Assembly (NCBI RefSeq): GCF_016026235.1
Contig: NZ_CP065613.1
Length of the DNA stretch: 64,000 bases
Strand: one strand, 5' to 3'
Origin: Escherichia coli
GTDB taxonomy: Bacteria > Pseudomonadota > Gammaproteobacteria > Enterobacterales > Enterobacteriaceae
How positions within the stretch are numbered: the first letter of the stretch is position 1; the number at the start of each line of letters is the position of its first letter. This document shows positions 1-64,000 of the stretch, piece after piece. The position numbers and the translations under genes are program-made. The notes beneath the pieces were generated by a model. That model was not told where the DNA came from. It saw only the letters and a program-made list of their open reading frames with translations, and did no database searches.

Positions 1-26
1 GGCGTGAACGCCCTATCCGGCCTACG
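1..26. repeat. Partial REP-like palindromic element downstream of yhdP, truncated by the window edge
   Basis: Sequence ggcgtgaacgccctatccggcctacgg resembles the 3' part of the E. coli REP consensus; lies just 3' of the yhdP stop. Confidence 0.4.
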
Positions 27-99
27 GTTATGTTCTGGCTCGTTGGCCTTTGGCAACGATTATCATATGAGATTGGGGCAATTACGCGCCCTCGTCAAA

Positions 100-3000
100 T
101 CATTGCGCTTTTTCTTTACGCGGTTGGCGCAACACTTCGTTGATTTGCGGATCGTCCAGCGGACCCGAAATGTGATAGCGCAAAATGGAGACTTTGCTCC
201 ACAGCGGCCCCAGCACTTTACTAGCGGCAAAAACTGCCGCGCCAACAATGGGGTTAACCGCAAAAGCCGCAGCCACGCCCACCGTCGCAGAAATCTCTGG
301 TGCGACAACCGCTTCCATATTCAGGTCGCGACGTACCAGATTTACCGACCCTTTCATGGCGATATCCGCCTCCAGACCATCCACCAGCGTGTCGTCGGTG
401 TGCATAACCCCGTCTTTAATCCACGCGGTGCTGCGAATGGAGTCAAAATAGAACCCTTCGCCAAAAGTGTCTCTGAAATCAAAACGCAGCTTACGCATCA
501 GGGCATCTACGCTCAATAAGCGCAGCAATTGCCCGGCATGTCCGGTATTGATTTCGGTAATTTCGCCTTTACCCAGTTGAGTATGAATGATGCCATTCAA
601 CGTCGCTTCATCTGGCTGCCAGGGTGCTTTACGCCAGTGTAAATCGTAATCCACATTAAATGACGACTGCCGTATGGGCGTCGTGACACCAAAAAATTCT
701 GCGGCGGCATCAATTTTCTGCCCGCGCAGTTTTCCTTTCAGCGAGGTACGTTCATTCCCCGGATTATTAACCCATTCACCATCGGCAGTAAGCCGCGAGA
801 AACCAGTATCAATCAGTCCATTGGTCAGCGTTAACGTATCGCCAGAAATGGTGAGATCACTGTCAATACGACCGAATTTTTGCCCCCAGAACCAGCACTC
901 TGTGCATCGTATTTGTGCGTCCGGCCAGCCACGGAAGTTAATGCGCTCCGTTGTCGGGAAAGGTGATGACGGTGTTGAATCACCACGAGTTTTCGCCATG
1001 CTCGGGTTGTAATAAAGATATTTGATATTCGCCAGCCACGGCGCGTTATTACGCATCGCCAGCGTGGCATTGATTTCACGCCCCTGCGCCTCAACCAGGG
1101 TGCCATTTGCCGTCGGTTGCGAAACAATACTCAGGTTATTCCATTGCTGATTTCCCAGTGACAACATAGGCGTACGTAACGTTATGTGTTGTGGGAAACT
1201 CGCTGCACCACCGACACTCTCCGCAGCGCCTTTCTGGAACAGGGCCAGCCACTCGGCACCATTCATCGGCGGCATATTGAGTTCAACGCCACTTTGTTCC
1301 GGCAACGGCGGGAGCGTTTTACTGTCTGCCGCCCAAATAGCACGATCGAGCGTCAGCTTTTGACCAAGCAACCAGCGGCTATTGAAATGGTTATCCGCAC
1401 CAGCCTGTCCGGTTAATTCAAAGCTGTTGAGATTGCCATCAACCTTAACGTTTACCGCTAGTGGTTCACCCGCAGGTTTGGCTAACGGTGAAGGTAAGTG
1501 ACTGCTCACATTCTTCAGATCGCCGTTCAGCTCTACGTTATAGGTCGCACCAGCATGATAAGGCAGATCAATGCCCACTTTACCATCCCACGCCACGCTG
1601 CCACTCAATGCTTCGTTCACCGCTTCAGGCAGAACGCCGGTTTTCGCCGGTTGCCAGTTACCGTTGAGGTTTACCGCTACCTGGTAGGCTTTTGCCCCTT
1701 CTTTGGTGGAAAAATCCACGTTCAACGGCTGATTAAACCAGCTTGCTGTCAGCGGTTCACTTTGCAGATCGCCATTGATAAAGCTGAATTTACCGCTCAA
1801 ATTTTTCAGGGTGCTGTCGAGTGGTTTGATAAACAGACTGTTATTACGCAGCGTCACTTCACCTTTCGCGGTTACCAGCTCGCCGTTCAGCGGGATATCA
1901 AGATGTAAGCGAGCATTCACATCGCCGTCGAGCTGGAGTTCTTGCAGGGTCGCACCCAGAGAATCTTTCAGCGGAGTCTCATCAAAGTAAGGGCCAACGG
2001 CTTTACCCGGACCTTTAATGTCAGCGTCAATCAGCAGTTTTTCTTTTGAGTAGTCAGGGATCACTGCGGTGAGATTACTCGCGCGCACGCCGCCCAGATT
2101 AACGCCATCGGTTTTCATCCATAAACCGTCGTTAATAAAGTCCAGTTCAATATCAAGGTTAGTTAATGCAGGCCAGTCCGGCTGGAAGGCAAACTTCGCG
2201 TTGCGCAGCGGCACCAGCACTTCAAACTGACCTTCGTTGTGTTTATAGGGGAAGAGTTGCGGATTGCCACCATAAACCAGCGTCGCGTTATCCGCTTCAC
2301 CGCCCTGAATCGCGCCACTTAAGTAATCAACCAGGTCTTTACCCATCAAGTTTTCCGGGAAATAGCGCCAGGCTTGTGAACCATCATCGGTACTGATGCC
2401 AGCCAGAATACCCAGCCAGGGTTCATCGTTAGCAGGTTGCAGGTAACGAAAACCGCCGCGCGCATGGACGGCTTTGGCTTTAACGTCAATATTACGCCCA
2501 TCCAGCTGGAAACCTTTGTCATTGTTCAGCCAGCTTATAGTTGCCTGGCCGTCGGCGATTTCCAGTGGCGCACGGAATACCGTTTCGTAAGGCATCTTTG
2601 CCTGCTTCATCGACGCGGTAAGCAAACCATTTTCAACGCTGCCGGAAAGCGTCCCGGAGAAGTGTTCCGCACCCGGTAATAATTTCCATTGCTTCCAGGC
2701 CAGATCGCTCCACGATGCCTGAAAACGGGTCTTGTCTGCCGCCTGAAGCGGGATATCCAGCGCCAGCGTGTTAATCTTGCCGCTCGGTTGTGTGGAGCGC
2801 CAAACATCACCCAGTGCAGGTGAAAGTTTCGCGGCCAGCGGGCGTATGCCCTCCAGGCCTGCCAGCTCCAGATTACTGGCGCGAATCCGGAGTTCGTCAC
2901 TGCGTTTATTGTCTTTGCCGCCAACGTCCTGTTCCGGTATCCAGGCCAGCGTCAATGCTCCGCTCGGCCAGGGTTTGCCGTCCATCGTGATCCGTGTATC

Positions 3001-3900
3001 GGGAATAGAGAACTGCCAGCCCGGATTTTCACGCGTAATATGCGCGGTCAGATTATCCACCGACAGCGTATGCGTTTGCTTCTCGCCCAACCAGCTGGCA
3101 CCGCCCTGTTTCAGCCAGACGTCACCGCCGGTTACATCGCCTTTGTCGATCGTCATCCAGCCTTCAAGGGAGAACTGTGCCGTTTCCAGCGCAATATTGT
3201 CCTGCATCCATTTACCGAGCCACGGCTTCAGGTCGATGTCATCCGCCTGGAGCCAGACGCGACCATTGCTTAACAACCCCTCATCATCGCGCAAATCCAT
3301 GCGCACCTGCATCACGCCGTGCTGTCCGGTAAGGCTGGAGAGGCTTACCAGGCCTTCCGCACGGTGTCGACGTGGATCGTTCAGCCAGGTGAGTTGTGGG
3401 ATCGCCAGCTCGGCGCGCTGACCGGATGGCGTCAGGAAACTGACTTCACTGTCGCGGAGATCGAAATGGTCAAATTGACGAAGAAACAGATCGCTGATGT
3501 GACTGGCTTCCAGACTGTCATCGCTACCACCGCTGGTGATAGGAGTGTTGGTGCGAAAGCGCAGCTGCCAGAAAGTGAGGTCGCGAAACTGCCAGCGCAT
3601 ATGTAACAGGCTCTGCCAGACATCCAGCGCCAGAGTAACGCGTTTAACCGAAAATTCGCCGCCATCTTTTAGTTCTGCACGGATGTCGTGTGCTTCAAGC
3701 GTCGGGCCAAAATTCTGCCAGCTGGCTGAGAGCTGACTGGCTTCAACCGGCATGCCAGTCGCGGATTCTATTTTGTTGAGGATTTCCGGACGCCAGGCGT
3801 CAAGATGCGGTAAAGCAATACGCAGGCCGCTAACCAGCAGGGCAGCGATCACAACGAGCGCGGCTCCAGTAAGCAGTAAAATCCCCGGCAATCGCCTCAC
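100..3900 (-). CDS. yhdP: AsmA-family inner membrane protein YhdP
   Basis: 1266 aa ORF; N-terminus MRRLPGILLLTGAALVV with a single TM segment; length and sequence match E. coli YhdP. Confidence 0.93.
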   Translation of the reverse strand: MRRLPGILLLTGAALVVIAALLVSGLRIALPHLDAWRPEILNKIESATGMPVEASQLSASWQNFGPTLEAHDIRAELKDGGEFSVKRVTLALDVWQSLLHMRWQFRDLTFWQLRFRTNTPITSGGSDDSLEASHISDLFLRQFDHFDLRDSEVSFLTPSGQRAELAIPQLTWLNDPRRHRAEGLVSLSSLTGQHGVMQVRMDLRDDEGLLSNGRVWLQADDIDLKPWLGKWMQDNIALETAQFSLEGWMTIDKGDVTGGDVWLKQGGASWLGEKQTHTLSVDNLTAHITRENPGWQFSIPDTRITMDGKPWPSGALTLAWIPEQDVGGKDNKRSDELRIRASNLELAGLEGIRPLAAKLSPALGDVWRSTQPSGKINTLALDIPLQAADKTRFQASWSDLAWKQWKLLPGAEHFSGTLSGSVENGLLTASMKQAKMPYETVFRAPLEIADGQATISWLNNDKGFQLDGRNIDVKAKAVHARGGFRYLQPANDEPWLGILAGISTDDGSQAWRYFPENLMGKDLVDYLSGAIQGGEADNATLVYGGNPQLFPYKHNEGQFEVLVPLRNAKFAFQPDWPALTNLDIELDFINDGLWMKTDGVNLGGVRASNLTAVIPDYSKEKLLIDADIKGPGKAVGPYFDETPLKDSLGATLQELQLDGDVNARLHLDIPLNGELVTAKGEVTLRNNSLFIKPLDSTLKNLSGKFSFINGDLQSEPLTASWFNQPLNVDFSTKEGAKAYQVAVNLNGNWQPAKTGVLPEAVNEALSGSVAWDGKVGIDLPYHAGATYNVELNGDLKNVSSHLPSPLAKPAGEPLAVNVKVDGNLNSFELTGQAGADNHFNSRWLLGQKLTLDRAIWAADSKTLPPLPEQSGVELNMPPMNGAEWLALFQKGAAESVGGAASFPQHITLRTPMLSLGNQQWNNLSIVSQPTANGTLVEAQGREINATLAMRNNAPWLANIKYLYYNPSMAKTRGDSTPSSPFPTTERINFRGWPDAQIRCTECWFWGQKFGRIDSDLTISGDTLTLTNGLIDTGFSRLTADGEWVNNPGNERTSLKGKLRGQKIDAAAEFFGVTTPIRQSSFNVDYDLHWRKAPWQPDEATLNGIIHTQLGKGEITEINTGHAGQLLRLLSVDALMRKLRFDFRDTFGEGFYFDSIRSTAWIKDGVMHTDDTLVDGLEADIAMKGSVNLVRRDLNMEAVVAPEISATVGVAAAFAVNPIVGAAVFAASKVLGPLWSKVSILRYHISGPLDDPQINEVLRQPRKEKAQ

Positions 3901-3967
3901 CCGTCACTCCTTGTCTGCTAAATATGTGACTCAAAAACCCTTTGCCGGATGGCGGCCCAGCATCTGT

Positions 3968-5437
3968 TTACATCATTACGACGTCAAACTGCTCCTGGTT
4001 ATAGAGCGGTTCAATTTGTACTTTAACCTGTTTACCAACGAAAATTTCCACTTCCGCCAGCGAGTGTGACTCTTCGCCTTTCAAGGCTTCAGCTACTGCC
4101 GGAGAAGCATAGACCAGGAAACGGTCGGAGTCGTAAGCATGGTGGACACGAACAATCTCGCGCATGATTTCATAGCATACCGTTTCCACGGTTTTCACCG
4201 TTCCGCGACCGTGGCAGGTTGGGCATTCGTTACACAGTACGTGCTCAATGCTTTCGCGGGTGCGTTTACGCGTCATCTCCACCAGCCCCAGCGCCGAAAA
4301 ACCATTAACGCTAGTTTTCACCCGGTCTTTGCTCAACGCCTGCTCCAGCGAGTGCAGCACTCGGCGGCGGTGATCTTCATTATTCATATCGATGAAATCA
4401 ATAATGATAATCCCGCCCAGATTACGCAACCGTAACTGGCGAGCGATAGCCTGCGTCGCTTCAATATTGGTATTGAAAATGGTGTCGTCCAGATTGCGAT
4501 GACCGACAAACGCTCCGGTATTGATGTCCACGGTGGTCATCGCTTCGGTCTGGTCGATAATCAGATAACCACCGGATTTCAGTTCTACTTTGCGTTCCAG
4601 CGCTCGCTGGATTTCGTTTTCGACATCAAAGAGATCAAAAATCGGCTGGCGTCCGGTGTAATGCTCCAGCTTGCTGGTCATCTCGGGAATGTACTCCGAG
4701 GTGAACTCAAGTAACGCTTCGTAAGTCAGGCGTGAGTCAACGCGAATGCGGTCCAGTTCGGCATCGGCGAAATCACGCAGAACACGCTGCGCCAACGCCA
4801 GTTCGCCGTACAGCTGATAACGGGTCTGCGGGCGTTTTTTACGCTCCATAACTTTGGTCCAGACGCGTTTCAGATAAGCGGCATCGGAGGCCAGTTCAGC
4901 CTCGCCAACCCCTTCCGCTGCGGTACGGATGATAAACCCGCCCTGCTCGTCGCAATACTCTGCGACCACTTTTTTCAGGCGTTCACGTTCTGATTCGCTT
5001 TCAATACGTTGGGAAACACCAACGTGAGAAGCCCCTGGCATAAAGACCAGATAGCGAGAAGGCAGCGTGATATCGGTGGTCAGGCGCGCCCCCTTAGTGC
5101 CAAGCGGATCTTTCACCACCTGCACCATCAGATCTTGCCCCTGACGAACCAGTTCCGAGATGTCGCGCACCGTGAATTGCTTTTGTTCTTCACCCGCCAC
5201 ACATTCGGTGTGCGGCATGATGTCAGATGCATGAAGAAACGCGGCTTTATCCAGCCCAATATCTACAAAAGCCGCCTGCATACCCGGAAGTACACGACTT
5301 ACACGACCCTTGTAGATATTGCCTACTATTCCGCGTCGCGCCTCACGTTCAATATGAATTTCCTGCAGAATACCGCCATCAATATACGCCACTCGCGTTT
5401 CCGAAGGCGTTACGTTTACTAACAATTCAGCCGTCAT
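3968..5437 (-). CDS. rng: Ribonuclease G
   Basis: ORF begins [22 protein letters not shown] (489 aa) after trimming a 6-codon upstream extension; RNase E/G family. Confidence 0.93.
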
Positions 5438-6020
5438 GTTTATCCCTTTTCTCACGCAGTGCGTTAAAATTACTTAATAATTCATACGTTTCAACTAGCG
5501 GTAAGCCGACTACGGCGTGATAGCTGCCATTTATCTTCCTGACAAAACAGCCACCCAGCCCCTGAATACCGTATGCACCTGCTTTATCTAACGGTTCACC
5601 GCTGGCGACATAGCCCGCGATGTCTTCGTCTGTTAACGTTCTGAAAGTCACATCGGTGACCACCAGGCAATCGAGAATGTGCTGGCTGTCGGCCAACGCC
5701 ACTGCCGTCATCACCTGATGGGTCTGACCCGATAATTTGCGCAACATCTGCGCCGCATGCTCTGCGTCGCGCGGTTTCTCCAGCACTTCTCCGTTCAGGA
5801 TAACGATAGTATCCGCACCCAGCACCGGGAGATCCTGCGCCGTTTGCGCGACACCTGCCCGTGCTTTCTCGCGCGCCAGACGCACAACATACTGCTGCGC
5901 GCTCTCCTGCGGCTGACGCTGCTCCTCAATGCCCGTAACAATACGTTCAAAGGTCACGCCAAGTTGCGCAAGTAACTCCTGACGACGCGGAGAACCGGAA
6001 GCTAAATACAGAGAAGTCAT
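5427..6020 (-). CDS. yhdE: Maf-like nucleoside triphosphate pyrophosphatase YhdE
   Basis: [22 protein letters not shown]af signature; 197 aa from the internal Met; overlaps the rng start. Confidence 0.88.
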
Positions 6021-6028
6021 AGAAACCT

Positions 6029-7620
<1,592 letters not shown>

Positions 7621-7685
7621 AAGTTATGCGTATTCTCGTATCAGACCAGGCAGGGTAAACAGACGCTTCCCCTGCCTGCATCCGA

Positions 7686-8855
<1,170 letters not shown>

Positions 8856-9033
8856 TTACAAATCTCTGCCTGAGTCCAGAAAGGCTTAATGCATCAGCAG
8901 CATTCCTCGCCTGTTTGCAACCGCATAAGGTCATTCATCTGCATATGTGCTGCAACAATCTGGCGAGCAGACAAGCACACTCCCATGAGACGCAGCGCGC
9001 GTTATTCTACGTGAAAACGGATTAAACGGCAGG

Positions 9034-10974
9034 TTAAACCGAGTATCTTTGTGAATATTTTTTCACGTTAGTATCAAGTGGCTGTGAGGACGCGAAAAAA
9101 TCCCCTTGCCCGCCTGTAACACCGCGCTGAATCAGGGTCTGCCACTCGCTTCGCGAACGCACGCCGGTGGCGTAAACCTGGGTGCTGGTCCCGGAGCAGG
9201 CTTCCACCAAGCTTTGAACCAGCAACTGGTTCTCCGTTCGCTTCTCAATGTTTCTGACCAGCCCCGGATGGAGCTTGAGTAACTCAACATTAAGTTCTTT
9301 GATCCAACTGGTGCTTACCAGCGTCAAACCAGCCTGGTTGACGGCTACCCGTACCCCTAAAGCATTCACTAAACGAATAACAGGTTGTAAACGACTGATA
9401 TGTTGACCTACATCGGCCTCTGCAAGTTCAATAATTATGCGTTTTCGTTGTGATTTTTCACATTGCATTAACGTATCGCGCAGCCAACGCTGAAAACGCG
9501 GGCGAATCAGCGACTCAACGGTAACCTGAATCGCCAGATTTTCCTCTGGCCAGTAACGCAATAGTGGAATAAGACGGCTGATTTGCAGACGGTCATACTC
9601 TTCCGATAAGCCAAACTGCAAGACCATCGGCATATACTCCGCCGAGCTAACCTCTTCATTACCATCGAAGATGCGGCACATGAGTTCGCGATGATGAACC
9701 TGACCTTCGCGAGTAACCGCCGGTTTTTGATAAAGGCGCGGGCCGCCGCGACTGAGCATTTGCTCGATAAGCGTACGCCAGCGAACATTACCGCGTCCTT
9801 TTTCAGGCAACGAGTCATCGTAAATAGCCCAGCTATTGCCGCCCTGCAATCCCGCATTACGCGTGGCAGACTCTGCATGTTCCATTACCTGCTCGGTATC
9901 CTGACCACTACGCCAGGCGCAGATACCAATGTGGATCATATCGTCGCGATCGAGCATTTTATTGTTCGGCAAGGTATCGACGGCTTTGATTAACTGACTG
10001 GCTATGCTCTCAGCCTCTTTTAACGTCCGGTGCGGTAACAACGCAGCAAAATCACTGCGGTGGTAACGCGCCAGCAGTGCGCCAGGGTAGCGCATCATAA
10101 ATGTCGATAGCAGATTCGTCAGAGTGAAGAACTGTTCTTCAACCTGGCTGTGCCCCCAGGTATCGCTCAACATATTGAAATCCGGCAGACGAATCATCAT
10201 CACGATCCCGTGGGTACCTACTTTCTCCTGATCTTCCAGTAACGTTGCTAACTGATTATCGAAAAAGAGTCGGTTATTGAGGCCGGTTTTCACGTCCTGT
10301 GCGGCATAAGAGCGGATCAGCGTATCAAGACGGCTGTGTTGTTCGCGTGCGTTCTGAATTTCACGAAGCAGCGTATCCAGCGCACTGCTGGTTCTGGGCG
10401 GCCATTCATAGATGGTTCCCAACACATTAGAGCCACGCTCACCGTTTAAGATACGAGTAGCCCGGGTTTCCAGCAATTCTTGCCCGGCAAGTTGCCGTTG
10501 TAACCAGCGTACCGCCAGAAAGAGCATAAGAATGATAAAGCCAATCGCCCCTGTGAGCGGCGCGGTGGTCATCAACGAATGGAAATAGTTGCCCATCGGA
10601 TCCTGATAAACCAGACGCAACGACATCCCCGGATGCTTTATCAACGGAACGCTCAGTTCACGAAACAGATCGCTGGTGCCAACCGGACGATAACTACCAT
10701 TTCTGGCCAGGGTATAAACCTGTTTATCACCATGCAGCAGGTCTACACGAACGATATCTGCCGACATCATTAATTCGGTAATTTGTGGCCTTAATGCGCT
10801 GAAGTCATTCGACACAAGGTGGGTATCAATCGCCGTCGCCACCGCCTGAACGCGATGACTAAACTTATACTGAATGGCGTTGTAGAAACTTAGCGAACAG
10901 CCCAGCAAAGTCACAAAAATTGTTAACCCGGTGAGCAGCGTAACAAAGGCCGAAAATTTCGTCGTTAATCTCAT
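9034..10974 (-). CDS. csrD: CsrD, degenerate GGDEF-EAL regulator of CsrB/CsrC turnover
   Basis: 646 aa; two N-terminal TM segments followed by GGDEF-like and EAL-like regions; position downstream of mreB upstream region. Confidence 0.9.
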   Translation of the reverse strand: MRLTTKFSAFVTLLTGLTIFVTLLGCSLSFYNAIQYKFSHRVQAVATAIDTHLVSNDFSALRPQITELMMSADIVRVDLLHGDKQVYTLARNGSYRPVGTSDLFRELSVPLIKHPGMSLRLVYQDPMGNYFHSLMTTAPLTGAIGFIILMLFLAVRWLQRQLAGQELLETRATRILNGERGSNVLGTIYEWPPRTSSALDTLLREIQNAREQHSRLDTLIRSYAAQDVKTGLNNRLFFDNQLATLLEDQEKVGTHGIVMMIRLPDFNMLSDTWGHSQVEEQFFTLTNLLSTFMMRYPGALLARYHRSDFAALLPHRTLKEAESIASQLIKAVDTLPNNKMLDRDDMIHIGICAWRSGQDTEQVMEHAESATRNAGLQGGNSWAIYDDSLPEKGRGNVRWRTLIEQMLSRGGPRLYQKPAVTREGQVHHRELMCRIFDGNEEVSSAEYMPMVLQFGLSEEYDRLQISRLIPLLRYWPEENLAIQVTVESLIRPRFQRWLRDTLMQCEKSQRKRIIIELAEADVGQHISRLQPVIRLVNALGVRVAVNQAGLTLVSTSWIKELNVELLKLHPGLVRNIEKRTENQLLVQSLVEACSGTSTQVYATGVRSRSEWQTLIQRGVTGGQGDFFASSQPLDTNVKKYSQRYSV

Positions 10975-11125
10975 CCTTGTGTTAACTCCGATAGTGAGGA
11001 AGCGGGCATACTAGCAAATCAGATTTATCTCGCAATTTATTGCGCTTCATCGGCTTTGCTTTTCCATTAGCGAGTATAGTCTTCAGAAATTATTTTCCAA
11101 TCCATCATGCACATGAGGACCACTT

Positions 11126-12100
11126 ATGCAGGCGTTACTTTTAGAACAGCAGGACGGCAAAACTCTCGCATCAGTACAGACACTTGACGAAAGTCGCCTG
11201 CCGGAGGGCGATGTCACGGTTGATGTTCACTGGTCGAGCCTGAACTATAAAGATGCGCTGGCGATTACCGGTAAGGGAAAAATCATCCGTAATTTTCCGA
11301 TGATTCCTGGGATCGATTTTGCCGGAACTGTACGCACCAGCGAAGATCCGCGTTTTCATGCCGGTCAGGAGGTGTTACTCACTGGCTGGGGCGTTGGTGA
11401 AAACCACTGGGGTGGGCTGGCGGAGCAGGCGCGAGTGAAAGGTGACTGGCTGGTTGCCATGCCGCAAGGGCTGGACGCGCGTAAAGCAATGATTATCGGT
11501 ACTGCCGGTTTTACCGCCATGCTGTGTGTGATGGCGCTGGAAGATGCCGGTGTTCGCCCGCAGGACGGGGAGATTGTCGTGACGGGTGCCAGTGGTGGCG
11601 TCGGCAGTACCGCCGTGGCGCTGCTGCATAAGTTGGGTTATCAGGTCGTTGCCGTTTCCGGTCGCGAAAGTACCCATGAATATCTGAAAAGTTTAGGTGC
11701 TAGCCGTGTTCTCCCTCGTGATGAGTTTGCCGAATCCCGTCCTCTGGAAAAACAAGTCTGGGCTGGGGCAATTGACACCGTTGGCGACAAAGTGCTGGCA
11801 AAAGTGCTGGCGCAAATGAATTACGGCGGCTGCGTGGCGGCCTGTGGTCTGGCGGGTGGTTTTACTCTGCCAACCACGGTCATGCCATTTATTCTGCGTA
11901 ATGTCCGTTTACAGGGGGTGGATTCAGTGATGACGCCACCAGAACGCCGCGCACAAGCCTGGCAGCGACTGGTCGCCGATTTACCGGAATCATTCTATAC
12001 CCAGGCGGCAAAAGAGATATCTCTGGCAGAGGCACCGAAGTTTGCCGAGGCCATCATTAATAACCAGATCCAGGGTCGCACGCTGGTGAAGGTTAACTAA
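11126..12100 (+). CDS. acuI: Acrylyl-CoA reductase AcuI (YhdH), MDR-family NADPH-dependent oxidoreductase
   Basis: 324 aa ORF with zinc-free MDR / quinone oxidoreductase-like fold motifs (GASGGVGS). Confidence 0.9.
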   Translation: MQALLLEQQDGKTLASVQTLDESRLPEGDVTVDVHWSSLNYKDALAITGKGKIIRNFPMIPGIDFAGTVRTSEDPRFHAGQEVLLTGWGVGENHWGGLAEQARVKGDWLVAMPQGLDARKAMIIGTAGFTAMLCVMALEDAGVRPQDGEIVVTGASGGVGSTAVALLHKLGYQVVAVSGRESTHEYLKSLGASRVLPRDEFAESRPLEKQVWAGAIDTVGDKVLAKVLAQMNYGGCVAACGLAGGFTLPTTVMPFILRNVRLQGVDSVMTPPERRAQAWQRLVADLPESFYTQAAKEISLAEAPKFAEAIINNQIQGRTLVKVN

Positions 12101-12136
12101 CCATTTAGCAAGGAATAATAAGAGAGGGAACTCATT

Positions 12137-12301
12137 TTGAAATCATTATTCAATCGGTTAACGGGAAAAGCGGTTAGCCGGACAGCTTTCGTCGAACACC
12201 TTGGTCATGAAGTTGTACAACATCATCCAAACTGGAAAGTCATGATTTCGACTGACCATAAATTGATGCGCATTGATACTCCACTAAACAGCTATTATTG
12301 A
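12137..12301 (+). CDS. Candidate small ORF (54 aa, TTG start), unverified
   Basis: Read from sequence: SD-like agagagggaa 6 nt upstream of TTG at 12137, open frame to TGA at 12299-12301 ([54 protein letters not shown]); 37 nt after the acuI stop; codon usage is poor. Confidence 0.2.
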
Positions 12302-12769
12302 TACGCCTCCGTCGCCTGTTAGGTTTATGGTGCTTTGCCTGGGCGACGCTACGCTTAACCCCTTACTTATTTCTGGTACCATGAGGTGAATAATCTGATT
12401 TTATTTGACTACAAATTAATCACTCGGACGTATTTAATGCTGTGCATTGTCAGTCGGTTAATTTTGCGTGCTTTAGCATTCACATCTATCCAGACGATGC
12501 AGTGAAAATTGGGTAATCCCCAGCAACCGCTGCGTAATGTCGTCTATCTTGTCGCGATCCTGGCATCCCTACATTATTTGTGGTCTGTGAAGATTATCTC
12601 ATTGCAGCCCCTCATCTTCGCAGGGCTGGCTTTACAGCTTTTCACCTTACGTTATAAGAAGTTCCGTCGATGATGGCGCTAATTTCGTGAATTGTGCGGC
12701 TTGTTGCAAATTACACGGTGTTGAAGGTTATTTACATGTTAGCTGTTGATTATCTTCCCTGATAAGACC

Positions 12770-12813
12770 AGTATTTAGCTGCCAATTGCTACGAAATCGT
12801 TATAATGTGCGAC
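12770..12813 (+). promoter_or_regulatory. Putative accBC promoter (-10 TATAAT at 12801-12806) ahead of a long 5' leader
   Basis: Consensus TATAAT hexamer roughly 270 nt upstream of the accB start; accBC is known to have a long untranslated leader. Confidence 0.35.
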
Positions 12814-13077
12814 CTCGTCCTCCCTGACGCAGTTTTTGCGCTGCGGAAAAGGTGACATTGGCGCAACGAAGGTATATTTTGTTTTTTGCCGGAGGATAGC
12901 AGCAGATCGCTGCACAATGTCCGTCAAGTCTAACATTGACACTCTGGGGCAAAATAGACCGGCGTCCCGGCCTGCTGGAATTTATCGCTATGCATACAGC
13001 TGTCGGGGCATACGCTTTACAGACGGCGGTGAAACGCCTGTCACAATCACACTAAACAAAGAGTACGGAACCCACTC

Positions 13078-13548
13078 ATGGATATTCGTAAGATTAAAAA
13101 ACTGATCGAGCTGGTTGAAGAATCAGGCATCTCCGAACTGGAAATTTCTGAAGGCGAAGAGTCAGTACGCATTAGCCGTGCAGCTCCTGCCGCAAGTTTC
13201 CCTGTGATGCAACAAGCTTACGCTGCACCAATGATGCAGCAGCCAGCTCAATCTAACGCAGCCGCTCCGGCGACCGTTCCTTCCATGGAAGCGCCAGCAG
13301 CAGCGGAAATCAGTGGTCACATCGTACGTTCCCCGATGGTTGGTACTTTCTACCGCACCCCAAGCCCGGACGCAAAAGCGTTCATCGAAGTGGGTCAGAA
13401 AGTCAACGTGGGCGATACCCTGTGCATCGTTGAAGCCATGAAAATGATGAACCAGATCGAAGCGGACAAATCCGGTACCGTGAAAGCAATTCTGGTCGAA
13501 AGTGGACAACCGGTAGAATTTGACGAGCCGCTGGTCGTCATCGAGTAA
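13078..13548 (+). CDS. accB: Biotin carboxyl carrier protein of acetyl-CoA carboxylase
   Basis: 156 aa; Ala/Pro-rich linker; biotinylation motif [10 protein letters not shown]. Confidence 0.96.
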
Positions 13549-13558
13549 CGAGGCGAAC

Positions 13559-14908
13559 ATGCTGGATAAAATTGTTATTGCCAACCGCGGCGAGATTGCA
13601 TTGCGTATTCTTCGTGCCTGTAAAGAACTGGGCATCAAGACTGTCGCTGTGCACTCCAGCGCGGATCGCGATCTAAAACACGTATTACTGGCAGATGAAA
13701 CGGTCTGTATTGGCCCTGCTCCGTCAGTAAAAAGTTATCTGAACATCCCGGCAATCATCAGCGCCGCTGAAATCACCGGCGCAGTAGCAATCCATCCGGG
13801 TTACGGCTTCCTCTCCGAGAACGCCAACTTTGCCGAGCAGGTTGAACGCTCCGGCTTTATCTTCATTGGCCCGAAAGCAGAAACCATTCGCCTGATGGGC
13901 GACAAAGTATCCGCAATCGCGGCGATGAAAAAAGCGGGCGTCCCTTGCGTACCGGGTTCTGACGGCCCGCTGGGCGACGATATGGATAAAAACCGTGCCA
14001 TTGCTAAACGCATTGGTTATCCGGTGATTATCAAAGCCTCCGGCGGCGGCGGTGGTCGCGGTATGCGCGTAGTGCGCGGCGACGCTGAACTGGCACAATC
14101 CATCTCCATGACCCGTGCGGAAGCGAAAGCTGCTTTCAGCAACGATATGGTTTACATGGAGAAATACCTGGAAAATCCTCGCCACGTCGAGATTCAGGTA
14201 CTGGCTGACGGTCAGGGCAACGCTATCTATCTGGCGGAACGTGACTGCTCCATGCAGCGCCGCCACCAGAAAGTGGTCGAAGAAGCACCAGCACCGGGCA
14301 TTACCCCGGAACTGCGTCGCTACATCGGCGAACGTTGCGCTAAAGCGTGTGTTGATATCGGCTATCGCGGTGCAGGTACTTTCGAGTTCCTGTTCGAAAA
14401 CGGCGAGTTCTATTTCATCGAAATGAACACCCGTATTCAGGTAGAACACCCGGTTACAGAAATGATCACCGGCGTTGACCTGATCAAAGAACAGCTGCGT
14501 ATCGCTGCCGGTCAACCGCTGTCGATCAAGCAAGAAGAAGTTCACGTTCGCGGCCATGCGGTGGAATGTCGTATCAACGCCGAAGATCCGAACACCTTCC
14601 TGCCAAGTCCGGGCAAAATCACCCGTTTCCACGCACCTGGCGGTTTTGGCGTACGTTGGGAGTCTCATATCTACGCGGGCTACACCGTACCACCGTACTA
14701 TGACTCAATGATCGGTAAGCTGATTTGCTACGGTGAAAACCGTGACGTGGCGATTGCCCGCATGAAGAATGCGCTGCAGGAGCTGATCATCGACGGTATC
14801 AAAACCAACGTTGATCTGCAGATCCGCATCATGAATGACGAGAACTTCCAGCATGGTGGCACTAACATCCACTATCTGGAGAAAAAACTCGGTCTTCAGG
14901 AAAAATAA
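13559..14908 (+). CDS. accC: Biotin carboxylase
   Basis: [33 protein letters not shown] start gives 449 aa; ATP-grasp domain. Confidence 0.96.
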
Positions 14909-14923
14909 GACTGCAAAAGCGTC

Positions 14924-14950
14924 AAAAGGCCGGATTTTCCGGCCTTTTTT
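14924..14950 (+). terminator. Intrinsic terminator after accC
   Basis: GC hairpin aaaaggccggattttccggcc followed by a T-tract. Confidence 0.7.
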
Positions 14951-15016
14951 ATTACTGGGGATCGACAACCCCCATAAGGTACAATCCTCGCTTTCTTCAC
15001 CCATCAGGGACAAAAA

Positions 15017-15259
15017 ATGGACACTCGTTTTGTTCAGGCCCATAAAGAGGCGCGCTGGGCGCTGGGGCTGACCCTTTTGTATCTGGCAGTTTGGTTAGTA
15101 GCCGCTTACTTACCTGGCGTTGCCCCCGGTTTTACCGGCTTTCCGCGCTGGTTTGAGATGGCCTGCATCCTGACGCCGCTGCTGTTTATTGGACTGTGCT
15201 GGGCGATGGTGAAATTTATCTATCGCGATATCCCACTGGAGGATGACGATGCAGCTTGA
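15017..15259 (+). CDS. yhdT: Small membrane protein YhdT
   Basis: 80 aa, two predicted TM helices, directly upstream of and overlapping panF. Confidence 0.8.
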   Translation: MDTRFVQAHKEARWALGLTLLYLAVWLVAAYLPGVAPGFTGFPRWFEMACILTPLLFIGLCWAMVKFIYRDIPLEDDDAA

Positions 15260-16700
15260 AGTAATTCTACCGCTGGTCGCCTATCTGGTGGTGGTGTTCG
15301 GTATCTCTGTTTATGCGATGCGTAAACGGAGCACCGGCACCTTCCTTAATGAGTATTTCCTCGGCAGCCGCTCTATGGGCGGTATTGTGCTGGCGATGAC
15401 GCTCACCGCGACTTATATCAGTGCCAGTTCGTTTATCGGCGGGCCTGGAGCTGCTTACAAATACGGCCTTGGCTGGGTATTGCTGGCGATGATTCAGCTT
15501 CCTGCAGTCTGGCTTTCACTCGGTATTCTCGGCAAGAAGTTTGCGATTCTTGCGCGCCGCTACAATGCAGTGACGCTGAACGATATGCTGTTTGCCCGCT
15601 ATCAGAGTCGTCTTTTGGTGTGGCTGGCGAGTTTGAGTTTGCTGGTCGCGTTTATTGGCGCGATGACCGTGCAGTTTATCGGCGGCGCGCGCCTGCTGGA
15701 AACCGCGGCGGGTATTCCTTATGAAACCGGGCTGCTGATTTTCGGTATCAGCATTGCGTTGTATACCGCCTTTGGTGGCTTTCGCGCCAGCGTGCTGAAC
15801 GACACCATGCAAGGGCTTGTGATGCTGATTGGCACCGTTGTGCTGCTTATTGGCGTGGTACATGCCGCTGGCGGCTTAAGCAACGCAGTACAGACCTTGC
15901 AAACCATCGATCCGCAACTGGTTACGCCACAAGGCGCTGACGATATTCTGTCGCCTGCCTTTATGACGTCGTTCTGGGTACTGGTGTGCTTTGGCGTTAT
16001 AGGCCTGCCGCATACTGCGGTGCGCTGTATCTCTTATAAAGACAGCAAAGCAGTACACCGGGGGATCATCATCGGTACGATTGTAGTCGCAATCCTGATG
16101 TTCGGTATGCACCTGGCCGGAGCCTTAGGTCGTGCAGTGATCCCCGATCTCACCGTACCGGATCTGGTGATCCCGACGTTAATGGTAAAAGTGCTGCCAC
16201 CGTTTGCTGCCGGGATCTTTCTGGCTGCACCTATGGCTGCGATCATGTCGACAATTAACGCCCAATTGCTACAAAGTTCCGCTACGATCATTAAAGATCT
16301 CTATCTGAATATCCGTCCGGATCAAATGCAAAACGAGACGCGTCTGAAGCGGATGTCGGCGGTAATTACGTTAGTTCTCGGCGCGTTGCTGCTGCTTGCC
16401 GCCTGGAAGCCGCCAGAAATGATCATCTGGCTGAATTTGCTGGCCTTCGGTGGGCTGGAAGCCGTTTTCCTGTGGCCGCTGGTGCTGGGTCTTTACTGGG
16501 AACGCGCCAACGCCAAAGGCGCGCTAAGTGCGATGATCGTTGGCGGCGTGCTGTATGCCGTACTCGCGACGCTGAATATTCAGTACCTGGGCTTCCACCC
16601 TATCGTGCCCTCGTTACTACTAAGTTTGCTGGCTTTCCTGGTCGGAAACCGTTTCGGTACATCCGTCCCGCAAGCTACCGTTTTGACTACTGATAAATAA
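15249..16700 (+). CDS. panF: Sodium/pantothenate symporter PanF
   Basis: 483 aa from [21 protein letters not shown]-family polytopic transporter; start overlaps yhdT. Confidence 0.92.
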
Positions 16701-16711
16701 AGAGTTTTGCC

Positions 16712-17593
16712 ATGCCTTGGATCCAACTGAAACTGAACACCACCGGCGCGAACGCGGAAGATCTTAGCGATGCGCTGATGGAAGCGGGTGCCGTTTCTAT
16801 CACTTTTCAGGATACCCACGATACGCCAGTATTTGAGCCGCTGCCGGGCGAAACGCGCCTGTGGGGCGACACCGATGTGATTGGTCTGTTCGACGCTGAA
16901 ACCGACATGAACGACGTGGTGGCGATTCTGGAAAACCATCCGCTGCTCGGTGCGGGCTTCGCGCATAAAATCGAACAACTGGAAGATAAAGACTGGGAGC
17001 GCGAATGGATGGATAATTTCCACCCGATGCGCTTTGGTGAACGACTGTGGATCTGCCCAAGCTGGCGTGATGTGCCGGACGAAAACGCCGTCAACGTGAT
17101 GTTAGACCCAGGGCTGGCGTTTGGTACGGGTACCCATCCAACCACATCTTTGTGCCTGCAATGGCTCGACAGCCTCGATTTAACCGGTAAAACGGTGATC
17201 GACTTTGGCTGCGGTTCCGGCATTCTGGCTATCGCAGCGCTGAAGCTTGGTGCAGCAAAAGCCATTGGTATTGATATCGATCCGCAGGCGATTCAGGCCA
17301 GCCGCGACAACGCCGAACGTAATGGTGTTTCTGAGCGTCTGGAACTCTACTTACCGAAAGATCAGCCAGAAGCGATGAAAGCCGACGTGGTGGTCGCTAA
17401 CATCCTCGCAGGCCCGTTACGTGAACTGGCACCGTTAATTAGCGTCCTGCCAGTTTCAGGCGGCTTACTGGGCCTTTCTGGTATTCTGGCAAGCCAGGCG
17501 GAGAGCGTTTGTGAAGCTTATGCCGATAGCTTCGCACTGGACCCGGTCGTGGAAAAAGAAGAGTGGTGCCGTATTACCGGTCGTAAGAATTAA
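16712..17593 (+). CDS. prmA: Ribosomal protein L11 methyltransferase
   Basis: 293 aa; SAM-binding motif [13 protein letters not shown]. Confidence 0.93.
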
Positions 17594-17853
17594 CCTTCGC
17601 ATCGCCGTAGGGTGACGCGGGGCGAAGTGCGAGCAAGCTCACAAAAGGCACGTAAATTTGCCGGTTATTTACGCAAATTTGCGTGCCAAAATTTTCATTC
17701 ATAAAGAAAAATTGAGAACTTACTCAAATTTCTTTGAGTGTAAATTTTAGTCACTATTTTCTAATATGATGATTTTTATGAGTAATTATCGCACCACGCT
17801 CATTTTAAATGCAATTCTTTGATCCATCTCAGAGGATTGGTCAAAGTTTGGCC

Positions 17854-17882
17854 TTTCATCTCGTGCAAAAAATGCGTAATAT
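17854..17882 (+). promoter_or_regulatory. dusB-fis operon promoter (-35 TTCATC, -10 TAATAT, GC-rich discriminator)
   Basis: tttcatc then 16-17 nt then taatat then acgccgcc about 40 nt upstream of dusB; AT-rich upstream region consistent with Fis autoregulatory sites. Confidence 0.5.
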
Positions 17883-17921
17883 ACGCCGCCTTGCAGTCAC
17901 AGTATGGTCATTTCTTAACTC

Positions 17922-18887
17922 ATGCGCATCGGACAATATCAGCTCAGAAATCGCCTGATCGCAGCGCCCATGGCTGGCATTACAGACAGACCTTTTCGGA
18001 CGTTGTGCTACGAGATGGGAGCCGGATTGACAGTATCCGAGATGATGTCTTCTAACCCACAGGTTTGGGAAAGCGACAAATCTCGTTTACGGATGGTGCA
18101 CATTGATGAACCCGGTATTCGCACCGTGCAAATTGCTGGTAGCGATCCGAAAGAAATGGCAGATGCAGCACGTATTAACGTGGAAAGCGGTGCCCAGATT
18201 ATTGATATCAATATGGGTTGCCCGGCTAAAAAAGTGAATCGCAAGCTCGCAGGTTCAGCCCTCTTGCAGTACCCGGATGTCGTTAAATCGATCCTTACCG
18301 AGGTCGTCAATGCAGTGGACGTTCCTGTTACCCTGAAGATTCGCACTGGCTGGGCACCGGAACACCGTAACTGCGAAGAGATTGCCCAACTGGCTGAAGA
18401 CTGTGGCATTCAGGCTCTGACCATTCATGGCCGTACACGCGCCTGTTTGTTCAATGGAGAAGCTGAGTACGACAGTATTCGGGCAGTTAAGCAGAAAGTT
18501 TCCATTCCGGTTATCGCGAATGGCGACATTACTGACCCGCTTAAAGCCAGAGCTGTGCTCGACTATACAGGGGCGGATGCCCTGATGATAGGCCGCGCAG
18601 CTCAGGGAAGACCCTGGATCTTTCGGGAAATCCAGCATTATCTGGACACTGGGGAGTTGCTGCCCCCACTGCCTTTGGCAGAGGTTAAGCGCTTGCTTTG
18701 CGCGCACGTTCGGGAACTGCATGACTTTTATGGTCCGGCAAAAGGGTACCGAATTGCACGTAAACACGTTTCCTGGTATCTCCAGGAACACGCTCCAAAT
18801 GACCAGTTTCGGCGCACATTCAACGCCATTGAGGATGCCAGCGAACAGCTGGAGGCGTTGGAGGCATACTTCGAAAATTTTGCGTAA
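17922..18887 (+). CDS. dusB: tRNA-dihydrouridine synthase B
   Basis: 321 aa; [29 protein letters not shown]-barrel Dus signature. Confidence 0.95.
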
Positions 18888-18912
18888 ACAGAAATAAAGA
18901 GCTGACAGAACT

Positions 18913-19209
18913 ATGTTCGAACAACGCGTAAATTCTGACGTACTGACCGTTTCTACCGTTAACTCTCAGGATCAGGTAACCCAAAAACCCCTGCGTGACT
19001 CGGTTAAACAGGCACTGAAGAACTATTTTGCTCAACTGAATGGTCAGGATGTGAATGACCTCTATGAGCTGGTACTGGCTGAAGTAGAACAGCCCCTGTT
19101 GGACATGGTGATGCAATACACCCGTGGTAACCAGACCCGTGCTGCGCTGATGATGGGCATCAACCGTGGTACGCTGCGTAAAAAATTGAAAAAATACGGC
19201 ATGAACTAA
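18913..19209 (+). CDS. fis: Nucleoid-associated protein Fis
   Basis: 98 aa [47 protein letters not shown]...; matches Fis. Confidence 0.98.
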
Positions 19210-19235
19210 TTCAGGTTAGCTAAATGCTTGATTAA

Positions 19236-19270
19236 AAAGGCGCTACTCGGCATGGGGAAGCGCCTTTTTT
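19236..19270 (+). terminator. Intrinsic terminator after fis
   Basis: Hairpin aggcgctactcggcatggggaagcgcct followed by tttttt. Confidence 0.7.
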
Positions 19271-19294
19271 ATAGGTGTCACAAAGGGAGTGACC

Positions 19295-20179
19295 ATGAGA
19301 ACAGGATGTGAACCGACCCGGTTTGGTAATGAAGCTAAGACCATTATTCACGGTGATGCGCTTGCCGAACTTAAAAAGATCCCCGCCGAAAGTGTCGATC
19401 TGATCTTTGCCGACCCACCATATAACATCGGTAAAAATTTTGATGGTCTGATCGAAGCCTGGAAAGAAGATCTGTTTATCGACTGGCTGTTTGAAGTGAT
19501 TGCAGAGTGCCACCGCGTTCTGAAAAAGCAGGGCAGCATGTACATCATGAACAGCACGGAAAACATGCCCTTTATCGATCTCCAGTGCCGCAAGCTTTTT
19601 ACCATCAAAAGTCGCATCGTCTGGTCATATGACAGTTCTGGAGTACAGGCGAAAAAACACTACGGCTCCATGTACGAACCCATCCTGATGATGGTGAAAG
19701 ACGCAAAGAACTACACATTCAACGGTGATGCTATTCTGGTAGAAGCCAAAACCGGATCGCAGCGCGCGTTGATCGATTATCGCAAAAATCCTCCACAGCC
19801 ATACAATCATCAAAAAGTACCGGGTAACGTCTGGGATTTTCCGCGCGTGCGTTATTTGATGGATGAATATGAGAACCACCCGACGCAAAAACCGGAAGCC
19901 TTACTGAAACGCATTATTCTCGCCTCTTCCAACCCAGGCGATATCGTTCTCGACCCGTTTGCCGGTAGCTTTACTACCGGTGCCGTAGCCGTCTCCAGCG
20001 GGCGAAAATTCATTGGTATTGAGATCAACAGCGAGTACATCAAAATGGGGCTTCGACGACTGGATGTCGCGTCACATTACTCCGCGGAGGAACTGGCGAA
20101 AGTGAAAAAAAGAAAGACGGGCAACCGGTCAAAACGATGTCGGGTTAGCGAAGTTGACCCCGATCTCATTGCAAAGTAA
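19295..20179 (+). CDS. yhdJ: DNA adenine (N6) methyltransferase YhdJ
   Basis: 294 aa; DPPY motif (IFADPPYNIG); SAM-dependent N6-adenine MTase family. Confidence 0.9.
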   Translation: MRTGCEPTRFGNEAKTIIHGDALAELKKIPAESVDLIFADPPYNIGKNFDGLIEAWKEDLFIDWLFEVIAECHRVLKKQGSMYIMNSTENMPFIDLQCRKLFTIKSRIVWSYDSSGVQAKKHYGSMYEPILMMVKDAKNYTFNGDAILVEAKTGSQRALIDYRKNPPQPYNHQKVPGNVWDFPRVRYLMDEYENHPTQKPEALLKRIILASSNPGDIVLDPFAGSFTTGAVAVSSGRKFIGIEINSEYIKMGLRRLDVASHYSAEELAKVKKRKTGNRSKRCRVSEVDPDLIAK

Positions 20180-20262
20180 AGGAAGTGTAAGCCTGGTTTT
20201 CAGATTATTCATTTCGTGTATATTTCCTGCCAGACTTGGTTAAACATACACAGGCTCAGGTA

Positions 20263-20442
20263 ATGATTCGCAAGTATTGGTGGCTCGTCGTTTTCGCTGT
20301 CTTCGTTTTTCTGTTTGATACTTTACTGATGCAGTGGATTGAACTGCTGACAACAGAAACAGACAAATGCCGTAATATGAACTCAGTTAATCCACTAAAA
20401 CTGGTTAACTGTGACGAACTGAATTTTCAGGACAGAATGTGA
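20263..20442 (+). CDS. yhdU: Small membrane protein YhdU
   Basis: 59 aa from MIRKYWWLVVFAVFVFLFDTLL; an alternative upstream ATG at 20236 would give 68 aa. Confidence 0.7.
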   Translation: MIRKYWWLVVFAVFVFLFDTLLMQWIELLTTETDKCRNMNSVNPLKLVNCDELNFQDRM

Positions 20443-20444
20443 AT

Positions 20445-21107
20445 TTACATGACACTTAATTCATTCGTTTGATGAATTAATTTCGTTATGTTTTCATCTG
20501 GCATGAACATTCTTAATACGTTATCGACCAGCGCGGGTGCTTGTTTATAAAGATCATAACCCGCCATATTCATTAACCAGTTTTGAACAATTCCGCTGAA
20601 GGCACCATCAATAATAATCATCACAACATCTAAATCGAGGTTATTTGCTACACAACCTTGTTGCTGACACGCCTGCAATACTTCGCGGAGAGTCTGCGGA
20701 TTAAAGCCCATCTTTTCGCGTATCACTCCCTCGGCCAGCATCTCATCATTAAATTCACATTTGTGATATAAGATTTTCAGCAACGCCTGCTGGCGGGGAA
20801 TTTTGGCAATATATTGCAAGCCGACAATCAATTTTTCACGCAATTGTTGAAACGGGTCATGCTCTAATCCAGCCGTCAAGTGTTCCTGGATTAACTCCCG
20901 CAATGAAGGCTGTTGCAACCACATCTCATTAAACAGTTGAGTCTTGTTTTCGAAGTGCCAGTAGATAGCGCCACGCGTAACGTTAGCGGCATCGGCAATG
21001 TCGTTGAGCGTCGTCTTGCTTACGCCATGTTGCGCAAACTGGGCGATGGCAGTTTCAATCAGTTCTTGCTGGGTCTTCAGAGCTTCGGCTTTGGTTCTTT
21101 TTGCCAT
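20445..21107 (-). CDS. acrS: TetR-family repressor AcrS (EnvR)
   Basis: 220 aa; N-terminal HTH (TLNDIADAANVTRGAIYWHF); divergent from acrEF. Confidence 0.92.
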   Translation of the reverse strand: MAKRTKAEALKTQQELIETAIAQFAQHGVSKTTLNDIADAANVTRGAIYWHFENKTQLFNEMWLQQPSLRELIQEHLTAGLEHDPFQQLREKLIVGLQYIAKIPRQQALLKILYHKCEFNDEMLAEGVIREKMGFNPQTLREVLQACQQQGCVANNLDLDVVMIIIDGAFSGIVQNWLMNMAGYDLYKQAPALVDNVLRMFMPDENITKLIHQTNELSVM

Positions 21108-21505
21108 GATTAATTATTCAGGAAATAAATATATTCGACACAGGGTGAGAAAATAGCGAAGGTTAATCTATCATCTAATGTGTATTTATACGAGAGGGTA
21201 ACATTGAGTTGCTATAAATCGTCAAATAAATAATATATATTATTTACCTAAAATACATTCGCCACATGAATATATATTTCAATTTACGAGGTTTTAATTC
21301 TGCCTCTTTCAACCCGCGTCAAAATAAAACAGTAGAATATTAATCTTTTTTTGTGTTTATGTGCCTTGAGACGCCAGTATTCATAACTATTCCTTACATC
21401 GACGAATGATAATTTGTAGGATAGCGAACTGTATTTTTCTTTCTGCGAGTTAACGCGTTGCCTTTCTGGGTAAATAACGCGCTTTTGGTTTTTTGAGGAA
21501 TAGTA

Positions 21506-22663
21506 ATGACGAAACATGCCAGGTTTTTCCTCCTGCCCTCCTTTATTCTGATCTCCGCGGCTTTAATCGCCGGTTGTAACGATAAGGGAGAAGAGAAAGC
21601 TCACGTCGGTGAACCGCAGGTTACCGTTCATATTGTGAAAACGGCCCCGTTAGAAGTTAAGACTGAATTACCAGGCCGCACCAATGCTTACCGTATAGCC
21701 GAAGTTCGCCCACAGGTTAGCGGGATCGTACTGAATCGTAATTTCACTGAAGGCAGCGATGTACAAGCAGGCCAGTCCCTGTACCAGATCGATCCCGCGA
21801 CCTATCAGGCAAATTATGACAGCGCGAAAGGCGAACTGGCGAAAAGTGAAGCCGCCGCCGCCATCGCGCATTTGACGGTAAAACGTTACGTTCCGCTCGT
21901 GGGTACGAAATACATCAGCCAGCAGGAGTACGACCAGGCCATTGCTGATGCTCGCCAGGCCGATGCCGCCGTGATTGCCGCAAAAGCCACAGTCGAAAGC
22001 GCTCGCATCAATCTCGCTTATACCAAAGTGACTGCGCCAATTAGCGGACGTATCGGCAAATCGACCGTGACCGAAGGCGCTCTTGTCACTAATGGGCAAA
22101 CGACTGAACTGGCGACTGTCCAGCAGCTCGATCCTATCTACGTTGATGTGACCCAATCCAGCAACGATTTTATGAGGCTGAAGCAATCCGTAGAGCAAGG
22201 AAATTTGCATAAGGAAAACGCCACCAGCAACGTAGAGTTGGTCATGGAAAACGGTCAAACCTATCCCCTGAAAGGTACGCTGCAATTCTCCGATGTGACC
22301 GTTGATGAAAGCACCGGCTCCATAACCCTACGTGCTGTCTTCCCTAACCCGCAACATACGCTTTTGCCGGGTATGTTTGTGCGTGCACGGATTGATGAAG
22401 GCGTCCAACCTGACGCCATTCTTATCCCGCAACAAGGCGTTAGCCGCACACCGCGTGGTGATGCAACCGTGCTGATTGTTAACGATAAAAGTCAGGTTGA
22501 AGCGCGCCCTGTCGTTGCCAGTCAGGCGATTGGCGATAAATGGTTGATTAGTGAAGGACTGAAATCTGGCGATCAAGTCATTGTCAGCGGCCTGCAAAAA
22601 GCGCGTCCGGGAGAGCAGGTTAAAGCCACTACCGATACCCCCGCAGATACTGCATCGAAGTAA
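21506..22663 (+). CDS. acrE: RND efflux periplasmic adaptor (membrane fusion) lipoprotein AcrE
   Basis: 385 aa; lipoprotein signal (LIAGC) then MFP domains. Confidence 0.93.
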   Translation: MTKHARFFLLPSFILISAALIAGCNDKGEEKAHVGEPQVTVHIVKTAPLEVKTELPGRTNAYRIAEVRPQVSGIVLNRNFTEGSDVQAGQSLYQIDPATYQANYDSAKGELAKSEAAAAIAHLTVKRYVPLVGTKYISQQEYDQAIADARQADAAVIAAKATVESARINLAYTKVTAPISGRIGKSTVTEGALVTNGQTTELATVQQLDPIYVDVTQSSNDFMRLKQSVEQGNLHKENATSNVELVMENGQTYPLKGTLQFSDVTVDESTGSITLRAVFPNPQHTLLPGMFVRARIDEGVQPDAILIPQQGVSRTPRGDATVLIVNDKSQVEARPVVASQAIGDKWLISEGLKSGDQVIVSGLQKARPGEQVKATTDTPADTASK

Positions 22664-22674
22664 GGTAATCTGAC

Positions 22675-25600
22675 ATGGCAAACTTTTTTATTCGACGACC
22701 AATATTTGCATGGGTGCTGGCCATTATTCTGATGATGGCGGGCGCACTGGCGATCCTACAATTGCCCGTCGCTCAGTATCCAACCATTGCACCGCCTGCG
22801 GTTTCTGTTTCAGCAAACTATCCGGGTGCTGATGCGCAGACCGTGCAGGATACGGTGACGCAGGTTATCGAACAGAATATGAATGGTATCGATAACCTGA
22901 TGTATATGTCCTCCACCAGCGATTCCGCCGGTAGCGTGACAATTACCCTTACCTTCCAGTCCGGGACCGATCCTGATATCGCGCAAGTGCAGGTGCAGAA
23001 CAAACTCCAGCTCGCCACGCCGTTGCTGCCGCAGGAGGTTCAGCAGCAGGGGATCAGTGTTGAAAAGTCCAGTAGCAGCTATTTGATGGTGGCGGGCTTT
23101 GTCTCTGATAACCCAGACACCACACAGGACGATATCTCGGACTATGTGGCCTCTAACGTTAAAGATACGCTTAGCCGTCTGAATGGCGTCGGTGACGTAC
23201 AGCTTTTCGGCGCACAATATGCGATGCGTATCTGGCTGGACGCCGATCTGCTAAACAAATATAAACTGACACCGGTTGATGTGATTAACCAGTTGAAGGT
23301 ACAGAACGATCAGATCGCTGCCGGACAGTTGGGCGGAACGCCAGCGTTACCAGGGCAACAGTTGAATGCCTCGATTATTGCTCAGACGCGGTTAAAAAAT
23401 CCGGAAGAATTCGGCAAAGTGACCCTGCGCGTAAACAGTGACGGCTCGGTGGTACGCCTGAAAGATGTCGCACGGGTTGAACTTGGCGGTGAAAACTATA
23501 ACGTTATCGCTCGCATCAACGGAAAACCGGCGGCAGGTCTGGGTATTAAGCTGGCAACTGGTGCGAATGCTCTCGATACCGCGAAAGCCATTAAGGCAAA
23601 ACTGGCGGAATTACAGCCATTCTTCCCGCAGGGAATGAAGGTTCTCTACCCTTATGACACCACGCCATTCGTCCAGCTTTCTATTCACGAAGTGGTAAAA
23701 ACACTGTTCGAAGCTATTATGCTGGTGTTCCTGGTGATGTATCTGTTCTTGCAGAATATGCGAGCAACGCTGATCCCCACCATTGCGGTACCCGTGGTGT
23801 TGTTAGGGACGTTTGCCATCCTCGCCGCTTTTGGTTACTCCATCAACACACTAACGATGTTCGGGATGGTGCTTGCCATCGGGCTGCTCGTCGATGATGC
23901 GATAGTGGTGGTGGAGAACGTCGAGCGCGTGATGATGGAGGATAAGCTCCCGCCAAAAGAAGCGACGGAAAAATCAATGTCGCAAATCCAGGGCGCACTG
24001 GTGGGTATCGCGATGGTGCTGTCAGCGGTATTTATTCCGATGGCATTCTTCGGCGGTTCTACTGGGGCAATTTATCGCCAGTTCTCTATCACCATCGTTT
24101 CGGCAATGGCGCTTTCTGTTCTGGTGGCATTGATTCTTACCCCTGCGTTATGTGCAACACTGCTCAAACCCACCTCAGCTGAGCATCACGAAAATAAGGG
24201 TGGTTTCTTCGGCTGGTTTAATACCACCTTCGATCATAGCGTTAACCACTACACCAACAGCGTCGGCAAAATCCTCGGTTCCACAGGACGATATTTACTG
24301 ATCTATGCGCTGATTGTTGCAGGAATGGTGGTGTTGTTTTTACGTCTTCCGTCTTCCTTCTTACCTGAAGAGGATCAGGGTGTCTTTCTGACCATGATTC
24401 AGTTACCCGCTGGCGCGACGCAAGAGCGGACGCAAAAAGTGTTGGATCAAGTGACGGATTACTATCTGAAGAACGAGAAAGCAAACGTTGAAAGTGTCTT
24501 TACGGTTAACGGCTTTAGCTTCAGCGGCCAGGCACAAAACGCCGGTATGGCCTTCGTCAGTCTGAAACCGTGGGAAGAGCGTAGTGGTGACGAAAACAGT
24601 GCGGAAGCGGTAATCCATCGTGCCAAAATGGAGTTGGGCAAGATCCGCGACGGTTTTGTCATTCCATTCAATATGCCAGCCATTGTTGAACTGGGCACGG
24701 CAACGGGTTTCGACTTTGAGTTAATTGATCAGGCTGGGCTGGGTCACGATGCCCTAACCCAGGCCCGTAACCAGTTGCTTGGTATGGCGGCGCAACATCC
24801 TGCCAGCTTAGTCAGCGTGCGCCCTAATGGCCTGGAAGACACCGCGCAGTTTAAACTGGAAGTTGACCAGGAAAAGGCGCAGGCATTAGGTGTTTCACTT
24901 TCTGACATCAATCAGACCATTTCAACGGCGCTGGGTGGGACTTACGTTAACGACTTCATCGACCGTGGTCGCGTGAAAAAGGTGTATGTTCAGGCGGATG
25001 CCAAATTCCGTATGCTGCCAGAAGATGTCGATAAACTTTATGTCCGCAGCGCCAACGGCGAAATGGTGCCATTCTCGGCCTTTACCACTTCACATTGGGT
25101 GTATGGCTCTCCGCGACTGGAACGCTACAACGGTCTGCCGTCAATGGAGATTCAGGGGGAAGCCGCGCCAGGAACCAGTTCCGGCGATGCCATGGCGTTG
25201 ATGGAAAACCTTGCGTCAAAATTACCTGCGGGCATTGGTTATGACTGGACGGGTATGTCGTATCAGGAACGCTTATCGGGAAACCAGGCTCCCGCTCTGG
25301 TAGCAATTTCCTTTGTGGTTGTTTTCCTGTGCCTTGCTGCACTCTATGAAAGCTGGTCAATTCCTGTCTCGGTTATGTTGGTAGTGCCGTTAGGGATTGT
25401 CGGCGTGCTACTGGCGGCAACACTCTTTAATCAAAAAAATGACGTCTACTTTATGGTGGGCTTGCTAACGACAATTGGCTTGTCGGCCAAAAACGCTATT
25501 TTGATTGTTGAGTTCGCTAAAGATCTCATGGAGAAAGAGGGTAAAGGTGTTGTTGAAGCGACACTGATGGCAGTACGTATGCGTCTGCGTCCTATCCTGA

Positions 25601-25779
25601 TGACCTCTCTCGCCTTTATTCTCGGCGTATTACCGCTAGCTATCAGTAACGGTGCCGGCAGTGGCGCGCAGAACGCTGTGGGTATCGGGGTAATGGGAGG
25701 AATGGTCTCTGCAACGTTGCTGGCAATCTTCTTCGTACCGGTGTTCTTTGTGGTGATCCGCCGTTGCTTTAAAGGATAA
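22675..25779 (+). CDS. acrF: RND multidrug efflux transporter AcrF
   Basis: 1034 aa; [23 protein letters not shown]; 12-TM RND permease. Confidence 0.95.
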
Positions 25780-26031
25780 ATCAGAAACATAAAGGCGCTT
25801 TCGGGTGCCTTTATTATTTCCAGTGAAACCCATAAAAATTAATAAGATATTCTTCTGCTCACTCTTTAAAAGCTTTCTATAGTTCCCGCTCCCTTCACTA
25901 TTTTTACAATTCACATAATTTGTCATTATTCATTCCGCAAGATTTATAACCTCCGGTGATAAAATGGCATTCAGCTCGTTAATAAGAGAGTTAACTTATT
26001 AAGCGTTAGCGTTTATTACTGAGGTAACACC

Positions 26032-26253
26032 ATGAAAAGATTAATTCCTGTGGCATTGCTCACCGCATTGCTGGCGGGCTGTGCTCACGATTCGCCCTGC
26101 GTTCCGGTTTATGACGATCAGGGTCGTCTGGTTCACACCAATACCTGTATGAAAGGCACGACTCAGGATAACTGGGAAACGGCTGGGGCTATTGCTGGCG
26201 GGGCAGCGGCTGTTGCTGGCCTGACGATGGGGATCATCGCTCTGTCGAAATAA
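26032..26253 (+). CDS. yhdV: Small lipoprotein YhdV
   Basis: 73 aa; lipobox LLAGC; Gly/Ala-rich C-terminal hydrophobic segment. Confidence 0.8.
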   Translation: MKRLIPVALLTALLAGCAHDSPCVPVYDDQGRLVHTNTCMKGTTQDNWETAGAIAGGAAAVAGLTMGIIALSK

Positions 26254-26479
26254 CTGAACAGGGCGCGGAGTTTCGCGCTCTGTTTAACGATACAGTATCT
26301 TTACATAAGATAAAATATTGCTATATTCTGCTGGCTAATTCTCTACTGATTTAGCATGTTATATCGCGTTATTTCGCTGCTTTCGAAATAACGCATCAAT
26401 TTAACTTTCACACTTCCCACCAGAAATATACTCACGCTAACAATCATTATTCTGCTTAGTAAAACACGCGTAAATATTT

Positions 26480-26498
26480 TGCGCCAAAATGTGGCGCA
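26480..26498 (+). promoter_or_regulatory. Palindrome tgcgccaaaatgtggcgca, candidate NtrC-type enhancer site
   Basis: Near-perfect inverted repeat about 100 bp upstream of the sigma54-like promoter; resembles the TGCACC-N5-GGTGCA class. Confidence 0.35.
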
Positions 26499-26587
26499 TG
26501 TTTCATTTTCGCACCATTGCGGGGCGCTGTTTTTATTATTTCCTGTCTACACTCAGCTTATTGCGACGCGAAATCGGGCGCAAAAGC

Positions 26588-26603
26588 TGGCACTACTTTT
26601 GCT
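26588..26603 (+). promoter_or_regulatory. Sigma54-type promoter (-24 TGGCAC / -12 TTGCT) upstream of yhdWXYZ
   Basis: tggcactacttttgct matches the TGGCAC-N5-TTGC(A/T) consensus with correct spacing, about 80 nt upstream of the yhdW ATG. Confidence 0.55.
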
Positions 26604-26683
26604 TATAAGAGGATGGCCACAGACAGGTAAAAGACGTTTCCCAAACGTCCTATAACGATAATTTTCGCCTCACAGGAAGCATT

Positions 26684-27698
26684 ATGAAAAAGATGATGAT
26701 AGCCCGCCAGCGTGCTGCTTGCCGTTGCAAATCAGGCGCATGCTGGCGCGACGCTTGATGCCGTTCAGAAAAAAGGTTTTGTGCAATGCGGGATCAGTGA
26801 TGGATTACCTGGGTTCTCTTATGCCGATGCAGACGGTAAGTTTTCAGGTATTGATGTTGATGTTTGTCGTGGTGTTGCCGCTGCTGTATTTGGTGACGAC
26901 ACGAAAGTGAAATATACCCCACTCACAGCAAAAGAACGCTTCACGGCTTTACAGTCAGGGGAAGTGGATTTGCTCTCCCGTAATACGACCTGGACTTCAT
27001 CTCGCGACGCCGGGATGGGAATGGCATTTACTGGCGTCACTTATTACGACGGCATTGGCTTCCTGACGCACGATAAAGCGGGGCTAAAAAGCGCGAAAGA
27101 ACTGGATGGCGCTACCGTCTGTATTCAGGCGGGTACTGATACCGAACTCAACGTCGCCGACTATTTCAAGGCAAACAATATGAAGTACACACCAGTGACT
27201 TTCGATCGTTCTGACGAATCAGCGAAGGCACTGGAATCCGGTCGCTGCGATACGCTGGCCTCGGATCAGTCGCAACTGTATGCCCTGCGCATCAAATTAA
27301 GCAACCCGGCTGAATGGATTGTCTTACCGGAGGTTATCTCTAAAGAACCGCTTGGGCCGGTAGTTCGTCGTGGCGATGATGAATGGTTCTCGATTGTACG
27401 CTGGACGCTTTTCGCCATGCTAAATGCTGAAGAGATGGGCATCAATTCCCAGAACGTCGATGAAAAAGCGGCTAATCCAGCAACGCCTGATATGGCACAT
27501 CTGCTGGGTAAAGAAGGCGATTACGGCAAGGATCTGAAGTTGGATAATAAATGGGCCTATAACATCATCAAACAGGTGGGTAACTACTCGGAAATTTTTG
27601 AGCGTAACGTAGGTTCAGAAAGCCCGCTGAAAATTAAACGTGGGCAAAATAATCTCTGGAATAACGGCGGTATTCAGTACGCACCGCCCGTGCGTTAA
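26684..27698 (+). pseudogene. yhdW: yhdW, polar amino acid ABC transporter periplasmic binding protein; 5' frameshift separates the signal-peptide start from the body
   Basis: ATG at 26684 (MKKMMIA...) runs 24 codons to a TGA; the 328 aa body (26712..27698) is in the +1 frame and begins mid signal peptide (LLAVANQAHA|GATLD). Confidence 0.6.
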
Positions 27699-27765
27699 GT
27701 CGGTGTGAGGTAACGAGCGTCGCTACGGCGGCGCTCTCTTCAGCGTTATGCTTTCCGAGGTTTCT

Positions 27766-28947
27766 ATGTCTCATCGCCGCTCAACCGTTAAAGGCTCACT
27801 CTCTTTTGCCAACCCTACGGTTCGCGCCTGGTTATTCCAGATCCTTGCCGTTGTTGCTGTTGTCGGCATTGTTGGTTGGTTATTTCACAACACTGTTACG
27901 AATCTCAATAATCGTGGCATTACTTCAGGTTTTGCCTTTCTGGATCGCGGCGCTGGCTTCGGTATTGTCCAGCATTTGATCGATTACCAGCAGGGCGACA
28001 CCTACGGACGCGTTTTTATTGTCGGCTTACTCAATACGCTACTGGTTTCTGCATTGTGTATTGTGTTCGCTTCTGTTTTGGGCTTCTTTATCGGTCTGGC
28101 GAGACTTTCGGATAACTGGCTGCTACGAAAGCTTTCCACAATTTATATTGAGATCTTCCGTAATATTCCCCCGCTGCTGCAAATCTTCTTCTGGTACTTT
28201 GCCGTGTTGCGCAATTTGCCCGGACCACGCCAGGCTGTGAGCGCGTTTGATCTGGCCTTTTTGAGCAATCGTGGGCTTTATATTCCGTCACCGCAGCTGG
28301 GAGACGGATTTATTGCGTTTATCCTGGCTGTTGTTATGGCTATAGTCCTTTCTGTTGGACTATTCCGCTTTAATAAAACATACCAGATAAAGACCGGACA
28401 GCTGCGCCGCACCTGGCCCATCGCCGCAGTGTTGATCATCGGTTTGCCTTTACTGGCGCAATGGCTTTTTGGCGCAGCACTACACTGGGATGTCCCAGCC
28501 CTACGAGGCTTTAACTTCCGCGGCGGGATGGTTTTAATTCCTGAACTGGCAGCCTTAACGCTGGCACTTTCGGTTTATACATCTGCATTTATCGCCGAGA
28601 TTATCCGCGCTGGGATCCAGGCAGTGCCTTATGGTCAACATGAAGCGGCTCGGTCACTGGGATTACCCAACCCGGTTACGCTACGCCAGGTCATTATTCC
28701 CCAGGCACTGCGGGTGATTATTCCACCGTTAACCAGCCAGTATCTCAACATCGTCAAAAACTCCTCTCTTGCCGCCGCTATTGGCTATCCCGATATGGTT
28801 TCGCTGTTTGCTGGCACCGTGCTGAACCAGACGGGGCAAGCCATCGAGACGATAGCCATGACCATGTCGGTCTATCTGATTATCAGCCTGACTATCTCGC
28901 TGCTGATGAATATCTATAACCGCCGCATCGCGATCGTGGAACGCTAA
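27766..28947 (+). CDS. yhdX: ABC transporter permease YhdX
   Basis: 393 aa from MSHRRSTVKGSLSF; polytopic permease with ABC TMD (EAA-like loop). Confidence 0.88.
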   Translation: MSHRRSTVKGSLSFANPTVRAWLFQILAVVAVVGIVGWLFHNTVTNLNNRGITSGFAFLDRGAGFGIVQHLIDYQQGDTYGRVFIVGLLNTLLVSALCIVFASVLGFFIGLARLSDNWLLRKLSTIYIEIFRNIPPLLQIFFWYFAVLRNLPGPRQAVSAFDLAFLSNRGLYIPSPQLGDGFIAFILAVVMAIVLSVGLFRFNKTYQIKTGQLRRTWPIAAVLIIGLPLLAQWLFGAALHWDVPALRGFNFRGGMVLIPELAALTLALSVYTSAFIAEIIRAGIQAVPYGQHEAARSLGLPNPVTLRQVIIPQALRVIIPPLTSQYLNIVKNSSLAAAIGYPDMVSLFAGTVLNQTGQAIETIAMTMSVYLIISLTISLLMNIYNRRIAIVER

Positions 28948-28953
28948 GGAGTC

Positions 28954-30060
28954 ATGATGACAAAAGTATTGCTGTCTCATCCCTCGCGCCCGGCGAGCCA
29001 TAACTCAAGCCGCGCGATGGTGTGGGTGCGAAAAAATCTGTTCTCCAGCTGGAGCAATAGCCTGCTGACTATTGGCTGCATATGGTTGATGTGGGAACTG
29101 ATCCCACCGTTGCTGAACTGGGCATTTTTGCAGGCTAACTGGGTTGGCTCAACGCGTGCCGACTGCACAAAAGCCGGTGCCTGTTGGGTCTTCATCCACG
29201 AACGATTTGGTCAGTTTATGTATGGACTTTACCCACACGACCAACGCTGGCGAATTAACCTGGCATTACTGATTGGCCTTGTGTCAATCGCACCAATGTT
29301 CTGGAAAATACTCCCGCATCGCGGTCGCTATATTGCGGTCTGGGCAGTGATTTACCCACTGATTGTCTGGTGGCTGATGTATGGCGGTTTTTTTGCTCTT
29401 GAGCGGGTTGAAACCCGGCAATGGGGCGGGCTGACGCTAACTTTAATTATTGCATCAGTTGGGATTGCGGGGGCGCTACCGTGGGGGATCTTACTGGCGT
29501 TAGGTCGCCGCTCCCATATGCCGATTGTGCGTATCTTATCGGTCATTTTTATCGAGTTCTGGCGCGGCGTACCGCTGATTACCGTATTGTTTATGTCTTC
29601 GGTCATGCTGCCTTTGTTTATGGCAGAAGGCACCAGTATCGACAAACTGATCCGCGCGCTGGTTGGCGTGATCCTGTTTCAGTCAGCATATGTTGCGGAA
29701 GTCGTGCGAGGTGGATTACAGGCGCTGCCTAAAGGGCAATATGAAGCGGCAGAGTCGCTGGCGTTGGGTTACTGGAAAACTCAGGGGCTGGTTATTCTGC
29801 CACAGGCGTTGAAGCTGGTAATTCCTGGGCTGGTAAATACCATCATCGCACTCTTCAAAGATACCAGCCTGGTGATCATTATCGGGTTGTTCGATCTTTT
29901 CAGTAGCGTTCAGCAGGCAACCGTTGATCCCGCCTGGTTGGGTATGTCGACGGAAGGGTATGTTTTCGCCGCGCTGATCTACTGGATCTTCTGTTTCAGC
30001 ATGTCGCGCTATAGCCAGCATCTGGAAAAACGTTTTAATACCGGGCGTACACCGCATTGA
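28954..30060 (+). CDS. yhdY: ABC transporter permease YhdY
   Basis: About 367 aa polytopic permease; true start may be the second Met. Confidence 0.88.
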
Positions 30061-30067
30061 GGACACT

Positions 30068-30826
30068 ATGAGCCAAATTTTACTACAACCTGCTAACGCG
30101 ATGATTACGCTGGAAAACGTCAATAAATGGTATGGACAATTCCATGTTTTGAAAAATATAAATTTAATCGTGCAACCGGGCGAACGGATCGTTCTGTGTG
30201 GCCCTTCAGGTTCCGGTAAATCGACAACCATTCGTTGTATTAATCATCTGGAAGAACATCAACAGGGACGGATCGTGGTAGATGGCATCGAACTTAATGA
30301 AGATATCCGCAATATTGAGCGCGTCCGGCAGGAAGTGGGAATGGTCTTTCAGCATTTCAATCTCTTCCCTCATCTGACCGTTCTACAGAACTGTACCCTG
30401 GCACCGATTTGGGTACGCAAGATGCCAAAGAAAGAGGCTGAAGCTCTGGCGATGCATTACCTTGAGCGGGTGAGAATTGCCGAACATGCGCATAAGTTTC
30501 CCGGACAGATTTCAGGTGGTCAGCAGCAACGCGTTGCCATTGCGCGCTCGCTGTGTATGAAGCCGAAAATTATGTTGTTTGATGAGCCCACATCGGCGCT
30601 CGATCCGGAGATGGTGAAAGAGGTGCTGGATACGATGATTGGGCTGGCGCAATCGGGTATGACAATGTTGTGTGTAACCCATGAGATGGGGTTTGCGCGA
30701 ACCGTCGCTGACCGGGTGATTTTTATGGATCGGGGCGAAATAGTGGAGCAAGCTGCACCGGATGAGTTTTTTGCGCATCCTAAGTCAGAGCGTACGAGGG
30801 CATTTTTATCGCAGGTAATCCATTAA
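30068..30826 (+). CDS. yhdZ: ABC transporter ATP-binding protein YhdZ
   Basis: 252 aa; Walker [10 protein letters not shown], signature LSGGQQQR, Walker [12 protein letters not shown]. Confidence 0.93.
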
Positions 30827-30847
30827 TTGAATGTTCGTTCGAAAAGC

Positions 30848-30875
30848 ATAAAGGCCATCCTTTCGGATGGCCTTT
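30848..30875. terminator. rrnD distal terminator (T2-like), bidirectional hairpin also placed to terminate yhdZ
   Basis: aaaggccatcctttcggatggccttt, same architecture as the rrnB T2 hairpin. Confidence 0.7.
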
Positions 30876-31010
30876 CGCTTGATTTGATGTCTGGCAGTTT
30901 ATGGCGGGCGTCCTGCCCGCCACCCTCCGGGCCGTTGCTTCGCAACATTCAAATCAGCTCCCGGCGGATTTGTCCTGGTTGGGAGAGTGTTCACCGACAA
31001 ACAACAGATA

Positions 31011-31050
31011 AAACAAAAGGCCCAGTCTTCCGACTGAGCCTTTTGTTTTA
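31011..31050 (-). terminator. rrnD T1 terminator after the distal 5S gene
   Basis: aaaacaaaaggcccagtcttccgactgagccttttgtttt hairpin immediately 3' of rrfF on the minus strand. Confidence 0.75.
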
Positions 31051-31054
31051 TTTG

Positions 31055-31174
31055 ATGTCTGGCAGTTCCCTACTCTCGCATGGGGAGACCCCACACTACC
31101 ATCGGCGCTACGGCGTTTCACTTCTGAGTTCGGCATGGGGTCAGGTGGGACCACCGCGCTACTGCCGCCAGACA
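31055..31174 (-). rRNA. rrfF: 5S rRNA, distal copy of rrnD
   Basis: Reverse complement matches the E. coli 5S sequence over 120 nt with a few substitutions. Confidence 0.93.
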
Positions 31175-31211
31175 AATTCTTTTCTAATCTGCCGAACTTT
31201 AACCTAAAAAG

Positions 31212-31287
31212 TGGTGCTGATACCCAGAGTCGAACTGGGGACCTCACCCTTACCAAGGGTGCGCTCTACCAACTGAGCCATATCAGC
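31212..31287 (-). tRNA. thrV: tRNA-Thr
   Basis: Reverse complement reads GCUGAUAUGGCUCAGUUGGUAGAGCGCACCCUUGGUAAGGGUGAGGUCCCCAGUUCGACUCUGGGUAUCAGCACCA. Confidence 0.93.
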
Positions 31288-31299
31288 ACGCTAAATTTG

Positions 31300-31419
31300 A
31301 TGCCTGGCAGTTCCCTACTCTCGCATGGGGAGACCCCACACTACCATCGGCGCTACGGCGTTTCACTTCTGAGTTCGGCATGGGGTCAGGTGGGACCACC
31401 GCGCTACGGCCGCCAGGCA
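31300..31419 (-). rRNA. rrfD: 5S rRNA, proximal copy of rrnD
   Basis: Reverse complement matches canonical E. coli 5S rRNA (UGCCUGGCGGCCGUAGCGCGG ... GCCAGGCAU). Confidence 0.95.
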
Positions 31420-31512
31420 AATTCTGTTTTATCAGACCGCTTCTGCGTTCTGATTTAATCTGTATCAGGCTGAAAATCTTCTCTCAATCCGCCAAAACAC
31501 CTTCGGCGTTGT

Positions 31513-34412
<2,900 letters not shown>

Positions 34413-34595
34413 TCACAACCCGAAGATGTTTCTTTCGATTCATCATCGTGTTGCGAAAATTTGAGAGACTCACGAACAACTTGCGTTGTTCAGTGTTTCA
34501 ATTTTCAGCTTGATCCAGATTTTTAAAGAGCAAAACTTCGCAGTGAACCTTTGCAGGTACACTCTGAAGTATTTTTTATTTAATCACTACAGAGA

Positions 34596-34671
34596 TGGTG
34601 GAGCTATGCGGGATCGAACCGCAGACCTCCTGCGTGCAAAGCAGGCGCTCTCCCAGCTGAGCTATAGCCCC
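34596..34671 (-). tRNA. alaU: tRNA-Ala (UGC) in the 16S-23S spacer
   Basis: Reverse complement reads GGGGCUAUAGCUCAGCUGGGAGAGCGCCUGCUUUGCACGCAGGAGGUCUGCGGUUCGAUCCCGCAUAGCUCCACCA. Confidence 0.95.
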
Positions 34672-34713
34672 ATAACATGTAGTTAAAACCTCTTCAAATT
34701 TGCCGTGCAAATT

Positions 34714-34790
<77 letters not shown>

Positions 34791-34858
34791 GTAGAGGTTT
34801 TACTGCTCATTTTCATCAGACAATCTGTGTGAGCACTGCAAAGTACGCTTCTTTAAGG

Positions 34859-36399
<1,541 letters not shown>

Positions 36400-36583
36400 A
36401 AAAGTTTGATGCTCAAAGAATTAAACTTCGTAATGAATTACGTGTTCACTCTTGAGACTTGGTATTCATTTTTCGTCTTGCGACGTTAAGAATCCGTATC
36501 TTCGAGTGCCCACACAGATTGTCTGATAAATTGTTAAAGAGCAGTTGCGACGCGGCTTTCAGCTCACTGTCGCGAGGTGGCGT

Positions 36584-36611
36584 ATATTACGCTTTCCTCT
36601 TTCAGAGTCAA
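36584..36611 (-). promoter_or_regulatory. rrnD P2 promoter
   Basis: On the minus strand TTGACT then 16 nt then TAATAT then GC-rich discriminator (acgccacctcgcg), about 200 nt upstream of the mature 16S 5' end. Confidence 0.6.
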
Positions 36612-36691
36612 CCCTGAATTTCAGGATTTTTTCTCTTCGTTGTTACGACCATCTTGTGAAGTGTTTCACGTTGTCGTCTCAACGGAGGCGC

Positions 36692-36719
36692 ATTATAGGG
36701 ATCCCAATTTTTTGCACAA
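36692..36719 (-). promoter_or_regulatory. rrnD P1 promoter with upstream A/T-rich UP / Fis region (to about 36860)
   Basis: On the minus strand cTTGTGCaaaaaattgggatcccTATAATgcgcctcc, with A/T tracts immediately upstream. Confidence 0.6.
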
Positions 36720-36871
36720 GTACTTTTTTGATCTTTTTTTCTGTTTGTTGTTTTTTCACCCTTTTTGCTGCATTCGCACACAAAACGGTGCTTTTTTGCA
36801 TACTAAAAGACTTGCACAAGGCCAATAATGCCCCCAAAGTCATTAGTAAATCATTTATTGCTGAGGTAAGT

Positions 36872-37426
36872 ATGTCTGATGTTTTACGCCCATACCGCGA
36901 TCTTTTTCCACAAATCGGTCAGCGCGTAATGATCGACGATAGCAGTGTCGTGATTGGTGACGTTCGTCTGGCTGATGATGTGGGGATCTGGCCGCTCGTT
37001 GTGATTCGTGGAGATGTACATTATGTACAGATCGGAGCACGCACCAATATCCAGGATGGCAGTATGTTGCATGTCACTCATAAATCCTCGTACAACCCAG
37101 ATGGCAACCCATTAACCATTGGCGAAGATGTCACTGTTGGTCACAAGGTGATGCTCCACGGCTGCACCATTGGCAATCGAGTTTTGGTTGGGATGGGCTC
37201 AATTTTACTTGATGGCGCAATAGTAGAAGATGATGTGATGATTGGTGCGGGTAGTCTGGTCCCACAAAATAAACGGCTGGAGAGCGGATATCTGTATCTC
37301 GGTAGCCCCGTCAAACAGATCCGCCCGTTAAGTGATGAAGAGAAGGCTGGGTTACGCTATTCCGCGAATAATTACGTGAAATGGAAGGACGAATATCTGG
37401 ATCAGGGTAACCAGACCCAGCCTTGA
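36872..37426 (+). CDS. yrdA: Hexapeptide-repeat (gamma-carbonic-anhydrase-like) protein YrdA
   Basis: 184 aa from MSDVLRPYRDLFPQIGQRVMIDDSSVVIGDV; the track ORF at 36545 is an artefactual 5' extension. Confidence 0.9.
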   Translation: MSDVLRPYRDLFPQIGQRVMIDDSSVVIGDVRLADDVGIWPLVVIRGDVHYVQIGARTNIQDGSMLHVTHKSSYNPDGNPLTIGEDVTVGHKVMLHGCTIGNRVLVGMGSILLDGAIVEDDVMIGAGSLVPQNKRLESGYLYLGSPVKQIRPLSDEEKAGLRYSANNYVKWKDEYLDQGNQTQP

Positions 37427-37659
37427 TCATCTTCACTTTGTTCCTGAATTAAGTTTTCCGCTTCTTCTTCCAGGTCCCAGCGATGCTGACGAAAACTCGC
37501 TAACCACTGTTCTGGCGTATCTCCAGTAAAGCGATACGCCAGACTCTCGCCAGAGATCGCGCATGTCAGTTGCATACCATTCACGAGAGCGGGAAAACAT
37601 ACACATTTTTTATTCTCGTCCCACTCTTCCCTGTCCGGAAACTGGATGGCCTGATTCAC
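37402..37659 (-). CDS. yrdB: Small acidic protein YrdB
   Basis: 85 aa, overlaps the aroE start; conserved aroE-yrdB arrangement. Confidence 0.8.
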
Positions 37660-38474
37660 GCGGACAATTCCTCCTGCAATTGCTTTATAACTGGTTCTAC
37701 GTCAGGCAGAACACCGTGCCAGAGAAGAAAGGCATGAGCCGCCTGTGCCACCAGCATTCCTAAACCATCAGCATTACGCTTTGAGCCTCGCTGCTCACAC
37801 CATGCCAGAAAAGGAGTTTTTCCTTTCTGATAGAACATGTCATAGCAATAAATGCCTGGATGAATGAGCGATGACGGGATCGCCGGAATATCACCACTGA
37901 TGCCACTGGATGTTGCATTAATAATGAGATCAAACTCATGACCTTCCAGTTCGTCCATACCCAACGCCTGAATACTGCCAGTGTGCGCAAACAATTTAGC
38001 CAACTCTTCCGCGCGGGATACCGTCCGATTAGTGATTGTCACCGCACAGTCCAGGGAAAGAAGTGGCAGTAGTACGCCGCGAGATGCTCCACCAGCGCCG
38101 ATGAGCAGAATACGTAAACCAGGACGGATAAAAGACAGACGTTCCAGATCGCTTAACAAACCTATACCATCGGTATTGTCACCCAGCAGGCGTCCATCTT
38201 CTAACCGCTTGAGGGTATTAACAGCACCAGCCAACGCTGCCCGTTCAGTAAGCTCATCCGCTCTGGCAAAAGCCTCTTCTTTAAAAGGCACCGTCACATT
38301 CGCACCTTTACCACCAGCACGAAAGAAAGCGTTCAGTGTGTTGATGAAATCATTGATGGGTGCCAACACGCGCCCATAGGGATGTTCAATATTCAGTTGC
38401 TGAGCAAATTGCTGATGAATGAATGGCGATTTGCTGTGGGCTATCGGATTACCAAAAACAGCATAGGTTTCCAT
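37656..38474 (-). CDS. aroE: Shikimate dehydrogenase
   Basis: [24 protein letters not shown] start gives 272 aa; NADP Rossmann motif GAGGASRG. Confidence 0.93.
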
Positions 38475-38478
38475 TATG

Positions 38479-39051
38479 TTACCCCTGTCGAAACAGTTCA
38501 CCCGTCAGGGCATCGCGGATTTCTGAAGGATTTAAACGCCCCCCCGTTTCACCAGGCACAACCGGGAACGCCGCGCCAAATTGTGCGCGAACTTCGTCTA
38601 CTGTTCGACAAGGTGGCAATCCACTCAAGTTGGCACTGGTAGAAACCAGCGGTTTACCATAAGCTTGGCACAAAGCAACCACCAACGGATGGTCGGTGAC
38701 TCGTACAGCAAGCGAATCAAAGCGGCCCGTCAACCAGCGCGGTGTTGTCGCAGGCGCGGGAAAGACAAAGGTGACAGGACCTGGCCAGCGGGAAAAAATG
38801 GTTTCACGCTGCGCATCAGTCAGCATGGTGTCATCAATATAGGGTTTAAGCTGCTCGTAATTTGCCGCGATTAAAATCAGCCCCTTATCAACCGGACGCT
38901 GTTTTAACTCCAACAGTCTCATCACTGCTGTTTCGCTATCAGGATCGCAGCCGACACCGAAAACAGCTTCCGTTGGATAGGCGATGACACGTTCTTCATT
39001 GAGGACATCTATCGCAGCTGCGATAGCGTCTCCTTGCAGGTTATTATTCAC
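38479..39051 (-). CDS. tsaC: Threonylcarbamoyl-AMP synthase TsaC (YrdC)
   Basis: 190 aa assuming GTG initiation ([32 protein letters not shown]); the track ORF starts 15 codons upstream at an ATG. Confidence 0.85.
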
Positions 39052-39055
39052 GTTA

Positions 39056-39598
39056 TTATTCCGCCGAAACCGGCTTTCCACATTGTTTACTGGCACAAAA
39101 GTGTTTTACACCCTGCGCGGTTTTCTTTTCGATGAGTAGCGGATAATGACACTCAGGGCACTCTCCGGCTATTGGTTTGAAGTTAATAGCAAATTGACAC
39201 TCAGGGTAGCGATCACAGGAGTGAAATGTTTTGCCATAACGGGAGCGGCGCTGGACCAGATGGCCCGTCCGACATTGGGGGCATGTAATTGCTGTTTCGT
39301 CCGGTTTATCGATAAGTTCGGTATGTTCGCATTCAGGGTAGTTACTGCAACCAATAAACATACCAAAGCGTCCCTGGCGTAATACCAGATTTGCGCCACA
39401 TGCAGGGCAAACCTGCCCCTCCAGAACTTTGACAATATGTCCATCCGCTGAAGATTTCAGAGGACGGACGTAGTCACACGCCGGATACTGTGAGCATCCA
39501 AGAAACGGACCGTGTTTCCCGGATCGAATAACCAGTTCAGCCCCGCACTTTGGGCAGGACTCATTATTACGCACCGTGAACAGTGCTGATTTCGCCAT
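39056..39598 (-). CDS. yrdD: Topoisomerase I-type zinc-ribbon protein YrdD
   Basis: 180 aa with repeated CxxC...CxxC zinc-ribbon motifs. Confidence 0.85.
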
Positions 39599-39626
39599 AA
39601 CAACTTATGCTGAATTAAAGAAATGA

Positions 39627-40100
39627 TTAATGCAGCATACCTTCATTCACTTCAAAGAGTAATTCTTCCATTTGCTGGTACGCATTTTCGCAGCCCGGAA
39701 TATTGAACAACACCATCAGGATTACCCATTTCAGGTCTTCCAGGTCGAACTCTGCGGTATCCAGCGCGAGCACTCGCTCTATCACCATTTCACGGGTTTC
39801 AAGGTTAATCACCTGAATTTGCTCAAGGAAAAGCAGAAAACCACGACAGCTGGCATCCAGTCTTTCACACTCCTCAGGGGTATAAATACGCATGGAGAGT
39901 GGATCAGAGGCCAGTTGCATCGGTTCTGCCAGTCCTTCCTGATAATCCGCAAGCTTTTCCAGCCAAAGCAGGGCATTGTAGATATCTTCTCGATCAAATC
40001 CTGCGTCGGTAAGATCCTGTTCAAGTTTGTCTTGATCCACACGCAACTCAGCTTCTGTGTGAATATAGGTTTCAAACAAATACATTAGTACGTCGAACAT
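39627..40100 (-). CDS. smg: Smg protein
   Basis: 157 aa acidic protein [23 protein letters not shown]; conserved dprA-smg pair. Confidence 0.9.
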
Positions 40101-41196
40101 GGCATGCCCTCCTCAATCGGACATAGCCGCCGGGTACAGCTGCGATCCATCCTGCTAACTCCAGTTCGAGTAGTTGAGTAACTACCTCTGGCACAGGTTG
40201 GCCGGCACGTTCAGCGACGACGTCAACAGGTGTTACCTCATCTCCTACGTTAGCCAGGAGCTCAGGAAATGGCAATGCCACGTCTTGCTGATCTGGTGAA
40301 TAAAATGAATTTTCAGGGGCGTCTGGCAACCAGTGCAATCCAAATTGCAAGTTTTCCAGAATTTCTTCCGGTTCCGTCACAAGAATCGCACCTTGTTTTA
40401 TTAACCAGTGAGGCCCTTCGCTTCCCGGATTCCCTATTGGTCCTGGCAAGGCAAAAACTTCACGCCCCTGCTCAAGCGCACAACGTGCTGTCACCAACGA
40501 ACCACTGCGCAAAGCCGCTTCCACCACCAGTACACCTTTACTTAGACCACTGATAATGCGATTTCTTCGTGGGAAATTGTAAGCAAGGGGTGGAACATCG
40601 AGGGGAAATTCCGAGACAAGTGCCCCACCATGTTCAAGCAAACTGGTAGCCAGTCGGGCATGGCGGCGCGGATGAATGGTATTAAGTCCGTTCCCCAATA
40701 CAGCAATGCTGACGCCATTTACCTGTAAGGCCGCTTTATGCGCCACACCATCGATTCCACGCGCCAGTCCACTCGTAATTGTCACTCCACGCGTGGCCAG
40801 AGTTTCGCAAAATAATCGTCCCCATCGCTCGCCATACCATGAATGCGCCCGACTCCCCACTACGGCAAGCTGAAATGAATGCAGCGCGTGCAGTTCTCCT
40901 TCAACAAACAGTGCGCCGGGGTAATCTGTCGTCGCCAGAAGTTGAGGAGGATAAAATTCGCTGTCCGCAGGGATTAAATGATGGTTGGGTTGCTCCAACC
41001 AACAAAGTGAGCTTTCGATACTCTTTCGCGGAAATGAAAGAAAGCGTTGTGCCTGCCGCAATGTAAGCCCTGTTTGCTGCAATACAACCGCATCAATATG
41101 CGACTGTTTTGCCAGCCAGTGAGCTATACGGACCATATCATCGCCGTACAAGCTGCTGATGCTCATTAAACGCAGCCAAATATCTGTATCGACCAT
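40072..41196 (-). CDS. dprA: DNA-processing protein DprA (Smf)
   Basis: 374 aa; Rossmann-like DprA domain ([15 protein letters not shown]). Confidence 0.9.
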
Positions 41197-41325
41197 CCTT
41201 ATCTCCCTGCCATAAGCAGCCTTAGCAATCTTTGCGATTGGTCAGTGATGCTGTCAATCAGAGGGGGATTTGTCTAGAATAGAAGAAATAATCTTTCTAA
41301 CTCCTGAACACATCTCTGGAGATTT

Positions 41326-41835
41326 ATGTCAGTTTTGCAAGTGTTACATATTCCGGACGAGCGGCTTCGCAAAGTTGCTAAACCGGTAGAAGAAGTGAAT
41401 GCAGAAATTCAGCGTATCGTCGATGATATGTTCGAGACGATGTACGCAGAAGAAGGTATTGGCCTGGCGGCAACCCAGGTTGATATCCATCAACGTATCA
41501 TTGTTATTGATGTTTCGGAAAACCGTGACGAACGGCTGGTGTTAATCAATCCGGAGCTTTTAGAAAAAAGCGGCGAAACAGGCATTGAAGAAGGTTGCCT
41601 GTCGATCCCTGAACAACGTGCTTTAGTGCCACGCGCAGAGAAAGTTAAAATTCGCGCCCTGGACCGCGACGGTAAACCATTTGAACTGGAAGCAGACGGT
41701 CTGTTAGCCATCTGTATTCAGCATGAGATGGATCACCTGGTCGGCAAACTGTTTATGGATTATCTGTCACCGTTGAAACAACAACGTATTCGTCAGAAAG
41801 TTGAAAAACTGGATCGTCTGAAAGCCCGGGCTTAA
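41326..41835 (+). CDS. def: Peptide deformylase
   Basis: 169 aa; [29 protein letters not shown] and HEMDHL metal-binding motifs. Confidence 0.97.
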
Positions 41836-41849
41836 GGATAAGAACTAAC

Positions 41850-42797
41850 GTGTCAGAATCACTACGTATTATTTTTGCGGGTACACCTGACTTTGCAGCG
41901 CGTCATCTCGACGCGCTGTTGTCTTCTGGTCATAACGTCGTTGGCGTGTTCACCCAGCCAGACCGACCGGCAGGACGCGGTAAAAAACTGATGCCCAGCC
42001 CGGTTAAAGTTCTGGCTGAGGAAAAAAGTCTGCCCGTTTTTCAACCTGTTTCCCTGCGTCCACAAGAAAACCAGCAACTGGTCGCCGATCTGCAGGCTGA
42101 TGTTATGGTCGTCGTCGCCTATGGCTTAATTCTGCCTAAAGCAGTGCTGGAGATGCCGCGTCTTGGCTGTATCAACGTTCATGGTTCACTGCTGCCACGC
42201 TGGCGCGGTGCTGCACCAATCCAACGCTCACTATGGGCGGGTGATGCAGAAACTGGTGTGACCATTATGCAAATGGATGTCGGTTTAGACACCGGTGATA
42301 TGCTCTATAAGCTCTCCTGCCCGATTACTGCAGAAGATACCAGTGGTACGCTGTACGACAAGCTGGCAGAGCTTGGCCCACAAGGGCTTATCACCACGTT
42401 GAAACAACTAGCAGACGGCACGGCGAAACCAGAAGTTCAGGACGAAACTCTTGTCACTTACGCCGAGAAGTTGAGTAAAGAAGAAGCGCGTATTGACTGG
42501 TCGCTTTCGGCAGCGCAGCTTGAACGCTGCATTCGCGCTTTCAACCCATGGCCAATGAGCTGGCTGGAAATTGAAGGACAACCGGTTAAAGTCTGGAAAG
42601 CGTCGGTCATTGATACGGCAACCAACGCTGCACCAGGAACGATCCTTGAAGCCAATAAACAAGGCATTCAGGTTGCGACTGGTGATGGAATCCTGAACCT
42701 GCTCTCGTTACAACCTGCGGGTAAGAAAGCGATGAGCGCGCAAGACCTCCTGAATTCTCGTCGGGAATGGTTTGTTCCGGGCAACCGTCTGGCCTGA
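41850..42797 (+). CDS. fmt: Methionyl-tRNA formyltransferase
   Basis: 315 aa; [16 protein letters not shown] start; formyltransferase signature. Confidence 0.96.
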
Positions 42798-42842
42798 TAG
42801 TCCACTCTTCTAAGCCCGGTCTTGCCGGGCATTTTTATACTT

Positions 42843-44132
42843 ATGAAAAAACAACGTAATTTACGTAGCATGGCGGCCCAGGCCGTTGAACAAGTCGTCG
42901 AGCAAGGGCAATCATTAAGCAACATTCTGCCACCGCTCCAGCAAAAAGTTTCCGATAAAGACAAAGCACTTCTTCAAGAGTTGTGCTTTGGCGTACTGCG
43001 TACGCTTTCGCAGTTAGACTGGCTGATTAATAAGTTAATGGCCCGTCCGATGACCGGCAAACAGCGCACTGTGCATTACCTGATTATGGTTGGTTTGTAT
43101 CAACTGCTTTATACCCGCATTCCACCTCATGCTGCGCTGGCTGAAACGGTTGAAGGCGCTATCGCAATTAAGCGTCCGCAACTTAAAGGGTTGATAAACG
43201 GTGTATTACGCCAGTTCCAGCGTCAGCAAGAAGAGTTATTAGCCGAGTTTAATACCAGTGATGCACGTTATCTGCATCCTTCCTGGTTGCTGAAGCGTCT
43301 GCAAAAAGCGTATCCAGAGCAGTGGCAATCCATCGTCGAAGCCAATAACCAGCGTCCGCCAATGTGGCTGCGTATTAATCGTACGCATCATTCCCGCGAC
43401 AGCTGGCTTGCATTGCTGGGTGAAGCAGGAATGAAAGGTTTCCCGCATGCGGATTACCCTGATGCTGTACGGCTGGAAACACCTGCACCTGTTCATGCGC
43501 TACCTGGTTTTGAAGACGGATGGGTTACCGTTCAGGATGCATCAGCACAAGGTTGCATGACCTGGCTTGCGCCACAAAACGGTGAACACATTCTGGATCT
43601 TTGTGCCGCCCCCGGCGGTAAAACAACGCATATCCTTGAAGTGGCACCAGAAGCGCAGGTTGTTGCGGTTGATATTGACGAACAGCGCCTCTCTCGCGTT
43701 TACGACAATTTAAAACGCCTTGGTATGAAGGCAACCGTGAAACAAGGTGATGGCCGTTACCCTTCCCAATGGTGTGGCGAGCAACAGTTTGATCGCATTT
43801 TATTAGATGCGCCTTGTTCAGCAACCGGTGTGATTCGTCGCCATCCGGATATTAAATGGTTACGTCGCGATCGCGATATCCCAGAACTCGCGCAATTGCA
43901 GTCTGAAATTCTCGACGCCATTTGGCCGCATTTAAAATCCGGTGGAACCCTGGTCTATGCCACCTGTTCGGTGTTACCGGAAGAGAATAGCCTGCAGATT
44001 AAAGCCTTTTTGCAACGTACCGCTGATGCCGAACTTTGCGAAACAGGAACACCAGAGCAACCGGGTAAACAAAATCTGCCTGGTGCCGAAGAGGGCGACG
44101 GCTTCTTTTACGCTAAGCTAATCAAAAAGTGA
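42843..44132 (+). CDS. rsmB: 16S rRNA m5C967 methyltransferase RsmB
   Basis: 429 aa from [19 protein letters not shown]; NusB-like N-domain plus SAM MTase ([10 protein letters not shown]). Confidence 0.93.
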
Positions 44133-44153
44133 TGAGATAACGGGTCGCGACTG

Positions 44154-45530
44154 ATGAAAATTATCATTCTGGGTGCCGGCCAGGTTGGCGGCACACTGGC
44201 GGAAAACCTGGTTGGCGAGAACAACGATATCACTGTTGTCGATACCAACGGTGAGCGTCTGCGAACCTTGCAGGATAAATTTGACCTGCGAGTCGTGCAG
44301 GGGCATGGCTCTCATCCACGCGTATTGCGGGAGGCAGGTGCCGACGACGCCGATATGCTGGTTGCTGTAACCAGTTCAGATGAAACCAATATGGTTGCCT
44401 GCCAGGTAGCCTACTCACTTTTCAACACCCCTAATCGCATCGCTCGTATCCGCTCACCAGACTACGTACGCGATGCCGATAAGCTATTTCATTCAGATGC
44501 TGTACCGATTGATCATCTGATCGCACCAGAGCAGTTGGTTATCGATAATATTTACCGACTGATTGAGTATCCCGGCGCATTGCAGGTGGTGAACTTCGCT
44601 GAGGGTAAAGTCAGCCTCGCTGTGGTTAAAGCCTATTATGGCGGCCCGCTGATTGGTAATGCACTTTCGACCATGCGCGAACATATGCCACATATCGATA
44701 CTCGTGTGGCAGCAATTTTCCGCCACGATCGCCCCATTCGTCCGCAAGGTTCAACCATTGTTGAGGCTGGTGATGAAGTGTTCTTTATTGCCGCTTCACA
44801 GCATATCCGCGCGGTGATGAGTGAATTACAGCGACTGGAAAAACCGTATAAGCGGATCATGCTGGTTGGTGGCGGTAATATCGGTGCAGGGCTGGCGCGT
44901 CGTCTGGAAAAAGATTACAGCGTTAAACTCATCGAACGTAATCAGCAGCGCGCTGCCGAACTGGCGGAAAAGTTGCAGAATACGATCGTCTTTTTTGGTG
45001 ATGCGTCGGATCAAGAACTGCTGGCCGAAGAACATATCGATCAAGTTGATCTGTTTATTGCCGTCACCAACGATGACGAGGCCAATATCATGTCCGCCAT
45101 GCTTGCCAAACGTATGGGTGCGAAAAAGGTGATGGTATTGATCCAGCGTCGCGCTTATGTGGATCTGGTTCAGGGGAGCGTGATCGATATTGCGATTTCA
45201 CCACAACAAGCAACTATTTCTGCGTTGCTTAGCCATGTGCGAAAAGCAGATATTGTTGGTGTTTCCTCATTGCGCCGCGGCGTAGCAGAAGCTATTGAAG
45301 CCGTTGCTCACGGTGATGAAAGCACCTCACGCGTTGTCGGCAGAGTCATTGACGAAATCAAGCTACCGCCAGGAACGATTATTGGAGCGGTGGTACGTGG
45401 AAACGACGTGATGATTGCCAATGACAATCTGCGCATTGAGCAAGGCGATCACGTAATTATGTTCCTCACAGATAAAAAATTTATTACCGACGTCGAAAGA
45501 CTCTTCCAGCCAAGCCCTTTCTTCTTGTAA
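44154..45530 (+). CDS. trkA: Potassium uptake protein TrkA (tandem NAD-binding domains)
   Basis: 458 aa; [19 protein letters not shown] and a second Rossmann repeat [13 protein letters not shown]. Confidence 0.95.
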
Positions 45531-45534
45531 TTAA

Positions 45535-45562
45535 TAAGGCGTCTAATGACGCCTTATTATTT
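45535..45562 (+). terminator. Intrinsic terminator after trkA
   Basis: taaggcgtctaatgacgcctta hairpin followed by a T-rich tract. Confidence 0.65.
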
Positions 45563-45866
45563 CCCTTTGATTATCAAGGATTAATTAAATTCATTCCTGG
45601 CAGGAAAATGGCTTAACATTTGTTAGACTTATGGTTGTCGGCTTCATAGGGAGAATAACATGAGCATTATTAAAGAATTTCGCGAATTTGCGATGCGCGG
45701 GAACGTGGTGGATTTGGCGGTGGGTGTCATTATCGGTGCGGCATTCGGGAAGATTGTATCTTCACTGGTTGCCGATATCATCATGCCACCTCTGGGCTTA
45801 TTAATTGGCGGGATCGACTTTAAACAGTTTGCTGTCACGCTACGCGATGCGCAGGGGGATATCCCC

Positions 45867-47149
45867 TGAGGGATCCCCAGAAAATTTAGTAAACCATTAT
45901 CATATTGGTATACCGTTGCTGTAGAACTTTCAGCCCTGCGTCAAGTGACAGTGTGTTTAGTATGAGTGGAGAATGTCGAATCACATTCTCCGCCAGTTTT
46001 AATAACGAGATGACTCGCCTGTGCTTCACTGTATTTGCCTGATATTTATGATGTATCCCTTTGTTTTCCAGGCTGAAACCGCTTAACCACATAATGATAC
46101 TGGCTAATGTTGCGATCAGACTCAATACCGTGACCCGCCCAGATGAATGACTGGCACCAAACCGTAGTCCAAATCCCCAGCGAGGATTTTTTTCATCCCT
46201 GAAATTTTGCTCAATTTGCATTCTACGGCTGTATAATTTCATTACCTGTTTTGGCGAGAACTCAGTACTGTTTGTGAAAATAAACCATGGTGATTTCCCG
46301 GCAGTACGAGCTTTAGCCGTCACCGATGGTCTGGTTGCTCTTTCCTTCGAGCGTTTAAATCTACGACCTTTAGGCTTACTTTTATAAAGATAAAAATGCC
46401 CTTCATGTTGTGCATTTTTATCTCGACCCAGCAGGCCTTCACCTAAATAAATTGCTGTCGTTGATGCTTTTGTGCCTGAGTCCGACACCTTTTCCCAGCC
46501 ATTACCAACATTGTAATAATGATTGCCCAGTACCCGGCAAATATAGGTCCAGCCACGGGAGCGGAGCTGTTGGAACCATCGCCCCTGAAAACCGGCATCT
46601 GTAATAACAATGACATCAGTCCCGGGGGAAAAGCACTCAGCAAGCGATTCCAGAAAACGCTCATGTACATCTGCATTCGCTGTCTGTGATGATGGAACGA
46701 CACAACTCATCAACGGTAAAGAACGCCCGTCACATGCCAGGCTTGCCCGCAAAAGCTGAAAACGAGAGGCATGATAAGCACTCCAGTCAATGAGTATCAC
46801 AACACGAGACATTCCCCGCGTAATCTTTTGGGTAATTCGCTGAAAAATGGTGGAAACCTCATTTTGCAAATGTCGATTCCCCAACAGTCGATCCACCCGC
46901 TTTATTTTGTTTTTAACTGATGCCGTACCGGTTAAATGACGCCCGATACTGGTAAGTGTGAGGGAAGCGCCATTTATTACAGCATTAGTTGCGTCAATCA
47001 GTGATTTTTGACGGTAAAGATGCAAAGGGGCCAGTATGTTGTTAAGGAAATTTTGGCATAATGAACGTGCAGGCATAGTGGTGATCTCCTTGAAATTGTT
47101 AGCACAATCAATTAGATCACATCTCACTATGCCTGTCTTGTTTTCTGGG
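45867..47149 (-). mobile_element. IS4-family (IS10-like) insertion sequence, about 1283 bp, with terminal inverted repeats and a 9-10 bp target-site duplication
   Basis: Left end CTGAGGGATCCCCAGAAAA versus reverse complement of right end CTGAGGAATCCCCAGAAAA (18/19 match); flanking direct repeat GGGATATCCC at 45857-45866 and 47150-47159; single transposase ORF inside. Confidence 0.88.
45886..47076 (-). CDS. IS4-family DDE transposase
   Basis: 396 aa from [10 protein letters not shown] with [25 protein letters not shown] and [15 protein letters not shown] (Y-2-R-3-E-6-K) motifs resembling the IS10 transposase but clearly diverged. Confidence 0.88.
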
Positions 47150-47370
47150 GATTCCTCAGGGGATATCCCTGCTGTTGTGATGCATTACGGTGTCTTCATT
47201 CAAAACGTCTTTGATTTTCTGATTGTGGCCTTTGCCATCTTTATGGCGATTAAGCTAATCAACAAACTGAATCGGAAAAAAGAAGAACCAGCAGCCGCAC
47301 CAGCACCAACTAAAGAAGAAGTATTACTGACAGAAATTCGTGATTTGCTGAAAGAGCAGAATAACCGCTC

Positions 47371-47589
47371 TTAACAAGCGCCTGAAAGCAGAAGACCAGT
47401 GGTAAAAAAGTGATTTACTTTCTTGCCACTGGCCTCCCAGTTCCCCCGATTGCCATGTTTTCCTTTTCGCATGTAACTACCTTTCCCTTTCTTATTTTTC
47501 TCTACGCGCTGTCGGAATAAGGGATCATGTAGTAATGCTTCTATCGCATTATCCTTTATCTGCCCTTTAGTATGCTGATATCGGCTCAT
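47371..47589 (-). CDS. arfA: Alternative ribosome-rescue factor A (YhdL)
   Basis: 72 aa [72 protein letters not shown]; 3' end overlaps the mscL stop. Confidence 0.92.
47384..47424 (-). promoter_or_regulatory. Stem-loop in the 3' part of the arfA ORF (candidate RNase III processing hairpin)
   Basis: Inverted repeat ccagtgg ... ccactgg flanking an A/T-rich loop inside the last ~15 codons; arfA mRNA is known to be processed to a non-stop transcript. Confidence 0.45.
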
Positions 47590-47644
47590 AAAAACTCCAG
47601 TTGGTTATTTAACGGCGCGAGTGTAATCCTGCCAGTGCAAAAAA

Positions 47645-48070
47645 TCAACAGCCACTCTTAACGCCACTCGCCCCTTGTTCAAGAGCTTCAAGAATCGAAC
47701 AATAAACACTGCTATGAGCAGTCCCACAACAGGCATCGTTAAGGCGTTGCAAGGAACGCTGCATACTCTGCAACTCGGCTATCCGTGCTTCGACTTCCTG
47801 CAATCTTTCCTGCACAATGCCTTTTGACTCCTGACAGGTATGGTGTTCAGGATCGATGCGGATCGACAGCAACTCGCGGATCGACTCCAGACTGAAACCT
47901 AGTTGTCTGGCATGGCGGATAAATTTCAATCGCTGGAGATCGCTTTCGGTATACAGGCGAAACCCACCTTCGGTACGCACTTCATGCTCCATCATCTGCT
48001 GCTTTTCGTAATAACGAATCGTGTCGGGTGTTACTTCCGCCATTTTTGCCAGCTCACCAATGCGATACAT
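47645..48070 (-). CDS. zntR: MerR-family Zn(II)-responsive regulator ZntR
   Basis: 141 aa from MYRIGELAKMAEVTPDTIRYYEKQQMM; C-terminal Cys/His metal site. Confidence 0.93.
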   Translation of the reverse strand: MYRIGELAKMAEVTPDTIRYYEKQQMMEHEVRTEGGFRLYTESDLQRLKFIRHARQLGFSLESIRELLSIRIDPEHHTCQESKGIVQERLQEVEARIAELQSMQRSLQRLNDACCGTAHSSVYCSILEALEQGASGVKSGC

Positions 48071-48080
48071 ACATACTCCA

Positions 48081-48449
48081 CTAGTTATCGTTGATTTTGT
48101 CCAACAACTTGTCAGCATAATCGCCGCGTAAAAAATCGGTACTCAATCCAGCTTGTCGCAGCTTCAATTCCAGTAATGACAATCGACGGCTAACCTCTTG
48201 ATATTGCGGATCATCGTGACGGATACCTTTGAGGATATCCAGAAGCTGAATTGCTTCCCTCCGTTGCTCAAGTTCTGGCGGTAAGCAACCGGCATTCTTC
48301 AACAAGCGATACCCCGCACGTAATTCCGGTGGCACGTGAGAATCATCATCCAGTATCAATGGTTCGCCGCTACCTGTCAGGTTATCAAACTCACCTTTCG
48401 CTTGCGCTTCTGCTATATGACGCTCTGCCCACTGGTCAAGTAACCACAT
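48081..48449 (-). CDS. yhdN: DUF1992-family protein YhdN
   Basis: 122 aa MWLLDQWAERHIAEAQAKGEFDNLTGSGEPL; conserved position between rplQ and zntR. Confidence 0.85.
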   Translation of the reverse strand: MWLLDQWAERHIAEAQAKGEFDNLTGSGEPLILDDDSHVPPELRAGYRLLKNAGCLPPELEQRREAIQLLDILKGIRHDDPQYQEVSRRLSLLELKLRQAGLSTDFLRGDYADKLLDKINDN

Positions 48450-48513
48450 AAATACTCCAGGGGATGAACAAAAAGAGTACAGCTATTGTAGATAAGTGGG
48501 GATACTACGGGTA

Positions 48514-48542
48514 TAAAAAAACCCGCCGGGGCGGGTTTTTTT
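48514..48542 (-). terminator. Intrinsic terminator after rplQ (end of the alpha operon)
   Basis: aaaaaaacccgccggggcgggttttttt perfect GC hairpin with flanking A/T tracts. Confidence 0.8.
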
Positions 48543-48555
48543 ACGTTGCTTCAGA

Positions 48556-48963
<408 letters not shown>

Positions 48964-48979
48964 TTAACCTGTGATCCGG

Positions 48980-49969
48980 TTACTCGTCAGCGATGCTTGC
49001 CGGTGGCCAGTTTTCCAGGCGCATGCCCAGAGACAGTCCACGGGAAGCCAGCACGTCTTTAATCTCAGTAAGAGATTTTTTACCAAGGTTAGGCGTTTTA
49101 AGGAGCTCAACCTCGGTACGTTGTACCAGATCACCGATATAGTGGATAGCTTCTGCTTTAAGGCAGTTAGCAGAGCGGACAGTCAATTCCAGATCGTCAA
49201 CAGGGCGCAGCAGGATCGGATCGAACTCTGGTTTCTCTTCTTTCACTTCAGGCTGACGTACATCACGTAAGTCAACGAAAGCTTCCAGTTGTTCAGCCAG
49301 AATGGTTGCCGCACGACGAATCGCCTCTTCAGGATCGATTGTGCCGTTGGTTTCCATTTCGATGACCAGCTTGTCCAGGTCGGTACGCTGTTCTACACGC
49401 GCTGCTTCAACATTGTAGGCAATACGCTCCACAGGGCTGTAGCATGCGTCGACCAGCAGACGGCCGATTGGGCGCTCATCTTCTTCCGAATGAATTCGGG
49501 TAGAAGCCGGCACATAACCACGACCGCGCTGAACTTTGATACGCATGCTAATAGACGCGTTCTCATCGGTCAGGTGGCAGATCACGTGCTGCGGCTTGAC
49601 GATTTCGACATCACCGTCGTGGGTGATATCGGCTGCAGTCACAGGGCCAATGCCAGATTTATTCAAGGTAAGAATAACTTCATCTTTGCCCTGAACTCTC
49701 ACCGCCAGCCCTTTCAGGTTGAGCAGGATTTCCAGGATATCTTCCTGAACGCCTTCTTTGGTGCTGTACTCATGTAGTACACCATCAATCTCAACCTCGG
49801 TCACCGCGCAACCCGGCATCGATGAGAGCAGAATACGGCGCAGTGCGTTACCCAGAGTATGGCCAAAGCCACGCTCTAAAGGCTCAAGGGTCACCTTGGC
49901 GTGCGTCGAACTCACTTGCTCGATATCAACCAGGCGCGGTTTTAGAAACTCTGTCACAGAACCCTGCAT
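48980..49969 (-). CDS. rpoA: RNA polymerase alpha subunit
   Basis: 329 aa [45 protein letters not shown]. Confidence 0.98.
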
Positions 49970-49994
49970 TGTGTCCTCTCTTTGGTACTAAGCT

Positions 49995-51041
<1,047 letters not shown>

Positions 51042-51054
51042 TCAATCACCCCGA

Positions 51055-53037
<1,983 letters not shown>

Positions 53038-53044
53038 CTGCTAC

Positions 53045-54178
<1,134 letters not shown>

Positions 54179-54183
54179 CTACC

Positions 54184-55491
<1,308 letters not shown>

Positions 55492-55518
55492 TTACTCCCG
55501 TGATTCAATTGGTGACAA

Positions 55519-55827
<309 letters not shown>

Positions 55828-55838
55828 GTAACCCTACC

Positions 55839-57196
<1,358 letters not shown>

Positions 57197-57232
57197 GAAA
57201 AAATAAACGGCTCATTTCTGAGCCGTTTATTC
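57197..57232 (-). terminator. S10 operon terminator downstream of rpsQ
   Basis: On the minus strand aataaacggctcagaaatgagccgtttatttttt hairpin with U-tract. Confidence 0.75.
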
Positions 57233-57253
57233 GTATCGAGAGAGTGTACTGTA

Positions 57254-59182
<1,929 letters not shown>

Positions 59183-59187
59183 CTACC

Positions 59188-59469
<282 letters not shown>

Positions 59470-59482
59470 TTATCCTCTAAAA

Positions 59483-61878
<2,396 letters not shown>

Positions 61879-61898
61879 TCAATCGCTCAATGACCTGA

Positions 61899-62382
<484 letters not shown>

Positions 62383-62384
62383 CG

Positions 62385-62418
62385 CGCATTATACGCAAAT
62401 CTGAGCCTGACGCAAGCA
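62385..62418 (-). promoter_or_regulatory. S10 operon promoter
   Basis: On the minus strand cTTGCGTcaggctcagatttgcgTATAATgcgcggg (-35 TTGCGT, 17 nt spacer, -10 TATAAT). Confidence 0.65.
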
Positions 62419-62588
62419 TCGGGTAGAAATTAATCGCAACGCGCAGATTGCGAGCTGTATTCCACGAAATTTGTAAGGTTGTGAAGATAGCGTTTTTCAC
62501 CGGAACCAGGTTAACAAATCAGCGATTTCTCTGTTGCTGAGCATCCGGAGTTATTCGATGGTGATACTCCAATTACAGAGGATGTTTT

Positions 62589-63056
62589 ATGGACGCTACC
62601 CTTCCCTTTCTGATTTTGTACGCTTGTTTATCTGTCCTACTTTTTTTATGGGATGCAAAGCATGGCTTGTTACCTGACAGATTTACCTGCCCGTTACTCT
62701 GGTCAGGTCTTTTGTTCTCTCAGGTTTGTAATCCTGACGGTTTAGCCGATGCGTTATGGGGGGCGATTATTGGTTACGGCACATTCGCTGTCATTTACTG
62801 GGGGTATCGCATACTGCGTCATAAAGAAGGATTAGGCTATGGTGATGTGAAGTTTCTCGCCGCCCTTGGTGCCTGGCATACCTGGACCTTCTTGCCACGA
62901 CTGGTTTTCCTTGCTGCCTCATTCGCTTGCGGAGCCGTAGTTGTTGGTCTGCTCATGAGAGGAAAAGAGTCATTAAAAAACCCGCTGCCGTTTGGGCCAT
63001 TTCTGGCGGCTGCGGGTTTCGTTGTAGGTTGGGATAGTTTGCTGGCAGGCCGTTAA
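62589..63056 (+). CDS. hopD: HopD/GspO-like type IV prepilin (leader) peptidase, peptidase-domain-only protein
   Basis: 155 aa polytopic membrane protein with the two aspartate motifs of A24 prepilin peptidases (LLPDRF and [16 protein letters not shown]) and C-terminal [11 protein letters not shown]; in-frame stop 9 codons upstream of the ATG; no other gsp genes adjacent. Confidence 0.7.
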
Positions 63057-63529
63057 TCTTTAACTTTTATTTGTGATTGCAGGTAATTTTGTAAACCGAT
63101 TTTACCGATGAGATCCAGCTCAGTTTCGAGCCAGTCAATATGACCTTCTTCATCGGCAAGGATCTCGATCATCATATCACGGCTAACATAGTCATGAACG
63201 CTGTCGGCATACGCGATAGCCTCACGGAGATCCTTCGCGCCTTCCAGTTCTAATCGCAGGTCGGATTGCAGCATCTCCTCGACATCTTCACCAATCCCCA
63301 GTTTGCCTAAATCCTGTAAGTTGGGGATTCCTTCTAAAAACAAAATACGCTCGATATATTTATCAGCGTGTTTCATCTCATCGATGGATTCATGGTATTC
63401 GACGTCATTGAGACGCATCAGGCCCCAGTTTTTAAACATCCGGGCATGGAGAAAATACTGATTGATTGCGACAAGCTCATTTCCCAATAGTTTATTGAGA
63501 TAATTTATGATTTTAACATCACCTTTCAT
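63053..63529 (-). CDS. bfr: Bacterioferritin
   Basis: 158 aa [37 protein letters not shown]; ferroxidase-centre residues present. Confidence 0.97.
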
Positions 63530-63601
63530 TTTATAGTCCCTCCGCTTCCACTATTAGAGCGTAGATGGGGCTAGCGGGATGTCAAAAAATAAGCGTGGTC
63601 T

Positions 63602-63796
63602 TCAGGCAATCTCTTTAAATTCTGGCATCTGCATCAACTCGTCCTGCATCACTTCGCGCGCGGCGCGAATGCACTTACCGCATTGATTTCCCACAGGAAT
63701 AAACTTACGCAATTGTTGGAAAGATTGCGGATGAAACTGACGGACTGCCTGGCGAATTTTTTTGTCACTTACACCATTACACAAACAAACGTACAT
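63602..63796 (-). CDS. bfd: Bacterioferritin-associated [2Fe-2S] ferredoxin
   Basis: 64 aa MYVCLCNGVSDKKIRQAV...CGKC; four-Cys motif. Confidence 0.95.
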   Translation of the reverse strand: MYVCLCNGVSDKKIRQAVRQFHPQSFQQLRKFIPVGNQCGKCIRAAREVMQDELMQMPEFKEIA

Positions 63797-63831
63797 GATT
63801 GCTCCCGTTCAAATTCTGCGCAAAGTGTAAA

Positions 63832-63852
63832 TGAGAATGGTTATGATTACAA
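63832..63852 (-). promoter_or_regulatory. Candidate Fur box in the bfd promoter region
   Basis: atgagaatggttatgattaca resembles the GATAATGATAATCATTATC Fur consensus, about 40-60 bp upstream of the bfd start; bfd is known to be Fur-repressed. Confidence 0.4.
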
Positions 63853-63926
63853 TAGCACAGTTTTATTTGCGCCATAGTTCAGCGAGCAAAATTACGACTA
63901 AATATTTCGAGCTCAAATTACGGGCA

Positions 63927-63955
63927 GCAAAAAGGGCGCCGAAGCGCCCTTTTCA
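63927..63955 (-). terminator. Intrinsic terminator downstream of tufA
   Basis: On the minus strand aaagggcgcttcggcgcccttttt hairpin with T-tract, 25 nt after the tufA stop. Confidence 0.7.
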
Positions 63956-63978
63956 ATTCAAAACTAATTAACGTGTAA

Positions 63979-64000
63979 TTAGCCCAGAACTTTAGCAACA
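63979..64000 (-). CDS. tufA: Elongation factor Tu, extreme 3' end only (gene continues beyond the window)
   Basis: Reverse complement of the last 22 nt reads ...V-A-K-V-L-G-stop, the EF-Tu C-terminus; assigned as tufA from the bfr/bfd context. Confidence 0.6.

Follow-up and report, generated by a model that had tools for sequence, protein, structure and literature searches.

In Escherichia coli the genes acuI and accB are separated by an ORF-poor gap of 977 bp (positions 12101-13077 of the 64-kb window, the whole stretch of 64,000 nucleotides analysed here, whose numbering is used throughout). What does this gap contain? The initial annotation had described it as an unusually long non-coding interval without a convincing ORF, of the kind that often hides small RNAs, regulatory leaders or decayed genes. 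The analysis reported below makes it very probable that the interval consists of gene remnants, stemming from three or four lost genes, followed by the working regulatory region of accBC. Most of this content is already known, in the form of annotated pseudogenes and of the accBC promoter and leader; what is added here is that the pseudogene yrdF derives from a DUF1444-like gene and the pseudogene yrdE from a positional ortholog of msrQ.

Genomic setting of the acuI-accB interval

On its left side the interval is bordered by acuI (yhdH; 11126-12100, + strand), a 324-aa ORF so annotated in E. coli genomes, which has csrD (- strand, ending at 10974) as its left neighbour. On the right side it is followed by accB (13078-13548, + strand), an ORF also named in this way in E. 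coli genomes, and then by accC. Both the measured length and the gene calls at the two ends agreed with the gap as originally described. When a greedy set of ORFs of at least 120 aa was used, the gap was the third-largest in the window, the median gap being 57.5 bp. The larger stretches free of ORFs of at least 120 aa are located at 31208-34958 and 35325-36544. Only short ORFs were present in the interval, the longest of them having 89 aa, and the GC content was 39-47% as compared with 50-62% in the flanking genes, so that the lack of a convincing ORF and the local AT-richness were both borne out. The several imperfect inverted repeats noted earlier were reduced to two pairs, but these were weak, and a scan for terminator-like structures yielded none where 1.6 were expected.

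The interval was found in 5420 of the 5426 complete E. coli genomes, with identities of 95-100%. Across the interval the window strain and an MG1655-derived strain are 98.8% identical without a net indel, and window coordinates are obtained by subtracting 3392358 from those of MG1655. The segment 12300-12770 had been regarded as lacking an assigned function. This turned out to be incorrect, because the pseudogenes yrdF and yrdE are already annotated there in NC_000913.3. After correction for the offset, the coordinates of the K-12 pseudogenes are identical to those of the fragments in the window, and nothing essential differs between them. Both were stated to be pseudogenes in a table footnote in J Bacteriol (PMC7648144), and the RefSeq K-12 record gives no product name for either. 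Literature searches on the intergenic region, and on a yedZ pseudogene in connection with accB, returned nothing relevant.

yrdE is a remnant of msrQ

The pseudogene yrdE (b4646) occupies positions 12280-12673 on the + strand (MG1655 3404638-3405031) and represents the 3' part of msrQ (yedZ) from about codon 68 to the end. A translation stitched together from the ORF pieces 12298-12384, 12386-12505 and 12509-12673 matched the NCBIfam model NF003831 (MsrQ) at positions 74-193 of 212 (E=6.2e-25). With a third of the protein absent, the match scored 88 bits and fell short of the full-length cut-off of 130 bits. When the stitched translation was tested for the Ferric_reduct family (PF01794), no Pfam match was obtained at 0.01. 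Protein identity was 69% to the 211-aa MsrQ of E. coli and 61-65% to the 199-aa MsrQ of other Enterobacteriaceae.

DNA alignment (A1) revealed, besides the truncation at codon ~68, one extra base near 12382 creating a +1 frameshift, a CGA to TGA change at 12503-12505, and a TGA codon at 12671-12673, three codons ahead of the ancestral stop. No intact msrQ frame (about 199-211 codons) was found in the remnant. Two of the three conserved histidines, His91, His151 and His164, which we take to be the haem ligands of MsrQ, have been lost: His91 and His151 are replaced by arginine, and His164 is retained. The partner gene msrP (Oxidored_molyb) is absent between acuI and accB in the window, and is present in six related loci. 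The remnant thus shows clear homology to MsrQ/YedZ, the haem-binding membrane subunit of the periplasmic methionine sulfoxide reductase MsrPQ, and lies at the same chromosomal position, but it lacks the first ~67 codons and msrP. Because of these losses, the frameshift, the two premature stops and the missing histidines, yrdE is a dead copy of msrQ, the working gene being located elsewhere.

In other strains PGAP describes the remnant as a frameshifted, N-terminally incomplete YedZ/cytochrome b pseudogene with an internal stop. Its labels vary, and include pseudogene, 'cytochrome b family protein' and a 124-aa 'sulfite oxidase subunit YedZ' (P0001).

The remnant is 82.8% identical to its counterpart in E. 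albertii, with indels, whereas acuI is 89.4% identical. At the third codon positions of acuI the divergence is 25.5%, and by this comparison the remnant appears to be drifting roughly neutrally. A 196-aa MsrQ (P0002) encoded by two metagenome contigs (L018:1-958 and L019:1-904) was rejected as evidence for an intact ortholog because the contigs are mosaics: the 3' third of msrQ and the spacer are 100% identical to the window (~12541-12813), and the flanks are ~65-80% identical. This pattern points to a chimeric assembly or to a recombinant organism.

yrdF originates from a DUF1444-like gene

The pseudogene yrdF (b4697; 12137-12279, + strand; MG1655 3404495-3404637) is a 5' stump of ~48 codons. 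Strain MB06233 has an intact gene of 276 aa (L003:1588-2418), whose start matches this region with 98.9% identity; of that full length, the window contains the first ~48 codons alone. The intact protein matched DUF1444 weakly and over the full length (E=0.0039, below the gathering score), and PRK13668 with E=8e-5. The candidate small ORF of the initial annotation is the stump of this gene: the 54-codon ORF at 12137-12301 is made up of the yrdF stump continuing out of frame into msrQ sequence. In some PGAP genomes the 54-codon ORF (L004:1588-1752) is called as a 'hypothetical protein' CDS, and the stump might conceivably be translated.

The full-length gene (276 aa) was found in E. albertii and in 670 of the 5426 E. 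coli genomes. E. albertii was also the only one of 100,044 species representatives (GTDB r220) in which a relative was detected, and a large protein collection contained only 11 YrdF clusters. A 63%-identical homolog (L009:3898-4731) adjoins genes of the KfrA_N, Aca2/YdiL, DUF7352 and ResIII-like types. Its location among KfrA-, Aca2- and ResIII-like genes suggests that yrdF travels on a mobile element. YrdF had no matches in PADLOC and none in PHROGs. Matches of yrdF to 'plasmids' were discarded, these being mislabelled chromosomes.

Two alleles of the yrdF-msrQ region

In the window allele codon ~48 of yrdF is joined to codon ~68 of msrQ. The long allele, represented by MB06233 (L003:1588-2586) and common to E. 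albertii and 670 of the 5426 E. coli genomes, contains intact yrdF with a terminator and a decayed msrP start (~15 codons) joined to msrQ codon ~101; these replace window positions 12280-12380. Since neither of the two can have given rise to the other, two independent deletions, both starting from a fuller ancestor, have to be assumed. The undeleted intermediate is provided by a metagenome contig (L011:1-2083; Logan SRR33454298) with the arrangement acuI-yrdF-terminator-msrP start, the latter including the Tat signal. Its acuI region is 85% identical to the window at the nucleotide level, and its YrdF shows 77% amino acid identity. A direct repeat, ATTGATAC, present at the yrdF/msrQ junction was considered as the cause of the deletion and rejected, both copies being still present.

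Gene order in related genera and the relocation of msrPQ

In Citrobacter enshiensis the order of genes is csrD, acuI-msrP-msrQ-accB-accC. Klebsiella aerogenes, Atlantibacter and Franconibacter have acuI-msrP-msrQ-aroQ-accB-accC, and in Kosakonia, where acuI is missing at this place, the order is msrP-msrQ-aroQ-accB. Window positions 12284-13077 are colinear with the Citrobacter sequence from nucleotide 203 of msrQ to the accB start (75.8% identity over 800 nt). Because of this colinearity and the gene order in the relatives, the msrQ remnant is the leftover of an ancestral neighbour of accB.

The functional msrPQ genes of E. coli lie in the arrangement hprRS-hiuH-msrPQ-zinT. In E. coli, msrPQ in the hprRS-hiuH arrangement has HprRS as its regulator, and in Salmonella the regulation is by Cpx (PMC10083560). 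At the nucleotide level the remnant is 78.2% identical to functional E. coli msrQ versus 61-68% to msrQ of other genera. This closeness to the functional E. coli gene fits a history in which the gene was duplicated or moved within the lineage and the copy that stayed behind then decayed. In Salmonella, presumably, msrPQ adjoins accB.

The Escherichia-specific C-terminal tail of MsrQ (LRSLFNRLRKQ..., L007:5580-5636) resembles the N-terminus of YrdF (window 12137-12160). In the protein comparison the score was reached in 5 of 5000 shuffles, and in the DNA comparison of the tail with the yrdF start the similarity was not significant (811 of 2000 shuffles). The likeness may be due to chance, or it may reflect an msrQ/yrdF junction created when msrPQ moved to the hiuH locus.

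The spacer and the accBC promoter

Downstream of the msrQ remnant there is a decaying spacer (12674-12744), which shows 88.7% identity to E. albertii and little conservation between genera. A strain carrying a kan cassette at 12713/12714 (yrdE-kan primers) was reported to have growth rate and cell dimensions like those of the wild type (bioRxiv 10.1101/359208). The spacer is followed by a promoter block (12745-12813, + strand), near-invariant in seven genera (alignment A3) and 98.6% identical to E. albertii, as compared with 89.4% for acuI. Promoter and leader together make up the last ~330 bp of the interval. Within 12300-12770, whose conservation had been proposed earlier as a check, the msrQ remnant thus diverged at a near-neutral rate, the spacer was poorly conserved, and the promoter block from 12745 onwards was near-invariant across seven genera.

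The promoter block contains a FadR-like sequence, CTGATAAGACCAGTA (12759-12773, + strand), which resembles the FadR consensus and which FadR might bind. Further downstream on the + strand there is a weak -35-like hexamer CTGCCA (12779-12784), and, after a 16-nt spacer, a -10 hexamer TATAAT (12801-12806) followed by the GC-rich discriminator GTGCGAC. The -10 hexamer was located exactly where the initial annotation had placed it. In the promoter scan this combination matched the sigma-70 hexamers at 10 of 12 positions, and it is invariant in the seven genera. Judged by its sequence and conservation, TATAAT at 12801-12806 is probably part of the sigma-70 promoter P1 of accBC, which would be the ancestral aroQ-accBC promoter. 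Transcription starting ~7 nt past TATAAT would produce a leader of ~265 nt, in agreement with the earlier estimate of ~270 nt. The transcription start data in the supplements of Kim 2012 included neither accB nor the expected coordinates. The accBC genes are reported to be under growth-rate and ppGpp control (PMC3896788), with which the GC-rich discriminator is consistent.

The accBC leader contains stumps of aroQ

Single-sequence folds and alifold placed a small 5' stem-loop (CGCAGU/GCUGCG) at 12828-12845 on the + strand. A hairpin occurs at the same place in each genus, with varying sequence. Neither the fold z-scores of the single sequences (-1.35 to +0.98) nor the alifold energy (-5.9 kcal/mol) indicated significant structure in the leader. 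A further conserved block (12852-12888, + strand), made up of GTGACA-N17-TATTTT and a subsequent T-run, scored 9 of 12 in the promoter scan, the hexamers being invariant and the spacer variable (A3). By its sequence this block could be either a second promoter or a U-rich element of the leader.

The rest of the leader includes two pieces of aroQ. A 5' stump on the + strand (12917-12937), comprising the start codon and ~7 codons, is colinear with Klebsiella aerogenes up to nucleotide 21 of aroQ with the ATG in register (A3). Taken alone, the alignment score of this stump was not statistically significant, and its assignment follows from the colinearity. The 3' stump (13009-13055, + strand) consists of the last 47 nt of aroQ (nucleotides 407-453) including the stop codon, and contains a hairpin (13022-13042). 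A tblastn comparison showed 14 of 15 residues identical to AroQ of Kosakonia and Franconibacter, and none of 500 shuffles reached the alignment score. Between the stumps, ~385 nt of aroQ are replaced by 71 nucleotides that could not be aligned (12938-13008). Nothing but nucleotides 1-21 and 407-453 is left of the intact ~150-codon gene for AroQ (type II 3-dehydroquinase, PF01220). The 22-nt aroQ-accB spacer with the accB ribosome-binding region (13056-13077, + strand) is identical in seven genera except for a one-base deletion in two, and identity to Klebsiella is 97% over the block 13009-13077.

The aroQ Shine-Dalgarno (SD) sequence upstream of 12917 has changed from AGGAGA to AGCAGA, and it is mutated in the three aroQ-less genera of A3. 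Other Gammaproteobacteria with the arrangement aroQ-accB-accC share with E. coli the invariant promoter block and, just before accB, the 47 nt and the spacer. In contrast to these, E. coli, E. albertii and Citrobacter enshiensis lack the body of aroQ and have a mutated SD sequence, and what remains serves as accBC leader only. The long accBC leader of E. coli can thus be interpreted as an aroQ gene that has lost its interior and still stands behind the ancestral promoter of aroQ-accBC. No description of such an origin was found in the literature searched for aroQ and accB in E. coli. An ORF of 62 codons (12917-13105) still begins at the old aroQ ATG and ends 28 nt within accB in another frame. 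Since the SD sequence is mutated in E. coli, its translation seems unlikely.

In the genera that possess aroQ, third positions are invariant in 10 of the last 15 codons versus 34 of the 135 codons elsewhere in the gene. Because of this constraint the end of aroQ appears to overlap an element needed for accB expression, and this overlap would explain why the 3' stump has survived. In MG1655 Term-seq data there is a single weak 3' end in the leader, at -63 relative to accB (~13015; MG1655 3405373), just before the hairpin at 13022-13042. It was classified neither as Rho-dependent nor as intrinsic (score 2.1, below 3). The 3' stump is near-invariant in seven genera and synonymous sites are constrained where aroQ persists. 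On these grounds the segments 12852-12888 and 13009-13055 might be the cis target of AccB autoregulation or of the growth-rate control of accBC, an idea that we put forward tentatively and consider rather doubtful.

Alternative explanations

The msrQ-like sequence could, in principle, have arrived by horizontal transfer or have been copied as a fragment from the functional yedZ gene instead of descending from an ancestral neighbour of accB. Its greater nucleotide identity to functional E. coli msrQ than to msrQ of other genera might be quoted in favour of such an origin. However, the two E. coli copies would be just as close if the copy at the hiuH locus had been derived from the acuI-accB locus within the lineage. 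Moreover, not only the remnant but all sequence from there to accB is colinear with the msrQ-accB region of Citrobacter, and msrPQ is found at exactly this position in six other genomes. The extent of homology points in the same direction: the similarity to functional E. coli msrQ ends at codon ~195, whereas the similarity to Citrobacter runs past the stop codon and through the spacer. An origin by transfer or by fragment duplication is therefore very improbable. Slightly less credence still can be given to an unannotated small RNA or small protein encoded in 12300-12770 that took over the decayed gene. The 54-codon ORF still has the ribosome-binding region of yrdF, some PGAP genomes list it as a CDS, in one E. 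coli record a 124-aa 'YedZ' protein was built from the remnant, and two weak promoter-like sites were seen on the minus strand (12602-12573 and 12322-12294). Against these observations, the remnant differs by 17% from E. albertii, indels included, as neutral sequence does, its reading frames vary between strains, and in 12% of the strains a different deletion removes 12280-12380. No Rfam family matched the pseudogene part at E<=10, the terminator scan of the interval found none, and the published Term-seq tables mention neither yrdE nor yrdF. For the acuI-accB interval as a whole, Rfam at E<=10 (two sub-threshold matches) and Term-seq provided no small RNA.

Is there, instead, a regulatory RNA in the leader itself? 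The hairpin and T-run at 12814-12888 might form an attenuator that controls read-through into accBC and releases a short leader RNA, a counterpart of Yersinia Ysr190. The Rfam model of Ysr190 (Yersinia sRNA 190; RF02764) indeed aligned over its full length to 12781-12880, ending at the T-run; a small hairpin is present at this place in every genus despite the sequence changes, and the block GAAGGTATATTTTGTTTTTT is near-invariant. The match, however, reached 25.3 bits as compared with a gathering score of 66 (E=0.55), and it begins upstream of the accBC -10 hexamer, so that much of it is conserved promoter DNA. The scan for intrinsic terminators found nothing in the leader, the folds were not significant, and Term-seq showed no 3' end near -190 or the T-run, its sole end being the one at -63. 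With its GTGACA and TATTTT hexamers unchanged and the 17 nt between them varying, the block resembles a promoter more closely. We consider an attenuator unlikely, and the Yersinia 'sRNA' Ysr190 may be nothing more than the aroQ/accB transcript's 5' end. Among the possibilities raised at the outset, decayed genes and a regulatory leader were thus confirmed, and a small RNA was left without support from Rfam, from Term-seq and from the near-neutral divergence. The transcript data, suggested earlier as a check, yielded no 3' end named for yrdE or yrdF and the one weak end in the accBC leader.

Proposed history of the locus

The evidence argues for gene remnants in front of the accBC regulatory region, and we infer the following order of events. 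The ancestor of the Enterobacteriaceae would have had the arrangement acuI-msrP-msrQ-aroQ-accB-accC, with one conserved promoter driving aroQ-accBC. In the Escherichia lineage the DUF1444-like gene yrdF was probably inserted between acuI and msrP, and a second copy of msrPQ at the hiuH locus would have made the local copy dispensable. A deletion could then have fused yrdF at codon ~48 to msrQ at codon ~68, and the remnant presumably gained its frameshift and stops afterwards. In what appears to be a separate event, the middle of aroQ was lost and the first ~21 nt and the last 47 nt were left. The old aroQ promoter (TATAAT at 12801-12806) would now feed accBC via a leader of ~265 nt. Selection seems to act on three parts of the leader, namely the promoter block, the GTGACA/T-rich block and the last ~70 nt ahead of the accB start.

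Discussion

The analysis removes a false lead: the acuI-accB interval is not a hiding place of a new RNA or gene, and as such it carries little wider biological weight. It also illustrates that automatic annotation is inconsistent, the same remnants being called pseudogene, 'hypothetical protein' or 'YedZ' depending on the genome. The locus records that msrPQ, which adjoins accB in other Enterobacteriaceae, has changed its place in Escherichia, which is consistent with the different regulators, HprRS in E. coli and Cpx in Salmonella. The aroQ stumps are a minor historical addition, giving a simple history for the unusually long accBC leader. If the conserved segments of the leader were indeed a cis target of autoregulation or growth-rate control, E. 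coli would retain the long leader for the sake of these elements. The conserved leader blocks mark the place where to look for the unexplained autoregulation by AccB.

Follow-up and report, generated by a model that had tools for sequence, protein, structure and literature searches.

A probable recent, clone-specific pseudogene of yhdW with an intact promoter and intact yhdXYZ in a non-K-12 strain of Escherichia coli

The window analysed here, a stretch of 64,000 nucleotides from a non-K-12 strain of E. coli, carries the gene order acrEF-yhdV-yhdWXYZ-rrnD. Within it, yhdW is split between two open reading frames on the plus strand. The first (26684–26758, +) starts at the ATG at 26684 behind a good leader (AGGAAG at 26674–26679) and encodes MKKMMIARQRAACRCKSGACWRDA, i.e., the seven authentic codons MKKMMIA and 17 out-of-frame codons, and it ends after 24 codons with the TGA at 26756–26758. 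The second comprises the body of the binding protein, residues 12–341 (26705–27698, +), for which the mechanically called open reading frame runs from the GTG at 26712 to 27698 and opens with (M/V)LLAVANQAHAGATLD. Since this start lies 28 nt 3' of the ATG, the body is in the +1 frame. Both the early stop and the displaced body had been described in a sequence-only reading of the window, and both are borne out.

Alignment with the intact allele of strain 120899 (341 aa; WP_000738579.1) and with K-12 places the lesion at the junction 26704/26705 (+), where the 11 bp ACACTGGCTGC are missing; an equivalent placing has CACACTGGCTG absent between 26703 and 26704. The deleted stretch corresponds to nt 22–32 of the gene, codons 8–11. 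The sequence-only reading had anticipated a small indel, which proves to be this one deletion, although codons 7–10 had been guessed for its position. Residues 15–341, which follow GTG 26712, are 100% identical to WP_000738579.1, and the collinearity and identity of the body with the intact protein indicate that there is no second indel. Compared with intact orthologues, the frame is broken and no compensating change is present. The intact 5' coding DNA of yhdW folds unusually well (z -3.2). The deleted segment overlaps a small AGCCA/TGGCT stem, and a hairpin-mediated origin of the deletion is a matter of speculation.

The three genes downstream are uninterrupted, as the sequence-only reading had stated. 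They encode the permeases YhdX (27766–28947, +; 393 aa) and YhdY (28957–30060, +; 367 aa) and the ATPase YhdZ (30068–30826, +; 252 aa), all protein-identical to those of strain FDAARGOS_943. Two BPD_transp_1 permeases and one ABC_tran ATPase, intact and co-oriented downstream of yhdW, constitute the layout of a Type I ABC importer. The yhdW body matches Pfam SBP_bac_3 (PF00497; E value 3e-16), and residues 22–341 of YhdW align with the binding protein of Brucella ovis (PDB: 4Z9N; E value 5e-122). The orthologues of YhdW are 341–342 aa in length, share 73–94% identity, and are named in their sources either [quoted passage not shown] or AapJ. Judged by these similarities, the yhdW body is an amino-acid binding protein of the AapJ/BztA type within the PAAT family. 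In the literature, YhdW of Citrobacter rodentium is reported to bind asparagine, while the main importer of asparagine in that organism is another system.

Whether a binding protein could still be exported depends on the 5' end of the gene. The intact E. coli allele and the orthologues from 10 other taxa all start at the upstream ATG, which excludes 26712 as the normal start of the protein, and each of them has a signal peptide of 24–25 aa of the form MKK-hydrophobic-AHA|G, with the conserved MKK and about 16 hydrophobic residues. The alignment with 4Z9N begins at query residue 22, near the predicted cleavage site. Alignment to intact orthologues, which the sequence-only reading had proposed, thus both located the indel and removed the alternative that the mature protein normally begins at 26712. 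A Sec signal peptide is encoded by neither of the two yhdW reading frames of the window. The predicted product of GTG 26712 begins MLLAVANQAHA and misses 13 of the 24 signal-peptide residues.

It might be argued that a functional binding protein is nevertheless made, whether translation begins at GTG 26712 or undergoes a programmed +1 frameshift ahead of the TGA at 26756. This GTG opens a reading frame of 328 codons, annotated as a protein by gene callers, and the body has suffered no further damage, an observation explained by how recent the deletion is. The start itself is poorly equipped for this role: the Shine-Dalgarno pairing energy is +0.5 kcal/mol for GTG 26712 and -4.3 kcal/mol for the true ATG, and a product started at the GTG would lack a basic N-region, its hydrophobic core being only about 5 residues long. 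As for frameshifting, the codons preceding the stop (GCT TGA T) are no known +1 slippery context, and a shift before the TGA would also bypass the hydrophobic core. We regard a functional product by either route as very improbable. Low-level starts at GTG 26712 or GTG 26781 may occur, and their product would remain in the cytoplasm. The contention of the sequence-only reading that a properly exported binding protein would be missing unless an internal start were used is therefore upheld, the internal GTG having no Shine-Dalgarno sequence and having lost most of the signal peptide. On the sequence evidence, we infer that no functional YhdW is produced.

The same junction was found in five other assemblies, comprising four NCBI genome assemblies (GCA_900449985.1, GCA_002466675.1, GCA_001907535.1 and GCA_001907565.1) and the assembly of one public sequencing run (SRR17652784). 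All five belong to one clone, differing from the window by 0–2 SNPs over the 7–15 kb compared, and one of them differs also by a deletion in acrF. The NCTC assembly of this clone, GCA_900449985.1, agrees with the window throughout 21 kb apart from three single C residues in the rRNA operon; these are absent from the window, whose assembly may therefore hold some single-base errors. That the 11 bp are in truth present and the gene intact, their absence being an artefact of sequencing or assembly, is nonetheless hardly credible. The loss affects 11 bp of non-repetitive sequence that is not a homopolymer, so that no homopolymer slip is at issue, and the junction is identical in the five other assemblies. 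Both observations lead us to regard the lesion as real.

The distribution of the allele is narrow. A 44-mer spanning the window junction has no match in 5,426 complete RefSeq genomes of E. coli. The nearest relative, FDAARGOS_943, has an intact yhdW without the 11-bp deletion, and across about 15 kb (16001–31100) it is separated from the window by only 2 SNPs and the deletion itself. Because the body does not differ from intact YhdW, nor the YhdXYZ proteins from those of FDAARGOS_943, the deletion is, as far as sequence comparison can date it, recent, and it is specific to this clone.

Upstream of yhdW, a -24/-12 element, TGGCACTACTTTTGCT, is present at 26588–26603 (+), 80 nt from its 3' end to the ATG. 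With one additional base, the sigma54 promoter yhdWp (26587–26603, +) reads CTGGCAC-TACTT-TTGCT, with GG at -24 and GC at -12. The exact pattern TGGCAC-N5-TTGCW has this single match in the window; since 0.14 matches would be expected by chance and 13 of 100 shuffled sequences contained at least one, the match by itself is weak evidence. The element is solid owing to its position, its conservation and published ChIP data. In K-12, the 17-mer CTGGCACTACTTTTGCT is the sigma54 ChIP-seq site OS34, assigned to yhdW (Bonocora 2015; PMC4591121), and the 17-mer of the window is identical to it. From 26406 to the ATG, a single base, at 26577, differs from K-12. Conservation across genera was assessed from published motif scores, given in the supplementary table of PMC4591121, and from six fetched loci, among which TGGCAY-N5-TTGCT is invariant in the six genera and the remainder of the aligned region is 52% identical. 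Among sigma54 promoters, yhdWp has been called a perfect match to the consensus, and its reporter activity was among the lowest of 12 promoters tested (PMC7045595). Both the description of the -24/-12 element as a textbook example and the view that the promoter is apparently intact hold good. By its identity to the K-12 sequence and the K-12 literature, the yhdWp of the window is expected to bind sigma54 and to support enhancer-dependent transcription.

Further upstream, the perfect 7-nt arms of the palindrome TGCGCCA-AAATG-TGGCGCA (26480–26498, +), about 110 bp 5' of the -12 element, form a candidate enhancer (UAS). Each half-site agrees at 6 of 7 positions with the NtrC consensus TGCACCA/TGGTGCA, and the spacer is 5 nt instead of 3. 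The earlier suggestion of a palindrome resembling an NtrC site is thus acceptable for the half-sites but not for the spacing, which is 2 bp too long. The palindrome is identical in K-12, and 5 of the 6 aligned genera show a recognisable right half (TTTTG-G/T-x-GCA). It was flagged also by a simple terminator scan, and no gene ends just 5' of it. A second candidate NtrC-type site, CGCACCATTGCGGGGCG (26510–26526, +), has the canonical 6-N5-6 arrangement with 3 mismatches to TGCACC-N5-GGTGCA. Matches of this quality number 26 in the window against 31.8 expected, so that taken alone the site is not above chance; in the alignment of genera, its counterpart in a related genome (L026) is GGCACCAATACTGTGCA, with 2 mismatches, and Enterobacter has the site in nearly identical form. 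In K-12 under nitrogen starvation, an NtrC ChIP-seq peak of limited resolution was assigned to yhdWXYZ (Brown 2014; PMC4066584), and the table of NtrC targets in that work cites an earlier gene-expression analysis in support of yhdWXYZ, which is the basis for its induction by nitrogen limitation. Considering these reports together with the sequence identity to K-12, the yhdW operon of the window is probably under NtrC control, with both upstream sites as candidates only.

Transcription of yhdW would start near 26614, according to the 70-nt figure for yhdW in a K-12 table, and the 5' UTR would then extend over 26614–26683 (+). It includes a CAGACAG motif (26620–26626), the hairpin GACGTTTcccAAACGTC (26633–26649), which occupies the same relative position in each genus examined, and the Shine-Dalgarno sequence. 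RNAalifold returned no consensus structure for the 5' UTR, the alignment being poor. In the long stretch between yhdV and yhdW, Rfam identified no known RNA; its matches elsewhere in the window were limited to rRNA and tRNA genes, StyR-44 and the alpha-operon leader.

A pseudogene of yhdW is already known from K-12 (bioRxiv 10.64898/2026.05.04.722672), where PGAP annotates the gene as "frameshifted", and the window holds a new allele arising through another mutation. In K-12, the loss of A68 changes GCGCATGCT to GCGCTGCT, while the window keeps GCGCATGCT. The K-12 junction 44-mer occurs in 355 complete genomes and the window allele in none. That the window might carry the K-12 allele was considered and rejected, as the lesion is another one and the strain backgrounds are about 1.5% apart; by this sequence comparison the two lesions are independent.

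These two are, moreover, not the only lesions at the 5' end of the gene. At least 9 independent ones were found: the 11-bp deletion of the window, the loss of A68 in K-12, an IS3-associated deletion in strain 99-3311 and, in other backgrounds, a 7-bp deletion accompanied by a change of the neighbouring base, deletions of 13 bp (two different ones), 2 bp and 1 bp, and an insertion of 1 bp. A further apparent lesion, in L007, was rejected, its run of N's being a scaffold gap. That the first 40 nt, where seven distinct lesions lie, are a hot spot of mutation was considered too, but it is unsupported given that the look-up is biased towards this region and that the lesions are rare.

Such recurrence raises the question of whether loss of the binding protein is adaptive, converting YhdXYZ into a binding-protein-independent transporter that lowers the intracellular concentration of antibiotic. 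Deletion of yhdWXYZ renders K-12 more sensitive to lomefloxacin and mecillinam, and no such sensitisation follows in C. rodentium, which has the complete system (bioRxiv 10.64898/2026.05.04.722672). In addition, yhdXYZ is intact in the lesion strains wherever the contig permits a check, but this would fit recent lesions equally well. The count of lesions is itself subject to ascertainment bias, because the look-up by the exact 328-aa product could return only lesions 5' of the GTG. This product was found on 22 contigs, compared with at least 1000 for the intact sequence. Over the first 101 nt, deviations at two or more positions were seen in no more than about 45 of the roughly 5,040 complete non-K-12 genomes. 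Each lesion is confined to a single clone, as recent mutations of neutral or mildly deleterious effect would be, and the complete system contributes to host colonisation in both C. rodentium and UPEC (bioRxiv 10.64898/2026.05.04.722672). We therefore consider it unlikely that loss of YhdW with retention of the promoter and YhdXYZ is a recurrent, selected switch affecting antibiotic accumulation, of which this clone would be the second natural example.

In our assessment, yhdW of the window is very probably a recently formed, clone-specific pseudogene behind an intact promoter and in front of intact yhdXYZ. The 11-bp deletion in the signal-peptide codons shifts the frame, such that ribosomes starting at the authentic ATG would end after 24 residues; as the 330-codon body has no usable start or export signal, no periplasmic binding protein would result. 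NtrC should still activate the operon under nitrogen limitation, and ZraR may act on it as well, according to published work on K-12, in which ZraSR control of the yhd operon and a predicted second promoter 5' of yhdX were described (bioRxiv 10.64898/2026.05.04.722672). Rho-dependent polarity, acting where yhdW RNA would go untranslated for about 1 kb, could lower the expression of yhdXYZ from yhdWp; the K-12 literature and the sequence identity suggest that these genes would still be expressed. The cell would then possess the membrane and ATPase core of a polar amino-acid importer of the AapJQMP/BztABCD type, minus its binding protein, and high-affinity uptake via YhdWXYZ would be expected to be lost. 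The term "non-functional transporter" may be too strong, since the work on K-12 suggests that YhdXYZ has a phenotype without a binding protein.

The lesion is an ordinary strain-specific pseudogene and reveals no new mechanism. Its practical consequence is that the 328-aa product annotated as "amino acid ABC transporter substrate-binding protein" deserves a pseudogene flag in this clone, and that work on nitrogen scavenging, on the uptake of asparagine or on host colonisation should regard the strain as YhdW-negative. Alongside K-12, the clone is a second and independently arisen case in nature in which YhdXYZ is kept without the binding protein, here in a non-K-12 background, and with the near-isogenic, intact FDAARGOS_943 it forms a pair in which the claimed change in YhdXYZ function upon loss of the binding protein could be tested.

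Among known systems, yhdWXYZ corresponds to the general L-amino-acid ABC importers of the PAAT family, AapJQMP of Rhizobium leguminosarum and BztABCD of Rhodobacter capsulatus and Brucella, with one binding protein, two long permeases and one ATPase. Regulation by nitrogen limitation is common to all of them (bioRxiv 10.64898/2026.05.04.722672), whereas the broken binding-protein gene sets the window apart. With the Ntr-regulon promoters (glnAp2, glnHp2, argTp, glnKp and astCp2), yhdWp shares the consensus -24/-12 element, candidate enhancer elements about 60–125 bp upstream and, in K-12, binding of the region in vivo by NtrC and sigma54 (PMC4066584, PMC4591121). It differs from them in that its clearest palindrome has a 19-bp instead of the 17-bp NtrC geometry, and in the reported responsiveness of the yhd operon to ZraSR (bioRxiv 10.64898/2026.05.04.722672). 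The yhdW of K-12 (b3268) offers the closest parallel, having the same gene, operon and sigma54 promoter, a frameshift likewise within the signal-peptide codons, and retained yhdXYZ; the K-12 lesion, however, is the loss of a single base at the signal-peptidase site, yielding a 78-aa product, as opposed to the loss of nt 22–32 and a 24-aa product in the window. The yhd operon of Shigella represents another lineage-specific loss of the transporter in the E. coli/Shigella species complex (bioRxiv 10.64898/2026.05.04.722672), but there IS insertions, rearrangements and lesions affect all four genes, while in the window a single small deletion is restricted to yhdW.

The acrE-acrF-yhdV-yhdW-yhdX-yhdY-yhdZ-rrnD locus of E. 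coli was identified in the window by ORF listing and similarity searches. K-12 was ruled out as the strain, MG1655 being ~1.5% divergent over the 9 kb compared. The closest complete RefSeq genome is that of strain FDAARGOS_943 (NZ_CP065615.1), with 99.9% identity over 40 kb and differences mostly within the rRNA operon. Relative to the NCTC assembly of the same clone (L012), the window is missing three single C residues of the 23S and 16S rRNA genes, after 32990, 34002, and 36196. FDAARGOS_943 has two of the three, and the differences are probably residual single-base errors of one assembly or the other. FDAARGOS_943 also carries an IS5-family insertion with a frameshifted transposase (L011 40114–40957), which the window lacks at the equivalent position (~40088, between smg and dprA).

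The sequence AGGAAG precedes the yhdW ATG at 26684, where a 24-codon ORF, MKKMMIARQRAACRCKSGACWRDA, opens and ends at a TGA (26756–26758), and the body of the binding protein is encoded in the +1 frame relative to this ATG by the ORF at 26712–27698. Both features agree with the sequence-only reading, which had described a good leader, a stop after 24 codons, and a small indel near codons 7–10. Alignment with the intact allele of strain 120899 (341 aa, WP_000738579.1) and with K-12 reduces the frameshift to one difference, the absence of 11 bp (ACACTGGCTGC) between 26704 and 26705; the indel corresponds to gene nt 22–32, in codons 8–11. The site contains no homopolymer. The N-terminus of intact YhdW is MKKMMIATLAAASVLLAVANQAHA/GATLD, and no residue after the GTG at 26712 differs from the intact protein (100% identity). 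Over ~15 kb (16001–31100), only the yhdW deletion and 2 SNPs separate the window from FDAARGOS_943, in which yhdW is intact. Because the body is identical to the intact protein and SNPs relative to an intact relative are so few, the lesion is very recent, and secondary decay is absent.

The protein might normally have started at 26712, but its orthologues all begin with a full signal peptide. They are 341–342 aa in Enterobacter, Dickeya, Yersinia, Lonsdalea, Affinibrenneria, Serratia, Pseudomonas, and a genome labelled Salmonella, and all share a 24–25-residue signal peptide of one form. The structure of the Brucella ovis homologue (4Z9N) aligns from YhdW query residue 22, near the predicted cleavage site. 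The product from GTG 26712 would start MLLAVANQAHA, with only ~5 hydrophobic residues and no basic N-region. No anti-Shine-Dalgarno pairing was found for the 20 nt upstream of this GTG (+0.5 kcal/mol), as compared with scores of -4.3 for the true ATG and -3.4 for the next in-frame GTG at 26781. Rescue of YhdW by +1 frameshifting before the premature stop is opposed by the local sequence, GCT TGA T, which is no known context for such an event, and a +1 shift at the stop would leave out the hydrophobic core anyway. It had been proposed that a properly exported binding protein would be lacking unless an internal start is used; as this start has neither Shine-Dalgarno pairing nor a full signal peptide, we infer that exported YhdW is not made in this strain. 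The genome labelled Salmonella enterica (L026; AP025685.1, GCA_022846635.1, 4.26 Mb) contains yhdV-yhdWX with the sigma54 motif, and its YhdW is 89% identical to that of E. coli. The yhd operon has been reported as absent from Salmonella (10.64898/2026.05.04.722672), and this small genome may be mislabelled or misclassified.

The textbook -24/-12 element noticed upstream, TGGCACTACTTTTGCT (26588–26603, + strand), is the sole exact TGGCAC-N5-TTGCW match in the window; as 0.14 would be expected by chance, the match alone is weak evidence. Its identification is borne out by conservation and by data from K-12. TGGCAY-N5-TTGCT is invariant in six of six genera (the window and five orthologous loci) within a region only 52% identical, and from 26406 to the ATG a single base, at 26577, differs from K-12. 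The 17-mer CTGGCACTACTTTTGCT, identical in K-12, is the sigma54 ChIP-seq site OS34, assigned to yhdW, and the supplementary table of the same study gives high motif scores 5' of the orthologue in Citrobacter, Yokenella, Enterobacter, Cedecea, Cronobacter, Pectobacterium, and Dickeya (PMC4591121). NtrC ChIP-seq in nitrogen-starved K-12 lists a yhdWXYZ peak, with earlier expression data cited (PMC4066584), and yhdWp has been described as a sigma54 promoter with a perfect -12/-24 consensus and weak reporter activity (PMC7045595). ZraSR is also reported to regulate the yhd operon, and a second promoter was predicted before yhdX (10.64898/2026.05.04.722672). A sigma70-like candidate with an extended -10 (TTTACA, 16 nt, TG-TATATT; 10/12 matches), a consensus match only, is located at 26300–26327 (+), ~290 bp before the sigma54 promoter in the 430 bp that separate yhdV from yhdW. 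The 5' UTR of all six genera includes a conserved CAGAYRG motif 16–40 nt past the -12 element (window 26620–26649; L023–L027), followed after 11–14 nt by a hairpin of 5–8 bp whose sequence is different in each; that of the window is GACGTTTcccAAACGTC (-6.1 kcal/mol). RNAalifold found no structure on an automatic alignment of these UTRs.

The palindrome previously likened to an NtrC site, TGCGCCA-N5-TGGCGCA (26480–26498), has perfect 7-nt arms, each matching the NtrC half-site (TGCACCA/TGGTGCA) at six of seven positions, but with a 5-nt spacer in place of one of 3 nt it does not fit the 17-bp NtrC dyad. A second candidate, CGCACCATTGCGGGGCG (26510–26526), has the correct geometry with 3 mismatches; such matches are no better than chance in the window (26 seen, 31.8 expected). 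It aligns with GGCACCAATACTGTGCA in a related genome, and the palindrome's right half can be recognised in five of six genera. A candidate enhancer may be placed somewhere within 26476–26530, its elements being putative sites for NtrC and perhaps for ZraR.

Searches with the exact 328-aa product of the GTG ORF, which can return only lesions upstream of GTG 26712, found the same junction in GCA_900449985.1 (4.56-Mb contig), GCA_002466675.1, GCA_001907535.1, GCA_001907565.1, and run SRR17652784, all with 0–2 SNPs relative to the window over the 7–15 kb compared. A junction common to five near-identical assemblies indicates that the deletion is a marker of a single clone. A 44-mer spanning it was found in none of the 5,426 complete RefSeq E. 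coli genomes. SRR17652784 has a second 11-bp deletion, TTATGTGCAAC, in acrF (window 24148–24158), which breaks this gene into two ORFs (498 and 482 aa). In the unrelated strain 120899 (L001 776–3880), an internal stop (Q619*) interrupts acrF, which carries a pseudogene annotation, and the gene is also split in assembly SRR30180795 (L005/L017); the acrEF efflux pump seems to be commonly lost in the present sample of strains.

The K-12 gene, annotated as 'frameshifted' in RefSeq and described as a pseudogene (10.64898/2026.05.04.722672), carries a different lesion, a missing A at nt 68 within GCGCATGCT, whose junction was found in 355 of the 5,426 genomes. Six further independent lesions 5' of the GTG came from the product look-up, in backgrounds 1–2.7% divergent from the window: deletions of 7 bp (next to a base change), 13 bp (two different ones), 2 bp, and 1 bp, and an insertion of 1 bp. 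In the complete genome of strain 99-3311 (L022, NZ_CP101310.1), an IS3-associated deletion has removed acrF, yhdV, and the promoter and first codons of yhdW. An IS3-family element lies directly 3' of acrE in this strain, and RefSeq annotates a 336-aa binding protein from an internal ATG, now without the sigma54 promoter. The occurrence of several independent 5' lesions in different backgrounds would fit an adaptive 'functional switch' by YhdW loss, as conceived in the same preprint. We assign this a low probability: the recurrence looks striking, yet it is an ascertainment effect of a search that returns only lesions upstream of the GTG. The 328-aa product was found on 22 contigs, as against at least 1000 for the intact sequence, the intact first 101 nt were matched with at most one difference in 5,372 of 5,397 complete genomes (a count that includes K-12), and every lesion is restricted to one clone. 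Given this rarity and restriction, recent neutral or mildly deleterious mutations are favoured. In the intact allele, the DNA coding for the signal peptide (L011 26685–26760; window 26684–26749) has an unusually stable single-strand fold (-20.2 kcal/mol, z -3.2), owing to an 11–13-bp imperfect inverted repeat (nt 33–43 with nt 64–76) and a small AGCCA/TGGCT stem. The long repeat has both the K-12 A68 loss and the above 1-bp deletion (L021) in its arms, and the 11-bp deletion shares bases with the small stem; any part played by this fold in the origin of the deletions is speculative.

The sigma54 promoter should remain active under nitrogen limitation, and the transcript would encode the 24-residue peptide and, beyond an untranslated yhdW stretch of ~1 kb, the products of yhdXYZ. 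The downstream genes had been read as intact, and YhdX, YhdY, and YhdZ are indeed identical to the FDAARGOS_943 proteins. With its binding protein missing, the importer should lose high-affinity substrate delivery. Expression of yhdXYZ may be affected by both Rho polarity and an internal promoter, and its remaining level is inferred from K-12, where, despite an analogous early frameshift, mutants of yhdX, yhdY, and yhdZ still show phenotypes and effects on antibiotic accumulation remain (10.64898/2026.05.04.722672). The value of the allele lies chiefly in getting the annotation right and in offering a natural genotype in which to test binding-protein-independent function. Earlier publications already place YhdW among the AapJ/BztA-type binding proteins of PAAT-family ABC importers and describe both the sigma54/NtrC promoter and, in K-12 and Shigella, a yhdW pseudogene next to intact yhdXYZ; what is new here is an allele in another lineage, for which a near-isogenic intact relative is available.

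What the first reader, a model, noticed from the sequence alone, without database searches (positions are those of the whole stretch)
30840..31054. rrnD terminator region carries a short 5S 3'-end-like fragment between T1 and T2
Downstream of the distal 5S gene and the T1 hairpin, a 19-nt segment (atttgatgtctggcagtt, about 30882-30900) repeats the 3' end and flank of 5S rRNA before the T2 hairpin. This architecture parallels rrnB T1-T2 and suggests an ancestral tandem duplication of the 5S unit. It matches the known rrnD layout of two 5S genes flanking tRNA-Thr. T2 lies only 22 bp beyond the convergent yhdZ stop and probably terminates both transcripts.
Basis: partly seen in the sequence, partly recalled or inferred. 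Interest (0 to 1): 0.15.

Follow-up and report, generated by a model that had tools for sequence, protein, structure and literature searches.

The report
Known rrnD small RNA gene rrF
The short copy of the 5S rRNA end between the two rrnD terminators is real, but it is the known right-hand boundary of rrF, a published "tRNA-linked repeat" small RNA gene, so the finding is ordinary.

Summary
An exact 18-nt copy of the distal 5S end sits at 30882-30899 and at 31050-31067. It consists of 13 nt of mature 5S plus the flank CAAAT. The two copies bracket the T1 hairpin and a 108-nt body, and T2 follows; the operon is on the minus strand. This layout is already described. In E. coli, rrnA, rrnB and rrnD carry rrA, rrB and rrF between T1 and T2 (Stenum et al. 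2021, PMC8144298). These belong to the tRNA-linked repeat (TLR) family, whose hallmark is an 18-19 bp 3' end identical to the end of the upstream tRNA or rRNA gene. The window copy is 168/173 identical to K-12 rrF. Its body shows no detectable 5S similarity, but it shares a core with the tyrT RtT repeats (z about 8).

About 22 nt of the 5S end (in relatives), a helix-I-like strand and a second terminator look duplicated. The central 74 nt is a three-hairpin module shared by TLRs behind the tRNA-Tyr and tRNA-Lys genes and, apart from its first hairpin, the tRNA-Arg genes.

Extra observations: the 168-bp unit is absent from about 27% of complete E. coli genomes. The module also forms free-standing tandem arrays in Pectobacterium and Alloalcanivorax.

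The parts
31055..31174 (-). Distal 5S rRNA gene (rrfF), 120 nt. It carries the rrnD-specific helix I variant (TGTCTGG...CCAGACAT).
   Evidence: Rfam RF00001, 90.2 bits; mature ends read from the sequence; same variant in K-12 rrfF.
31050..31067 (-). Direct repeat copy 1: the last 13 nt of 5S plus the flank CAAAT. It contains the known RNase E site 3 nt after the 5S end.
   Evidence: The RNase E site is taken from PMC8144298.
31008..31051 (-). T1 intrinsic terminator hairpin (18-20 bp stem, GGAA loop, U-tract). It is leaky in rrnB (87% termination).
   Evidence: -30.9 kcal/mol, z -8.6; 9 of 18 pairs show compensatory changes in 16 homologues. Efficiency is as cited in PMC8144298.
30974..31007 (-). 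Left segment of the repeat. It includes TGTTTGTCGG (30994-31003), which can pair with the 5S-end copy like 5S helix I, and the mutated remnant (CAACCAGG) of 5S-like GAGTAGG.
   Evidence: The MFE and centroid folds close with this stem. It is 85% paired in A2, with one-sided changes only. GAG(A)GTAGG is seen in K-12 and other genera.
30900..30973 (-). 74-nt core module of the tRNA-linked repeat. Hairpin A is at 30951-30971 and hairpin B at 30933-30947. The linker GCCCGGAGGGTG is at 30921-30932 and hairpin C at 30903-30921. GGA motifs lie in loops and linker.
   Evidence: Best Rfam match is RtT RF00391, 17.2 bits, below threshold. Local alignment to tyrT units has z about 8. 13 of 21 pairs show compensatory changes across taxa. 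These hairpins correspond to stem-loops 2-4 of RrB.
30882..30899 (-). It is the 3' boundary of the repeat and the proposed second RNase E processing site.
   Evidence: The 13-nt 5S part is identical to the local 5S end in every locus where both copies were readable (22 repeat units; 21 with a true 5S end upstream, in 20 loci). The processing proposal is from PMC8144298.
30879..31051 (-). Predicted 173-nt RrF transcript. The ends are transferred from the S1-mapped ends of RrB.
   Evidence: 168/173 identical to K-12 rrF. End positions are by analogy with RrB; they were not measured for this strain.
30850..30875 (.). T2 hairpin (11-bp stem, A-tract and T-tract on both sides). It is the final rrnD terminator and a candidate bidirectional terminator for the convergent yhdZ.
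   Evidence: Terminator-like on both strands; -24.5 and -24.9 kcal/mol. It is the sole terminator in alleles lacking the repeat and follows 5S directly in rrnG.
30068..30826 (+). yhdZ (ABC transporter ATP-binding protein), convergent with rrnD.
   Evidence: ORF; annotation of matching records.

Best explanation
The flagged segment is the right-hand end of rrF. rrF is the rrnD member of the rrA/rrB/rrF small-RNA genes, and these are the rRNA-operon members of the tRNA-linked repeat (TLR) family.

Proposed mechanism, with the status of each step:
1. RNA polymerase transcribing rrnD reads through the leaky T1 hairpin in a minority of rounds and stops at T2. This was measured for rrnB and is inferred here.
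2. The read-through tail folds into three conserved hairpins carrying GGA motifs. The hairpins are closed by a stem between TGTTTGTCGG and the copied 5S end, which imitates 5S helix I. The hairpins are shown here by covariation; the closing stem is only predicted.
3. Each copy of the 5S end plus its AU-rich flank is a site where RNase E cuts. This releases 5S on one side and a roughly 173-nt RrF on the other, which is later trimmed to about 115 nt. The ends were mapped for RrB; the role of RNase E is the published authors' proposal.
4. The short-lived RNA binds Hfq and CsrA in vitro, so its level tracks rRNA synthesis. This was shown for RrB, and the phenotypes were modest.

On this reading the 5S-end copy is a processing and structure signal kept identical to the neighbouring gene. 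It is not a relic of a whole 5S gene.
For: Literature: PMC8144298 describes the layout 5S-T1-rrA/B/F-T2 and the 18-bp repeat spaced 150 bp apart. It also gives the TLR hallmark, the mapped RrB ends, Hfq and CsrA binding, and T1 87% / T2 100% termination.

- The window aligns colinearly with K-12 rrnD, rrnB and rrnA (A1) and is 168/173 identical to K-12 rrF.
- The repeat is exact and not due to chance.
- The body shares the core GTTGC..GCAACGGCCCGRAGGGTG with the tyrT RtT units: score 35 against 15.0 +/- 2.4 in shuffles, 0 of 1000 as high. RtT is the best Rfam match over its full model length.
- K-12 lys-operon and arg-operon repeats share the module from hairpin B onwards (they lack hairpin A), followed by 18 nt of their own tRNA's end.
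- The T1 stem, hairpin A and hairpin C show compensatory changes.
- The 13-nt 5S part is identical to the local 5S end in every locus where both could be read (20 loci). This includes the A variant in both copies at rrnD of E. coli and Citrobacter youngae, and G in both copies at rrnA and rrnB.
- The predicted fold closes with the helix-I-like stem.
Against: - Nothing was measured in this strain. Transcript ends, RNase E dependence and protein binding are transferred from RrB.
- The Rfam RtT match is far below the family threshold (17.2 against 45 bits).
- The window copy has five clustered substitutions relative to K-12 rrF. One of them (G to T at 30956) breaks a hairpin A pair that is kept in the other 15 sequences.
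- The helix-I-like stem shows no compensatory double changes and is partly lost in one species.
- The CAAAT flank of the copy varies between species, although it stays AU-rich.
- The unit is missing from about 27% of complete E. coli genomes and from 25 of 59 sampled rrnD ends. The published deletion phenotypes are modest, so any function is dispensable.
Confidence: 0.9

Rival explanations
1. The T1-T2 interval is a decayed third 5S gene. On this view an ancestral tandem duplication of '5S plus terminator' occurred, and the second copy degenerated except for its 3' end.
For: - T1 and T2 share 27 of 30 nt across the repeat and the hairpin base.
- In Erwinia typographi, in the two-unit locus of Enterobacterales CwR94 and after K-12 lysQ, the two terminators flanking the repeat are near-identical or identical.
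- GAG(A)GTAGG (5S 98-106) lies directly left of the module in K-12, Citrobacter, Atlantibacter and Erwinia.
- TGTTTGTCGG matches the rrfF 5' end TGTCTGGCGG at 8 of 10 positions.
- The distance from the T1 end to the copied 5S end is 121 nt, close to the 120 nt of 5S.
Against: - No 5S covariance-model hit at E<=10.
- The body aligns to 5S no better than shuffles do: 824 and 994 of 1000 shuffles score as high. Unanchored tests in seven other lineages are mostly not significant.
- The central 74 nt is a module also found in repeats behind the tRNA-Tyr and tRNA-Lys genes and, apart from hairpin A, the tRNA-Arg genes, so it cannot come from 5S.
- Similarity of the 5' strand could result from selection to pair with the same 3' strand.
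Confidence: 0.15
2. This is an origin model that can hold together with the best explanation. The 74-nt module is an insertion-prone or recombination-spread unit that landed inside a copy of the host gene's 3' end. The site is the T-loop for tRNAs and position 106/108 for 5S. The 18-nt repeat is then simply the part of that copy lying 3' of the insertion. The whole 168-bp unit is gained or lost by recombination between the repeats.
For: - Host-derived sequence flanks the module on both sides in the 5S type and the tyrT type.
- Kosakonia L046 has a full-length tRNA-Tyr-like pseudogene with the module between TTCGA and ATCC of the T-loop.
- The same module forms free-standing tandem arrays: 10.9 x 74 nt in Pectobacterium polonicum L042, and also in Alloalcanivorax and a MAG.
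- rrnG equals rrnA minus exactly the 168-bp unit.
- E. coli alleles lacking the repeat have the exact single-repeat junction.
Against: - No mobility function, transposase or integrase is associated with the module.
- The target sites in tRNA and 5S share no obvious motif.
- Loss by slippage between direct repeats explains the polymorphism without any insertion. The unit sits at the orthologous yhdZ junction in Citrobacter and Pectobacterium, so it is old there.
- I could not read Rudd 1999 or the 1980s papers, which may already describe this.
Confidence: 0.3
3. The repeat is a leftover attachment site of an integrase-type element that once integrated at the 3' end of the stable-RNA gene, as happens with tRNA-targeting islands.
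For: In tRNA-linked members the repeat runs from the T-loop (A58/A59) to CCA. From my general knowledge, this is a typical identity block for tRNA-targeting integrases.
Against: - The interval is only 150 bp and contains no integrase remnant.
- The same core sits next to at least four different host ends (5S, Tyr, Lys, Arg), which would require repeated changes of integrase specificity.
- Tandem multiplication of units, and a left arm complementary to the repeat, are not att-site features.
Confidence: 0.03
4. The repeat is a chance match or a generic similarity between terminator regions.
For: None beyond the general resemblance of intrinsic terminators to one another.
Against: No matches were found in dinucleotide-preserving shuffles. 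The repeat is conserved and tracks the local 5S end across genera.
Confidence: 0.01

Closest known systems
RrA/RrB/RrF small RNAs of E. coli rrnA, rrnB and rrnD (Stenum et al. 2021, Front Microbiol 12:625585, PMC8144298)
   Same: Same locus and layout: distal 5S, T1, body, 18-bp copy of the 5S end, T2. The window is 168/173 identical to K-12 rrF. The three conserved stem-loops and four of the five GGA motifs in the K-12 rrF body are present.
   Different: The window copy has five clustered substitutions relative to K-12 rrF, one of which breaks a conserved stem pair. Expression and binding were not measured in this strain.
tRNA-linked repeats / RtT RNA (tyrT operon rttR; Rfam RF00391; Egan & Landy 1978 and Rudd 1999, as cited in PMC8144298)
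   Same: It lies directly after a stable-RNA gene in the same operon and ends with 18-19 nt identical to that gene's 3' end. It shares hairpin B plus GGCCCGNAGGG and a following small hairpin. A left arm is complementary to the repeat.
   Different: The copied end is from 5S, not a tRNA. It scores only 17.2 bits against the Rfam model (threshold 45). It has a GGA-loop hairpin A that the lys and arg units lack. It is bracketed by terminators.
rrnB T1-T2 dual terminator (Brosius et al. 1981; used in pKK/pTrc-type vectors)
   Same: Colinear and about 93% identical over the 173-nt unit.
   Different: The rrnD copies carry CCAGACAT, whereas rrnB carries CCAGGCAT, in both the 5S end and the copy. 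T2 and its flank differ, and in rrnD T2 abuts the convergent yhdZ.
3'ETS-leuZ (sRNA released by RNase E from the glyW-cysT-leuZ tRNA precursor)
   Same: It works alike: a regulatory RNA cut out of the 3' trailer of a stable-RNA operon by RNase E.
   Different: No sequence relation. 3'ETS-leuZ acts as a base-pairing sponge for RyhB and RybB, while RrB is reported to bind CsrA and Hfq.
CsrB/RsmB-type protein-sponge RNAs (Rfam clan CL00106)
   Same: GGA motifs presented in hairpin loops, and reported CsrA binding of RrB. The tandem module arrays seen in other genera resemble multi-site sponges.
   Different: No Rfam hit at threshold (rsmX 21.7 and RsmY 16.3 bits on the Pectobacterium array). RrB has far fewer sites and a lower affinity than CsrB, according to PMC8144298.

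Membership tests
tRNA-linked repeat (TLR) family | Lies immediately downstream of a tRNA or rRNA gene within the same operon | tested here: met
   It starts right after the distal 5S of rrnD on the same strand.
tRNA-linked repeat (TLR) family | 18-19 bp at its 3' end identical to the 3' end of the upstream gene | tested here: met
   18 of 18 identical. The 13 nt of 5S proper are identical in all 20 loci where both copies were readable.
tRNA-linked repeat (TLR) family | Sequence relation to other members (the tyrT, lys and arg operon repeats) | tested here: met
   Shared core. Local alignment scores 35 against 15.0 +/- 2.4 in shuffles, 0 of 1000 as high. The core is the same in K-12 lys and arg repeats.
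rrA/rrB/rrF sRNA genes | Located between the T1 and T2 terminators at the end of an rrn operon and nearly identical to rrA/rrB/rrF | tested here: met
   A1 alignment. 97.1% identical to K-12 rrF and 93% to rrB/rrA. Within K-12, rrB against rrF is 166/173.
rrA/rrB/rrF sRNA genes | Processed transcripts of about 173 and 115 nt; binding of Hfq and CsrA | not testable with these tools
   Shown only for K-12 RrB in PMC8144298.
Rfam RF00391 RtT | Covariance-model score at or above the gathering threshold of 45 bits | tested here: not met
   17.2 bits, E 0.29, although the match spans the full model. tyrT units score 133-138 bits, and Lys-linked or Tyr-linked units in Kosakonia score 55-68 bits.
5S rRNA gene or pseudogene (RF00001) | Detectable similarity to 5S sequence and structure beyond the terminal repeat | tested here: not met
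   No RF00001 hit at E<=10 in 30830-31056. Local alignment is no better than shuffles. Only GAG(A)GTAGG in relatives and a helix-I-like strand look 5S-like.
Intrinsic (Rho-independent) terminators T1 and T2 | GC-rich hairpin followed by a U-tract | tested here: met
   Pattern scan; stable folds with z of -4.6 to -8.6; T1 stem covariation.
Intrinsic (Rho-independent) terminators T1 and T2 | Termination in vivo, including T2 acting on yhdZ transcripts | not testable with these tools
   rrnB values of 87% and 100% are cited in PMC8144298. No data were found for yhdZ.

The most novel reading that the evidence does not exclude
The interior of rrF and of other tRNA-linked repeats is one copy of a 74-nt three-hairpin, GGA-bearing RNA module. 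The same module also exists as free-standing tandem arrays: 10.9 copies ending in a terminator-like hairpin in Pectobacterium polonicum, and shorter arrays in Alloalcanivorax and a proteobacterial MAG. On this reading the module has repeatedly become embedded in duplicated 3' ends of stable-RNA genes, at the tRNA T-loop and at 5S position 106/108. The arrays would be unrecognised CsrA/RsmA-sponge-like RNAs. The 168-bp rrn unit is still being lost in E. coli by recombination between the 5S-end repeats.
Probability: 0.3. Interest if true: 0.45.

Novelty: already known. Interest (0 to 1): 0.14.

Why it matters
The finding adds nothing new. The 18-bp copy of the 5S end, the dual terminators and the RNA between them were described in 1981-2021 and studied experimentally as RrA/RrB/RrF.

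It is still worth recording for two practical reasons. First, rrF is not annotated in the RefSeq records searched, and no Rfam family reaches threshold on it, so annotation pipelines will keep reporting this stretch as unexplained. Second, the same sequence (rrnB T1-T2) sits on many expression plasmids, where it can produce an RNA that binds Hfq and CsrA.

Three side observations, if confirmed, bear on the still unknown origin and function of tRNA-linked repeats: the module shared with tRNA-linked repeats, its arrays in other genera, and the frequent loss of the unit in E. coli.

Tried and rejected
- Decayed 5S gene. Rfam scans of 30830-31056 and 30876-31016 at E<=10 gave no 5S hit. Local alignment of the body to both 5S genes was no better than shuffles. 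Unanchored tests of the left segment in eight lineages were mostly not significant.
- tRNA remnant. ARAGORN found only tRNA-Thr. A 28-nt 71% match between T1 and tRNA-Thr (family D3) was treated as chance.
- Other weak Rfam hits (Thr leader, MicC and others) only reflect the T1 terminator hairpin.
- Older papers. Bosl & Kersten 1991 could not be retrieved. Rudd 1999, Brosius 1981 and Duester & Holmes 1980 are not in the library, so statements about them rest on PMC8144298.
- Evidence for yhdZ termination at T2. The literature search found nothing.
- A misleading count. One search suggested that nearly all genomes cover 80% or more of a 601-nt query. That figure came from joining neighbouring 5S matches. 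Direct tests showed that many genomes lack the unit.
- Pectobacterium array. It gave no Rfam hit at threshold and only weak rsmX, RsmY and RtT hits, so I do not file it under any known family.

Full report
**What is in the sequence.** The window carries the distal end of an E. coli rrnD operon on the minus strand. The 23S gene ends at 31513. The proximal 5S is at 31302-31417, tRNA-Thr at 31212-31287 and the distal 5S at 31055-31174. The convergent gene yhdZ ends with TAA at 30824-30826. The closest public record, E. coli FDAARGOS_943, is 99.5% identical over a 601-nt query (window 30700-31300) and 100% identical over the repeat unit.

ATTTGATGTCTGGCAGTT occurs exactly at 30882-30899 and 31050-31067, and with one mismatch at the end of the proximal 5S. 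Shuffles gave no matches. In operon sense it reads AACTGCCAGACAT plus CAAAT, that is 13 nt of mature 5S plus 5 nt of flank. The similarity runs on to 30 nt at 90%, into the base of each terminator hairpin. T1 (31008-51) and T2 (30850-75) are strong hairpins with U-tracts, and T2 scores as terminator-like on both strands.

**What it is.** An Rfam scan of the T1-T2 interval gave no 5S hit. Its best match was RtT (RF00391), the repeat of the tyrT operon. The score was low (17.2 bits) but the match covered the full model.

The literature search then found Stenum et al. 2021 (PMC8144298), which describes the following:
- Three of the seven E. coli rrn operons (A, B, D) end in T1-sRNA-T2. The sRNA genes are rrA, rrB and rrF.
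- These genes belong to the tRNA-linked repeats (TLRs): 22 copies at ten K-12 loci, first seen in 1978.
- The family hallmark is an 18-19 bp 3' end identical to the end of the upstream tRNA or rRNA gene.
- RrB is made by read-through of T1. T1 terminates 87% of transcripts and T2 100%.
- The 5' end of RrB is the RNase E site 3 nt after 5S. Its 3' end lies 3 nt after the 18-bp repeat, giving 173 nt. A form of about 115 nt is enriched on Hfq.
- The authors propose that the repeat is the RNase E recognition element.

So the finding is the known right-hand boundary of rrF.

**Independent checks.**
- The window aligns colinearly with K-12 rrnD, rrnB and rrnA (A1). It is 168/173 identical to K-12 rrF.
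- The body is related to the tyrT units. The local score is 35 against 15.0 +/- 2.4 for shuffles, and the shared core is GTTGC..GCAACGGCCCGRAGGGTG.
- K-12 repeats in the lysT and argV-argQ operons share that core from hairpin B onwards (no hairpin A), followed by 18 nt of their own tRNA's end.
- A scan of species-representative genomes with the core found rrn-type units in Citrobacter, Salmonella, Klebsiella indica, Pectobacterium, Erwinia, Atlantibacter and others.
- In every locus where both copies could be read (20 loci), the 13-nt 5S part equals the local 5S end. rrnD of E. coli and of Citrobacter youngae has A in both copies (CCAGACAT), while rrnA and rrnB have G in both. The CAAAT flank of the second copy does vary between species.
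- T1, hairpin A and hairpin C show compensatory changes. The helix-I-like closing stem (TGTTTGTCGG with CTGCCAGACA) is predicted by folding and is 85% paired, but it shows only one-sided changes.

**The duplication idea.** The body as a whole is not a recognisable 5S. Its central 74 nt (30900-30973) is a three-hairpin module that it shares with the tRNA-linked repeats. Directly left of the module, K-12 and several genera carry GAG(A)GTAGG. This is 5S 98-106, which in 5S precedes the 13-mer with only one G in between. The window has this mutated to CAACCAGG.

The tyrT units show the same pattern: CTTCGA..AGGTTCGA, then the module, then ATCCTTCCCCCACCACCA. One Kosakonia locus has a whole tRNA-Tyr-like pseudogene with the module in its T-loop. 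After K-12 lysQ, and in Erwinia and CwR94 rrn operons, the two terminators flanking the repeat are near-identical or identical.

The reading I consider likely is therefore a copy of 'gene end plus terminator' with the module inside it.

**Polymorphism.**
- rrnG has the T2-type terminator directly after 5S. It equals rrnA minus exactly the 168-bp unit.
- The unit was found in only 3945 of 5426 complete E. coli genomes, with 1 to 9 copies and a median of 2.
- A synthetic junction lacking the repeat matched as one piece in 25 of 59 sampled chromosomes. In the other 34 it matched with a 168-bp gap. Two alleles lacking the repeat were inspected, and one junction was read base by base.
- One strain has a T1/T2 hybrid hairpin at rrnA.
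- The unit sits at the orthologous yhdZ junction in Citrobacter and Pectobacterium, so the alleles lacking it look like derived deletions between the direct repeats. The unit is clearly dispensable.

**Beyond the finding.** The same 74-nt module forms free-standing tandem arrays. Pectobacterium polonicum has 10.9 copies between eno and a TonB-dependent receptor gene, on the strand opposite eno, ending in a terminator-like hairpin. Shorter arrays occur in Alloalcanivorax xenomutans and in a MAG. No tRNA lies in the held flanks. Across these taxa, 13 of 21 stem pairs show compensatory changes (A3). The Pectobacterium array gives only weak rsmX, RsmY and RtT hits. Whether these arrays are CsrA/RsmA sponges is speculation.

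**Verdict.** The feature is already known as rrF, a tRNA-linked repeat sRNA gene, so interest is low. T2 acting on yhdZ transcripts is plausible but untested.

Noticed in passing
E. coli genome collection; L053, L054 (rrnD ends); window 30882-31049: The 168-bp unit (T1 + body + repeat) is polymorphic. It was found in 3945 of 5426 complete genomes. At rrnD, 25 of 59 sampled chromosomes have the exact junction 5S-CAAAT-T2 without it.
   Followed up: partly
L052 670-760 (E. coli Z1323PEC0010, rrnA end): A hybrid hairpin made of the T1 5' arm and the T2 3' tail. The repeat was deleted between the GGCCTTT stretches of the two terminators.
   Followed up: partly
L042 5801-6637 (Pectobacterium polonicum): 10.9 tandem copies of a 74-nt unit equal to the core module of the repeat (three hairpins, GGA in loops). 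The array lies between eno and a TonB-dependent receptor gene and ends in a terminator-like hairpin. No Rfam family reaches threshold.
   Followed up: partly
L014 ~170-330, L015 ~3540-3660, L034 ~6940-7250: The same module occurs in tandem in Alloalcanivorax xenomutans and a proteobacterial MAG, with compensatory stem changes. No tRNA or 5S gene lies in the held flanks.
   Followed up: partly
L046 6674-6819 (Kosakonia pseudosacchari): A full-length tRNA-Tyr-like pseudogene with the module inserted in the T-loop (TTCGA | module | ATCC), upstream of two intact tRNA-Tyr genes. It scores 68 bits as RtT.
   Followed up: partly
L055 1354-1580 (K-12, after lysQ): The terminal Lys-linked repeat is flanked by two identical terminators (ATGTAAAAAAGCGCCCTAAAGGCGCTTTTTTGC). 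This is the same dual-terminator layout as rrn T1-repeat-T2.
   Followed up: no
L047 242-602 (Enterobacterales bacterium CwR94): Two complete rrn-type repeat units in tandem after 5S (terminator-repeat-terminator-repeat-terminator). Hairpins A and C carry compensatory changes.
   Followed up: partly
L051 12790-12947; L021 7683-7839: A shorter 5S-linked repeat without T1 lies between 5S and tRNA-Asp in Citrobacter freundii and Atlantibacter. It has a perfect GAGAGTAGG left of the module and a near-perfect arm complementary to the 5S end.
   Followed up: partly
window 30956 and 30940-30985: The window's rrF has five clustered substitutions relative to K-12 rrF. The G to T change at 30956 breaks a hairpin A pair that is kept in the other 15 aligned sequences. 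Only one other genome (FDAARGOS_943) has this exact haplotype.
   Followed up: partly
window 31055-31174 against 31300-31419: The distal 5S differs from the proximal one by a compensatory helix I pair (C3U with G118A). The same variant is in K-12 rrfF and in Citrobacter youngae rrnD, and it is mirrored in the repeat's copy of the 5S end.
   Followed up: partly
window 30879-31051: rrF carries no annotation in the RefSeq E. coli records searched, including K-12 MG1655. No Rfam family reaches its threshold here.
   Followed up: yes
window 34420-34528 and 51379-51490: Routine Rfam hits: StyR-44 in the tRNA-23S spacer of rrnD, and the alpha-operon ribosome binding site element.
   Followed up: no

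What the first reader, a model, noticed from the sequence alone, without database searches (positions are those of the whole stretch)
36400..36871. yrdA is transcribed divergently from within about 150 bp of rrnD P1
The yrdA start codon (36872) sits about 150 bp from the rrnD P1 -35 element on the opposite strand. Its upstream region is therefore the A/T-rich UP-element and Fis-site region of the rRNA promoter. Expression of this gamma-carbonic-anhydrase-like protein could be coupled to growth-rate control of rRNA synthesis through shared Fis or supercoiling effects.
Basis: inference. Interest (0 to 1): 0.2.

Follow-up and report, generated by a model that had tools for sequence, protein, structure and literature searches.

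The report
yrdA promoter beside rrnD P1
The small gene yrdA does start back-to-back with a ribosomal RNA promoter and sits inside that promoter's upstream control region; the layout is old and already annotated, and nobody has tested whether the two are regulated together.

Summary
The window is E. coli. The geometry holds. rrnD P1 lies on the minus strand: -35 TTGTGC at 36719-36714, -10 TATAAT at 36697-36692, +1 G at 36683. The yrdA ATG is at 36872, which is -189 from P1 +1, with 152 bp between the -35 hexamer and the ATG.

The gap contains an A-rich UP element (36721-36742) and Fis-like 15-mers centred at -71 and -144. No yrdA start-site data could be obtained.

Comparison across genera points to a weak sigma-70 promoter: TTGCAC at 36812-17, a 17-bp spacer, CAAAGT at 36835-40, and a predicted start near 36847. 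That is 164 bp from P1 +1. The -144 Fis-like site lies in its spacer.

The divergent yrdA/rrn pairing occurs in Enterobacterales, some Vibrionaceae and Aeromonas. The 92 bp between the two -35 elements is fixed in 23 of 25 enterobacterial genera.

Coupling through Fis or supercoiling is plausible but untested. The anatomy suggests Fis would compete with RNA polymerase at yrdA rather than co-activate it, and the yrdA promoter lacks the GC-rich discriminator of rRNA promoters.

The layout is not special to rrnD: yieP sits at -189 from rrnC P1, and purH is also divergent from rrnE. This is ordinary, annotated anatomy carrying a reasonable but unproven idea. Interest is low.

The parts
34859..36399 (-). 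rrsD 16S rRNA gene, the first gene of rrnD
   Evidence: Rfam SSU_rRNA_bacteria, 1577.6 bits. The K-12 annotation names it rrsD.
36400..36683 (-). rrnD leader, from P1 +1 to the 16S 5' end. It contains P2 and boxA (TGCTCTTTAACAA, 36543-36531).
   Evidence: Sequence read. The leader is nearly identical in all seven K-12 rrn operons. An RNase III site is reported in the rrsD-yrdA spacer.
36584..36611 (-). rrnD P2: -35 TTGACT at 36611-36606, 16-bp spacer, -10 TAATAT at 36589-36584
   Evidence: It is the only hit of the promoter scan. My position-weight score is 11.85.
36683..36719 (-). rrnD P1 core: -35 TTGTGC at 36719-36714, 16-bp spacer, -10 TATAAT at 36697-36692, discriminator GCGCCTCC, +1 G at 36683
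   Evidence: Sequence read and score 9.88. The core is invariant in 25 genera. Discriminator mutations map here. Placing +1 at the G rests on my knowledge that rrnD P1 initiates with GTP, 9 nt after the -10.
36721..36742 (-). UP element of P1 (-59 to -38): AGAAAAAAAGATCAAAAAAGTA
   Evidence: Sequence read. G+C is 35% with AT skew -0.51. Conservation is high, with mean information 1.49 bits.
36747..36761 (.). Fis-like site I, GTTGTTTTTTCACCC, centred at 36754 (-71 from P1 +1; about -93 from the predicted yrdA start)
   Evidence: Ad hoc Fis score 8.0. The window-wide frequency of scores of 8 or more is 0.0018 per position. A site is present at -71 in 24 of 25 genera, and at -73 in the other, where the assembly carries an ambiguous base. 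It is also present in 6 of 7 E. coli rrn operons.
36787..36801 (.). Weak Fis-like site centred at -111 (GGTGCTTTTTTGCAT)
   Evidence: It scores only 5.0 in E. coli. A site scoring 7 or more lies at -111 in 14 of 25 genera, and at -112 or -113 in two more.
36812..36840 (+). Predicted yrdA sigma-70 promoter: -35 TTGCAC at 36812-17, 17-bp spacer, -10 CAAAGT at 36835-40, predicted start near 36847
   Evidence: It is the best plausible plus-strand pair, with score 5.47. The one higher hit pairs TTGATC with a T-run, and the score of 5.47 is not above background. Both hexamers are conservation islands (1.37 and 1.34 bits) between variable flanks (0.70, 0.66 and 0.44 bits). The block is 29 bp long in 25 of 25 genera. 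In 74 species the best promoter-like pair ends 25-40 nt before the ATG in 38 cases. Many of those score higher, for example TTGTAA-16-TAGTAT and TTGGTA-17-TATATT. The hexamers are invariant within E. coli.
36820..36834 (.). Fis-like site GGCCAATAATGCCCC, centred at 36827 (-144 from P1 +1; about -20 from the predicted yrdA start)
   Evidence: Ad hoc score 8.0. A site lies at -143 or -144 in 8 of 25 genera. It sits inside the spacer of the predicted yrdA promoter.
36863..36867 (+). yrdA ribosome-binding site, GAGGT
   Evidence: Conserved in nearly all species.
36872..37426 (+). yrdA coding sequence (184 aa, gamma-carbonic-anhydrase-like hexapeptide-repeat protein)
   Evidence: ORF list and annotation. 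It matches PDB 3TIO/3TIS 'Protein YrdA' at E = 2.5e-121. NCBIfam hits are to gamma-CA, CaiE and PaaY models, all below their cut-offs.
37020..37047 (-). Antisense promoter inside yrdA: -35-like TTGGTG at 37047-42, -10 CATAAT at 37025-20. It points the same way as rrnD, about 330 bp upstream of P1 +1.
   Evidence: Dornenburg et al. 2010 report an antisense RNA in yrdA with -10 CATAAT. I located the motif in the sequence.

Best explanation
yrdA has its own weak sigma-70 promoter, back-to-back with rrnD P1 and embedded in the distal half of the P1 upstream activating region.

Anatomy, shown or directly read.
- P1 +1 is at 36683.
- The UP element spans -38 to -59.
- Fis-like sites are centred at -71 and -144, with a weak one at -111.
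- The yrdA ATG is at -189.

Promoter position, inferred from conservation.
- The yrdA -35 is TTGCAC at 36812-17 and the -10 is CAAAGT at 36835-40.
- The predicted start is near 36847, which gives a 5' UTR of about 25 nt and 164 bp between the two start points.

Consequences, inferred from footprint sizes.
- RNA polymerase on the yrdA promoter would cover about -109 to -184 of P1.
- It would therefore exclude Fis from the -111 and -144 sites, and be excluded by Fis bound there.
- Fis site I, the UP element and P1 itself would stay free.

Expected behaviour, not tested.
- High Fis occupancy in early exponential growth would damp yrdA rather than co-activate it.
- The negative supercoils thrown upstream by heavy rrnD transcription would favour opening of the weak yrdA promoter.
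- Because the yrdA discriminator is A/T-rich, direct ppGpp or initiating-NTP control of the rRNA type is not expected.

The arrangement is ancient and its spacing is held fixed.
For: - Geometry and P1 identity.
- The sequence upstream of about -45 (for rrnD, upstream of about -14) is not shared with the other six rrn operons. It is single-copy in 5,386 of 5,426 E. coli genomes.
- Fis-like sites: the score is calibrated on the three known rrnB sites and on the -71 site in six of seven operons. Sites recur at -71, -111 and -144 across genera.
- yrdA promoter: two conservation islands 17 bp apart. The block has constant length, and the distance to the P1 -35 is a constant 92 bp in 23 of 25 genera, while the 5' UTR varies from 26 to 35 nt.
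- Promoter-like pairs sit at the same place in distant genera, in at least 14 different sequence versions.
- A yrdA::lacZ fusion carrying 'the natural yrdA promoter' was expressed, and YrdA is visible on 2-D gels. An active promoter must therefore lie in this 189-bp gap.
- The divergent rrn/yrdA pairing is found in 48 of 80 species loci, reaching Salinivibrio and Aeromonas.
Against: - No transcription start data for yrdA were obtained. The supplements searched held nothing for yrdA or for its coordinates.
- By score alone TTGCAC-17-CAAAGT is no better than the best hit in 66% of random 186-nt genomic segments. The consensus scan finds no plus-strand promoter.
- The Fis score is a home-made rule, not a binding measurement.
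- The -144 site is present in only about a third of genera, and its central bases are poorly conserved at 0.66 bits.
- The published rrnD Fis footprints (Hirvonen 2001) could not be read.
- The conserved islands could be something other than promoter hexamers.
- No expression data bear on Fis, supercoiling or growth rate.
Confidence: 0.45

Rival explanations
1. Neighbours only. yrdA has an independent, roughly constitutive promoter, and its closeness to rrnD P1 is a frozen piece of gene order with no regulatory consequence. The fixed spacing would reflect constraints of the rrn upstream region alone.
For: Every E. coli rrn operon has a neighbour pressed against its upstream region. The stops of hemG, murI and gmhB lie at -86, -82 and -77, and the clpB stop at -152. 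The yieP ATG is at -189 and the purH ATG at -331. Close packing is therefore the rule and needs no special explanation. None of the 38 papers mentioning yrdA links it to Fis or growth rate, judging from their titles and abstracts. The whole flanking gene block is conserved synteny.
Against: The distance from the P1 -35 to the yrdA -35-like element is 92 bp in 23 of 25 genera, although the sequence between them is only 48% identical to E. coli. The 5' UTR, by contrast, varies freely in length. A Fis-like site sits inside the predicted core promoter.
Confidence: 0.35
2. Positive coupling. Fis bound at site I, and/or transcription-driven negative supercoiling from rrnD, activates yrdA so that it rises with rRNA synthesis.
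For: Site I is centred about 93 bp upstream of the predicted yrdA start. That is two helical turns further than the -71 position from which it activates P1, so it would lie on roughly the same face (the phasing is my inference). The two start points are about 164 bp apart and divergent, which is the geometry in which twin-domain supercoiling coupling is known. That is established knowledge for ilvY/ilvC and leu-500, not tested here. The core hexamers are weak yet the protein is detectable.
Against: The predicted start is uncertain by a few bases, which undoes any phasing argument. The Fis-like site at -144 overlaps the core promoter at a repressing position. The A/T-rich discriminator is not that of a growth-rate-controlled promoter. 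There are no data.
Confidence: 0.15
3. The yrdA promoter is a heat-shock (sigma-32) promoter, or a dual sigma-32/sigma-70 one.
For: A sigma-32 ChIP-chip study listed yrdA as a target about 110 bp upstream of the ATG. In this window CTTGCAC-N14-CCCCAAAG resembles CTTGAAA-N13-14-CCCCATNT (the consensus is from my own knowledge).
Against: Both groups in the ChIP debate set this target aside as lying in repetitive sequence. The C-run is polymorphic within E. coli, reading GCCCCC, GCACCC or GTACCC. It is absent in other genera, where only (C/T)CAAAGTC is kept.
Confidence: 0.05

Closest known systems
rrnB P1 upstream activating region (UP element plus Fis sites I-III; Ross 1990, Hirvonen 2001; from my own knowledge)
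   Same: rrnD has an A-rich UP element at -38 to -59 and a Fis-like site at exactly -71. It has a distal Fis-like site at -144, against -143 in rrnB. The P1 -10 and discriminator are near-identical.
   Different: The rrnD sequence upstream of about -14 is unrelated to that of the other operons. The -35 is TTGTGC, and the start is G rather than A. The distal part of the region doubles as the promoter of a divergent gene, whereas at rrnB it lies in the 3' end of murI.
yieP/rrnC and purH/rrnE divergent pairs in E. coli
   Same: In each, a protein gene is transcribed away from an rrn P1. The yieP ATG is at -189 from rrnC P1 +1, the same distance as yrdA from rrnD P1.
   Different: purH is further away, at -331. 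I did not test whether these pairs are as widely conserved, or whether their promoters overlap Fis sites. No clear yieP promoter was found at the equivalent place.
Supercoiling-coupled divergent promoters (ilvY/ilvC, leu-500 systems; from my own knowledge)
   Same: The promoters are back-to-back and less than 200 bp apart, and one of them is very heavily transcribed.
   Different: Coupling has been shown experimentally there. Here there are no data.

Membership tests
rrn P1 upstream activating region | A/T-rich UP element at about -40 to -60 | tested here: met
   The sequence from -59 to -38 is AGAAAAAAAGATCAAAAAAGTA. The region is 35% G+C with AT skew -0.51 and is conserved.
rrn P1 upstream activating region | Fis site I centred near -71 | tested here: met
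   This is a motif-level test only. The score is 8.0 at -71. A site lies at -71 in 24 of 25 genera and at -73 in the other, where the assembly carries an ambiguous base. The same position is hit in 6 of 7 E. coli operons.
rrn P1 upstream activating region | Fis protein binds there and activates P1 | not testable with these tools
   Gaal 2016 states this for rrnD, citing Hirvonen 2001. The primary paper is not held.
Divergent promoter pair with a shared regulatory region | Two start points on opposite strands, less than about 200 bp apart | tested here: inconclusive
   P1 +1 is at 36683. The yrdA start near 36847 is only predicted from conservation. No start-site data were found.
Divergent promoter pair with a shared regulatory region | A regulator site that acts on both promoters | tested here: inconclusive
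   The Fis-like 15-mer at 36820-36834 lies in the spacer of the predicted yrdA promoter. It is present in only about a third of genera.
Divergent promoter pair with a shared regulatory region | Correlated or anti-correlated expression | not testable with these tools
   No expression data could be reached.
rRNA-type growth-rate and stringent-controlled promoter | G+C-rich discriminator between the -10 and +1 | tested here: not met
   After CAAAGT the sequence is CATTAGT, and it is A/T-rich in other genera too. P1 has GCGCCTCC.
Sigma-32 promoter | CTTGAAA, 13-14 nt, CCCCATNT, and conserved | tested here: not met
   There is a partial match in this window only. The C-run is polymorphic in E. coli and is not conserved across genera.
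Gamma-carbonic-anhydrase-like protein (YrdA) | Sequence identity to the solved YrdA protein | tested here: met
   PDB 3TIO/3TIS at E = 2.5e-121.

The most novel reading that the evidence does not exclude
The yrdA promoter may be a working part of the rrnD upstream nucleoprotein complex rather than a bystander. Its position is phase-locked, with 92 bp between the two -35 elements in nearly all Enterobacteriaceae. That could mean a polymerase bound or transcribing divergently at yrdA belongs to the structure formed on the P1 upstream region. That structure could include the unidentified, Fis-independent cis element between -60 and -397 that Gaal et al. 2016 found necessary for rrnD to co-localise with other rrn operons. 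Their deletion removes the yrdA promoter and the first 70 or so codons, and the paper never mentions yrdA.
Probability: 0.06. Interest if true: 0.55.

Novelty: already known. Interest (0 to 1): 0.17.

Why it matters
If yrdA proved to be controlled by Fis occupancy or by supercoiling from rrnD, it would be a clean natural example of a protein gene wired to the activity of an rRNA promoter. It might also give a first clue to the physiological role of YrdA, which is still unclear.

A practical point matters more. Constructs that delete or tag 'the Fis-site region' of rrnD also remove or interrupt yrdA and its promoter. Phenotypes assigned to that region are therefore confounded by them.

As it stands the finding restates a known gene arrangement and adds an untested idea.

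Tried and rejected
- Start-site data. I searched the supplements of four genome-wide TSS papers for yrdA, b3279, neighbouring genes and coordinates in both K-12 numbering versions. The papers were Kim 2012, Ettwiller 2016 (Cappable-seq), the ROSE in vitro set and Shigella M90T. Nothing turned up, and the held files may be truncated.
- Papers not available. Thomason 2015, Hirvonen 2001, Cho 2008 and Sanchez-Vazquez 2019 are not held. The Kahramanoglou 2011 and Dornenburg 2010 supplements are not held. A text search for b3279 found nothing relevant.
- Promoter scans. The built-in scan found no plus-strand promoter. My scan's top plus-strand hit, TTGATC-17-TTTTTT, is a T-run artefact inside the UP element, so I rejected it.
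- AATAAT (36824-29) as the yrdA -10. I rejected it because it has no usable -35 (TACTAA) and is only patchily conserved.
- The sigma-32 reading. I rejected it because its -10 C-run is polymorphic and not conserved.
- GACTT...AAGTC as a regulator palindrome. I rejected it because the arms shrink to 3-4 bp in other genera.
- A matching yieP promoter. I looked for one at the equivalent place upstream of rrnC and found none convincing.

Full report
**What is there**

The window is E. coli. The segment 36400-37430 is 100% identical to many complete E. coli chromosomes, in which yrdA and yrdB are annotated. Rfam finds a complete rRNA operon on the minus strand, with 16S at 34859-36399. It carries the tRNA-Ile/tRNA-Ala spacer and the 5S, tRNA, 5S tail typical of rrnD. 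The K-12 record shows the same order: rrsD, then yrdA on the other strand 473 bp away, then yrdB, aroE and tsaC.

**Checking the observation**

- Reading the minus strand gives P1 with -35 TTGTGC at 36719-36714, a 16-bp spacer, -10 TATAAT at 36697-36692 and discriminator GCGCCTCC at 36691-36684.
- P1 +1 is the G at 36683. That placement rests on my own knowledge that rrnD P1 starts with GTP, 9 nt after the -10.
- P2 is TTGACT-16-TAATAT at 36611-36584.
- A paper on replication mutants places 'discriminator' mutations of the rrnD promoter at K-12 3,429,052-55. These map to 36688-36691 and confirm the assignment independently.
- The yrdA ATG is at 36872, behind a GAGGT ribosome-binding site. Start and site are conserved in 35 species.
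- The ATG is therefore at -189 from P1 +1, with 152 bp between it and the -35 hexamer.
- The protein is YrdA. It matches PDB 3TIO/3TIS at E = 2.5e-121.

**Is the gap the UP and Fis region?**

Yes.

- The sequence from -59 to -38 is AGAAAAAAAGATCAAAAAAGTA. The stretch 36700-36799 is 35% G+C with AT skew -0.51.
- I wrote a simple Fis rule from published preferences: G at -7, C at +7, an A/T core, no A at -4 and no T at +4.
- On rrnB the rule ranks the three known sites (-71, -102 and -143) among its top hits. It finds a site at exactly -71 in six of the seven E. coli rrn operons.
- On rrnD it gives -71 (36747-36761, score 8.0) and -144 (36820-36834, score 8.0), with weak hits at -100 and -111. 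Scores of 8 or more occur at 0.18% of window positions.
- Across 25 enterobacterial genera, sites recur at -71 (24, plus one at -73), at -111 (14, plus two at -112 or -113) and at -143 or -144 (8).
- These are motif matches, not binding data. The paper with the footprints is not held.

**Where is the yrdA promoter?**

No start-site data could be obtained. By score alone nothing on the plus strand stands out. Conservation is more informative.

- In an alignment of 25 genera, the P1 core, the UP element and site I are highly conserved.
- Conservation then falls to 0.70 bits. Two islands follow: CTTGC at 36811-15 (1.37 bits) and CAAAGTC at 36835-41 (1.34 bits). Between them is a 0.66-bit stretch, and after them a variable 5' UTR (0.44 bits) and the conserved ribosome-binding site.
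- The islands fit a -35 (TTGCAC) and a -10 (CAAAGT) 17 bp apart. The predicted start is then near 36847.
- In 74 species the best promoter-like pair within 120 nt of the ATG ends 25-40 nt before the ATG in 38 cases, against about 17% expected if positions were uniform.
- Many of those pairs score far better than the E. coli one. Examples are TTGTAA-16-TAGTAT in Serratia and Yersinia, TTGGTA-17-TATATT in Rahnella and TTGCAC near TATAGT in Enterovibrio. The species are related, so these counts are descriptive. Even so, at least 14 different sequence versions keep a promoter-like pair at this spot.
- A lacZ fusion with 'the natural yrdA promoter' was active, so a promoter must lie in this gap.

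**Geometry of the pair**

- The two start points would be 164 bp apart.
- The yrdA core promoter occupies -129 to -157 of P1.
- The -144 Fis-like site lies in its spacer, at about -20 from the yrdA start.
- Site I lies at about -93 from the yrdA start.
- The distance from the P1 -35 to the yrdA -35 is 92 bp in 23 of 25 genera and 91 bp in two. The -35 to -10 block is 29 bp in all 25. The 5' UTR ranges from 26 to 35 nt.
- This holds although the intervening 36762-36811 is only 48% identical to E. coli. The ATG is at -184 to -193 in 29 of the 30 loci L002-L032 in which P1 could be located.

**How old, and how unusual?**

- A search with YrdA over one genome per species returned 80 loci. In most Enterobacterales, and in several Vibrionaceae and Aeromonas, the contig ends 180-600 bp upstream of yrdA. 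The remaining DNA matches the rrnD promoter and leader on the opposite strand.
- A P1 of the form TATAATGCGCC is recognisable opposite yrdA in 48 loci, at 152-267 bp from the ATG. Most carry the rrnD-type -35 TTGTGC. Pseudomonas lacks the pairing.
- The arrangement therefore predates the split of these orders.
- It is not unusual within E. coli. Three of the seven operons have a divergent neighbour, and the yieP ATG is at -189 from rrnC P1, the same distance.
- In the other four operons a co-directional gene ends 77-152 bp from P1 +1.
- The rrnD region upstream of about -14 is unrelated to the other operons. It is single-copy in 5,386 of 5,426 E. coli genomes at 97-100% identity.

**How it most likely works**

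The anatomy above is shown or directly read. What follows is inferred.

- A polymerase on the yrdA promoter would cover roughly -109 to -184 of P1. It would therefore compete with Fis at the distal sites and leave site I, the UP element and P1 free.
- High Fis occupancy should then lower yrdA, not raise it.
- Heavy divergent transcription from P1 should add negative supercoils that help a weak promoter open.
- The A/T-rich discriminator after CAAAGT argues against rRNA-type control by ppGpp or initiating-NTP concentration.
- The net sign is not predictable from sequence.
- The main rival is that the two are merely neighbours. I rate that only a little less likely.

**Comparison with what is known**

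This is the known rrnD P1 upstream region next to an annotated gene. The divergent layout, the UP element and the fact that Fis activates rrnD P1 are all established (citing Hirvonen 2001). I did not find a description of the position of the yrdA promoter inside that region, or of the fixed spacing. None of the 38 papers mentioning yrdA deals with Fis or growth rate, judging from their titles and abstracts.

**A practical consequence**

In the rrn co-localisation study, the 'Fis sites' deletion runs from -397 to -60 of rrnD P1, which is window 36743-37080. It removes the yrdA promoter and about 70 codons. The parS tag sits at or beyond -397, inside yrdA. The paper does not mention yrdA.

**Verdict**

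The finding is ordinary.

Noticed in passing
window 37020-37047, minus strand: An antisense RNA inside yrdA, reported experimentally, has -10 CATAAT (37025-20) and a -35-like TTGGTG. It points the same way as rrnD and starts about 330 bp upstream of P1 +1. Unless terminated, it would read through the yrdA promoter and the Fis/UP region. Mutating its -10 did not change yrdA::lacZ.
   Followed up: partly
window 36730-36733 and 36701-36704; loci L008-L062 upstream of yrdA: GATC sites are enriched upstream of yrdA in Enterobacterales. The mean is 2.7 per 170 nt, against about 1.0 per 170 nt in the 3 kb that begin at each yrdA start codon. One GATC lies inside the P1 UP element. Most genera also have a pair 10 bp apart at about -89 and -99 from P1 +1, which E. 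coli, E. albertii and Citrobacter have lost. The cause is unknown; Dam or SeqA involvement is only a guess.
   Followed up: partly
L084 (K-12 rrnC upstream): The divergent yieP ATG lies at -189 from rrnC P1 +1, exactly the distance of yrdA from rrnD P1. No clear promoter was found at the matching position.
   Followed up: partly
L091 (NZ_CM132953.1), equivalent to about window 36763: One E. coli blood isolate carries an IS100 element inserted between Fis-like site I and the predicted yrdA promoter. This is a natural separation of yrdA from rrnD P1.
   Followed up: no
window 37402-37426: yrdA and yrdB converge and overlap by 25 bp. The pair is listed among candidate excludons in a 2025 survey.
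   Followed up: no
window 36831-36835: The C-run before CAAAGT, which gives the sequence a sigma-32-like look, is polymorphic among E. coli strains. It reads GCCCCC, GCACCC or GTACCC. TTGCAC and CAAAGT are invariant in the seven Escherichia sequences compared (six E. coli and one E. albertii).
   Followed up: yes
window 36743-37080: The rrnD 'Fis sites' deletion (-397 to -60) used to map the cis element for rrn operon co-localisation removes the yrdA promoter and about 70 codons of yrdA. Another study places a parS tag '282 bp upstream of rrnD'. Neither paper mentions yrdA.
   Followed up: partly

Follow-up and report, generated by a model that had tools for sequence, protein, structure and literature searches.

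An ISEc60 insertion sequence splits mscL in Escherichia coli at a palindromic site that appears to be a recurrent target of the element

The window analyzed here, a 64,000-nt stretch of an E. coli genome, contains the conserved gene order trkA-mscL-arfA-zntR, in which mscL is split by an insertion sequence. The neighboring genes are intact: trkA lies upstream, and arfA runs toward mscL and overlaps its stop codon. The features of the locus are listed below, with positions numbered from the first letter of the window.

45660..45865, + strand: mscL 5' fragment, codons 1–68 and the first two bases of codon 69
45856..45865, no strand: left target-site duplication GGGATATCCC, a perfect palindrome of 10 bp, present as one copy in intact mscL
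45866..47159, - strand: insertion sequence ISEc60 (IS4 family, 1294 bp), with 99.9% identity from end to end to annotated ISEc60 copies
45866..45884, + strand: left terminal inverted repeat CTGAGGGATCCCCAGAAAA, at the transposase 3' end, with a GATC (Dam) site
45886..47076, - strand: intact transposase coding sequence, 396 aa (NF033591, DDE_Tnp_1, catalytic residue alignment)
47069..47136, no strand: long hairpin followed by a U-run on the outward (+) strand, -32 kcal/mol, z = -5.4
47111..47119, - strand: putative transposase promoter, inferred from the extended -10 TGATCTAAT with GATC overlap and a possible -35 AAGACA 17 bp upstream
47141..47159, - strand: right terminal inverted repeat CTGAGGAATCCCCAGAAAA, at the transposase 5' end, without GATC
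47160..47169, no strand: right target-site duplication GGGATATCCC, 10 bp, from the sequence as read and flank comparison
47160..47374, + strand: mscL 3' fragment, from G66 onward: last part of the periplasmic loop, then TM2 and the C-terminal helix

Both the sequence and the list of open reading frames place the start of mscL at 45660, from where the gene reads MSIIKEF...RDAQGDIP for 69 codons and then stops. The open reading frame extends to 45869, with the IS terminus CTGA supplying the last C of codon 69, i.e., its third base, and the TGA stop codon that follows. This 5' fragment encodes the N-terminal helix, TM1, and most of the periplasmic loop. Genuine mscL sequence restarts at 47160; position 47150 corresponds to a RefSeq-style fragment start, the frame being open from within the IS. 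Indeed, the frame of the 3' fragment stays open back into the element, where in-frame ATG codons occur at 47036 and 47129. The insertion position corresponds to codons 66–69, at the Gly66-Asp67 turn of the periplasmic loop (the loop is described in PMC13174807). Pfam MscL matches are on record for both fragments, and RefSeq labels the equivalent fragments in strain FDAARGOS_943 as pieces of an mscL pseudogene.

We deleted the IS and one repeat in silico, which gave a 411-bp open reading frame with a 136-aa product identical to WP_000022442.1, the intact MscL of strain PS10-3. The restored gene differs from the PS10-3 allele by two nucleotides, both synonymous, and intact mscL contains GGGATATCCC once only. 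A preliminary description of the locus, made from the sequence alone, had an IS splitting mscL after 69 codons, with a flanking direct duplication that is itself a perfect palindrome, and proposed aligning both flanks to an intact mscL. Both claims were borne out: the alignment restored a perfect gene and fixed the junction and the 10-bp duplication, with GGGATATCCC on both sides.

The terminal inverted repeats match at 18 of 19 positions, as first described, and only two matches to their pattern occur in the 64-kb window, compared with 0.02 expected by chance; the same search revealed no second copy of the IS in the window. The element was initially estimated at ~1283 bp; the insertion is real and its true length is 1294 bp. 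Its transposase is identical to WP_001111632.1 of FDAARGOS_943, scores 360.5 bits against NCBIfam NF033591 (IS4 family transposase; cut-off 152), and matches Pfam DDE_Tnp_1. When aligned with the transposases of IS10A and ISSfl1, residues D97, D160, and E289 are invariant, as is the signature Y282-R285-E289-K296 (Y-(2)-R-(3)-E-(6)-K). A PDB sequence search with the transposase returned no match at E ≤ 0.01, Tn5 transposase included. With an intact transposase and both inverted repeats, the IS looks competent for transposition. The initial impression that the locus has undergone no further decay is likewise confirmed by the flanks, which restore a perfect mscL, by the intact transposase, and by the 0–1 nt that separate the IS from other copies in FDAARGOS_943 and CFSAN029787-related strains of the same lineage.

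The identity of the element was established by megablast of the IS against 5,426 complete E. coli genomes. Full-length copies at 99.9% nucleotide identity, e.g., in E. coli CFSAN029787 and FDAARGOS_943, are annotated as “IS4-like element ISEc60 family transposase.” By RefSeq/PGAP naming, the element is ISEc60, a catalogued IS of the IS4 family, and the name rests on these PGAP-annotated copies. A literature search for ISEc60 turned up two passing mentions and no account of its target specificity. IS4-family transposases are defined in part by the YREK signature in region C1 (PMC2266710), and the window element combines the DDE/YREK residues, terminal inverted repeats, and ~10-bp duplications of this family. 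The IS10 subgroup is described by a length of 1200–1350 bp, 5'-CT ends, YREK, and 9-bp direct repeats (De Palmenaer et al., 2008, Table 1; PMC2266710). ISEc60 agrees with this description in its size (1294 bp), its ends (CTGAGG... on both sides), and YREK, and departs from it in the direct repeat (10 bp, and 11 bp at two copies), a 9-bp repeat being a typical trait of the subgroup rather than a strict criterion. Its transposase shares 35–36% identity with those of IS10A and ISVsa5 and 52% over the full length with that of ISSfl1; in a tblastn search against plasmids, IS10A and ISVsa5 were recovered as clear homologs (36% identity over 93% of the length, E ~1e-64). On these sequence comparisons, the element appears IS10-subgroup-like, and “IS10-like” is a fair description of its termini and architecture, with membership left unasserted. 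The original label of an IS10-like element therefore holds at the level of the subgroup and for the similar ends and not as an identity, the element being ISEc60 with a transposase 35–36% identical. IS10 itself, as an IS10R or IS10L isoform, was ruled out by this amino acid identity and by its different length, duplication length, and target consensus.

Copies at other E. coli sites, all with the fixed ends CTGAGG...CCTCAG, were used to define the target of ISEc60. They are flanked by the 10-bp duplications GGGATAACCA (an intergenic site that abuts ampH), GGGATTTTCC, GGTAAATCCC, GGGGAAACCC, and GGGATAACCT. Duplications of 10 bp were found at six sites with both flanks known, and 11 bp in two copies at one plasmid site. 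An exact-match scan with the left end of the element added ~20 further independent sites from metagenome contigs, and 25 independent sites, with mscL excluded, yielded the consensus GGG-N4-CCC, with ~8 bits of information. Just outside this core, there is usually a G on the left and a C on the right, i.e., G/GGG-N4-CCC/C, where slashes mark the core boundaries. The symmetric consensus fits a 10-bp stagger. Boundaries of the mscL insertion that would give 8-, 9-, or 11-bp duplications were ruled out, because the ends are fixed at other sites and the consensus is symmetric about the 10-bp stagger. At one plasmid site, ggcGGGGATTTTCCCCgcc, different plasmids carry the element in opposite orientations, and the large plasmid pCFSAN029787_01 carries two tandem copies with a single GGTAAATCCC between them; this pair is a re-insertion into a duplicated target.

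We also scored the window, emptied of the IS, with a weight matrix built from the 25 sites without mscL. The mscL site ranked first among all 10-mers on both strands, and the emptied window contains only 14 GGGNNNNCCC sites. IS10, by comparison, makes 9-bp duplications at NGCTNAGCN (PMC4574204). The symmetric target preference that the preliminary description had noted, as for IS10-type transposases, thus stands insofar as the target is symmetric and palindromic; the rule itself, GGG-N4-CCC with 10 bp, is not that of IS10. It was also observed that relatives with a common 19-nt terminus appear to have switched among different small palindromic targets.

The distribution of the insertion was examined in complete genomes and public assemblies. 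In FDAARGOS_943, the corresponding region differs from the window at 4 of 9,919 bases, and in RefSeq it is annotated as an ISEc60 transposase gene with an mscL pseudogene fragment on either side; the IS copy in the window is 1 nt from the FDAARGOS_943 copy, and at least 38 places in that genome match the IS. Strain 2023CK-01509 shares this junction, including the orientation of the IS. Over a 9.9-kb region of that strain, 66 of the 8,625 bases outside the IS are not the same as in the window; the closest of these lie 48 bp from the left end of the IS and 133 bp from its right end. The IS copy in mscL of 2023CK-01509 is 14 nt from the window copy and 0 nt from the two other copies of that strain, one of which abuts ampH and the other lies on a plasmid. 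Because the copy at mscL is the strain's own variant, this insertion is best explained as an independent event in which a resident variant of the IS entered at the identical nucleotide.

An exact-sequence look-up showed that the 69-aa stub is indexed in 124 blocks of public assemblies. Among the matches listed, four (L012, L013, L017, and L018) have the haplotype of the window. Others have the same junction and orientation on different flanks: L014 has flanks 2.7% divergent, although the 133 bp of IS that it contains show 0 differences, L016 has 34 flank differences from the window, and L015 and L019 have 27–28 each. The same junction therefore occurs on at least three flank haplotypes besides that of the window, placing ISEc60 at the identical mscL position on at least four, in one orientation throughout. 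The mscL::ISEc60 junction reads GGGGGATATCCC/CTGAGGGATCCCC, and the flipped form would read ...CCC/CTGAGGAATCCCC. In the look-up, the 65-aa C-terminal product of the flipped orientation was not on record. A 64-aa C-terminal product is common, but none of the 10 matches listed represents a flipped ISEc60. Instead, the 64-aa form arises where the same 12 bp of mscL have been altered by frameshifts, by a small deletion, or by entry of an IS3-family element that duplicated 3 bp (CCC); in other assemblies, the G-run in these 12 bp has a length of 4, 6, or 7 G compared to 5.

These comparisons do not agree with the earlier view of a one-off insertion, as the same site is hit in several divergent lineages. 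Judged from these sequences, the mscL site is a hotspot of ISEc60 that would have been struck repeatedly in different E. coli lineages, and independent hits at this position are accounted for because the site is the region's best match to G/GGG-N4-CCC/C. The single orientation at a palindromic core is mildly unexpected for independent hits and leaves room for spread by recombination, an orientation bias, or selection.

The end of ISEc60 at which the transposase starts also contains a putative regulatory layout. Ten relatives, from genera that include Photorhabdus, Serratia, and Kosakonia, keep the hairpin at 47069..47136, and two of its pairs show compensatory changes; on the transposase-sense strand, one of its arms spans the Shine-Dalgarno sequence and the ATG. 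It may act as a fold-back block to translation in read-through transcripts, as an RNA-OUT-like antisense stem-loop, or as both; on the outward strand, it appears to resemble an RNA-OUT-type stem-loop and terminator. Fold-back inhibition of transposase translation has been described for IS10. The extended -10-like motif TGATCTAAT lies 42–49 nt inside the right end and is conserved as TGTGATCTA in relatives. The near terminus (47159, on the side of the transposase start) reads GGAATCCCC, without GATC, and the far terminus reads GGGATCCCC, with GATC. By analogy, a layout of this kind, with Dam GATC in one repeat and in the putative promoter and with a hairpin over the start, would resemble IS10 regulation. 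An Rfam scan of the region at E ≤ 1 detected neither RNA-OUT nor another relevant family. A sub-threshold match to the Rfam family Histone3 falls on the trkA terminator hairpin and was dismissed as chance. A generic promoter and terminator scan did not call the putative pIN and pOUT; it called the trkA terminator and internal sites without clear meaning.

As a whole, the locus is best explained by transposition of an ISEc60 copy into mscL, a reading that we consider very probable. Following the paradigm of IS4, IS10, and Tn5, the transposase would have made cuts staggered by 10 bp around GGGATATCCC at codons 66–69; cut-and-paste DDE transposition would have joined the element to this site, and gap repair would then have duplicated the 10 bp. 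The interrupted gene would produce a 69-residue stub. Since this stub has TM1 only, and 1.3 kb has come to lie between the promoter and the part for TM2 and the C-terminal helix, MscL is almost certainly inactive, which supports the initial expectation of a non-functional channel. E. coli normally has a single mscL. A strain with MscS only survives osmotic downshock about as well as the wild type (PMC10082366), and on the basis of this near-wild-type survival MscS and MscK would probably cover downshock at a small fitness cost; the suggestion that MscS-type channels are left as the downshock valve is thus reasonable.

The recurrence at mscL might alternatively descend from one ancestral mscL::ISEc60 insertion, with the haplotype spread by homologous recombination and gene conversion among IS copies. 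Consistent with a single origin, every junction found is in one orientation, where independent hits on a palindromic core predict that about half be flipped, and the ~390 bp beside the IS in L015 and L019 match the window exactly. We nevertheless regard it as unlikely, given that the flanks of 2023CK-01509 differ so close to the IS on both sides (48 bp and 133 bp), that its IS variant is the strain's own (0 compared to 14 differences), and that it has only two chromosomal IS copies. In L014, moreover, divergent flanks surround an IS end without differences; two carriers on unrelated backgrounds occur among the 14 complete genomes with a full-length IS match, a set that includes relatives at 82–86% identity; and no other target in the window scores as high as the mscL site. 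Recurrent insertion could also reflect positive selection for MscL loss in combination with target preference, e.g., through less aminoglycoside entry or MscL toxicity. MscL can be harmful in the absence of low-threshold channels (PMC10082366), and the same 12 bp are also broken by the G-run changes and by the unrelated IS3-family element; yet the best ISEc60 target in the window suffices for recurrence, and the G-run variants may be sequencing errors. A role for selection is accordingly improbable in our judgment. Much the same doubt attaches to the more general proposal that codons 66–69 are a convergent inactivation hotspot, where the recurrence and fixed orientation would reflect selection for MscL loss in some host-associated E. 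coli lineages beyond the target rule.

The remaining alternatives concern the insertion itself and its effect. ISEc60 is multi-copy in the closest genome, i.e., at 38 or more places in FDAARGOS_943, and repeats of this kind can cause misassembly, so that a repeat-induced misjoin might have placed an IS copy in an intact mscL. Such an artifact is barely conceivable in view of the perfect 10-bp target duplication on both sides of the element and the presence of the same junction in two finished genomes and in short-read contigs of independent samples that end inside the IS. The split gene might still give a two-piece channel, with the N-half expressed from the mscL promoter and the C-half from an IS ATG (47036 or 47129) on outward transcripts. 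Park et al. reportedly reconstituted mechanosensitive channels in vitro, in 2004, from separately purified N- and C-halves of MscL, and the window offers some features in favor: the N-half stops exactly at P69 with zero foreign residues, and the C-terminal frame extends uninterrupted into the IS, where it contains ATG codons. However, most outward transcripts would stop at the strong hairpin and U-run that lie shortly before the end of the IS, the promoter scan called no promoter for them, the C-half would bear 10–42 foreign residues, and both pieces are pseudogene fragments in RefSeq; a working two-piece channel is therefore very unlikely. Inactivation of MscL by transposition of ISEc60 remains the preferred reading.

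In itself, this insertion is of little importance, being a routine IS knock-out of a dispensable gene. The knock-out is ordinary and the insertion already known, as it is annotated in RefSeq for a near-identical genome. What the analysis adds of interest is the GGG-N4-CCC/10-bp rule, the evidence that mscL contains a recurrent hotspot, and a regulatory layout like that of IS10. With the target rule, sites of ISEc60 insertion become predictable, and the rule accounts for the recurrent mscL null allele, which could serve as a lineage marker and offers a natural mscL knock-out for studies of osmotic downshock or MscL-dependent drug entry. The 10-bp duplications at GGG-N4-CCC palindromes also caution that “IS10-like ends” need not mean IS10 rules, and target switching among relatives could make a tractable subject for work on how IS4-family transposases choose their target sites.

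Three known elements provide points of comparison. IS186, an IS4-family element of E. coli, also inserts at palindromic targets of G-runs and C-runs (GGGG-N6/7-CCCC) with duplications of ~10–11 bp; the spacer of its target is longer than that of ISEc60, and IS186 was absent from the relatives of the transposase found by tblastn in plasmids. ISSfl1, an IS4-family element of Shigella flexneri, is the closest named relative recovered and has the same DDE/YREK spacing, but it is a separate element in which about half of the transposase residues are changed. IS10 is slightly longer, at 1329 bp compared to 1294 bp for ISEc60, and the Rfam RNA-OUT model finds no match in ISEc60. The two further differ in the length of the duplication (10 bp in ISEc60 and 9 bp in IS10) and in the target (GGG-N4-CCC and NGCTNAGCN, respectively; PMC4574204). 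ISEc60 nevertheless resembles IS10 (IS10R/IS10L of Tn10; IS10A, ISVsa5) in many respects: both its ends begin 5'-CTGA..ATCCCC, it falls in a similar size class, and it has a DDE + YREK transposase and a symmetric target preference. The likeness extends to the putative regulatory features, i.e., a GATC in the terminus far from the transposase start with none in the near terminus, as at the inside and outside ends of IS10, another GATC within the putative promoter, and a hairpin that covers the start of translation.

Within the window, an open reading frame starts inside ISEc60 and continues into the remnant of mscL that lies beyond it:

47036-47374, + strand: 112-aa open reading frame, starting antisense to the 5' end of the transposase gene and running out across the terminus of the IS and into the 3' fragment of mscL

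Two in-frame ATG codons are present in this frame, at 47036 and 47129, and an 81-aa version of the same frame appears in some public gene calls. This reading frame is the sole route to the C-terminal half of MscL and is probably meaningless.

Disruptions other than ISEc60 were observed in other assemblies (L146-L155) within the same 12 bp of mscL, corresponding to window 45853-45866. The run of five G residues in mscL comprises four, six, or seven G in some of these loci, resulting in frameshifts that may be either real or homopolymer errors. One locus (L150) has a deletion in mscL between two GCGATGCGC repeats, while another (L151) carries an IS3-family element, with ends TGTTGTGGTCAA...TTGACCACAACA, within the mscL palindrome and with a 3-bp CCC duplication.

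The neighboring trkA gene is intact in the window. In L012, a public-assembly locus (GCA_900449985.1) that is otherwise identical to the window across 6.2 kb and contains the same mscL insertion, a one-base insertion at the equivalent of window 44838 splits trkA into two ORFs (232 and 223 aa); this split may be a homopolymer error of that assembly. An Rfam 'Histone3' match at 45513-45558 (- strand) was sub-threshold, with 18.4 bits versus a gathering score of 34, and was rejected as a chance match to the terminator-like hairpin (45532-45559) between trkA and mscL. The window also contains an rRNA operon, the arrangement of which is rrnD-type:

31057-36399, - strand: complete rRNA operon (16S, two tRNAs, 23S, 5S, tRNA, second 5S)

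The match to the Rfam family StyR-44 at 34420-34528 lies within the operon's 16S-23S spacer, just upstream of the 23S gene.

The loci L008, L005, L006, L007, and L011 informed the following observations on ISEc60. On pCFSAN029787_01 (L008, 65318-67211), there is a tandem ISEc60 pair with a single 10-bp GGTAAATCCC between the copies, an arrangement produced by re-insertion into the target duplication. Different plasmids carry ISEc60 in opposite orientations at one site, ggcGGGGATTTTCCCCgcc, where the duplications measure 10 or 11 bp.

A scan of genome contigs (L021-L117) showed that the 19-nt terminus CTGAGGRATCCCCAGAAAA is common to related insertion sequences in Photorhabdus, Xenorhabdus, Serratia, Pragia, Kosakonia, Arsenophonus, and Erwinia dacicola. 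The small palindromes adjoining these elements vary by sub-lineage (CCGC-N3/4-GCG, CCC-N4-GGG, or GGG-N4-CCC), which suggests that target specificity has switched within one IS group. A related 1295-bp insertion sequence with the same terminal 19 nt is present in E. coli E69 (L040; CP089930.1, 5077-6371). The overlap between the two flanking sequences, CCCCTTATGG and CTTATGGGGG, is just 7 bp, so the duplication length of this element appears to differ from that of ISEc60.

Follow-up and report, generated by a model that had tools for sequence, protein, structure and literature searches.

An insertion sequence interrupting mscL in Escherichia coli is very probably an intact copy of ISEc60

The interrupted mscL locus

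The stretch analysed here, referred to as the window, is 64 kb (64,000 nucleotides) of E. coli DNA. It contains a genuine insertion sequence (IS) on the minus strand, and the features of this element and its surroundings are collected in Table 1. The IS lies within mscL, the gene for the large mechanosensitive channel. The mscL frame begins at 45660, is broken after ...GGGGATATCCC by CTGAGGGATCCCCAGAAAA, and resumes at 47160 past ...TTTTCTGGGGATTCCTCAG; the gene is inactivated in the host strain. The original prediction had given the IS a span of 45867..47149 (1283 bp). The presence of an IS is confirmed, while its boundaries are corrected to 45866..47159 (1294 bp), the earlier span being short by one base at the left and by ten at the right.

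The element differs in composition from its surroundings, with a G+C content of 44.4% compared with 50.4% in the window. Both of its ends appear as an inverted repeat in the output of a repeat finder, together with the flanking direct repeat. The terminal inverted repeats (IRs) are 19 bp long and identical at 18 of the 19 positions, and a search of the window with the end pattern returned 2 occurrences against a chance expectation of 0.02. Ends of the form CTGAGG(G/A)ATCCCC, resembling those of IS10, had been predicted, and alignment bears this out in both respects; the inside end of IS10 reads CTGAGAGATCCCC (the reverse complement of the 3' end of the IS10 copy). The distal end contains GATC (CTGAGGGATCCCC) and the proximal end does not (CTGAGGAATCCCC), because the single mismatch between the repeats abolishes the GATC of the proximal end. 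A parse with a 9-bp target-site duplication (TSD) and a 1295-bp IS, in which the tenth base belongs to the element, was rejected: the 10-bp repeats of relatives with the same CTGAGG termini end in G or T.

A 112-aa open reading frame (ORF) on the plus strand (47036-47374) begins inside the IS and continues, in frame, through the C-terminal half of mscL (AVVMHYG...). Its expression seems unlikely, since its ATG lies upstream of the presumed outward promoter.

Table 1. Position, strand and supporting evidence of the features at the interrupted mscL locus (window coordinates)
Feature	Position	Strand	Sequence or evidence
mscL 5' part, codons 1 to about 69	45660..45865	+	ORF translation; RefSeq partial mscL pseudogene at the orthologous locus
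Target-site duplication, left copy, 10 bp	45856..45865	.	GGGATATCCC
ISEc60 element, complete	45866..47159	-	IR search; repeats; 99.9% full-length matches annotated ISEc60; composition
Transposase-distal IR (equivalent to IS10 inside end)	45866..45884	+	CTGAGGGATCCCCAGAAAA; Dam site GATC at 45872-45875
Transposase gene, 396 aa plus stop	45886..47076	-	ORF; Pfam; NCBIfam; invariant residues; Tn5-like model fold
Candidate outward promoter (pOUT equivalent), predicted	47054..47062	+	Extended -10 TGgCATAAT; start codon +15..+20; read from sequence
Predicted antisense RNA (RNA-OUT analogue)	47069..47147	+	Fold; hairpin then UCUUGUUUUCU; position and arm spacing as for RNA-OUT in IS10
Leader hairpin	47070..47135	-	Inverted repeats; RNA fold; covariation in 45 relatives including IS10
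Presumed transposase promoter Dam site (pIN equivalent), predicted	47111..47118	-	GATCTAAT; overlaps presumed -10 TCTAAT
Transposase-proximal IR (equivalent to IS10 outside end)	47141..47159	-	CTGAGGAATCCCCAGAAAA, near-complement of the distal IR
Target-site duplication, right copy, 10 bp	47160..47169	.	GGGATATCCC
mscL 3' part, duplicated 10 bp included	47160..47374	+	ORF translation; RefSeq annotation

Transposase

The element has a single long ORF on the minus strand, free of interruptions and frameshifts. Its start codon, ATG at 47076, is preceded by an SD sequence, AAGGAG, at 47086-47091, and RefSeq places the start at the identical position. The protein matches Pfam PF01609 (DDE_Tnp_1) at 2e-20 and NCBIfam NF033591 (IS4 family) with 360 bits against a cut-off of 152 bits. 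The catalytic triad consists of D97 (46786-46788), D160 (46597-46599) and E289 (46210-46212), and the YREK signature of Y282, R285, E289 and K296. The DDE and YREK residues are invariant across 16 homologues, in an alignment of the window transposase with 14 relatives and IS10. Members of the IS4 family have one frameshift-free transposase ORF, a DDE triad and the signature Y-(2)-R-(3)-E-(6)-K (De Palmenaer et al., 2008; PMC2266710); the single uninterrupted ORF, the triad and the YREK spacing found here agree with this definition. The IS4-family signature had thus been recognized correctly in the 396-aa ORF. The IS10-like blocks quoted with it, including DAGF, are likewise in the ORF, except that the one given as FQANTV reads YQANTV here and FQANTV in IS10.

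An AlphaFold model of the transposase (mean pLDDT 81) has one strong match in the PDB, the Tn5 transposase (Foldseek E 7e-10, TM 0.59). A sequence profile run against the PDB gave no meaningful match, and the relationship with Tn5 is visible in the fold comparison alone.

No stop codon closes the transposase frame at the proximal end, and it continues open into the DNA beyond (47077-47200, minus strand). Open frames of this kind account for the 557-680-aa "fusion" proteins in public databases, in which, for example, aldehyde dehydrogenase A or YdbC is joined to the ISEc60 transposase; these fusions are almost certainly gene-calling artefacts.

Relation to IS10

The IS10 subgroup of the IS4 family is described as having a length of 1200-1350 bp, 5'-CT ends, YREK and 9-bp direct repeats (De Palmenaer et al., 2008; PMC2266710, Table 1). 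The element agrees in size (1294 bp) and in its ends (CTGAGG at both). It departs in its direct repeats, which are 10 bp long; the 9 bp of that table are a typical value, however, rather than a hard rule.

Over their first 13 bp, both ends are like those of IS10, and the organisation is equal, as would be expected if the element were an isoform of IS10, or ISVsa5 itself. That reading is refuted by comparison with an IS10/ISVsa5 copy taken from RefSeq. The transposases are 35% identical over 375 aa (BLASTP, E 1e-73), and DNA identity over a global alignment is about 47%, where an isoform would need over 95%. The lengths are 1294 and 1329 bp, the duplications 10 and 9 bp, and the Rfam RNA-OUT model scores 98.8 bits on IS10 and finds nothing in this element. 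The earlier estimate that the transposase is roughly half identical to that of IS10 was therefore too high. The accompanying description of the element as IS10-like without being IS10 stands: it belongs to the IS4 family and has YREK, IS10-type ends and IS10-type organisation, at 35% amino acid identity. It is also shorter than IS10, as had been proposed, its size being 1294 bp instead of the ~1283 bp then given.

Identity with ISEc60

The window transposase is residue for residue WP_001111632.1 of RefSeq, named "IS4-like element ISEc60 family transposase". An orthologous insertion at the same mscL site is present in E. coli FDAARGOS_943 (NZ_CP065615.1), where the CDS is also annotated as WP_001111632.1. 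The two elements differ at a single nucleotide, 46141, and because this difference is synonymous (a TCT/TCC serine codon) the window protein is exactly WP_001111632.1. By megablast against 5,426 complete E. coli genomes, full-length matches at 99.9%, all annotated as ISEc60 family, were found in 14 E. coli genomes, and such matches also occur in many plasmids. The exact protein is indexed in 512 blocks of a public assembly collection. ISEc60 is named in IS-typing papers based on MobileElementFinder, for example in a mobile-element table for E. coli ST58; the literature found on ISEc60 and IS1330 consists of passing mentions.

RefSeq applies the ISEc60 label narrowly. Copies at 98.8-99.9% carry the name, and those at 98.7%, 85.5% and 82.5% are just "IS4 family transposase"; protein clusters at 98% identity are likewise labelled just "IS4 family". 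This narrow labelling implies that the reference sequence in ISfinder probably differs from the window copy by no more than roughly 1-2%, the RefSeq naming serving as a proxy for near-identity to ISfinder's ISEc60 entry. Judged by this proxy, the full-length DNA identity of 99.9% is above the 98% at which the original prediction would have the element be a routine known IS, and above the 95% below which it would qualify as new.

The original prediction had allowed that the element may be uncatalogued. A new member of the IS10 group would fit the amino acid identity of only 35% to IS10, and a RefSeq "family" name need not imply near-identity, the link to the ISEc60 entry itself running through such naming. 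This is nevertheless very unlikely, given that RefSeq reserves the name for copies at 98.8-99.9%, that the exact protein is WP_001111632.1, and that typing tools derived from ISfinder detect ISEc60 in E. coli. The element is already known, and the hint of novelty is unsupported by the exact protein match, the 99.9% DNA copies annotated ISEc60 and the use of the name in IS-typing papers. It does not count as a discovery: it has been named, its exact protein is in RefSeq, and identical copies number in the hundreds. The statement that the element is none of the resident K-12 IS types is correct; the host itself is not K-12, its flanks matching E. coli FDAARGOS_943.

We conclude with high confidence that the element is an intact copy of the catalogued ISEc60, an IS10-like member of the IS4 family, inserted at about codon 69 of mscL in a strain near-identical to FDAARGOS_943, for which homology suggests cut-and-paste transposition and probable control of the IS10 type.

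At position 46141 the window has A, whereas 14 other main-type copies have G (Ser312); the 98.9% variant family discussed below also has A. The A may represent homoplasy, a retained ancestral state or a sequencing difference.

Target preference and activity

Perfect 10-bp repeats flank ISEc60 at 15 distinct sites, which give the target consensus g|GGGAWWTCCC|c. The target often lies within a longer, GC-rich, hairpin-like palindrome. The tenth base of the repeat is always C at ISEc60 sites, which, taken by itself, would allow it to be part of the element. Among 16 copies of relatives with CTGAGG termini, the 10-bp repeats end in G, T or C. Since the tenth base varies in relatives and thus lies outside the element, the stagger in the ISEc60 clade is 10 bp. 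The IS10 control and a Legionella relative have 9-bp duplications. Sister elements prefer other end triplets, CCCnnnnGGG and CGCnnnnGCG.

A further 13 copies of the main type are on record, in 12 distinct places. Each departs from the window copy at 1-2 bases, and most have perfect 10-bp duplications. The FDAARGOS_943 chromosome holds ISEc60 at no fewer than 38 places. These near-identical dispersed copies and the number of occupied places indicate an element that has been recently active and is expanding. The window copy is complete and probably active. It belongs to an IS expansion that has reached at least 38 places in the sister genome, and such expansions drive pseudogene formation and rearrangement.

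Some copies have unusual flanks. Two ISEc60 copies in GCA_031665325.1 have flanks that do not match, which is consistent with inversions or deletions through recombination between copies in a many-copy genome. In one tandem pair the copies are 10 bp apart (GGGATTTACC) and the outer 10-bp flanks are identical (GGGATTTTCC); the pair was met twice (locus L005, 1418-4015, and locus L006, 114-2711, being the same) and suggests that a second copy inserted into the target that the first had duplicated. A 99% variant copy in GCA_014333065.1 (JAACOX010000058.1) is flanked by TGGTCTTCCC and the reverse complement GGGAAGACCA, with no direct repeat.

Insertion into mscL

The 12 kb around the element differ from FDAARGOS_943 (NZ_CP065615.1) by 5 SNPs. 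FDAARGOS_943 has in addition a 917-bp IS5-family insert with a frameshifted transposase between smg and dprA; the window is without this insert, at about 40086-40089. The window thus stems from a sister strain or another isolate and not from the FDAARGOS_943 assembly.

A second strain, 2023CK-01509 (NZ_CP141736.1, about 4123963-4125677), also carries ISEc60 in mscL. The site and orientation are identical to those in the window, and the A at 46141 is common to both copies. Such agreement would fit an element that is ISEc60 by sequence, yet an old, fixed and inactive relic, its insertion being shared by descent between the two strains. Several observations make this reading improbable. The ORF, IRs and TSD of the window copy are all intact, and the copy is a single synonymous base away from copies spread in related genomes. 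The mscL copy of 2023CK-01509, on the other hand, is of a separate variant at 98.9% identity, which has 14 differences and 5 amino acid changes, and the 14-16 differences of this variant recur elsewhere in 2023CK-01509, in unrelated assemblies and on plasmids. In addition, insertion-free strains match the 12-kb query at 99.5% and are thus closer to it than 2023CK-01509, which matches at 99.1% with the IS included and has flanks that differ by about 0.85% (91 mismatches in about 10.7 kb). The recurrence of the variant's differences in other copies argues against shared descent and for two independent hits on a hot spot in mscL. Two independent insertions into the near-perfect target palindrome in this gene would be a simpler reading than common ancestry.

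Control region

The start of the transposase gene is enclosed in a hairpin. Counted from the proximal end of the element, bases 25-52 pair with bases 67-90, the latter containing the SD sequence and the ATG. An outer stem joins 47125-47135 with 47070-47080 and includes the ATG, and an inner stem joins 47108-47120 with 47081-47093 and includes the SD sequence. The sense strand, as it would occur in read-through RNA, folds at -37.9 kcal/mol (z -6.5), and the antisense strand at -31.6 kcal/mol (z -5.7), followed by UCUUGUUUUCU. An RNA that begins past the upstream arm is unstructured (-0.5 kcal/mol).

The hairpin is conserved among relatives by covariation. In 45 leaders, 20 distinct start-codon arms pair with their own upstream arms at a mean of 10.1 of 11 positions, compared with 8.7 when the arms are swapped; the maximum of 200 swaps was 9.2. 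The arms are 40-46 nt apart throughout the 45 leaders, and 43 nt apart in IS10. MAFFT and RNAalifold, applied to the same leaders, recovered the outer stem alone, with compensatory changes in 8 of its 9 consensus pairs. The inner stem was missed because it is misaligned in distant members, and per-sequence folds and arm matching with the swapped control were used instead. In the per-sequence folds the inner stems vary in sequence yet stay paired. The counts of G·U and A·C (16 and 21) give no sign of which strand's hairpin is under selection. By analogy with fold-back inhibition in IS10, the hairpin would block translation of read-through transcripts.

The other strand of the hairpin is predicted to encode an antisense RNA analogous to RNA-OUT. 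The Rfam RNA-OUT model maps onto the equivalent hairpin in IS10 (98.8 bits; IS10 locus 1546-1615). Within 45700-47350, RF00240 (RNA-OUT) had no match at E ≤ 1, the one hit being a chance lncRNA match at E 0.8. The model performed as it should on the IS10 control, and its failure here is therefore due to divergence, a hairpin being present. The hairpin of the much larger ISEc60/IS1330-like clade, represented by the 45 leaders, belongs to no Rfam family, and RF00240 recognizes IS10-like members alone.

The sequence GATCTAAT, at a distance of 42 bases from the proximal end, corresponds in the alignment to GATCAAAT of IS10. Its GATC and final T are invariant or nearly so in 45 distinct leaders. 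At that place in IS10, the transposase promoter has a Dam site overlapping its -10. At the position equivalent to TGgCATAAT, IS10 carries ATTTTA, the complement of TAAAAT, the pOUT -10. The position of TGgCATAAT also fits the 5' end of RNA-OUT as mapped in IS10. A scan for sigma-70 promoters and terminators found neither of the two proposed promoters; it returned five promoter-like hits, all intragenic and no more than in shuffled sequences. With this outcome of the scan and the lack of an RF00240 match, the promoters and the antisense RNA are assigned by their positions, and they are best regarded as candidates.

Proposed mechanism

IS10 and IS50 are known to move by cut-and-paste transposition catalysed by DDE residues. 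By homology with IS10/Tn10 and IS50/Tn5, the 396-aa DDE transposase would bind both CTGAGGRATCCCC ends, cut the element out and paste it elsewhere. The ends would be joined to target DNA cut with a 10-bp stagger, preferably at the palindrome GGGAWWTCCC.

Expression of the transposase may be kept low by a control module of the IS10 type. One Dam site would overlie the presumed promoter, and a second is present in the distal end alone. In transcripts that arrive from outside, the leader hairpin would hide the ribosome-binding site and the start codon. On the opposite strand, the hairpin may form the stem of an antisense RNA complementary to, and pairing with, the transposase mRNA at its 5' end. 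In ISEc60 both promoters, this RNA and any effect of Dam methylation are putative, and are drawn from the correspondence with IS10.

Relatives and distribution

The closest relatives found in a protein search, at 87-91% amino acid identity, are in Klebsiella. Others at 70-73% occur in Salmonella diarizonae (70%), in an unnamed cluster and in Buttiauxella (73%). A large set at about 53% (52-55%) includes members from Yersinia, Serratia, Pectobacterium, Pantoea, Xenorhabdus, Salmonella and Photorhabdus; one of its entries is named "Transposase for IS1330" in UniRef. When one genome was scanned per species, 79 loci were obtained, which reach as far as Oceanimonas, Legionella, Colwellia and Pseudoalteromonas. 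Carrier plasmids come almost entirely from Escherichia (E. coli and E. albertii), two records being from Shigella. About half of these plasmids are conjugative.

These comparisons tentatively suggest a wider view, in which ISEc60, together with the IS1330-like elements, may represent a branch of the IS10 group that experiments have yet to characterise. Its distinguishing properties would be a 10-bp stagger, targets that are GC-clamped palindromes, and a module of Dam sites, fold-back hairpin and antisense RNA that the RNA-OUT model does not see. The features as such look sound, the antisense RNA being putative. If this view holds, the choice of GC-clamped palindromes would lead to repeatedly used hot spots, of which the mscL site is one. 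For IS annotation and for Rfam, the length of the duplication (10 bp), the palindromic target, the double hit on mscL and the covarying hairpin could be of use, as incremental additions.

Comparison with known systems

The window copy is closest to the copies of ISEc60 annotated in RefSeq, with which it shares the same 396-aa protein, the length of 1294 bp, the same ends and 99.9% of the DNA sequence. The other copies examined have G at 46141, where the window copy has A, a synonymous difference.

The IS1330-like elements and the closer relatives have CTGAGGRATCCCC ends, a transposase of 396-397 aa, a leader hairpin with GATC and 10-bp duplications, as ISEc60 does. They differ from it by 9-48% divergence and in the end triplets of their targets, and some of their leaders are 13-14 nt longer.

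IS10, or IS10R of Tn10, of which ISVsa5 is an isoform, likewise encodes one DDE/YREK transposase of about 400 aa between ends of the form CTGAnnRATCCCC. It has the same GATC asymmetry between the inside and outside ends, a GATC adjoining the presumed -10 of the transposase promoter, and a start-codon hairpin with equal spacing. The IS10 leader is 25 nt longer than that of ISEc60, which is without the region that presumably contains the IHF site of IS10. The IHF consensus WATCAANNNNTTR has no occurrence in the element. The absence of the consensus and the deletion of this region suggest that regulation is not identical to that of IS10. The duplication is 9 bp in IS10 (control copy) and 10 bp in ISEc60. 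The target of IS10 is NGCTNAGCN, whereas that of ISEc60 is GGGAWWTCCC.

The transposase of IS50/Tn5 (1MUS, 3ECP and 4DM0) is more distant. It has the same overall fold as that predicted for the ISEc60 transposase, and DDE and YREK chemistry is shared by family membership. Sequence identity, however, is 12-13%, and the ends and regulation of IS50 are unlike those of ISEc60.

Follow-up and report, generated by a model that had tools for sequence, protein, structure and literature searches.

The window, a 64,000-nt stretch of Escherichia coli DNA, carries a 1294-bp insertion sequence, ISEc60 (45866..47159, - strand), that splits mscL at about codon 69 next to an intact arfA. The mscL 5' fragment (45660..45869, + strand), present in the ORF list and annotated in RefSeq as a pseudogene, encodes MscL residues 1-69, matching positions 1-69 of the NCBIfam MscL profile, and ends at a TGA supplied by the IS end. 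The 3' fragment (47160..47374, + strand), which is also annotated in RefSeq and matches profile positions 41-137, encodes residues ~66-136 and is severed from its promoter. On the opposite strand, arfA (47371..47589, - strand) encodes 72 aa (Pfam PF03889, 89.5 bits; RefSeq WP_000092696.1). An earlier note on this DNA had described mscL and arfA as convergent with overlapping stops and placed the IS end about 220 bp from the arfA 3' end; both statements hold, the stop codons sharing TTAA at 47371-47374 and the distance to the arfA stop codon measuring 211 bp (47160-47370).

The 3' stem-loop of arfA, which is cleaved by RNase III (PMC10070815) to yield a non-stop mRNA (PMC10070815, PMC3581467), is likewise intact. 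Its predicted minimum free energy is -37 kcal/mol for 47366-47460 (z = -4.4), with a core stem at 47390..47439 (- strand) that covers arfA codons ~51-67, ahead of the stop codon. The presence of both an ArfA domain and a stem-loop in the 3' coding sequence fits an ArfA with an RNase III-processed hairpin. In the literature the stem-loop is given as arfA nt 146-206 (PMC10070815), which corresponds to 47384-47444 in the window; the interval given earlier, 47384..47424, had the correct left edge and ended 15-20 nt short.

The inserted element is 99.9% identical over 1294-1295 bp to RefSeq features named 'IS4-like element ISEc60 family transposase'. Its transposase of 396 aa (45886..47076, - strand), found in the ORF list and as the same CDS in the RefSeq annotation of two genomes, matches NF033591 with 360.3 bits (cut-off 152) and PF01609 (DDE_Tnp_1) with 74 bits, and is collinear from residue 8 with the IS10 transposase at 35% amino-acid identity. 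The transposase ATG lies at 47076, the start of the interval considered in the earlier note, with GGAGAT just upstream. The IS10-like terminal inverted repeats are 19 nt each with one mismatch, CTGAGGGATCCCCAGAAAA at the transposase-distal end (45866..45884, + strand) and CTGAGGAATCCCCAGAAAA at the transposase-proximal end (47141..47159, - strand); the latter end points rightward, to the mscL 3' fragment and arfA. Comparison of the flanks identified a 10-bp target-site duplication, GGGATATCCC, at 45856..45865 and 47160..47169. The DDE transposase, the repeats together with the duplication, and the near-identity to named copies all assign the element to the IS10-like group of the IS4 family. 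It is a true IS insertion, already annotated in RefSeq, and not a chance pattern.

An ORF of 112 aa (47036-47374) joins IS sequence in frame to the MscL C-terminus. We treated it as a chance reading frame, since its ATG lies upstream of the outward transcription start predicted below; the next in-frame ATG (47129) lies inside a hairpin and has no SD sequence.

Target choice and recurrence of the insertion

Comparison of 13 copies revealed that ISEc60 prefers the target GGG-N4-5-CCC and duplicates 10 bp at mscL and 10-11 bp in the 12 other copies, unlike IS10, which duplicates 9 bp at GCTNAGC (PMC2744996). The mscL site GGGATATCCC is a perfect match to this palindromic consensus, and the insertion is an ordinary ISEc60 transposition into a preferred target within mscL, a routine gene disruption.

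The same insertion is found in 2 of 5426 complete E. coli genomes, FDAARGOS_943, which carries it at 99.9% identity, and 2023CK-01509. The ISEc60 copies at mscL in these two genomes are separated by 15 differing sites (by 14, when 2023CK-01509 is compared with the copy in the window), each is identical to the other copies in its own genome, and the flanks of the insertion in 2023CK-01509 differ from those in the window by 1.2% and 0.4%. The mscL::ISEc60 insertion thus arose independently in two E. coli lineages, at the same mscL base and in the same orientation. The exact IS/mscL junction had no match in 100,044 GTDB species-representative genomes, and a literature search covering ISEc60, ISSfl1 antisense RNAs and IS insertions in mscL returned nothing relevant.

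The recurrent mscL knockouts can be attributed to the strong GGG-N4-5-CCC preference of the element. We also considered that selection, either for the loss of MscL or for changed control of arfA, contributed beyond target preference alone. Such selection would be consistent with two independent events of identical base and orientation when the ISEc60 right end is present in only 11 complete genomes, and with the implication of MscL in streptomycin uptake, as cited in PMC10070815. We nevertheless regard it as very improbable: the perfect fit of the mscL site to the target consensus is enough by itself, and the insertion is confined to those two complete genomes and to none of the GTDB species representatives.

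Candidate control signals at the transposase-proximal end

The end of ISEc60 facing arfA folds into a 68-nt hairpin (47069..47136, + strand) that spans the SD sequence and ATG of the transposase and corresponds to what in IS10 is the RNA-OUT stem-loop and fold-back structure. The predicted minimum free energy on the + strand is -43.6 kcal/mol for 47060-47165 (z = -6.4), and across 22 relatives 97.1% of the cells are paired, with 13 double-change cells compared to 5.8 in shuffles. At the level of structure, this would correspond to the stable stem-loop of IS10-type control, which lies antisense to the transposase mRNA at its 5' end. Directly after the hairpin and still inside the IS lies a T-rich tract, TCTTGTTTTCT (47137..47147, + strand), whose T-richness is kept in the 22 relatives while the interspersed bases vary; it could serve as the terminator tail of an outward RNA or as an A-tract upstream of the -35 of an inward promoter. 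The Rfam RNA-OUT model RF00240 (threshold 41 bits) gave no match at E<=10 within 45500-47900 of the window, where no other Rfam family matched either, and none at E<=1 in ISEc60 or ISSfl1; the IS10 positive control scored 96.6 bits.

A position-weight scan, which as a control recovered the IS10 inward promoter (pIN) at its known start, nt 81, placed its best site in the IS end region on the - strand at 47111..47139 (score 9.6; scores of at least 9 occur 0.6 times per kb). This candidate pIN comprises a -35 AAGACA (47139-47134), a 17-nt spacer and TGA-TCTAAT, with the -10 at 47116-47111, and has a predicted start at ~47104. Written as AAGACA-17-TGATCTAAT, it has the same form as the IS10 pIN, TGGATA-17-TGATCAAAT; the Dam site GATC (47115-47118) falls within the -10 and aligns with the GATC of IS10, and both GACA and GATC are invariant in the 22 relatives. 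As far as sequence can tell, ISEc60 would have an inward promoter of the IS10 type that carries a Dam GATC within the -10 and initiates in the stem-loop.

For the outward direction, the motif itself, alignment with IS10 and codon conservation point to a candidate pOUT at 47054..47062 (+ strand), consisting of an extended -10, TGGCATAAT, with no recognisable -35 and a predicted start at ~47069-47070. It is the sole TGn followed by a hexamer with at least 4/6 matches on the + strand of 46800-47450 (650 nt), such motifs numbering 16 in 128 kb, and its -10 aligns, 1 nt off relative to the ATG, with the IS10 pOUT -10 TAAAAT. The third base of transposase codons 5 and 6, which underlie this -10, is A in all 22 relatives, although the codons specify 7 and 4 different amino acids, respectively. 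Alternatively, these A's may be kept for Hfq binding or for the initiation of translation on the transposase mRNA. The candidate has a C at -12 and a position-weight score of 5.3, a background value expected ~22 times per kb by chance, but the scan cannot decide on this site, because it omits the IS10 pOUT -10 from its top six outward-strand sites of IS10. A consensus promoter scan, too strict for promoters without a -35, listed nothing on the + strand close to the right end of the IS. A hybrid promoter formed by the IS/mscL junction was rejected, as the top-scoring candidate, TCCTCA-17-TGTGAT, reached 5.98, which is background. We infer that the ISEc60 end facing arfA has a putative weak, -35-less outward promoter at the position of the IS10 pOUT. 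The pOUT-like promoter suggested earlier for this end is thus matched by a candidate in the homologous position, and qualified by the missing -35 and the background score.

After a shift of ~25 nt, the control elements of ISEc60 and IS10 match one by one: in IS10, the -35 lies at 46-51, the pIN start at 81, the ATG at 108 and the pOUT start at 115, and in ISEc60, counted from the IS end, these lie at 21-26, ~56, 84 and ~90. The two elements share (i) a DDE transposase of the same IS4 subgroup and CTGA..ATCCCC terminal repeats, (ii) a pIN, a candidate one in ISEc60, built as -35/17/TGATC(A/T)AAT, whose -10 contains GATC, (iii) a stem-loop of ~68-70 nt around the SD sequence and ATG, (iv) a -10 in the outward orientation, a candidate in ISEc60, that lies +14 to +19 from the ATG there and +15 to +20 in IS10, and (v) a predicted RNA-IN/RNA-OUT overlap of 35 nt. 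On the other hand, ISEc60 lacks the ~25-nt segment between terminal repeat and hairpin, has a T-tract immediately after the hairpin and an extended -10 (TGnCATAAT) in place of TAAAAT, and its hairpin escapes RF00240; the promoters and RNAs of ISEc60 are predicted ones. The IS10 analogy drawn in the earlier note is supported by the collinear transposase, the IS10-like repeats and the features found where IS10 has its pIN, Dam site, RNA-OUT stem-loop and pOUT, and the arfA-facing end is best read as a putative IS10-type transposase control cassette.

These observations can also be read without a functional outward promoter, the inverted repeat then acting either on the transposase-sense strand only, by a fold-back that hides the SD sequence and ATG of transcripts arriving from outside, or as DNA, with the IS being a polar mscL knockout. 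On the minus strand, too, the predicted fold is highly stable (-38.3 kcal/mol, z = -5.9), transcripts reading through from arfA would run into the IS in the same sense as the transposase, and the pOUT candidate's weakness and the absent Rfam RNA-OUT match agree with this reading. The conservation pattern argues the other way, since 44 G-U cells fit the outward strand only and 7 the other strand only, and 97% of cells are paired on the outward strand versus 89% on the other; the third-codon A's under the -10 stay unchanged where the amino acids vary, the register fits that of the IS10 pOUT, and the predicted overlap equals that of IS10. We consider the absence of an outward promoter doubtful, yet a serious alternative to the IS10-type cassette with its candidate pOUT.

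The mscL-arfA antisense pair and possible read-out from the element

In wild-type E. coli, mscL and arfA down-regulate each other post-transcriptionally (Morra et al. 2023, PMC10070815), and the pair is listed as an excludon in PMC12288877. The mscL 3' UTR (+1 to +64), which maps to 47375..47438 (+ strand), is complementary to the arfA 3' coding sequence, and deletion of mscL raises arfA RNA 2.6-fold at high osmolality (764 mOsm) (PMC10070815). These published data support the relevance of mscL-side transcription to arfA. They also show that antisense transcription over the arfA hairpin is already the wild-type state and no novelty of the IS, since the mscL 3' UTR overlaps arfA.

The product of the candidate pOUT is likely a short transposase antisense RNA, because the conserved T-tract directly follows the hairpin. 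The outward transcript would mainly be a hairpin RNA of ~70-80 nt that lies antisense to the transposase mRNA over its initial ~35 nt and ends at or near the T-tract, still within the IS; likewise, IS10 RNA-OUT ends at nt 47, inside IS10 (PMC5006887). On the other strand, the same hairpin would sequester the transposase SD sequence and ATG in transcripts entering from the arfA side. Read-out past the hairpin could be larger than assumed, because the hairpin and T-tract fail the classical terminator score (d-score = -35, below pass), a score that is uninformative here as it is also negative for the trkA terminator, the arfA hairpin and IS10 RNA-OUT.

In its full form, the earlier proposal was that efficient read-out from a pOUT-like promoter produces antisense RNA across the arfA 3' coding sequence and hairpin, altering arfA mRNA processing or the level of ArfA. 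Several observations are compatible with it: the candidate sits at the IS10-homologous position, no canonical terminator is recognised by d-score in the hairpin and T-tract, the + strand from 47160 up to the arfA hairpin shows no predicted terminator-like site, the C/G skew across 47137-47436 gives no clear signal, with no marked C-over-G bias suggesting a Rho site, and mscL-side transcription lowers arfA RNA (PMC10070815). Moreover, IS10 pOUT activates adjacent genes, such as otsBA in rpoS-null E. coli (PMC2744996), where, as here, an IS10-type element lies next to a host gene region with its transposase-proximal end facing outward. In that case, however, a sense transcript reads into a gene starting ~50 nt away and was selected for, whereas at mscL any read-out would run antisense to arfA from a start ~300 nt away, and there is no sign of selection. 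We consider efficient read-out unlikely, given that (i) the candidate promoter is weak on paper; (ii) the conserved T-tract follows the hairpin; (iii) ~300 nt of untranslated RNA separate the predicted start from arfA; (iv) the arfA promoter reportedly exceeds even the native mscL promoter 4-10-fold in strength (PMC10070815); and (v) antisense pairing would yield arfA mRNA that is cut by RNase III and lacks a stop codon, just like the normal product.

In our preferred account, with the short antisense RNA confined to the element, the chief consequence for arfA would lie on the side of mscL. The arfA hairpin and mscL 3' UTR are the same as in the wild-type locus (PMC10070815) and the mscL/arfA overlap is intact, but the IS separates the mscL promoter and first 69 codons from the 3' UTR, the promoter now being 1.3 kb further off, across ISEc60. 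The mscL promoter is controlled by sigma-S and osmolality; 1294 bp of IS sequence, which would go untranslated, now part it from the 3' UTR, and we assume that the IS is polar on transcription from that promoter. The only + strand terminator-like site within ISEc60 lies at 45966-45993, in coding sequence, where the stem is conserved and the T-run is found in ISEc60 alone. The mscL arm of the antisense pair is probably silent here, or driven only by IS-derived transcription. The chief expected effect would be the loss of mscL-dependent arfA down-regulation at high osmolality, which any pOUT read-through would replace only partly and constitutively; a loss of regulated antisense on arfA thus appears more probable than a gain. 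Taken together, ordinary ISEc60 transposition, an IS10-type control cassette and lost mscL-dependent repression of arfA form the best explanation of the locus, one we hold to be reasonably probable. IS activity has also remodelled the trkA-mscL-arfA-zntR interval elsewhere in the E. coli/Shigella group; in Shigella flexneri, arfA itself is gone, making tmRNA essential (PMC3581467), whereas here arfA is intact and mscL alone is disrupted.

To conclude, the mscL-arfA pair ties the osmotic-stress response to ribosome rescue. Were ISEc60 pOUT read-through to work, the mscL antisense, regulated by sigma-S and osmolality, would give way to one that is constitutive and driven by the IS across the arfA hairpin, rewiring back-up ribosome rescue where the mscL palindrome is repeatedly hit; we think this improbable, but if true, the locus would be a naturally occurring example in which a mobile element has captured one arm of the mscL-arfA antisense pair. 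More broadly, the IS10 layout of pIN, pOUT and antisense hairpin appears to be conserved in a wider IS4-family group, comprising ISEc60, ISSfl1 and unnamed relatives, that is missed by the Rfam RNA-OUT model.

Insertion of ISEc60 at mscL and its recurrence

In the E. coli gene order trkA-mscL-arfA-zntR-yhdN-rplQ, mscL (start 45660) is split after codon ~69 by ISEc60 (45866-47159, 1294 bp), which has 19-nt terminal inverted repeats with one mismatch and is bounded by a 10-bp direct target-site duplication, GGGATATCCC (45856-65 and 47160-69). Its single gene (45886-47076, minus strand) encodes a 396-aa transposase matching the IS4-family model NF033591 (360 bits) and Pfam DDE_Tnp_1, and the element is 99.9% identical to RefSeq copies named 'IS4-like element ISEc60 family transposase'. 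Since the transposase ATG (47076, preceded by GGAGAT) lies 84 nt from the right IS end, this transposase-proximal end faces the 215-bp mscL 3' fragment (47160-47374) and arfA (47371-47589, minus strand; Pfam ArfA, 89.5 bits). The earlier note's placement of the IS about 220 bp from the arfA 3' end agrees with a gap to the arfA stop of 211 bp, and the overlap that it described is real, both stop codons sharing TTAA. The arfA hairpin that it proposed (47384..47424) is present but slightly short at one edge compared with our fold (47390-47439, extended helix to 47372-47455) and with the published stem-loop, arfA nt 146-206, which maps to 47384-47444 (PMC10070815). An ORF of 112 aa (47036-47374, + strand) begins within the IS and continues in frame into MscL residues ~66-136, with a second in-frame ATG (47129), lacking an SD sequence, in the 3' arm of the IS-end hairpin; these about 40 open codons probably arose by chance.

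Among 5426 complete E. coli genomes, FDAARGOS_943 and 2023CK-01509 are the two that carry ISEc60 at the same base and in the same orientation; the mscL/ISEc60 junction was absent from all species-representative genomes searched. In an 8.1-kb comparison with the window, FDAARGOS_943 shows 3 differences (43317, 46141 and 47479) and 2023CK-01509 shows 68, of which 40 fall in the flank left of the IS, 14 within the IS itself and 14 in the flank to its right. Position 47479, a synonymous site in arfA codon 37, is A in the window and G in both carriers. Two independent insertions, and not one inherited or transferred allele, are indicated by several lines of sequence comparison: (i) the FDAARGOS_943-type and 2023CK-01509-type elements differ at 15 sites; (ii) each mscL copy is identical to copies elsewhere, that of FDAARGOS_943 to those on EIEC plasmids and chromosomes and that of 2023CK-01509 to its other chromosomal copy, adjoining ampH; and (iii) the flanks of the two carriers differ as near as 50-110 bp from the IS. 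ISEc60 has a strong target preference: 13 copies are flanked by duplications of 10-11 bp that follow GGG-(A/T-rich, 4-5 nt)-CCC, in many cases set within GC-GGGG...CCCC-GC, as seen in the window and at retrieved loci L002, L003 and L011-L021. GGGATATCCC also adjoins an 82%-identical relative, of the 89 right ends collected, about half run on into a flank starting with at least GGG, and mscL codons 66-69 (GGG GAT ATC CCT) are a perfect palindromic match to the target form. Recurrence at mscL appears to be explained by target choice, and the insertion is an ordinary, already annotated gene disruption at a preferred target.

An IS10-like arrangement at the transposase-proximal end

The ISEc60 and IS10 transposases are 35% identical, in register from residue 8. 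An alignment of transposase-proximal ends covered ISEc60, IS10, ISSfl1, two decayed relatives (85% and 82% identical) and several unnamed ones; IS10 showed ~25 extra nt between terminal repeat and stem-loop and otherwise aligned throughout. A simple position-weight scan, which put the IS10 inward promoter pIN (TGGATA-17-TGA-TCAAAT) at its known start (nt 81), gave AAGACA-17-TGA-TCTAAT as by far the top site in ISEc60 (score 9.6; scores of at least 9 occur 0.6/kb). This candidate pIN has a predicted start near 47104 and, like its IS10 counterpart, a GATC overlapping the -10. Two GATC (Dam) sites lie symmetrically in opposite hairpin arms: that at 47115-47118 overlaps the candidate pIN -10, and that at 47082-47085 overlaps the transposase SD (GGAGATC). 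Their near-invariance in 22 relatives suggests an IS10-like methylation control.

The 68-nt hairpin (47069-47136) encloses the transposase SD and ATG, and the fold of 47060-47165 reaches -43.6 kcal/mol (z = -6.4). Pairing is kept in 97.1% of cells across 22 distinct relatives and falls to 43% or less when partners are slid; compensatory double changes occur in 13 cells versus 5.8 ± 1.6 after shuffling (0/500 shuffles as high). The outward RNA is pointed to as the selected structure by its G-U pairs (44 cells valid in that strand only, 7 in the transposase-sense strand only) and by its pairing (97% versus 89%). Because the Rfam RNA-OUT model finds IS10 (control, 96.6 bits) yet matches neither ISEc60 nor ISSfl1, the hairpin is an architectural counterpart of RNA-OUT that falls outside the Rfam family. 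The minus-strand version folds at -38.3 kcal/mol (z = -5.9). Fold-back inhibition in IS10 involves a hairpin that hides the SD and ATG; read-through from the arfA promoter would enter ISEc60 in the transposase sense, and the minus-strand hairpin would then hide both elements.

An extended -10, TGGCATAAT (47054-47062), directly precedes the hairpin on the outward (+) strand and is the only motif of its type within 650 nt (16 comparable motifs in 128 kb). This candidate pOUT resembles that of IS10 in the position of its -10 relative to the ATG (+14 to +19, against +15 to +20 for TAAAAT in IS10), in a predicted start (47069-47070, ~7-8 nt downstream of the -10) at the hairpin's first base, and in a predicted overlap with RNA-IN of 35 nt, equal to that of IS10 (81-115). 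Its -7T and -10T complement the third bases of transposase codons 5 and 6, which are A in 22/22 relatives; the encoded residues are S, L, K, Q, T, R or E at codon 5 and L, V, I or A at codon 6, and the third bases of codons 3, 4 and 7-11 are freely variable. Nucleotide-level constraint appears to fall exactly where a -10 element needs it; alternatively, the role of these A's could lie in the transposase mRNA, e.g., in initiation or Hfq binding. The candidate pOUT has no -35, carries C at -12, scores at background level (5.3) and was not among the sites listed by a consensus promoter scan. On balance, we consider a functional outward promoter in ISEc60 fairly probable. The suggestion of a pOUT-like promoter antisense to arfA thus finds partial support: a credible counterpart sits at the guessed place in what appears to be an IS10-type control cassette, its product being most likely a short transposase antisense RNA.

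Possible outward transcription and the probable consequences for arfA

A T-tract, TCTTGTTTTCT (47137-47147), directly follows the hairpin, 12 nt inside the IS; T-richness is held in 22/22 relatives and the bases between vary, which fits a terminator tail for the outward RNA. The IS10 RNA-OUT ends at nt 47, just beyond its stem (PMC5006887). This conservation is ambiguous, since the opposite strand contains here the invariant GACA of the pIN -35 with an A-tract upstream of it. The classical terminator score of hairpin plus T-tract is negative, less so than for IS10 RNA-OUT. The IS10 pOUT reads out of the element, switching on neighbouring genes (PMC2744996), and the stretch between the IS and the arfA/mscL hairpin showed neither a predicted + strand terminator nor a clear Rho-type composition. 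Some read-out from ISEc60 may occur; a measurable effect of it on arfA seems very unlikely.

In distant relatives (~50% amino-acid identity; L006, L008, L022, L028, L031, L037 and L043), a 14-nt insert, CACCCGC(C/T)CATTA, sits between T-tract and terminal repeat, next to flanks such as AAAAAACCCGCC... that each resemble one half of an intrinsic terminator; pairing between insert and flank (GGCGGG plus T-run) could rebuild a terminator on the outward strand. Isolated right-end remnants (hairpin, T-tract and terminal repeat) occur on many F-type plasmids directly upstream of tsh and traT, as at L010 (301-408, 66 bp upstream of tsh) and L007 (301-583, overlapping the traT start region), and their outward-facing end may possibly contribute to expression of these genes.

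The arfA 3' end is normally covered by antisense transcription: the mscL 3' UTR (+1 to +64; here 47375-47438) is complementary to the arfA 3' CDS (PMC10070815), and the two genes also appear as a pair in a list of excludons (PMC12288877). The arfA fragment freed by RNase III reduces mscL mRNA, and mscL deletion raises arfA RNA 2.6-fold at 764 mOsm with arfA promoter activity unchanged; the constitutive promoter of arfA is 4-10 times stronger than that of mscL, which is sigma-S and osmolality dependent (PMC10070815). Because this antisense is normal and mscL deletion raises arfA RNA, the removal of mscL read-through, a side remark in the earlier note, is probably the more important consequence, and the effect on arfA is probably a loss of regulated antisense, not a gain. 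Transcripts from the mscL promoter would have to traverse 1294 nt that are untranslated and run antisense to the transposase gene, and would face a terminator-like hairpin, GGAGAATGT...ACATTCTCC (45966-45993, + strand), about 100 nt inside the transposase-distal end; this hairpin is kept family-wide within coding sequence, its T-run CAGTTTTAAT being found only in ISEc60. IS-driven remodelling of this locus has a precedent in S. flexneri, in which arfA was lost beside an IS and tmRNA became essential (PMC3581467). These results document the target preference of ISEc60 and would extend the regulatory layout known from IS10 to elements of the ISEc60 and ISSfl1 type.

Follow-up and report, generated by a model that had tools for sequence, protein, structure and literature searches.

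The stem-loop in the 3' coding region of Escherichia coli K-12 arfA and its RNase III site were reportedly described in 2011 by Garza-Sanchez et al. and by Chadani et al., and in 2012 by Schaub et al. RNase III cleavage of the arfA message, the non-stop mRNA that results, and its control by tmRNA come from experiments on the K-12 sequence, as passages of PMC8012679 and PMC3989591 recount, and the mechanism is covered further in PMC10070815 and PMC3581467. In the portion of their paper that deals with the element, Morra et al. 2023 (PMC10070815) quote nt 146-206 from earlier work as the E. coli arfA regulatory stem-loop and describe two sRNAs, one covering nt 166-189 and the other running from nt 190 to the stop codon, as RNase III products from arfA. 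Sections of PMC8012679 and PMC6881298 give two routes to non-stop arfA mRNA, RNase III cleavage and premature transcription termination. A passage of one review sets the length of active truncated ArfA at 53-55 residues (PMC3989591), and full-length ArfA is described, in a passage of PMC8012679, as unstable owing to its hydrophobic tail. The Bacillus subtilis brfA system (Shimokawa-Chiba et al. 2019, PMC6881298) follows the same logic, in which an internal RNA structure in the ORF of a rescue factor leads to a non-stop mRNA and thereby to tmRNA control; however, the BrfA protein is unrelated to ArfA and its structure is a rho-independent terminator with a T-stretch, whereas the arfA hairpin lacks a U-tract and is an RNase III substrate.

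Two further descriptions concern the neighborhood of arfA rather than the gene itself. The first is the pair formed by an arfA sRNA and the mscL 3' UTR (Morra et al. 2023, PMC10070815). The locus studied here has the same convergent geometry and retains both pairing segments in full (arfA nt 160-203 and mscL +13 to +56), but the target is broken: a 1294-bp insertion sequence separates the mscL promoter and the first 206 nt of the gene from its 3' fragment and UTR. The second is the trkA-zntR locus of Shigella flexneri, from which arfA has been lost in company with an insertion element and where ssrA is essential (Ramadoss et al. 2013, PMC3581467). An insertion element lies 3' of trkA in our locus as well; there, however, arfA is gone, whereas here only mscL is split.

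Our locus lies in a 64,000-nucleotide stretch of E. coli DNA, which we refer to as the window. An ORF map combined with Pfam searches, which support each gene, gives the order trkA (44154-45530, plus strand), mscL (plus), arfA (47371-47589, minus), zntR (minus), yhdN (minus), rplQ, and rpoA. The trkA-mscL-arfA-zntR-yhdN synteny is kept, as annotated in the closest complete E. coli genomes, and the trkA-zntR layout is that given in PMC3581467. The arfA (yhdL) coding sequence at 47371..47589 on the minus strand comprises 72 codons and a TAA stop codon. Its original assignment to arfA is borne out by a match to PF03889 ArfA (E = 9e-26; 89.5 bits against a cut-off of 25.5) across residues 4-45, which constitute the functional domain, and by a protein sequence identical to K-12 WP_000092696.1. 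Alignment of the gene with its K-12 counterpart reveals three synonymous differences, all located 5' of the hairpin and upstream of nt 143. In the adjacent gene, the longest zntR ORF encodes 157 aa (47645-48118, minus strand) from an upstream ATG, compared with 141 aa (426 nt) in the RefSeq annotation; this discrepancy is a mechanical extension of the ORF and reflects no real difference.

The original prediction pointed to an inverted repeat, ccagtgg…ccactgg, near the end of arfA. Both 7-mers are present, at 47396-47402 and 47426-47432, where they fall in arfA codons 63-65 and 53-55, respectively. A repeat search places them in the middle of a longer inverted repeat with 19-nt arms (47393-47411 and 47417-47435) and a 5-nt spacer, which in turn forms the core of a 26-bp stem-loop. 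Minus-strand RNA from 47371-47440, the interval proposed for structure prediction, folds as anticipated into a single dominant, stable hairpin whose 13-bp and 8-bp helices flank a 1x1 mismatch, with a 5-nt loop on the 8-bp helix. The significance of this fold is directly apparent from its minimum free energy of -30.3 kcal/mol, compared with a mean of -16.2 (sd 2.9) for 200 dinucleotide shuffles (z = -4.82), of which none is as stable. The interval contains the core hairpin but clips the outer 4 nt of the 5' arm of the full stem. In a 281-nt context, and equally on an isolated 61-nt segment, the stem extends to 26 pairs, arranged from the base as helices of 4, 14, and 8 bp that are separated by 1x1 mismatches and topped by the 5-nt loop. 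This full 3' coding stem-loop occupies 47384..47444 on the minus strand (arfA nt 146-206; -29.9 kcal/mol). It spans codons 49-69 of 72, so the description of the repeat as lying in the last ~15 codons was loose, and it lies downstream of the functional domain, given that the Pfam match ends at residue 45. The core hairpin, at 47390..47438 on the minus strand (arfA nt 152-200), holds both 7-mers and is found in the prediction for every orthologue as well as in the RNAalifold consensus. The apical loop, AAAUC, is at 47412..47416 on the same strand (arfA nt 174-178). When the whole 64 kb was scanned on both strands with a sliding 61-nt window, the hairpin ranked approximately 12th among non-overlapping loci by minimum free energy (background mean -12.9, sd 4.5). 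Searching the whole window against Rfam at the gathering threshold returned no family for the arfA hairpin, and relaxing the search to E <= 10 over 47100-47700 returned only spurious matches (MIR6024, 18.3 bits versus a gathering threshold of 72, and Plastid-psbA-2). This result means that no curated family covers the element and says nothing about its reality.

Direct comparison of the window with K-12 shows 100% nucleotide identity over a segment that starts at arfA nt 143, takes in the hairpin and the stop codon, and continues for another 31 nt. The K-12 stem-loop and ours share hairpin and 3' sequence, gene position, protein, and flanking genes. The element itself shows no difference; what distinguishes the two loci are the three upstream synonymous substitutions and the interruption of mscL by ISEc60. 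Given this identity and the coincidence of the predicted extent, nt 146-206, with the published extent, the known mechanism should apply here. The original prediction had likened the hairpin to the known RNase III/non-stop element, and base-for-base agreement with K-12 at the published coordinates supports this reading. We consider the element very probably to be the canonical 3'-coding regulatory stem-loop of arfA, unchanged from K-12 and working by the known mechanism; nothing in the sequence speaks against this reading. The finding therefore recovers an already known, textbook element in exactly the form that it has in K-12.

Mapping of the published RNase III products onto the identical sequence would put one cut in the 5' arm at 47424..47425 (minus strand, between arfA nt 165 and 166) and another in the 3' arm at 47400..47401 (minus strand, between nt 189 and 190). 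The two putative cuts are staggered by 2 nt in the predicted fold, in which nt 163 pairs with 189 and nt 164 with 188, as RNase III would give, and the first would leave an mRNA that ends after codon 55 and contains no stop codon. Cleavage, tmRNA tagging, and ArfA activity are expected in this strain from the literature on the identical sequence, and the following sequence of events can be proposed. The arfA gene would be transcribed from the minus strand and the stem-loop of nt 146-206 would form in the mRNA; RNase III would then cut both arms, after nt 165 and nt 189, or some transcripts would stop early at the hairpin. In either case the translatable arfA mRNA would lack a stop codon and end after approximately codon 55, and ribosomes would stall at its 3' end. 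As long as tmRNA-SmpB is available, nascent ArfA would be tagged for degradation and its level would remain low; if trans-translation is saturated or absent, a truncated and fully active ArfA of approximately 53-55 residues would be released, which would recruit RF2 and rescue stalled ribosomes. According to this scheme, the last 17 codons, together with the annotated stop codon, would serve as regulatory "packaging" rather than encode functional protein. The original claim that RNase III yields the non-stop mRNA agrees with the literature; as the only route it does not hold, since premature termination has also been reported. The Rfam scan found no match to tmRNA (ssrA) within the window.

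We compared the best 80 arfA loci from a single scan of species-representative genomes, all of which belong to Enterobacteriaceae. In each of these 80 loci the strongest hairpin of the 3' region is at the same position, its core corresponding to nt 152-200, with free energies from -23 to -44 kcal/mol. A gapless alignment of 73 columns has canonical pairs in 91.7% of the pair cells, a share that falls to 43-64% (maximum 63.7%) if partners are displaced by 1-3 columns; no shuffle of the 80-locus alignment reaches the observed covariation score, and RNAalifold predicts a consensus structure of 20 pairs. True covariation is limited: 28 sequences have U-A in place of C-G at one pair, and many pairs are G-C in some sequences and G-U in others. 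We attribute this limitation to a nearly invariant stem, in which 11 of the 26 pairs never vary, and conservation of sequence (through antisense pairing or protein recognition) and conservation of structure cannot be fully separated.

Conservation at the nucleotide level is observed directly in the codons themselves. At the third codon position, the functional core (codons 2-47) has an entropy of 1.19 bits and the stem arms (codons 51-55 and 63-67) one of 0.16 bits, and amino-acid entropy climbs to 2.5 bits in codons 68-71, with residues after codon 67 essentially unconstrained. This combination of frozen synonymous sites and free amino acids supports the conclusion that the 3' third of the arfA ORF is conserved as nucleic acid, not as protein. 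Among the best 80 loci the end of the ORF ranges from codon 68 to codon 93, while the hairpin never moves; the annotated arfA stop codon is evidently free to drift. These comparative numbers, with synonymous sites frozen in the stem arms and a stop codon that wanders between codons 68 and 93, illustrate a known principle and are no discovery: the 3' third of the ORF is shaped in evolution as RNA and not as protein. One member of the set of loci, NZ_CACSJJ010000125.1, is a 383-bp sequence labelled Arthrobacter sp. 18067 that carries an enterobacterial arfA/mscL junction with the hairpin (87% aa identity to E. coli ArfA) and is probably contamination of the Arthrobacter assembly. Of 5426 complete E. 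coli genomes, 5421 carry the 61-nt hairpin, and in 2581 of these its sequence is identical to that of the window. Three non-identical hairpins were inspected, drawn from the 2840 genomes below 99% identity, and these have C rather than T at nt 195, which converts a G.U pair into G-C. The remaining 5 of the 5426 genomes give no match to the arfA hairpin or to the mscL-arfA segment, and these strains might depend on tmRNA in the manner of S. flexneri.

The near invariance of the stem invites an alternative explanation, namely that the high conservation derives mainly from a cis-antisense role in which the arfA sRNA freed by RNase III (nt 160-203) base-pairs with the mscL 3' UTR and destabilizes mscL mRNA, a function layered on autoregulation. 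This role is an experimental claim of Morra et al. 2023 (PMC10070815). It is in keeping with stem arms that are near-invariant instead of freely covarying, which fits a constraint beyond pairing, and with the tail-to-tail arrangement of mscL and arfA in 80 of 80 loci. However, most arfA genes reportedly bear a 3' hairpin (Schaub et al. 2012). Other lineages include arfA genes that are not beside mscL, in a "distal" cluster, and the reported effects on mscL are approximately 2-fold (PMC10070815). In the window, ISEc60 splits mscL, so that no MscL can be made and the MscL output of the antisense circuit is abolished whatever the pairing does; the target is without functional consequence, and retention of the hairpin here is uninformative about this role. 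We regard an antisense role as the main source of the conservation as possible but less likely than autoregulation by the canonical hairpin. As an extra layer in strains with an intact mscL, antisense regulation is plausible, and this function may add to the constraint on primary sequence.

The geometry of the junction bears on a related claim. On the plus strand the mscL TAA occupies 47372-47374, and the arfA TAA is read from the strand complementary to 47371-47373. As originally proposed, the stop codons overlap, through the palindrome TTAA, and the coding sequences share 4 nt (47371-47374). The hairpin was further said to be encoded within the mscL 3' fragment, but those 4 nt are all the coding sequence that is shared: the hairpin begins approximately 9-10 nt past the mscL stop codon, spans 10-70 nt beyond it, and sits in the mscL 3' UTR. 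The relatives contradict the proposal that this overlap puts a constraint on how both genes evolve. In the best 80 loci the coding sequences overlap by 0 nt (36 species), 4 nt (19 species), 6, 26-27, 33, 47-48, or 65 nt. An overlap that ranges from 0 to 65 nt is labile and not a meaningful constraint, and the hairpin is the object that is conserved.

Its position in the mscL 3' UTR raises another alternative: the stem-loop might be mainly a terminator or 3'-end structure that ends arfA transcripts early and forms the 3' end of mscL mRNA, and would so act bidirectionally between convergent genes, with RNase III secondary. In all 80 loci, no more than 16 nt (range 0-16) separate the mscL stop codon from the foot of the stem. 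The mscL 3' UTR is reported as +1 to +64/+70 (PMC10070815), and +64 corresponds to window position 47438, where the core stem has its outer boundary. A fold is likewise predicted for the plus strand (47371-47450, -22.4 kcal/mol, z = -3.9). The same paper reports that the mscL 3' UTR itself folds, but also that RNase III cleaves the arfA and mscL hairpins in vitro (PMC10070815), which argues against a terminator as the main function. The hairpin is followed by no U-tract on either strand, since the 10 nt past the stem contain 3 T in the arfA sense and 2 T in the mscL sense, and a terminator scan calls it on neither strand. Moreover, a role in termination of mscL is moot in this strain since mscL is already inactivated. 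A canonical intrinsic terminator is thus not supported by the sequence features examined, while the literature would still allow some termination, and we consider it unlikely that termination is the main function of the stem-loop. Separately, a 5-bp stem over the TTAA overlap (47366-47380, minus strand) was flagged as terminator-like; in context it is not significant (z = -1.8, with 9 of 200 shuffles as stable).

Because the opposite strand also folds, the choice of strand deserves comment. The 61-nt hairpin has a free energy of -29.9 kcal/mol in the arfA sense and -21.5 kcal/mol on the opposite strand, and the arfA-sense strand is the more stable in 55 of 81 sequences; the asymmetry between strands that G.U pairs introduce is clear in the window and weak across species. 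Taken with the opposite-strand fold, this means that assignment of the element to the arfA strand rests mainly on the literature.

The disruption of mscL, which the original prediction recognized, is due to ISEc60, an IS10-like member of the IS4 family that occupies 45866..47159 on the minus strand (1294 bp) and splits the gene after nt 206. A blastn comparison with K-12 mscL aligns nt 1-206 at 45660-45865 and nt 196-411 at 47159-47374, and the two pieces cover positions 1-60 and 65-123 of the Pfam MscL profile. Accordingly, we delimit a 5' fragment at 45660..45865 (plus strand, mscL nt 1-206) and a 3' fragment at 47160..47374 (plus strand, nt 197-411, including the TAA), which the closest genome's annotation gives as a partial mscL. 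The element is bounded by terminal inverted repeats, CTGAGG(G/A)ATCCCCAGAAAA, that match at 18 of 19 positions, and by a 10-bp target duplication, GGGATATCCC, at 45856-45865 and 47160-47169. Its transposase CDS (45886-47076, minus strand; DDE_Tnp_1, 73.9 bits) is annotated in RefSeq as ISEc60 family and is co-directional with arfA. The exact insertion, with both junctions, is present in 2 of 5426 complete E. coli genomes, FDAARGOS_943 (99.9% identity) and 2023CK-01509 (99.0%). ISEc60 leaves arfA, its upstream region, and the hairpin untouched: 225 nt separate its nearer end from the base of the stem (47159 versus 47384), and this end is 212 nt past the arfA stop codon. Given that the target duplication is intact and that the mscL fragments still encode the K-12 protein, the insertion appears recent; that the hairpin is retained is then no surprise and does not testify to selection since ISEc60 inserted. 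The insertion in mscL is the only strain-specific feature of the locus.

ISEc60 might be imagined to have rewired the locus. Transcripts of arfA that escape the hairpin would read through the antisense of the mscL fragment into the insertion sequence; the hairpin would serve as an insulator, through which transposase expression could become coupled to RNase III activity or to translation stress; the arfA sRNA would lack a functional mscL target; and the locus could be an intermediate toward the IS-mediated loss of arfA seen in S. flexneri. We offer this scenario as a conjecture that is very unlikely to be correct. A promoter scan of 46900-47800 found no sigma-70-like sites and so gives no sequence support for an outward promoter in the insertion sequence, although the same scan also missed arfA's own promoter and is therefore uninformative.

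That the stem-loop is a chance inverted repeat or a functionless, REP-like generic element has a negligible probability, since the existence of long hairpins elsewhere in the window is all that favors it, whereas no shuffle in 200 is as stable (z = -4.82), the element occurs once, within a coding sequence, and keeps the same codon position across 80 species, and its synonymous sites are frozen; the conservation data exclude it.

For annotation, the relevance of the canonical arfA stem-loop in this strain is that the gene and its autoregulatory hairpin are intact where the adjoining mscL is inactivated by an insertion sequence. With both intact, the strain should keep ArfA as a backup for trans-translation and should be able to do without ssrA, which S. 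flexneri cannot. Elsewhere in the window, a complete rrn operon occupies 31057-36399 on the minus strand and comprises 16S, tRNA-Ile, tRNA-Ala, 23S, 5S, tRNA-Thr, and a second 5S; an Rfam match to StyR-44 (34420-34528) lies in the spacer beside the 23S gene, and an Alpha_RBS leader is at 51379-51490. The dprA and smg genes abut in the window (39627-41196) as in K-12, whereas FDAARGOS_943, the closest RefSeq genome, has a frameshifted IS5-family transposase gene between them.
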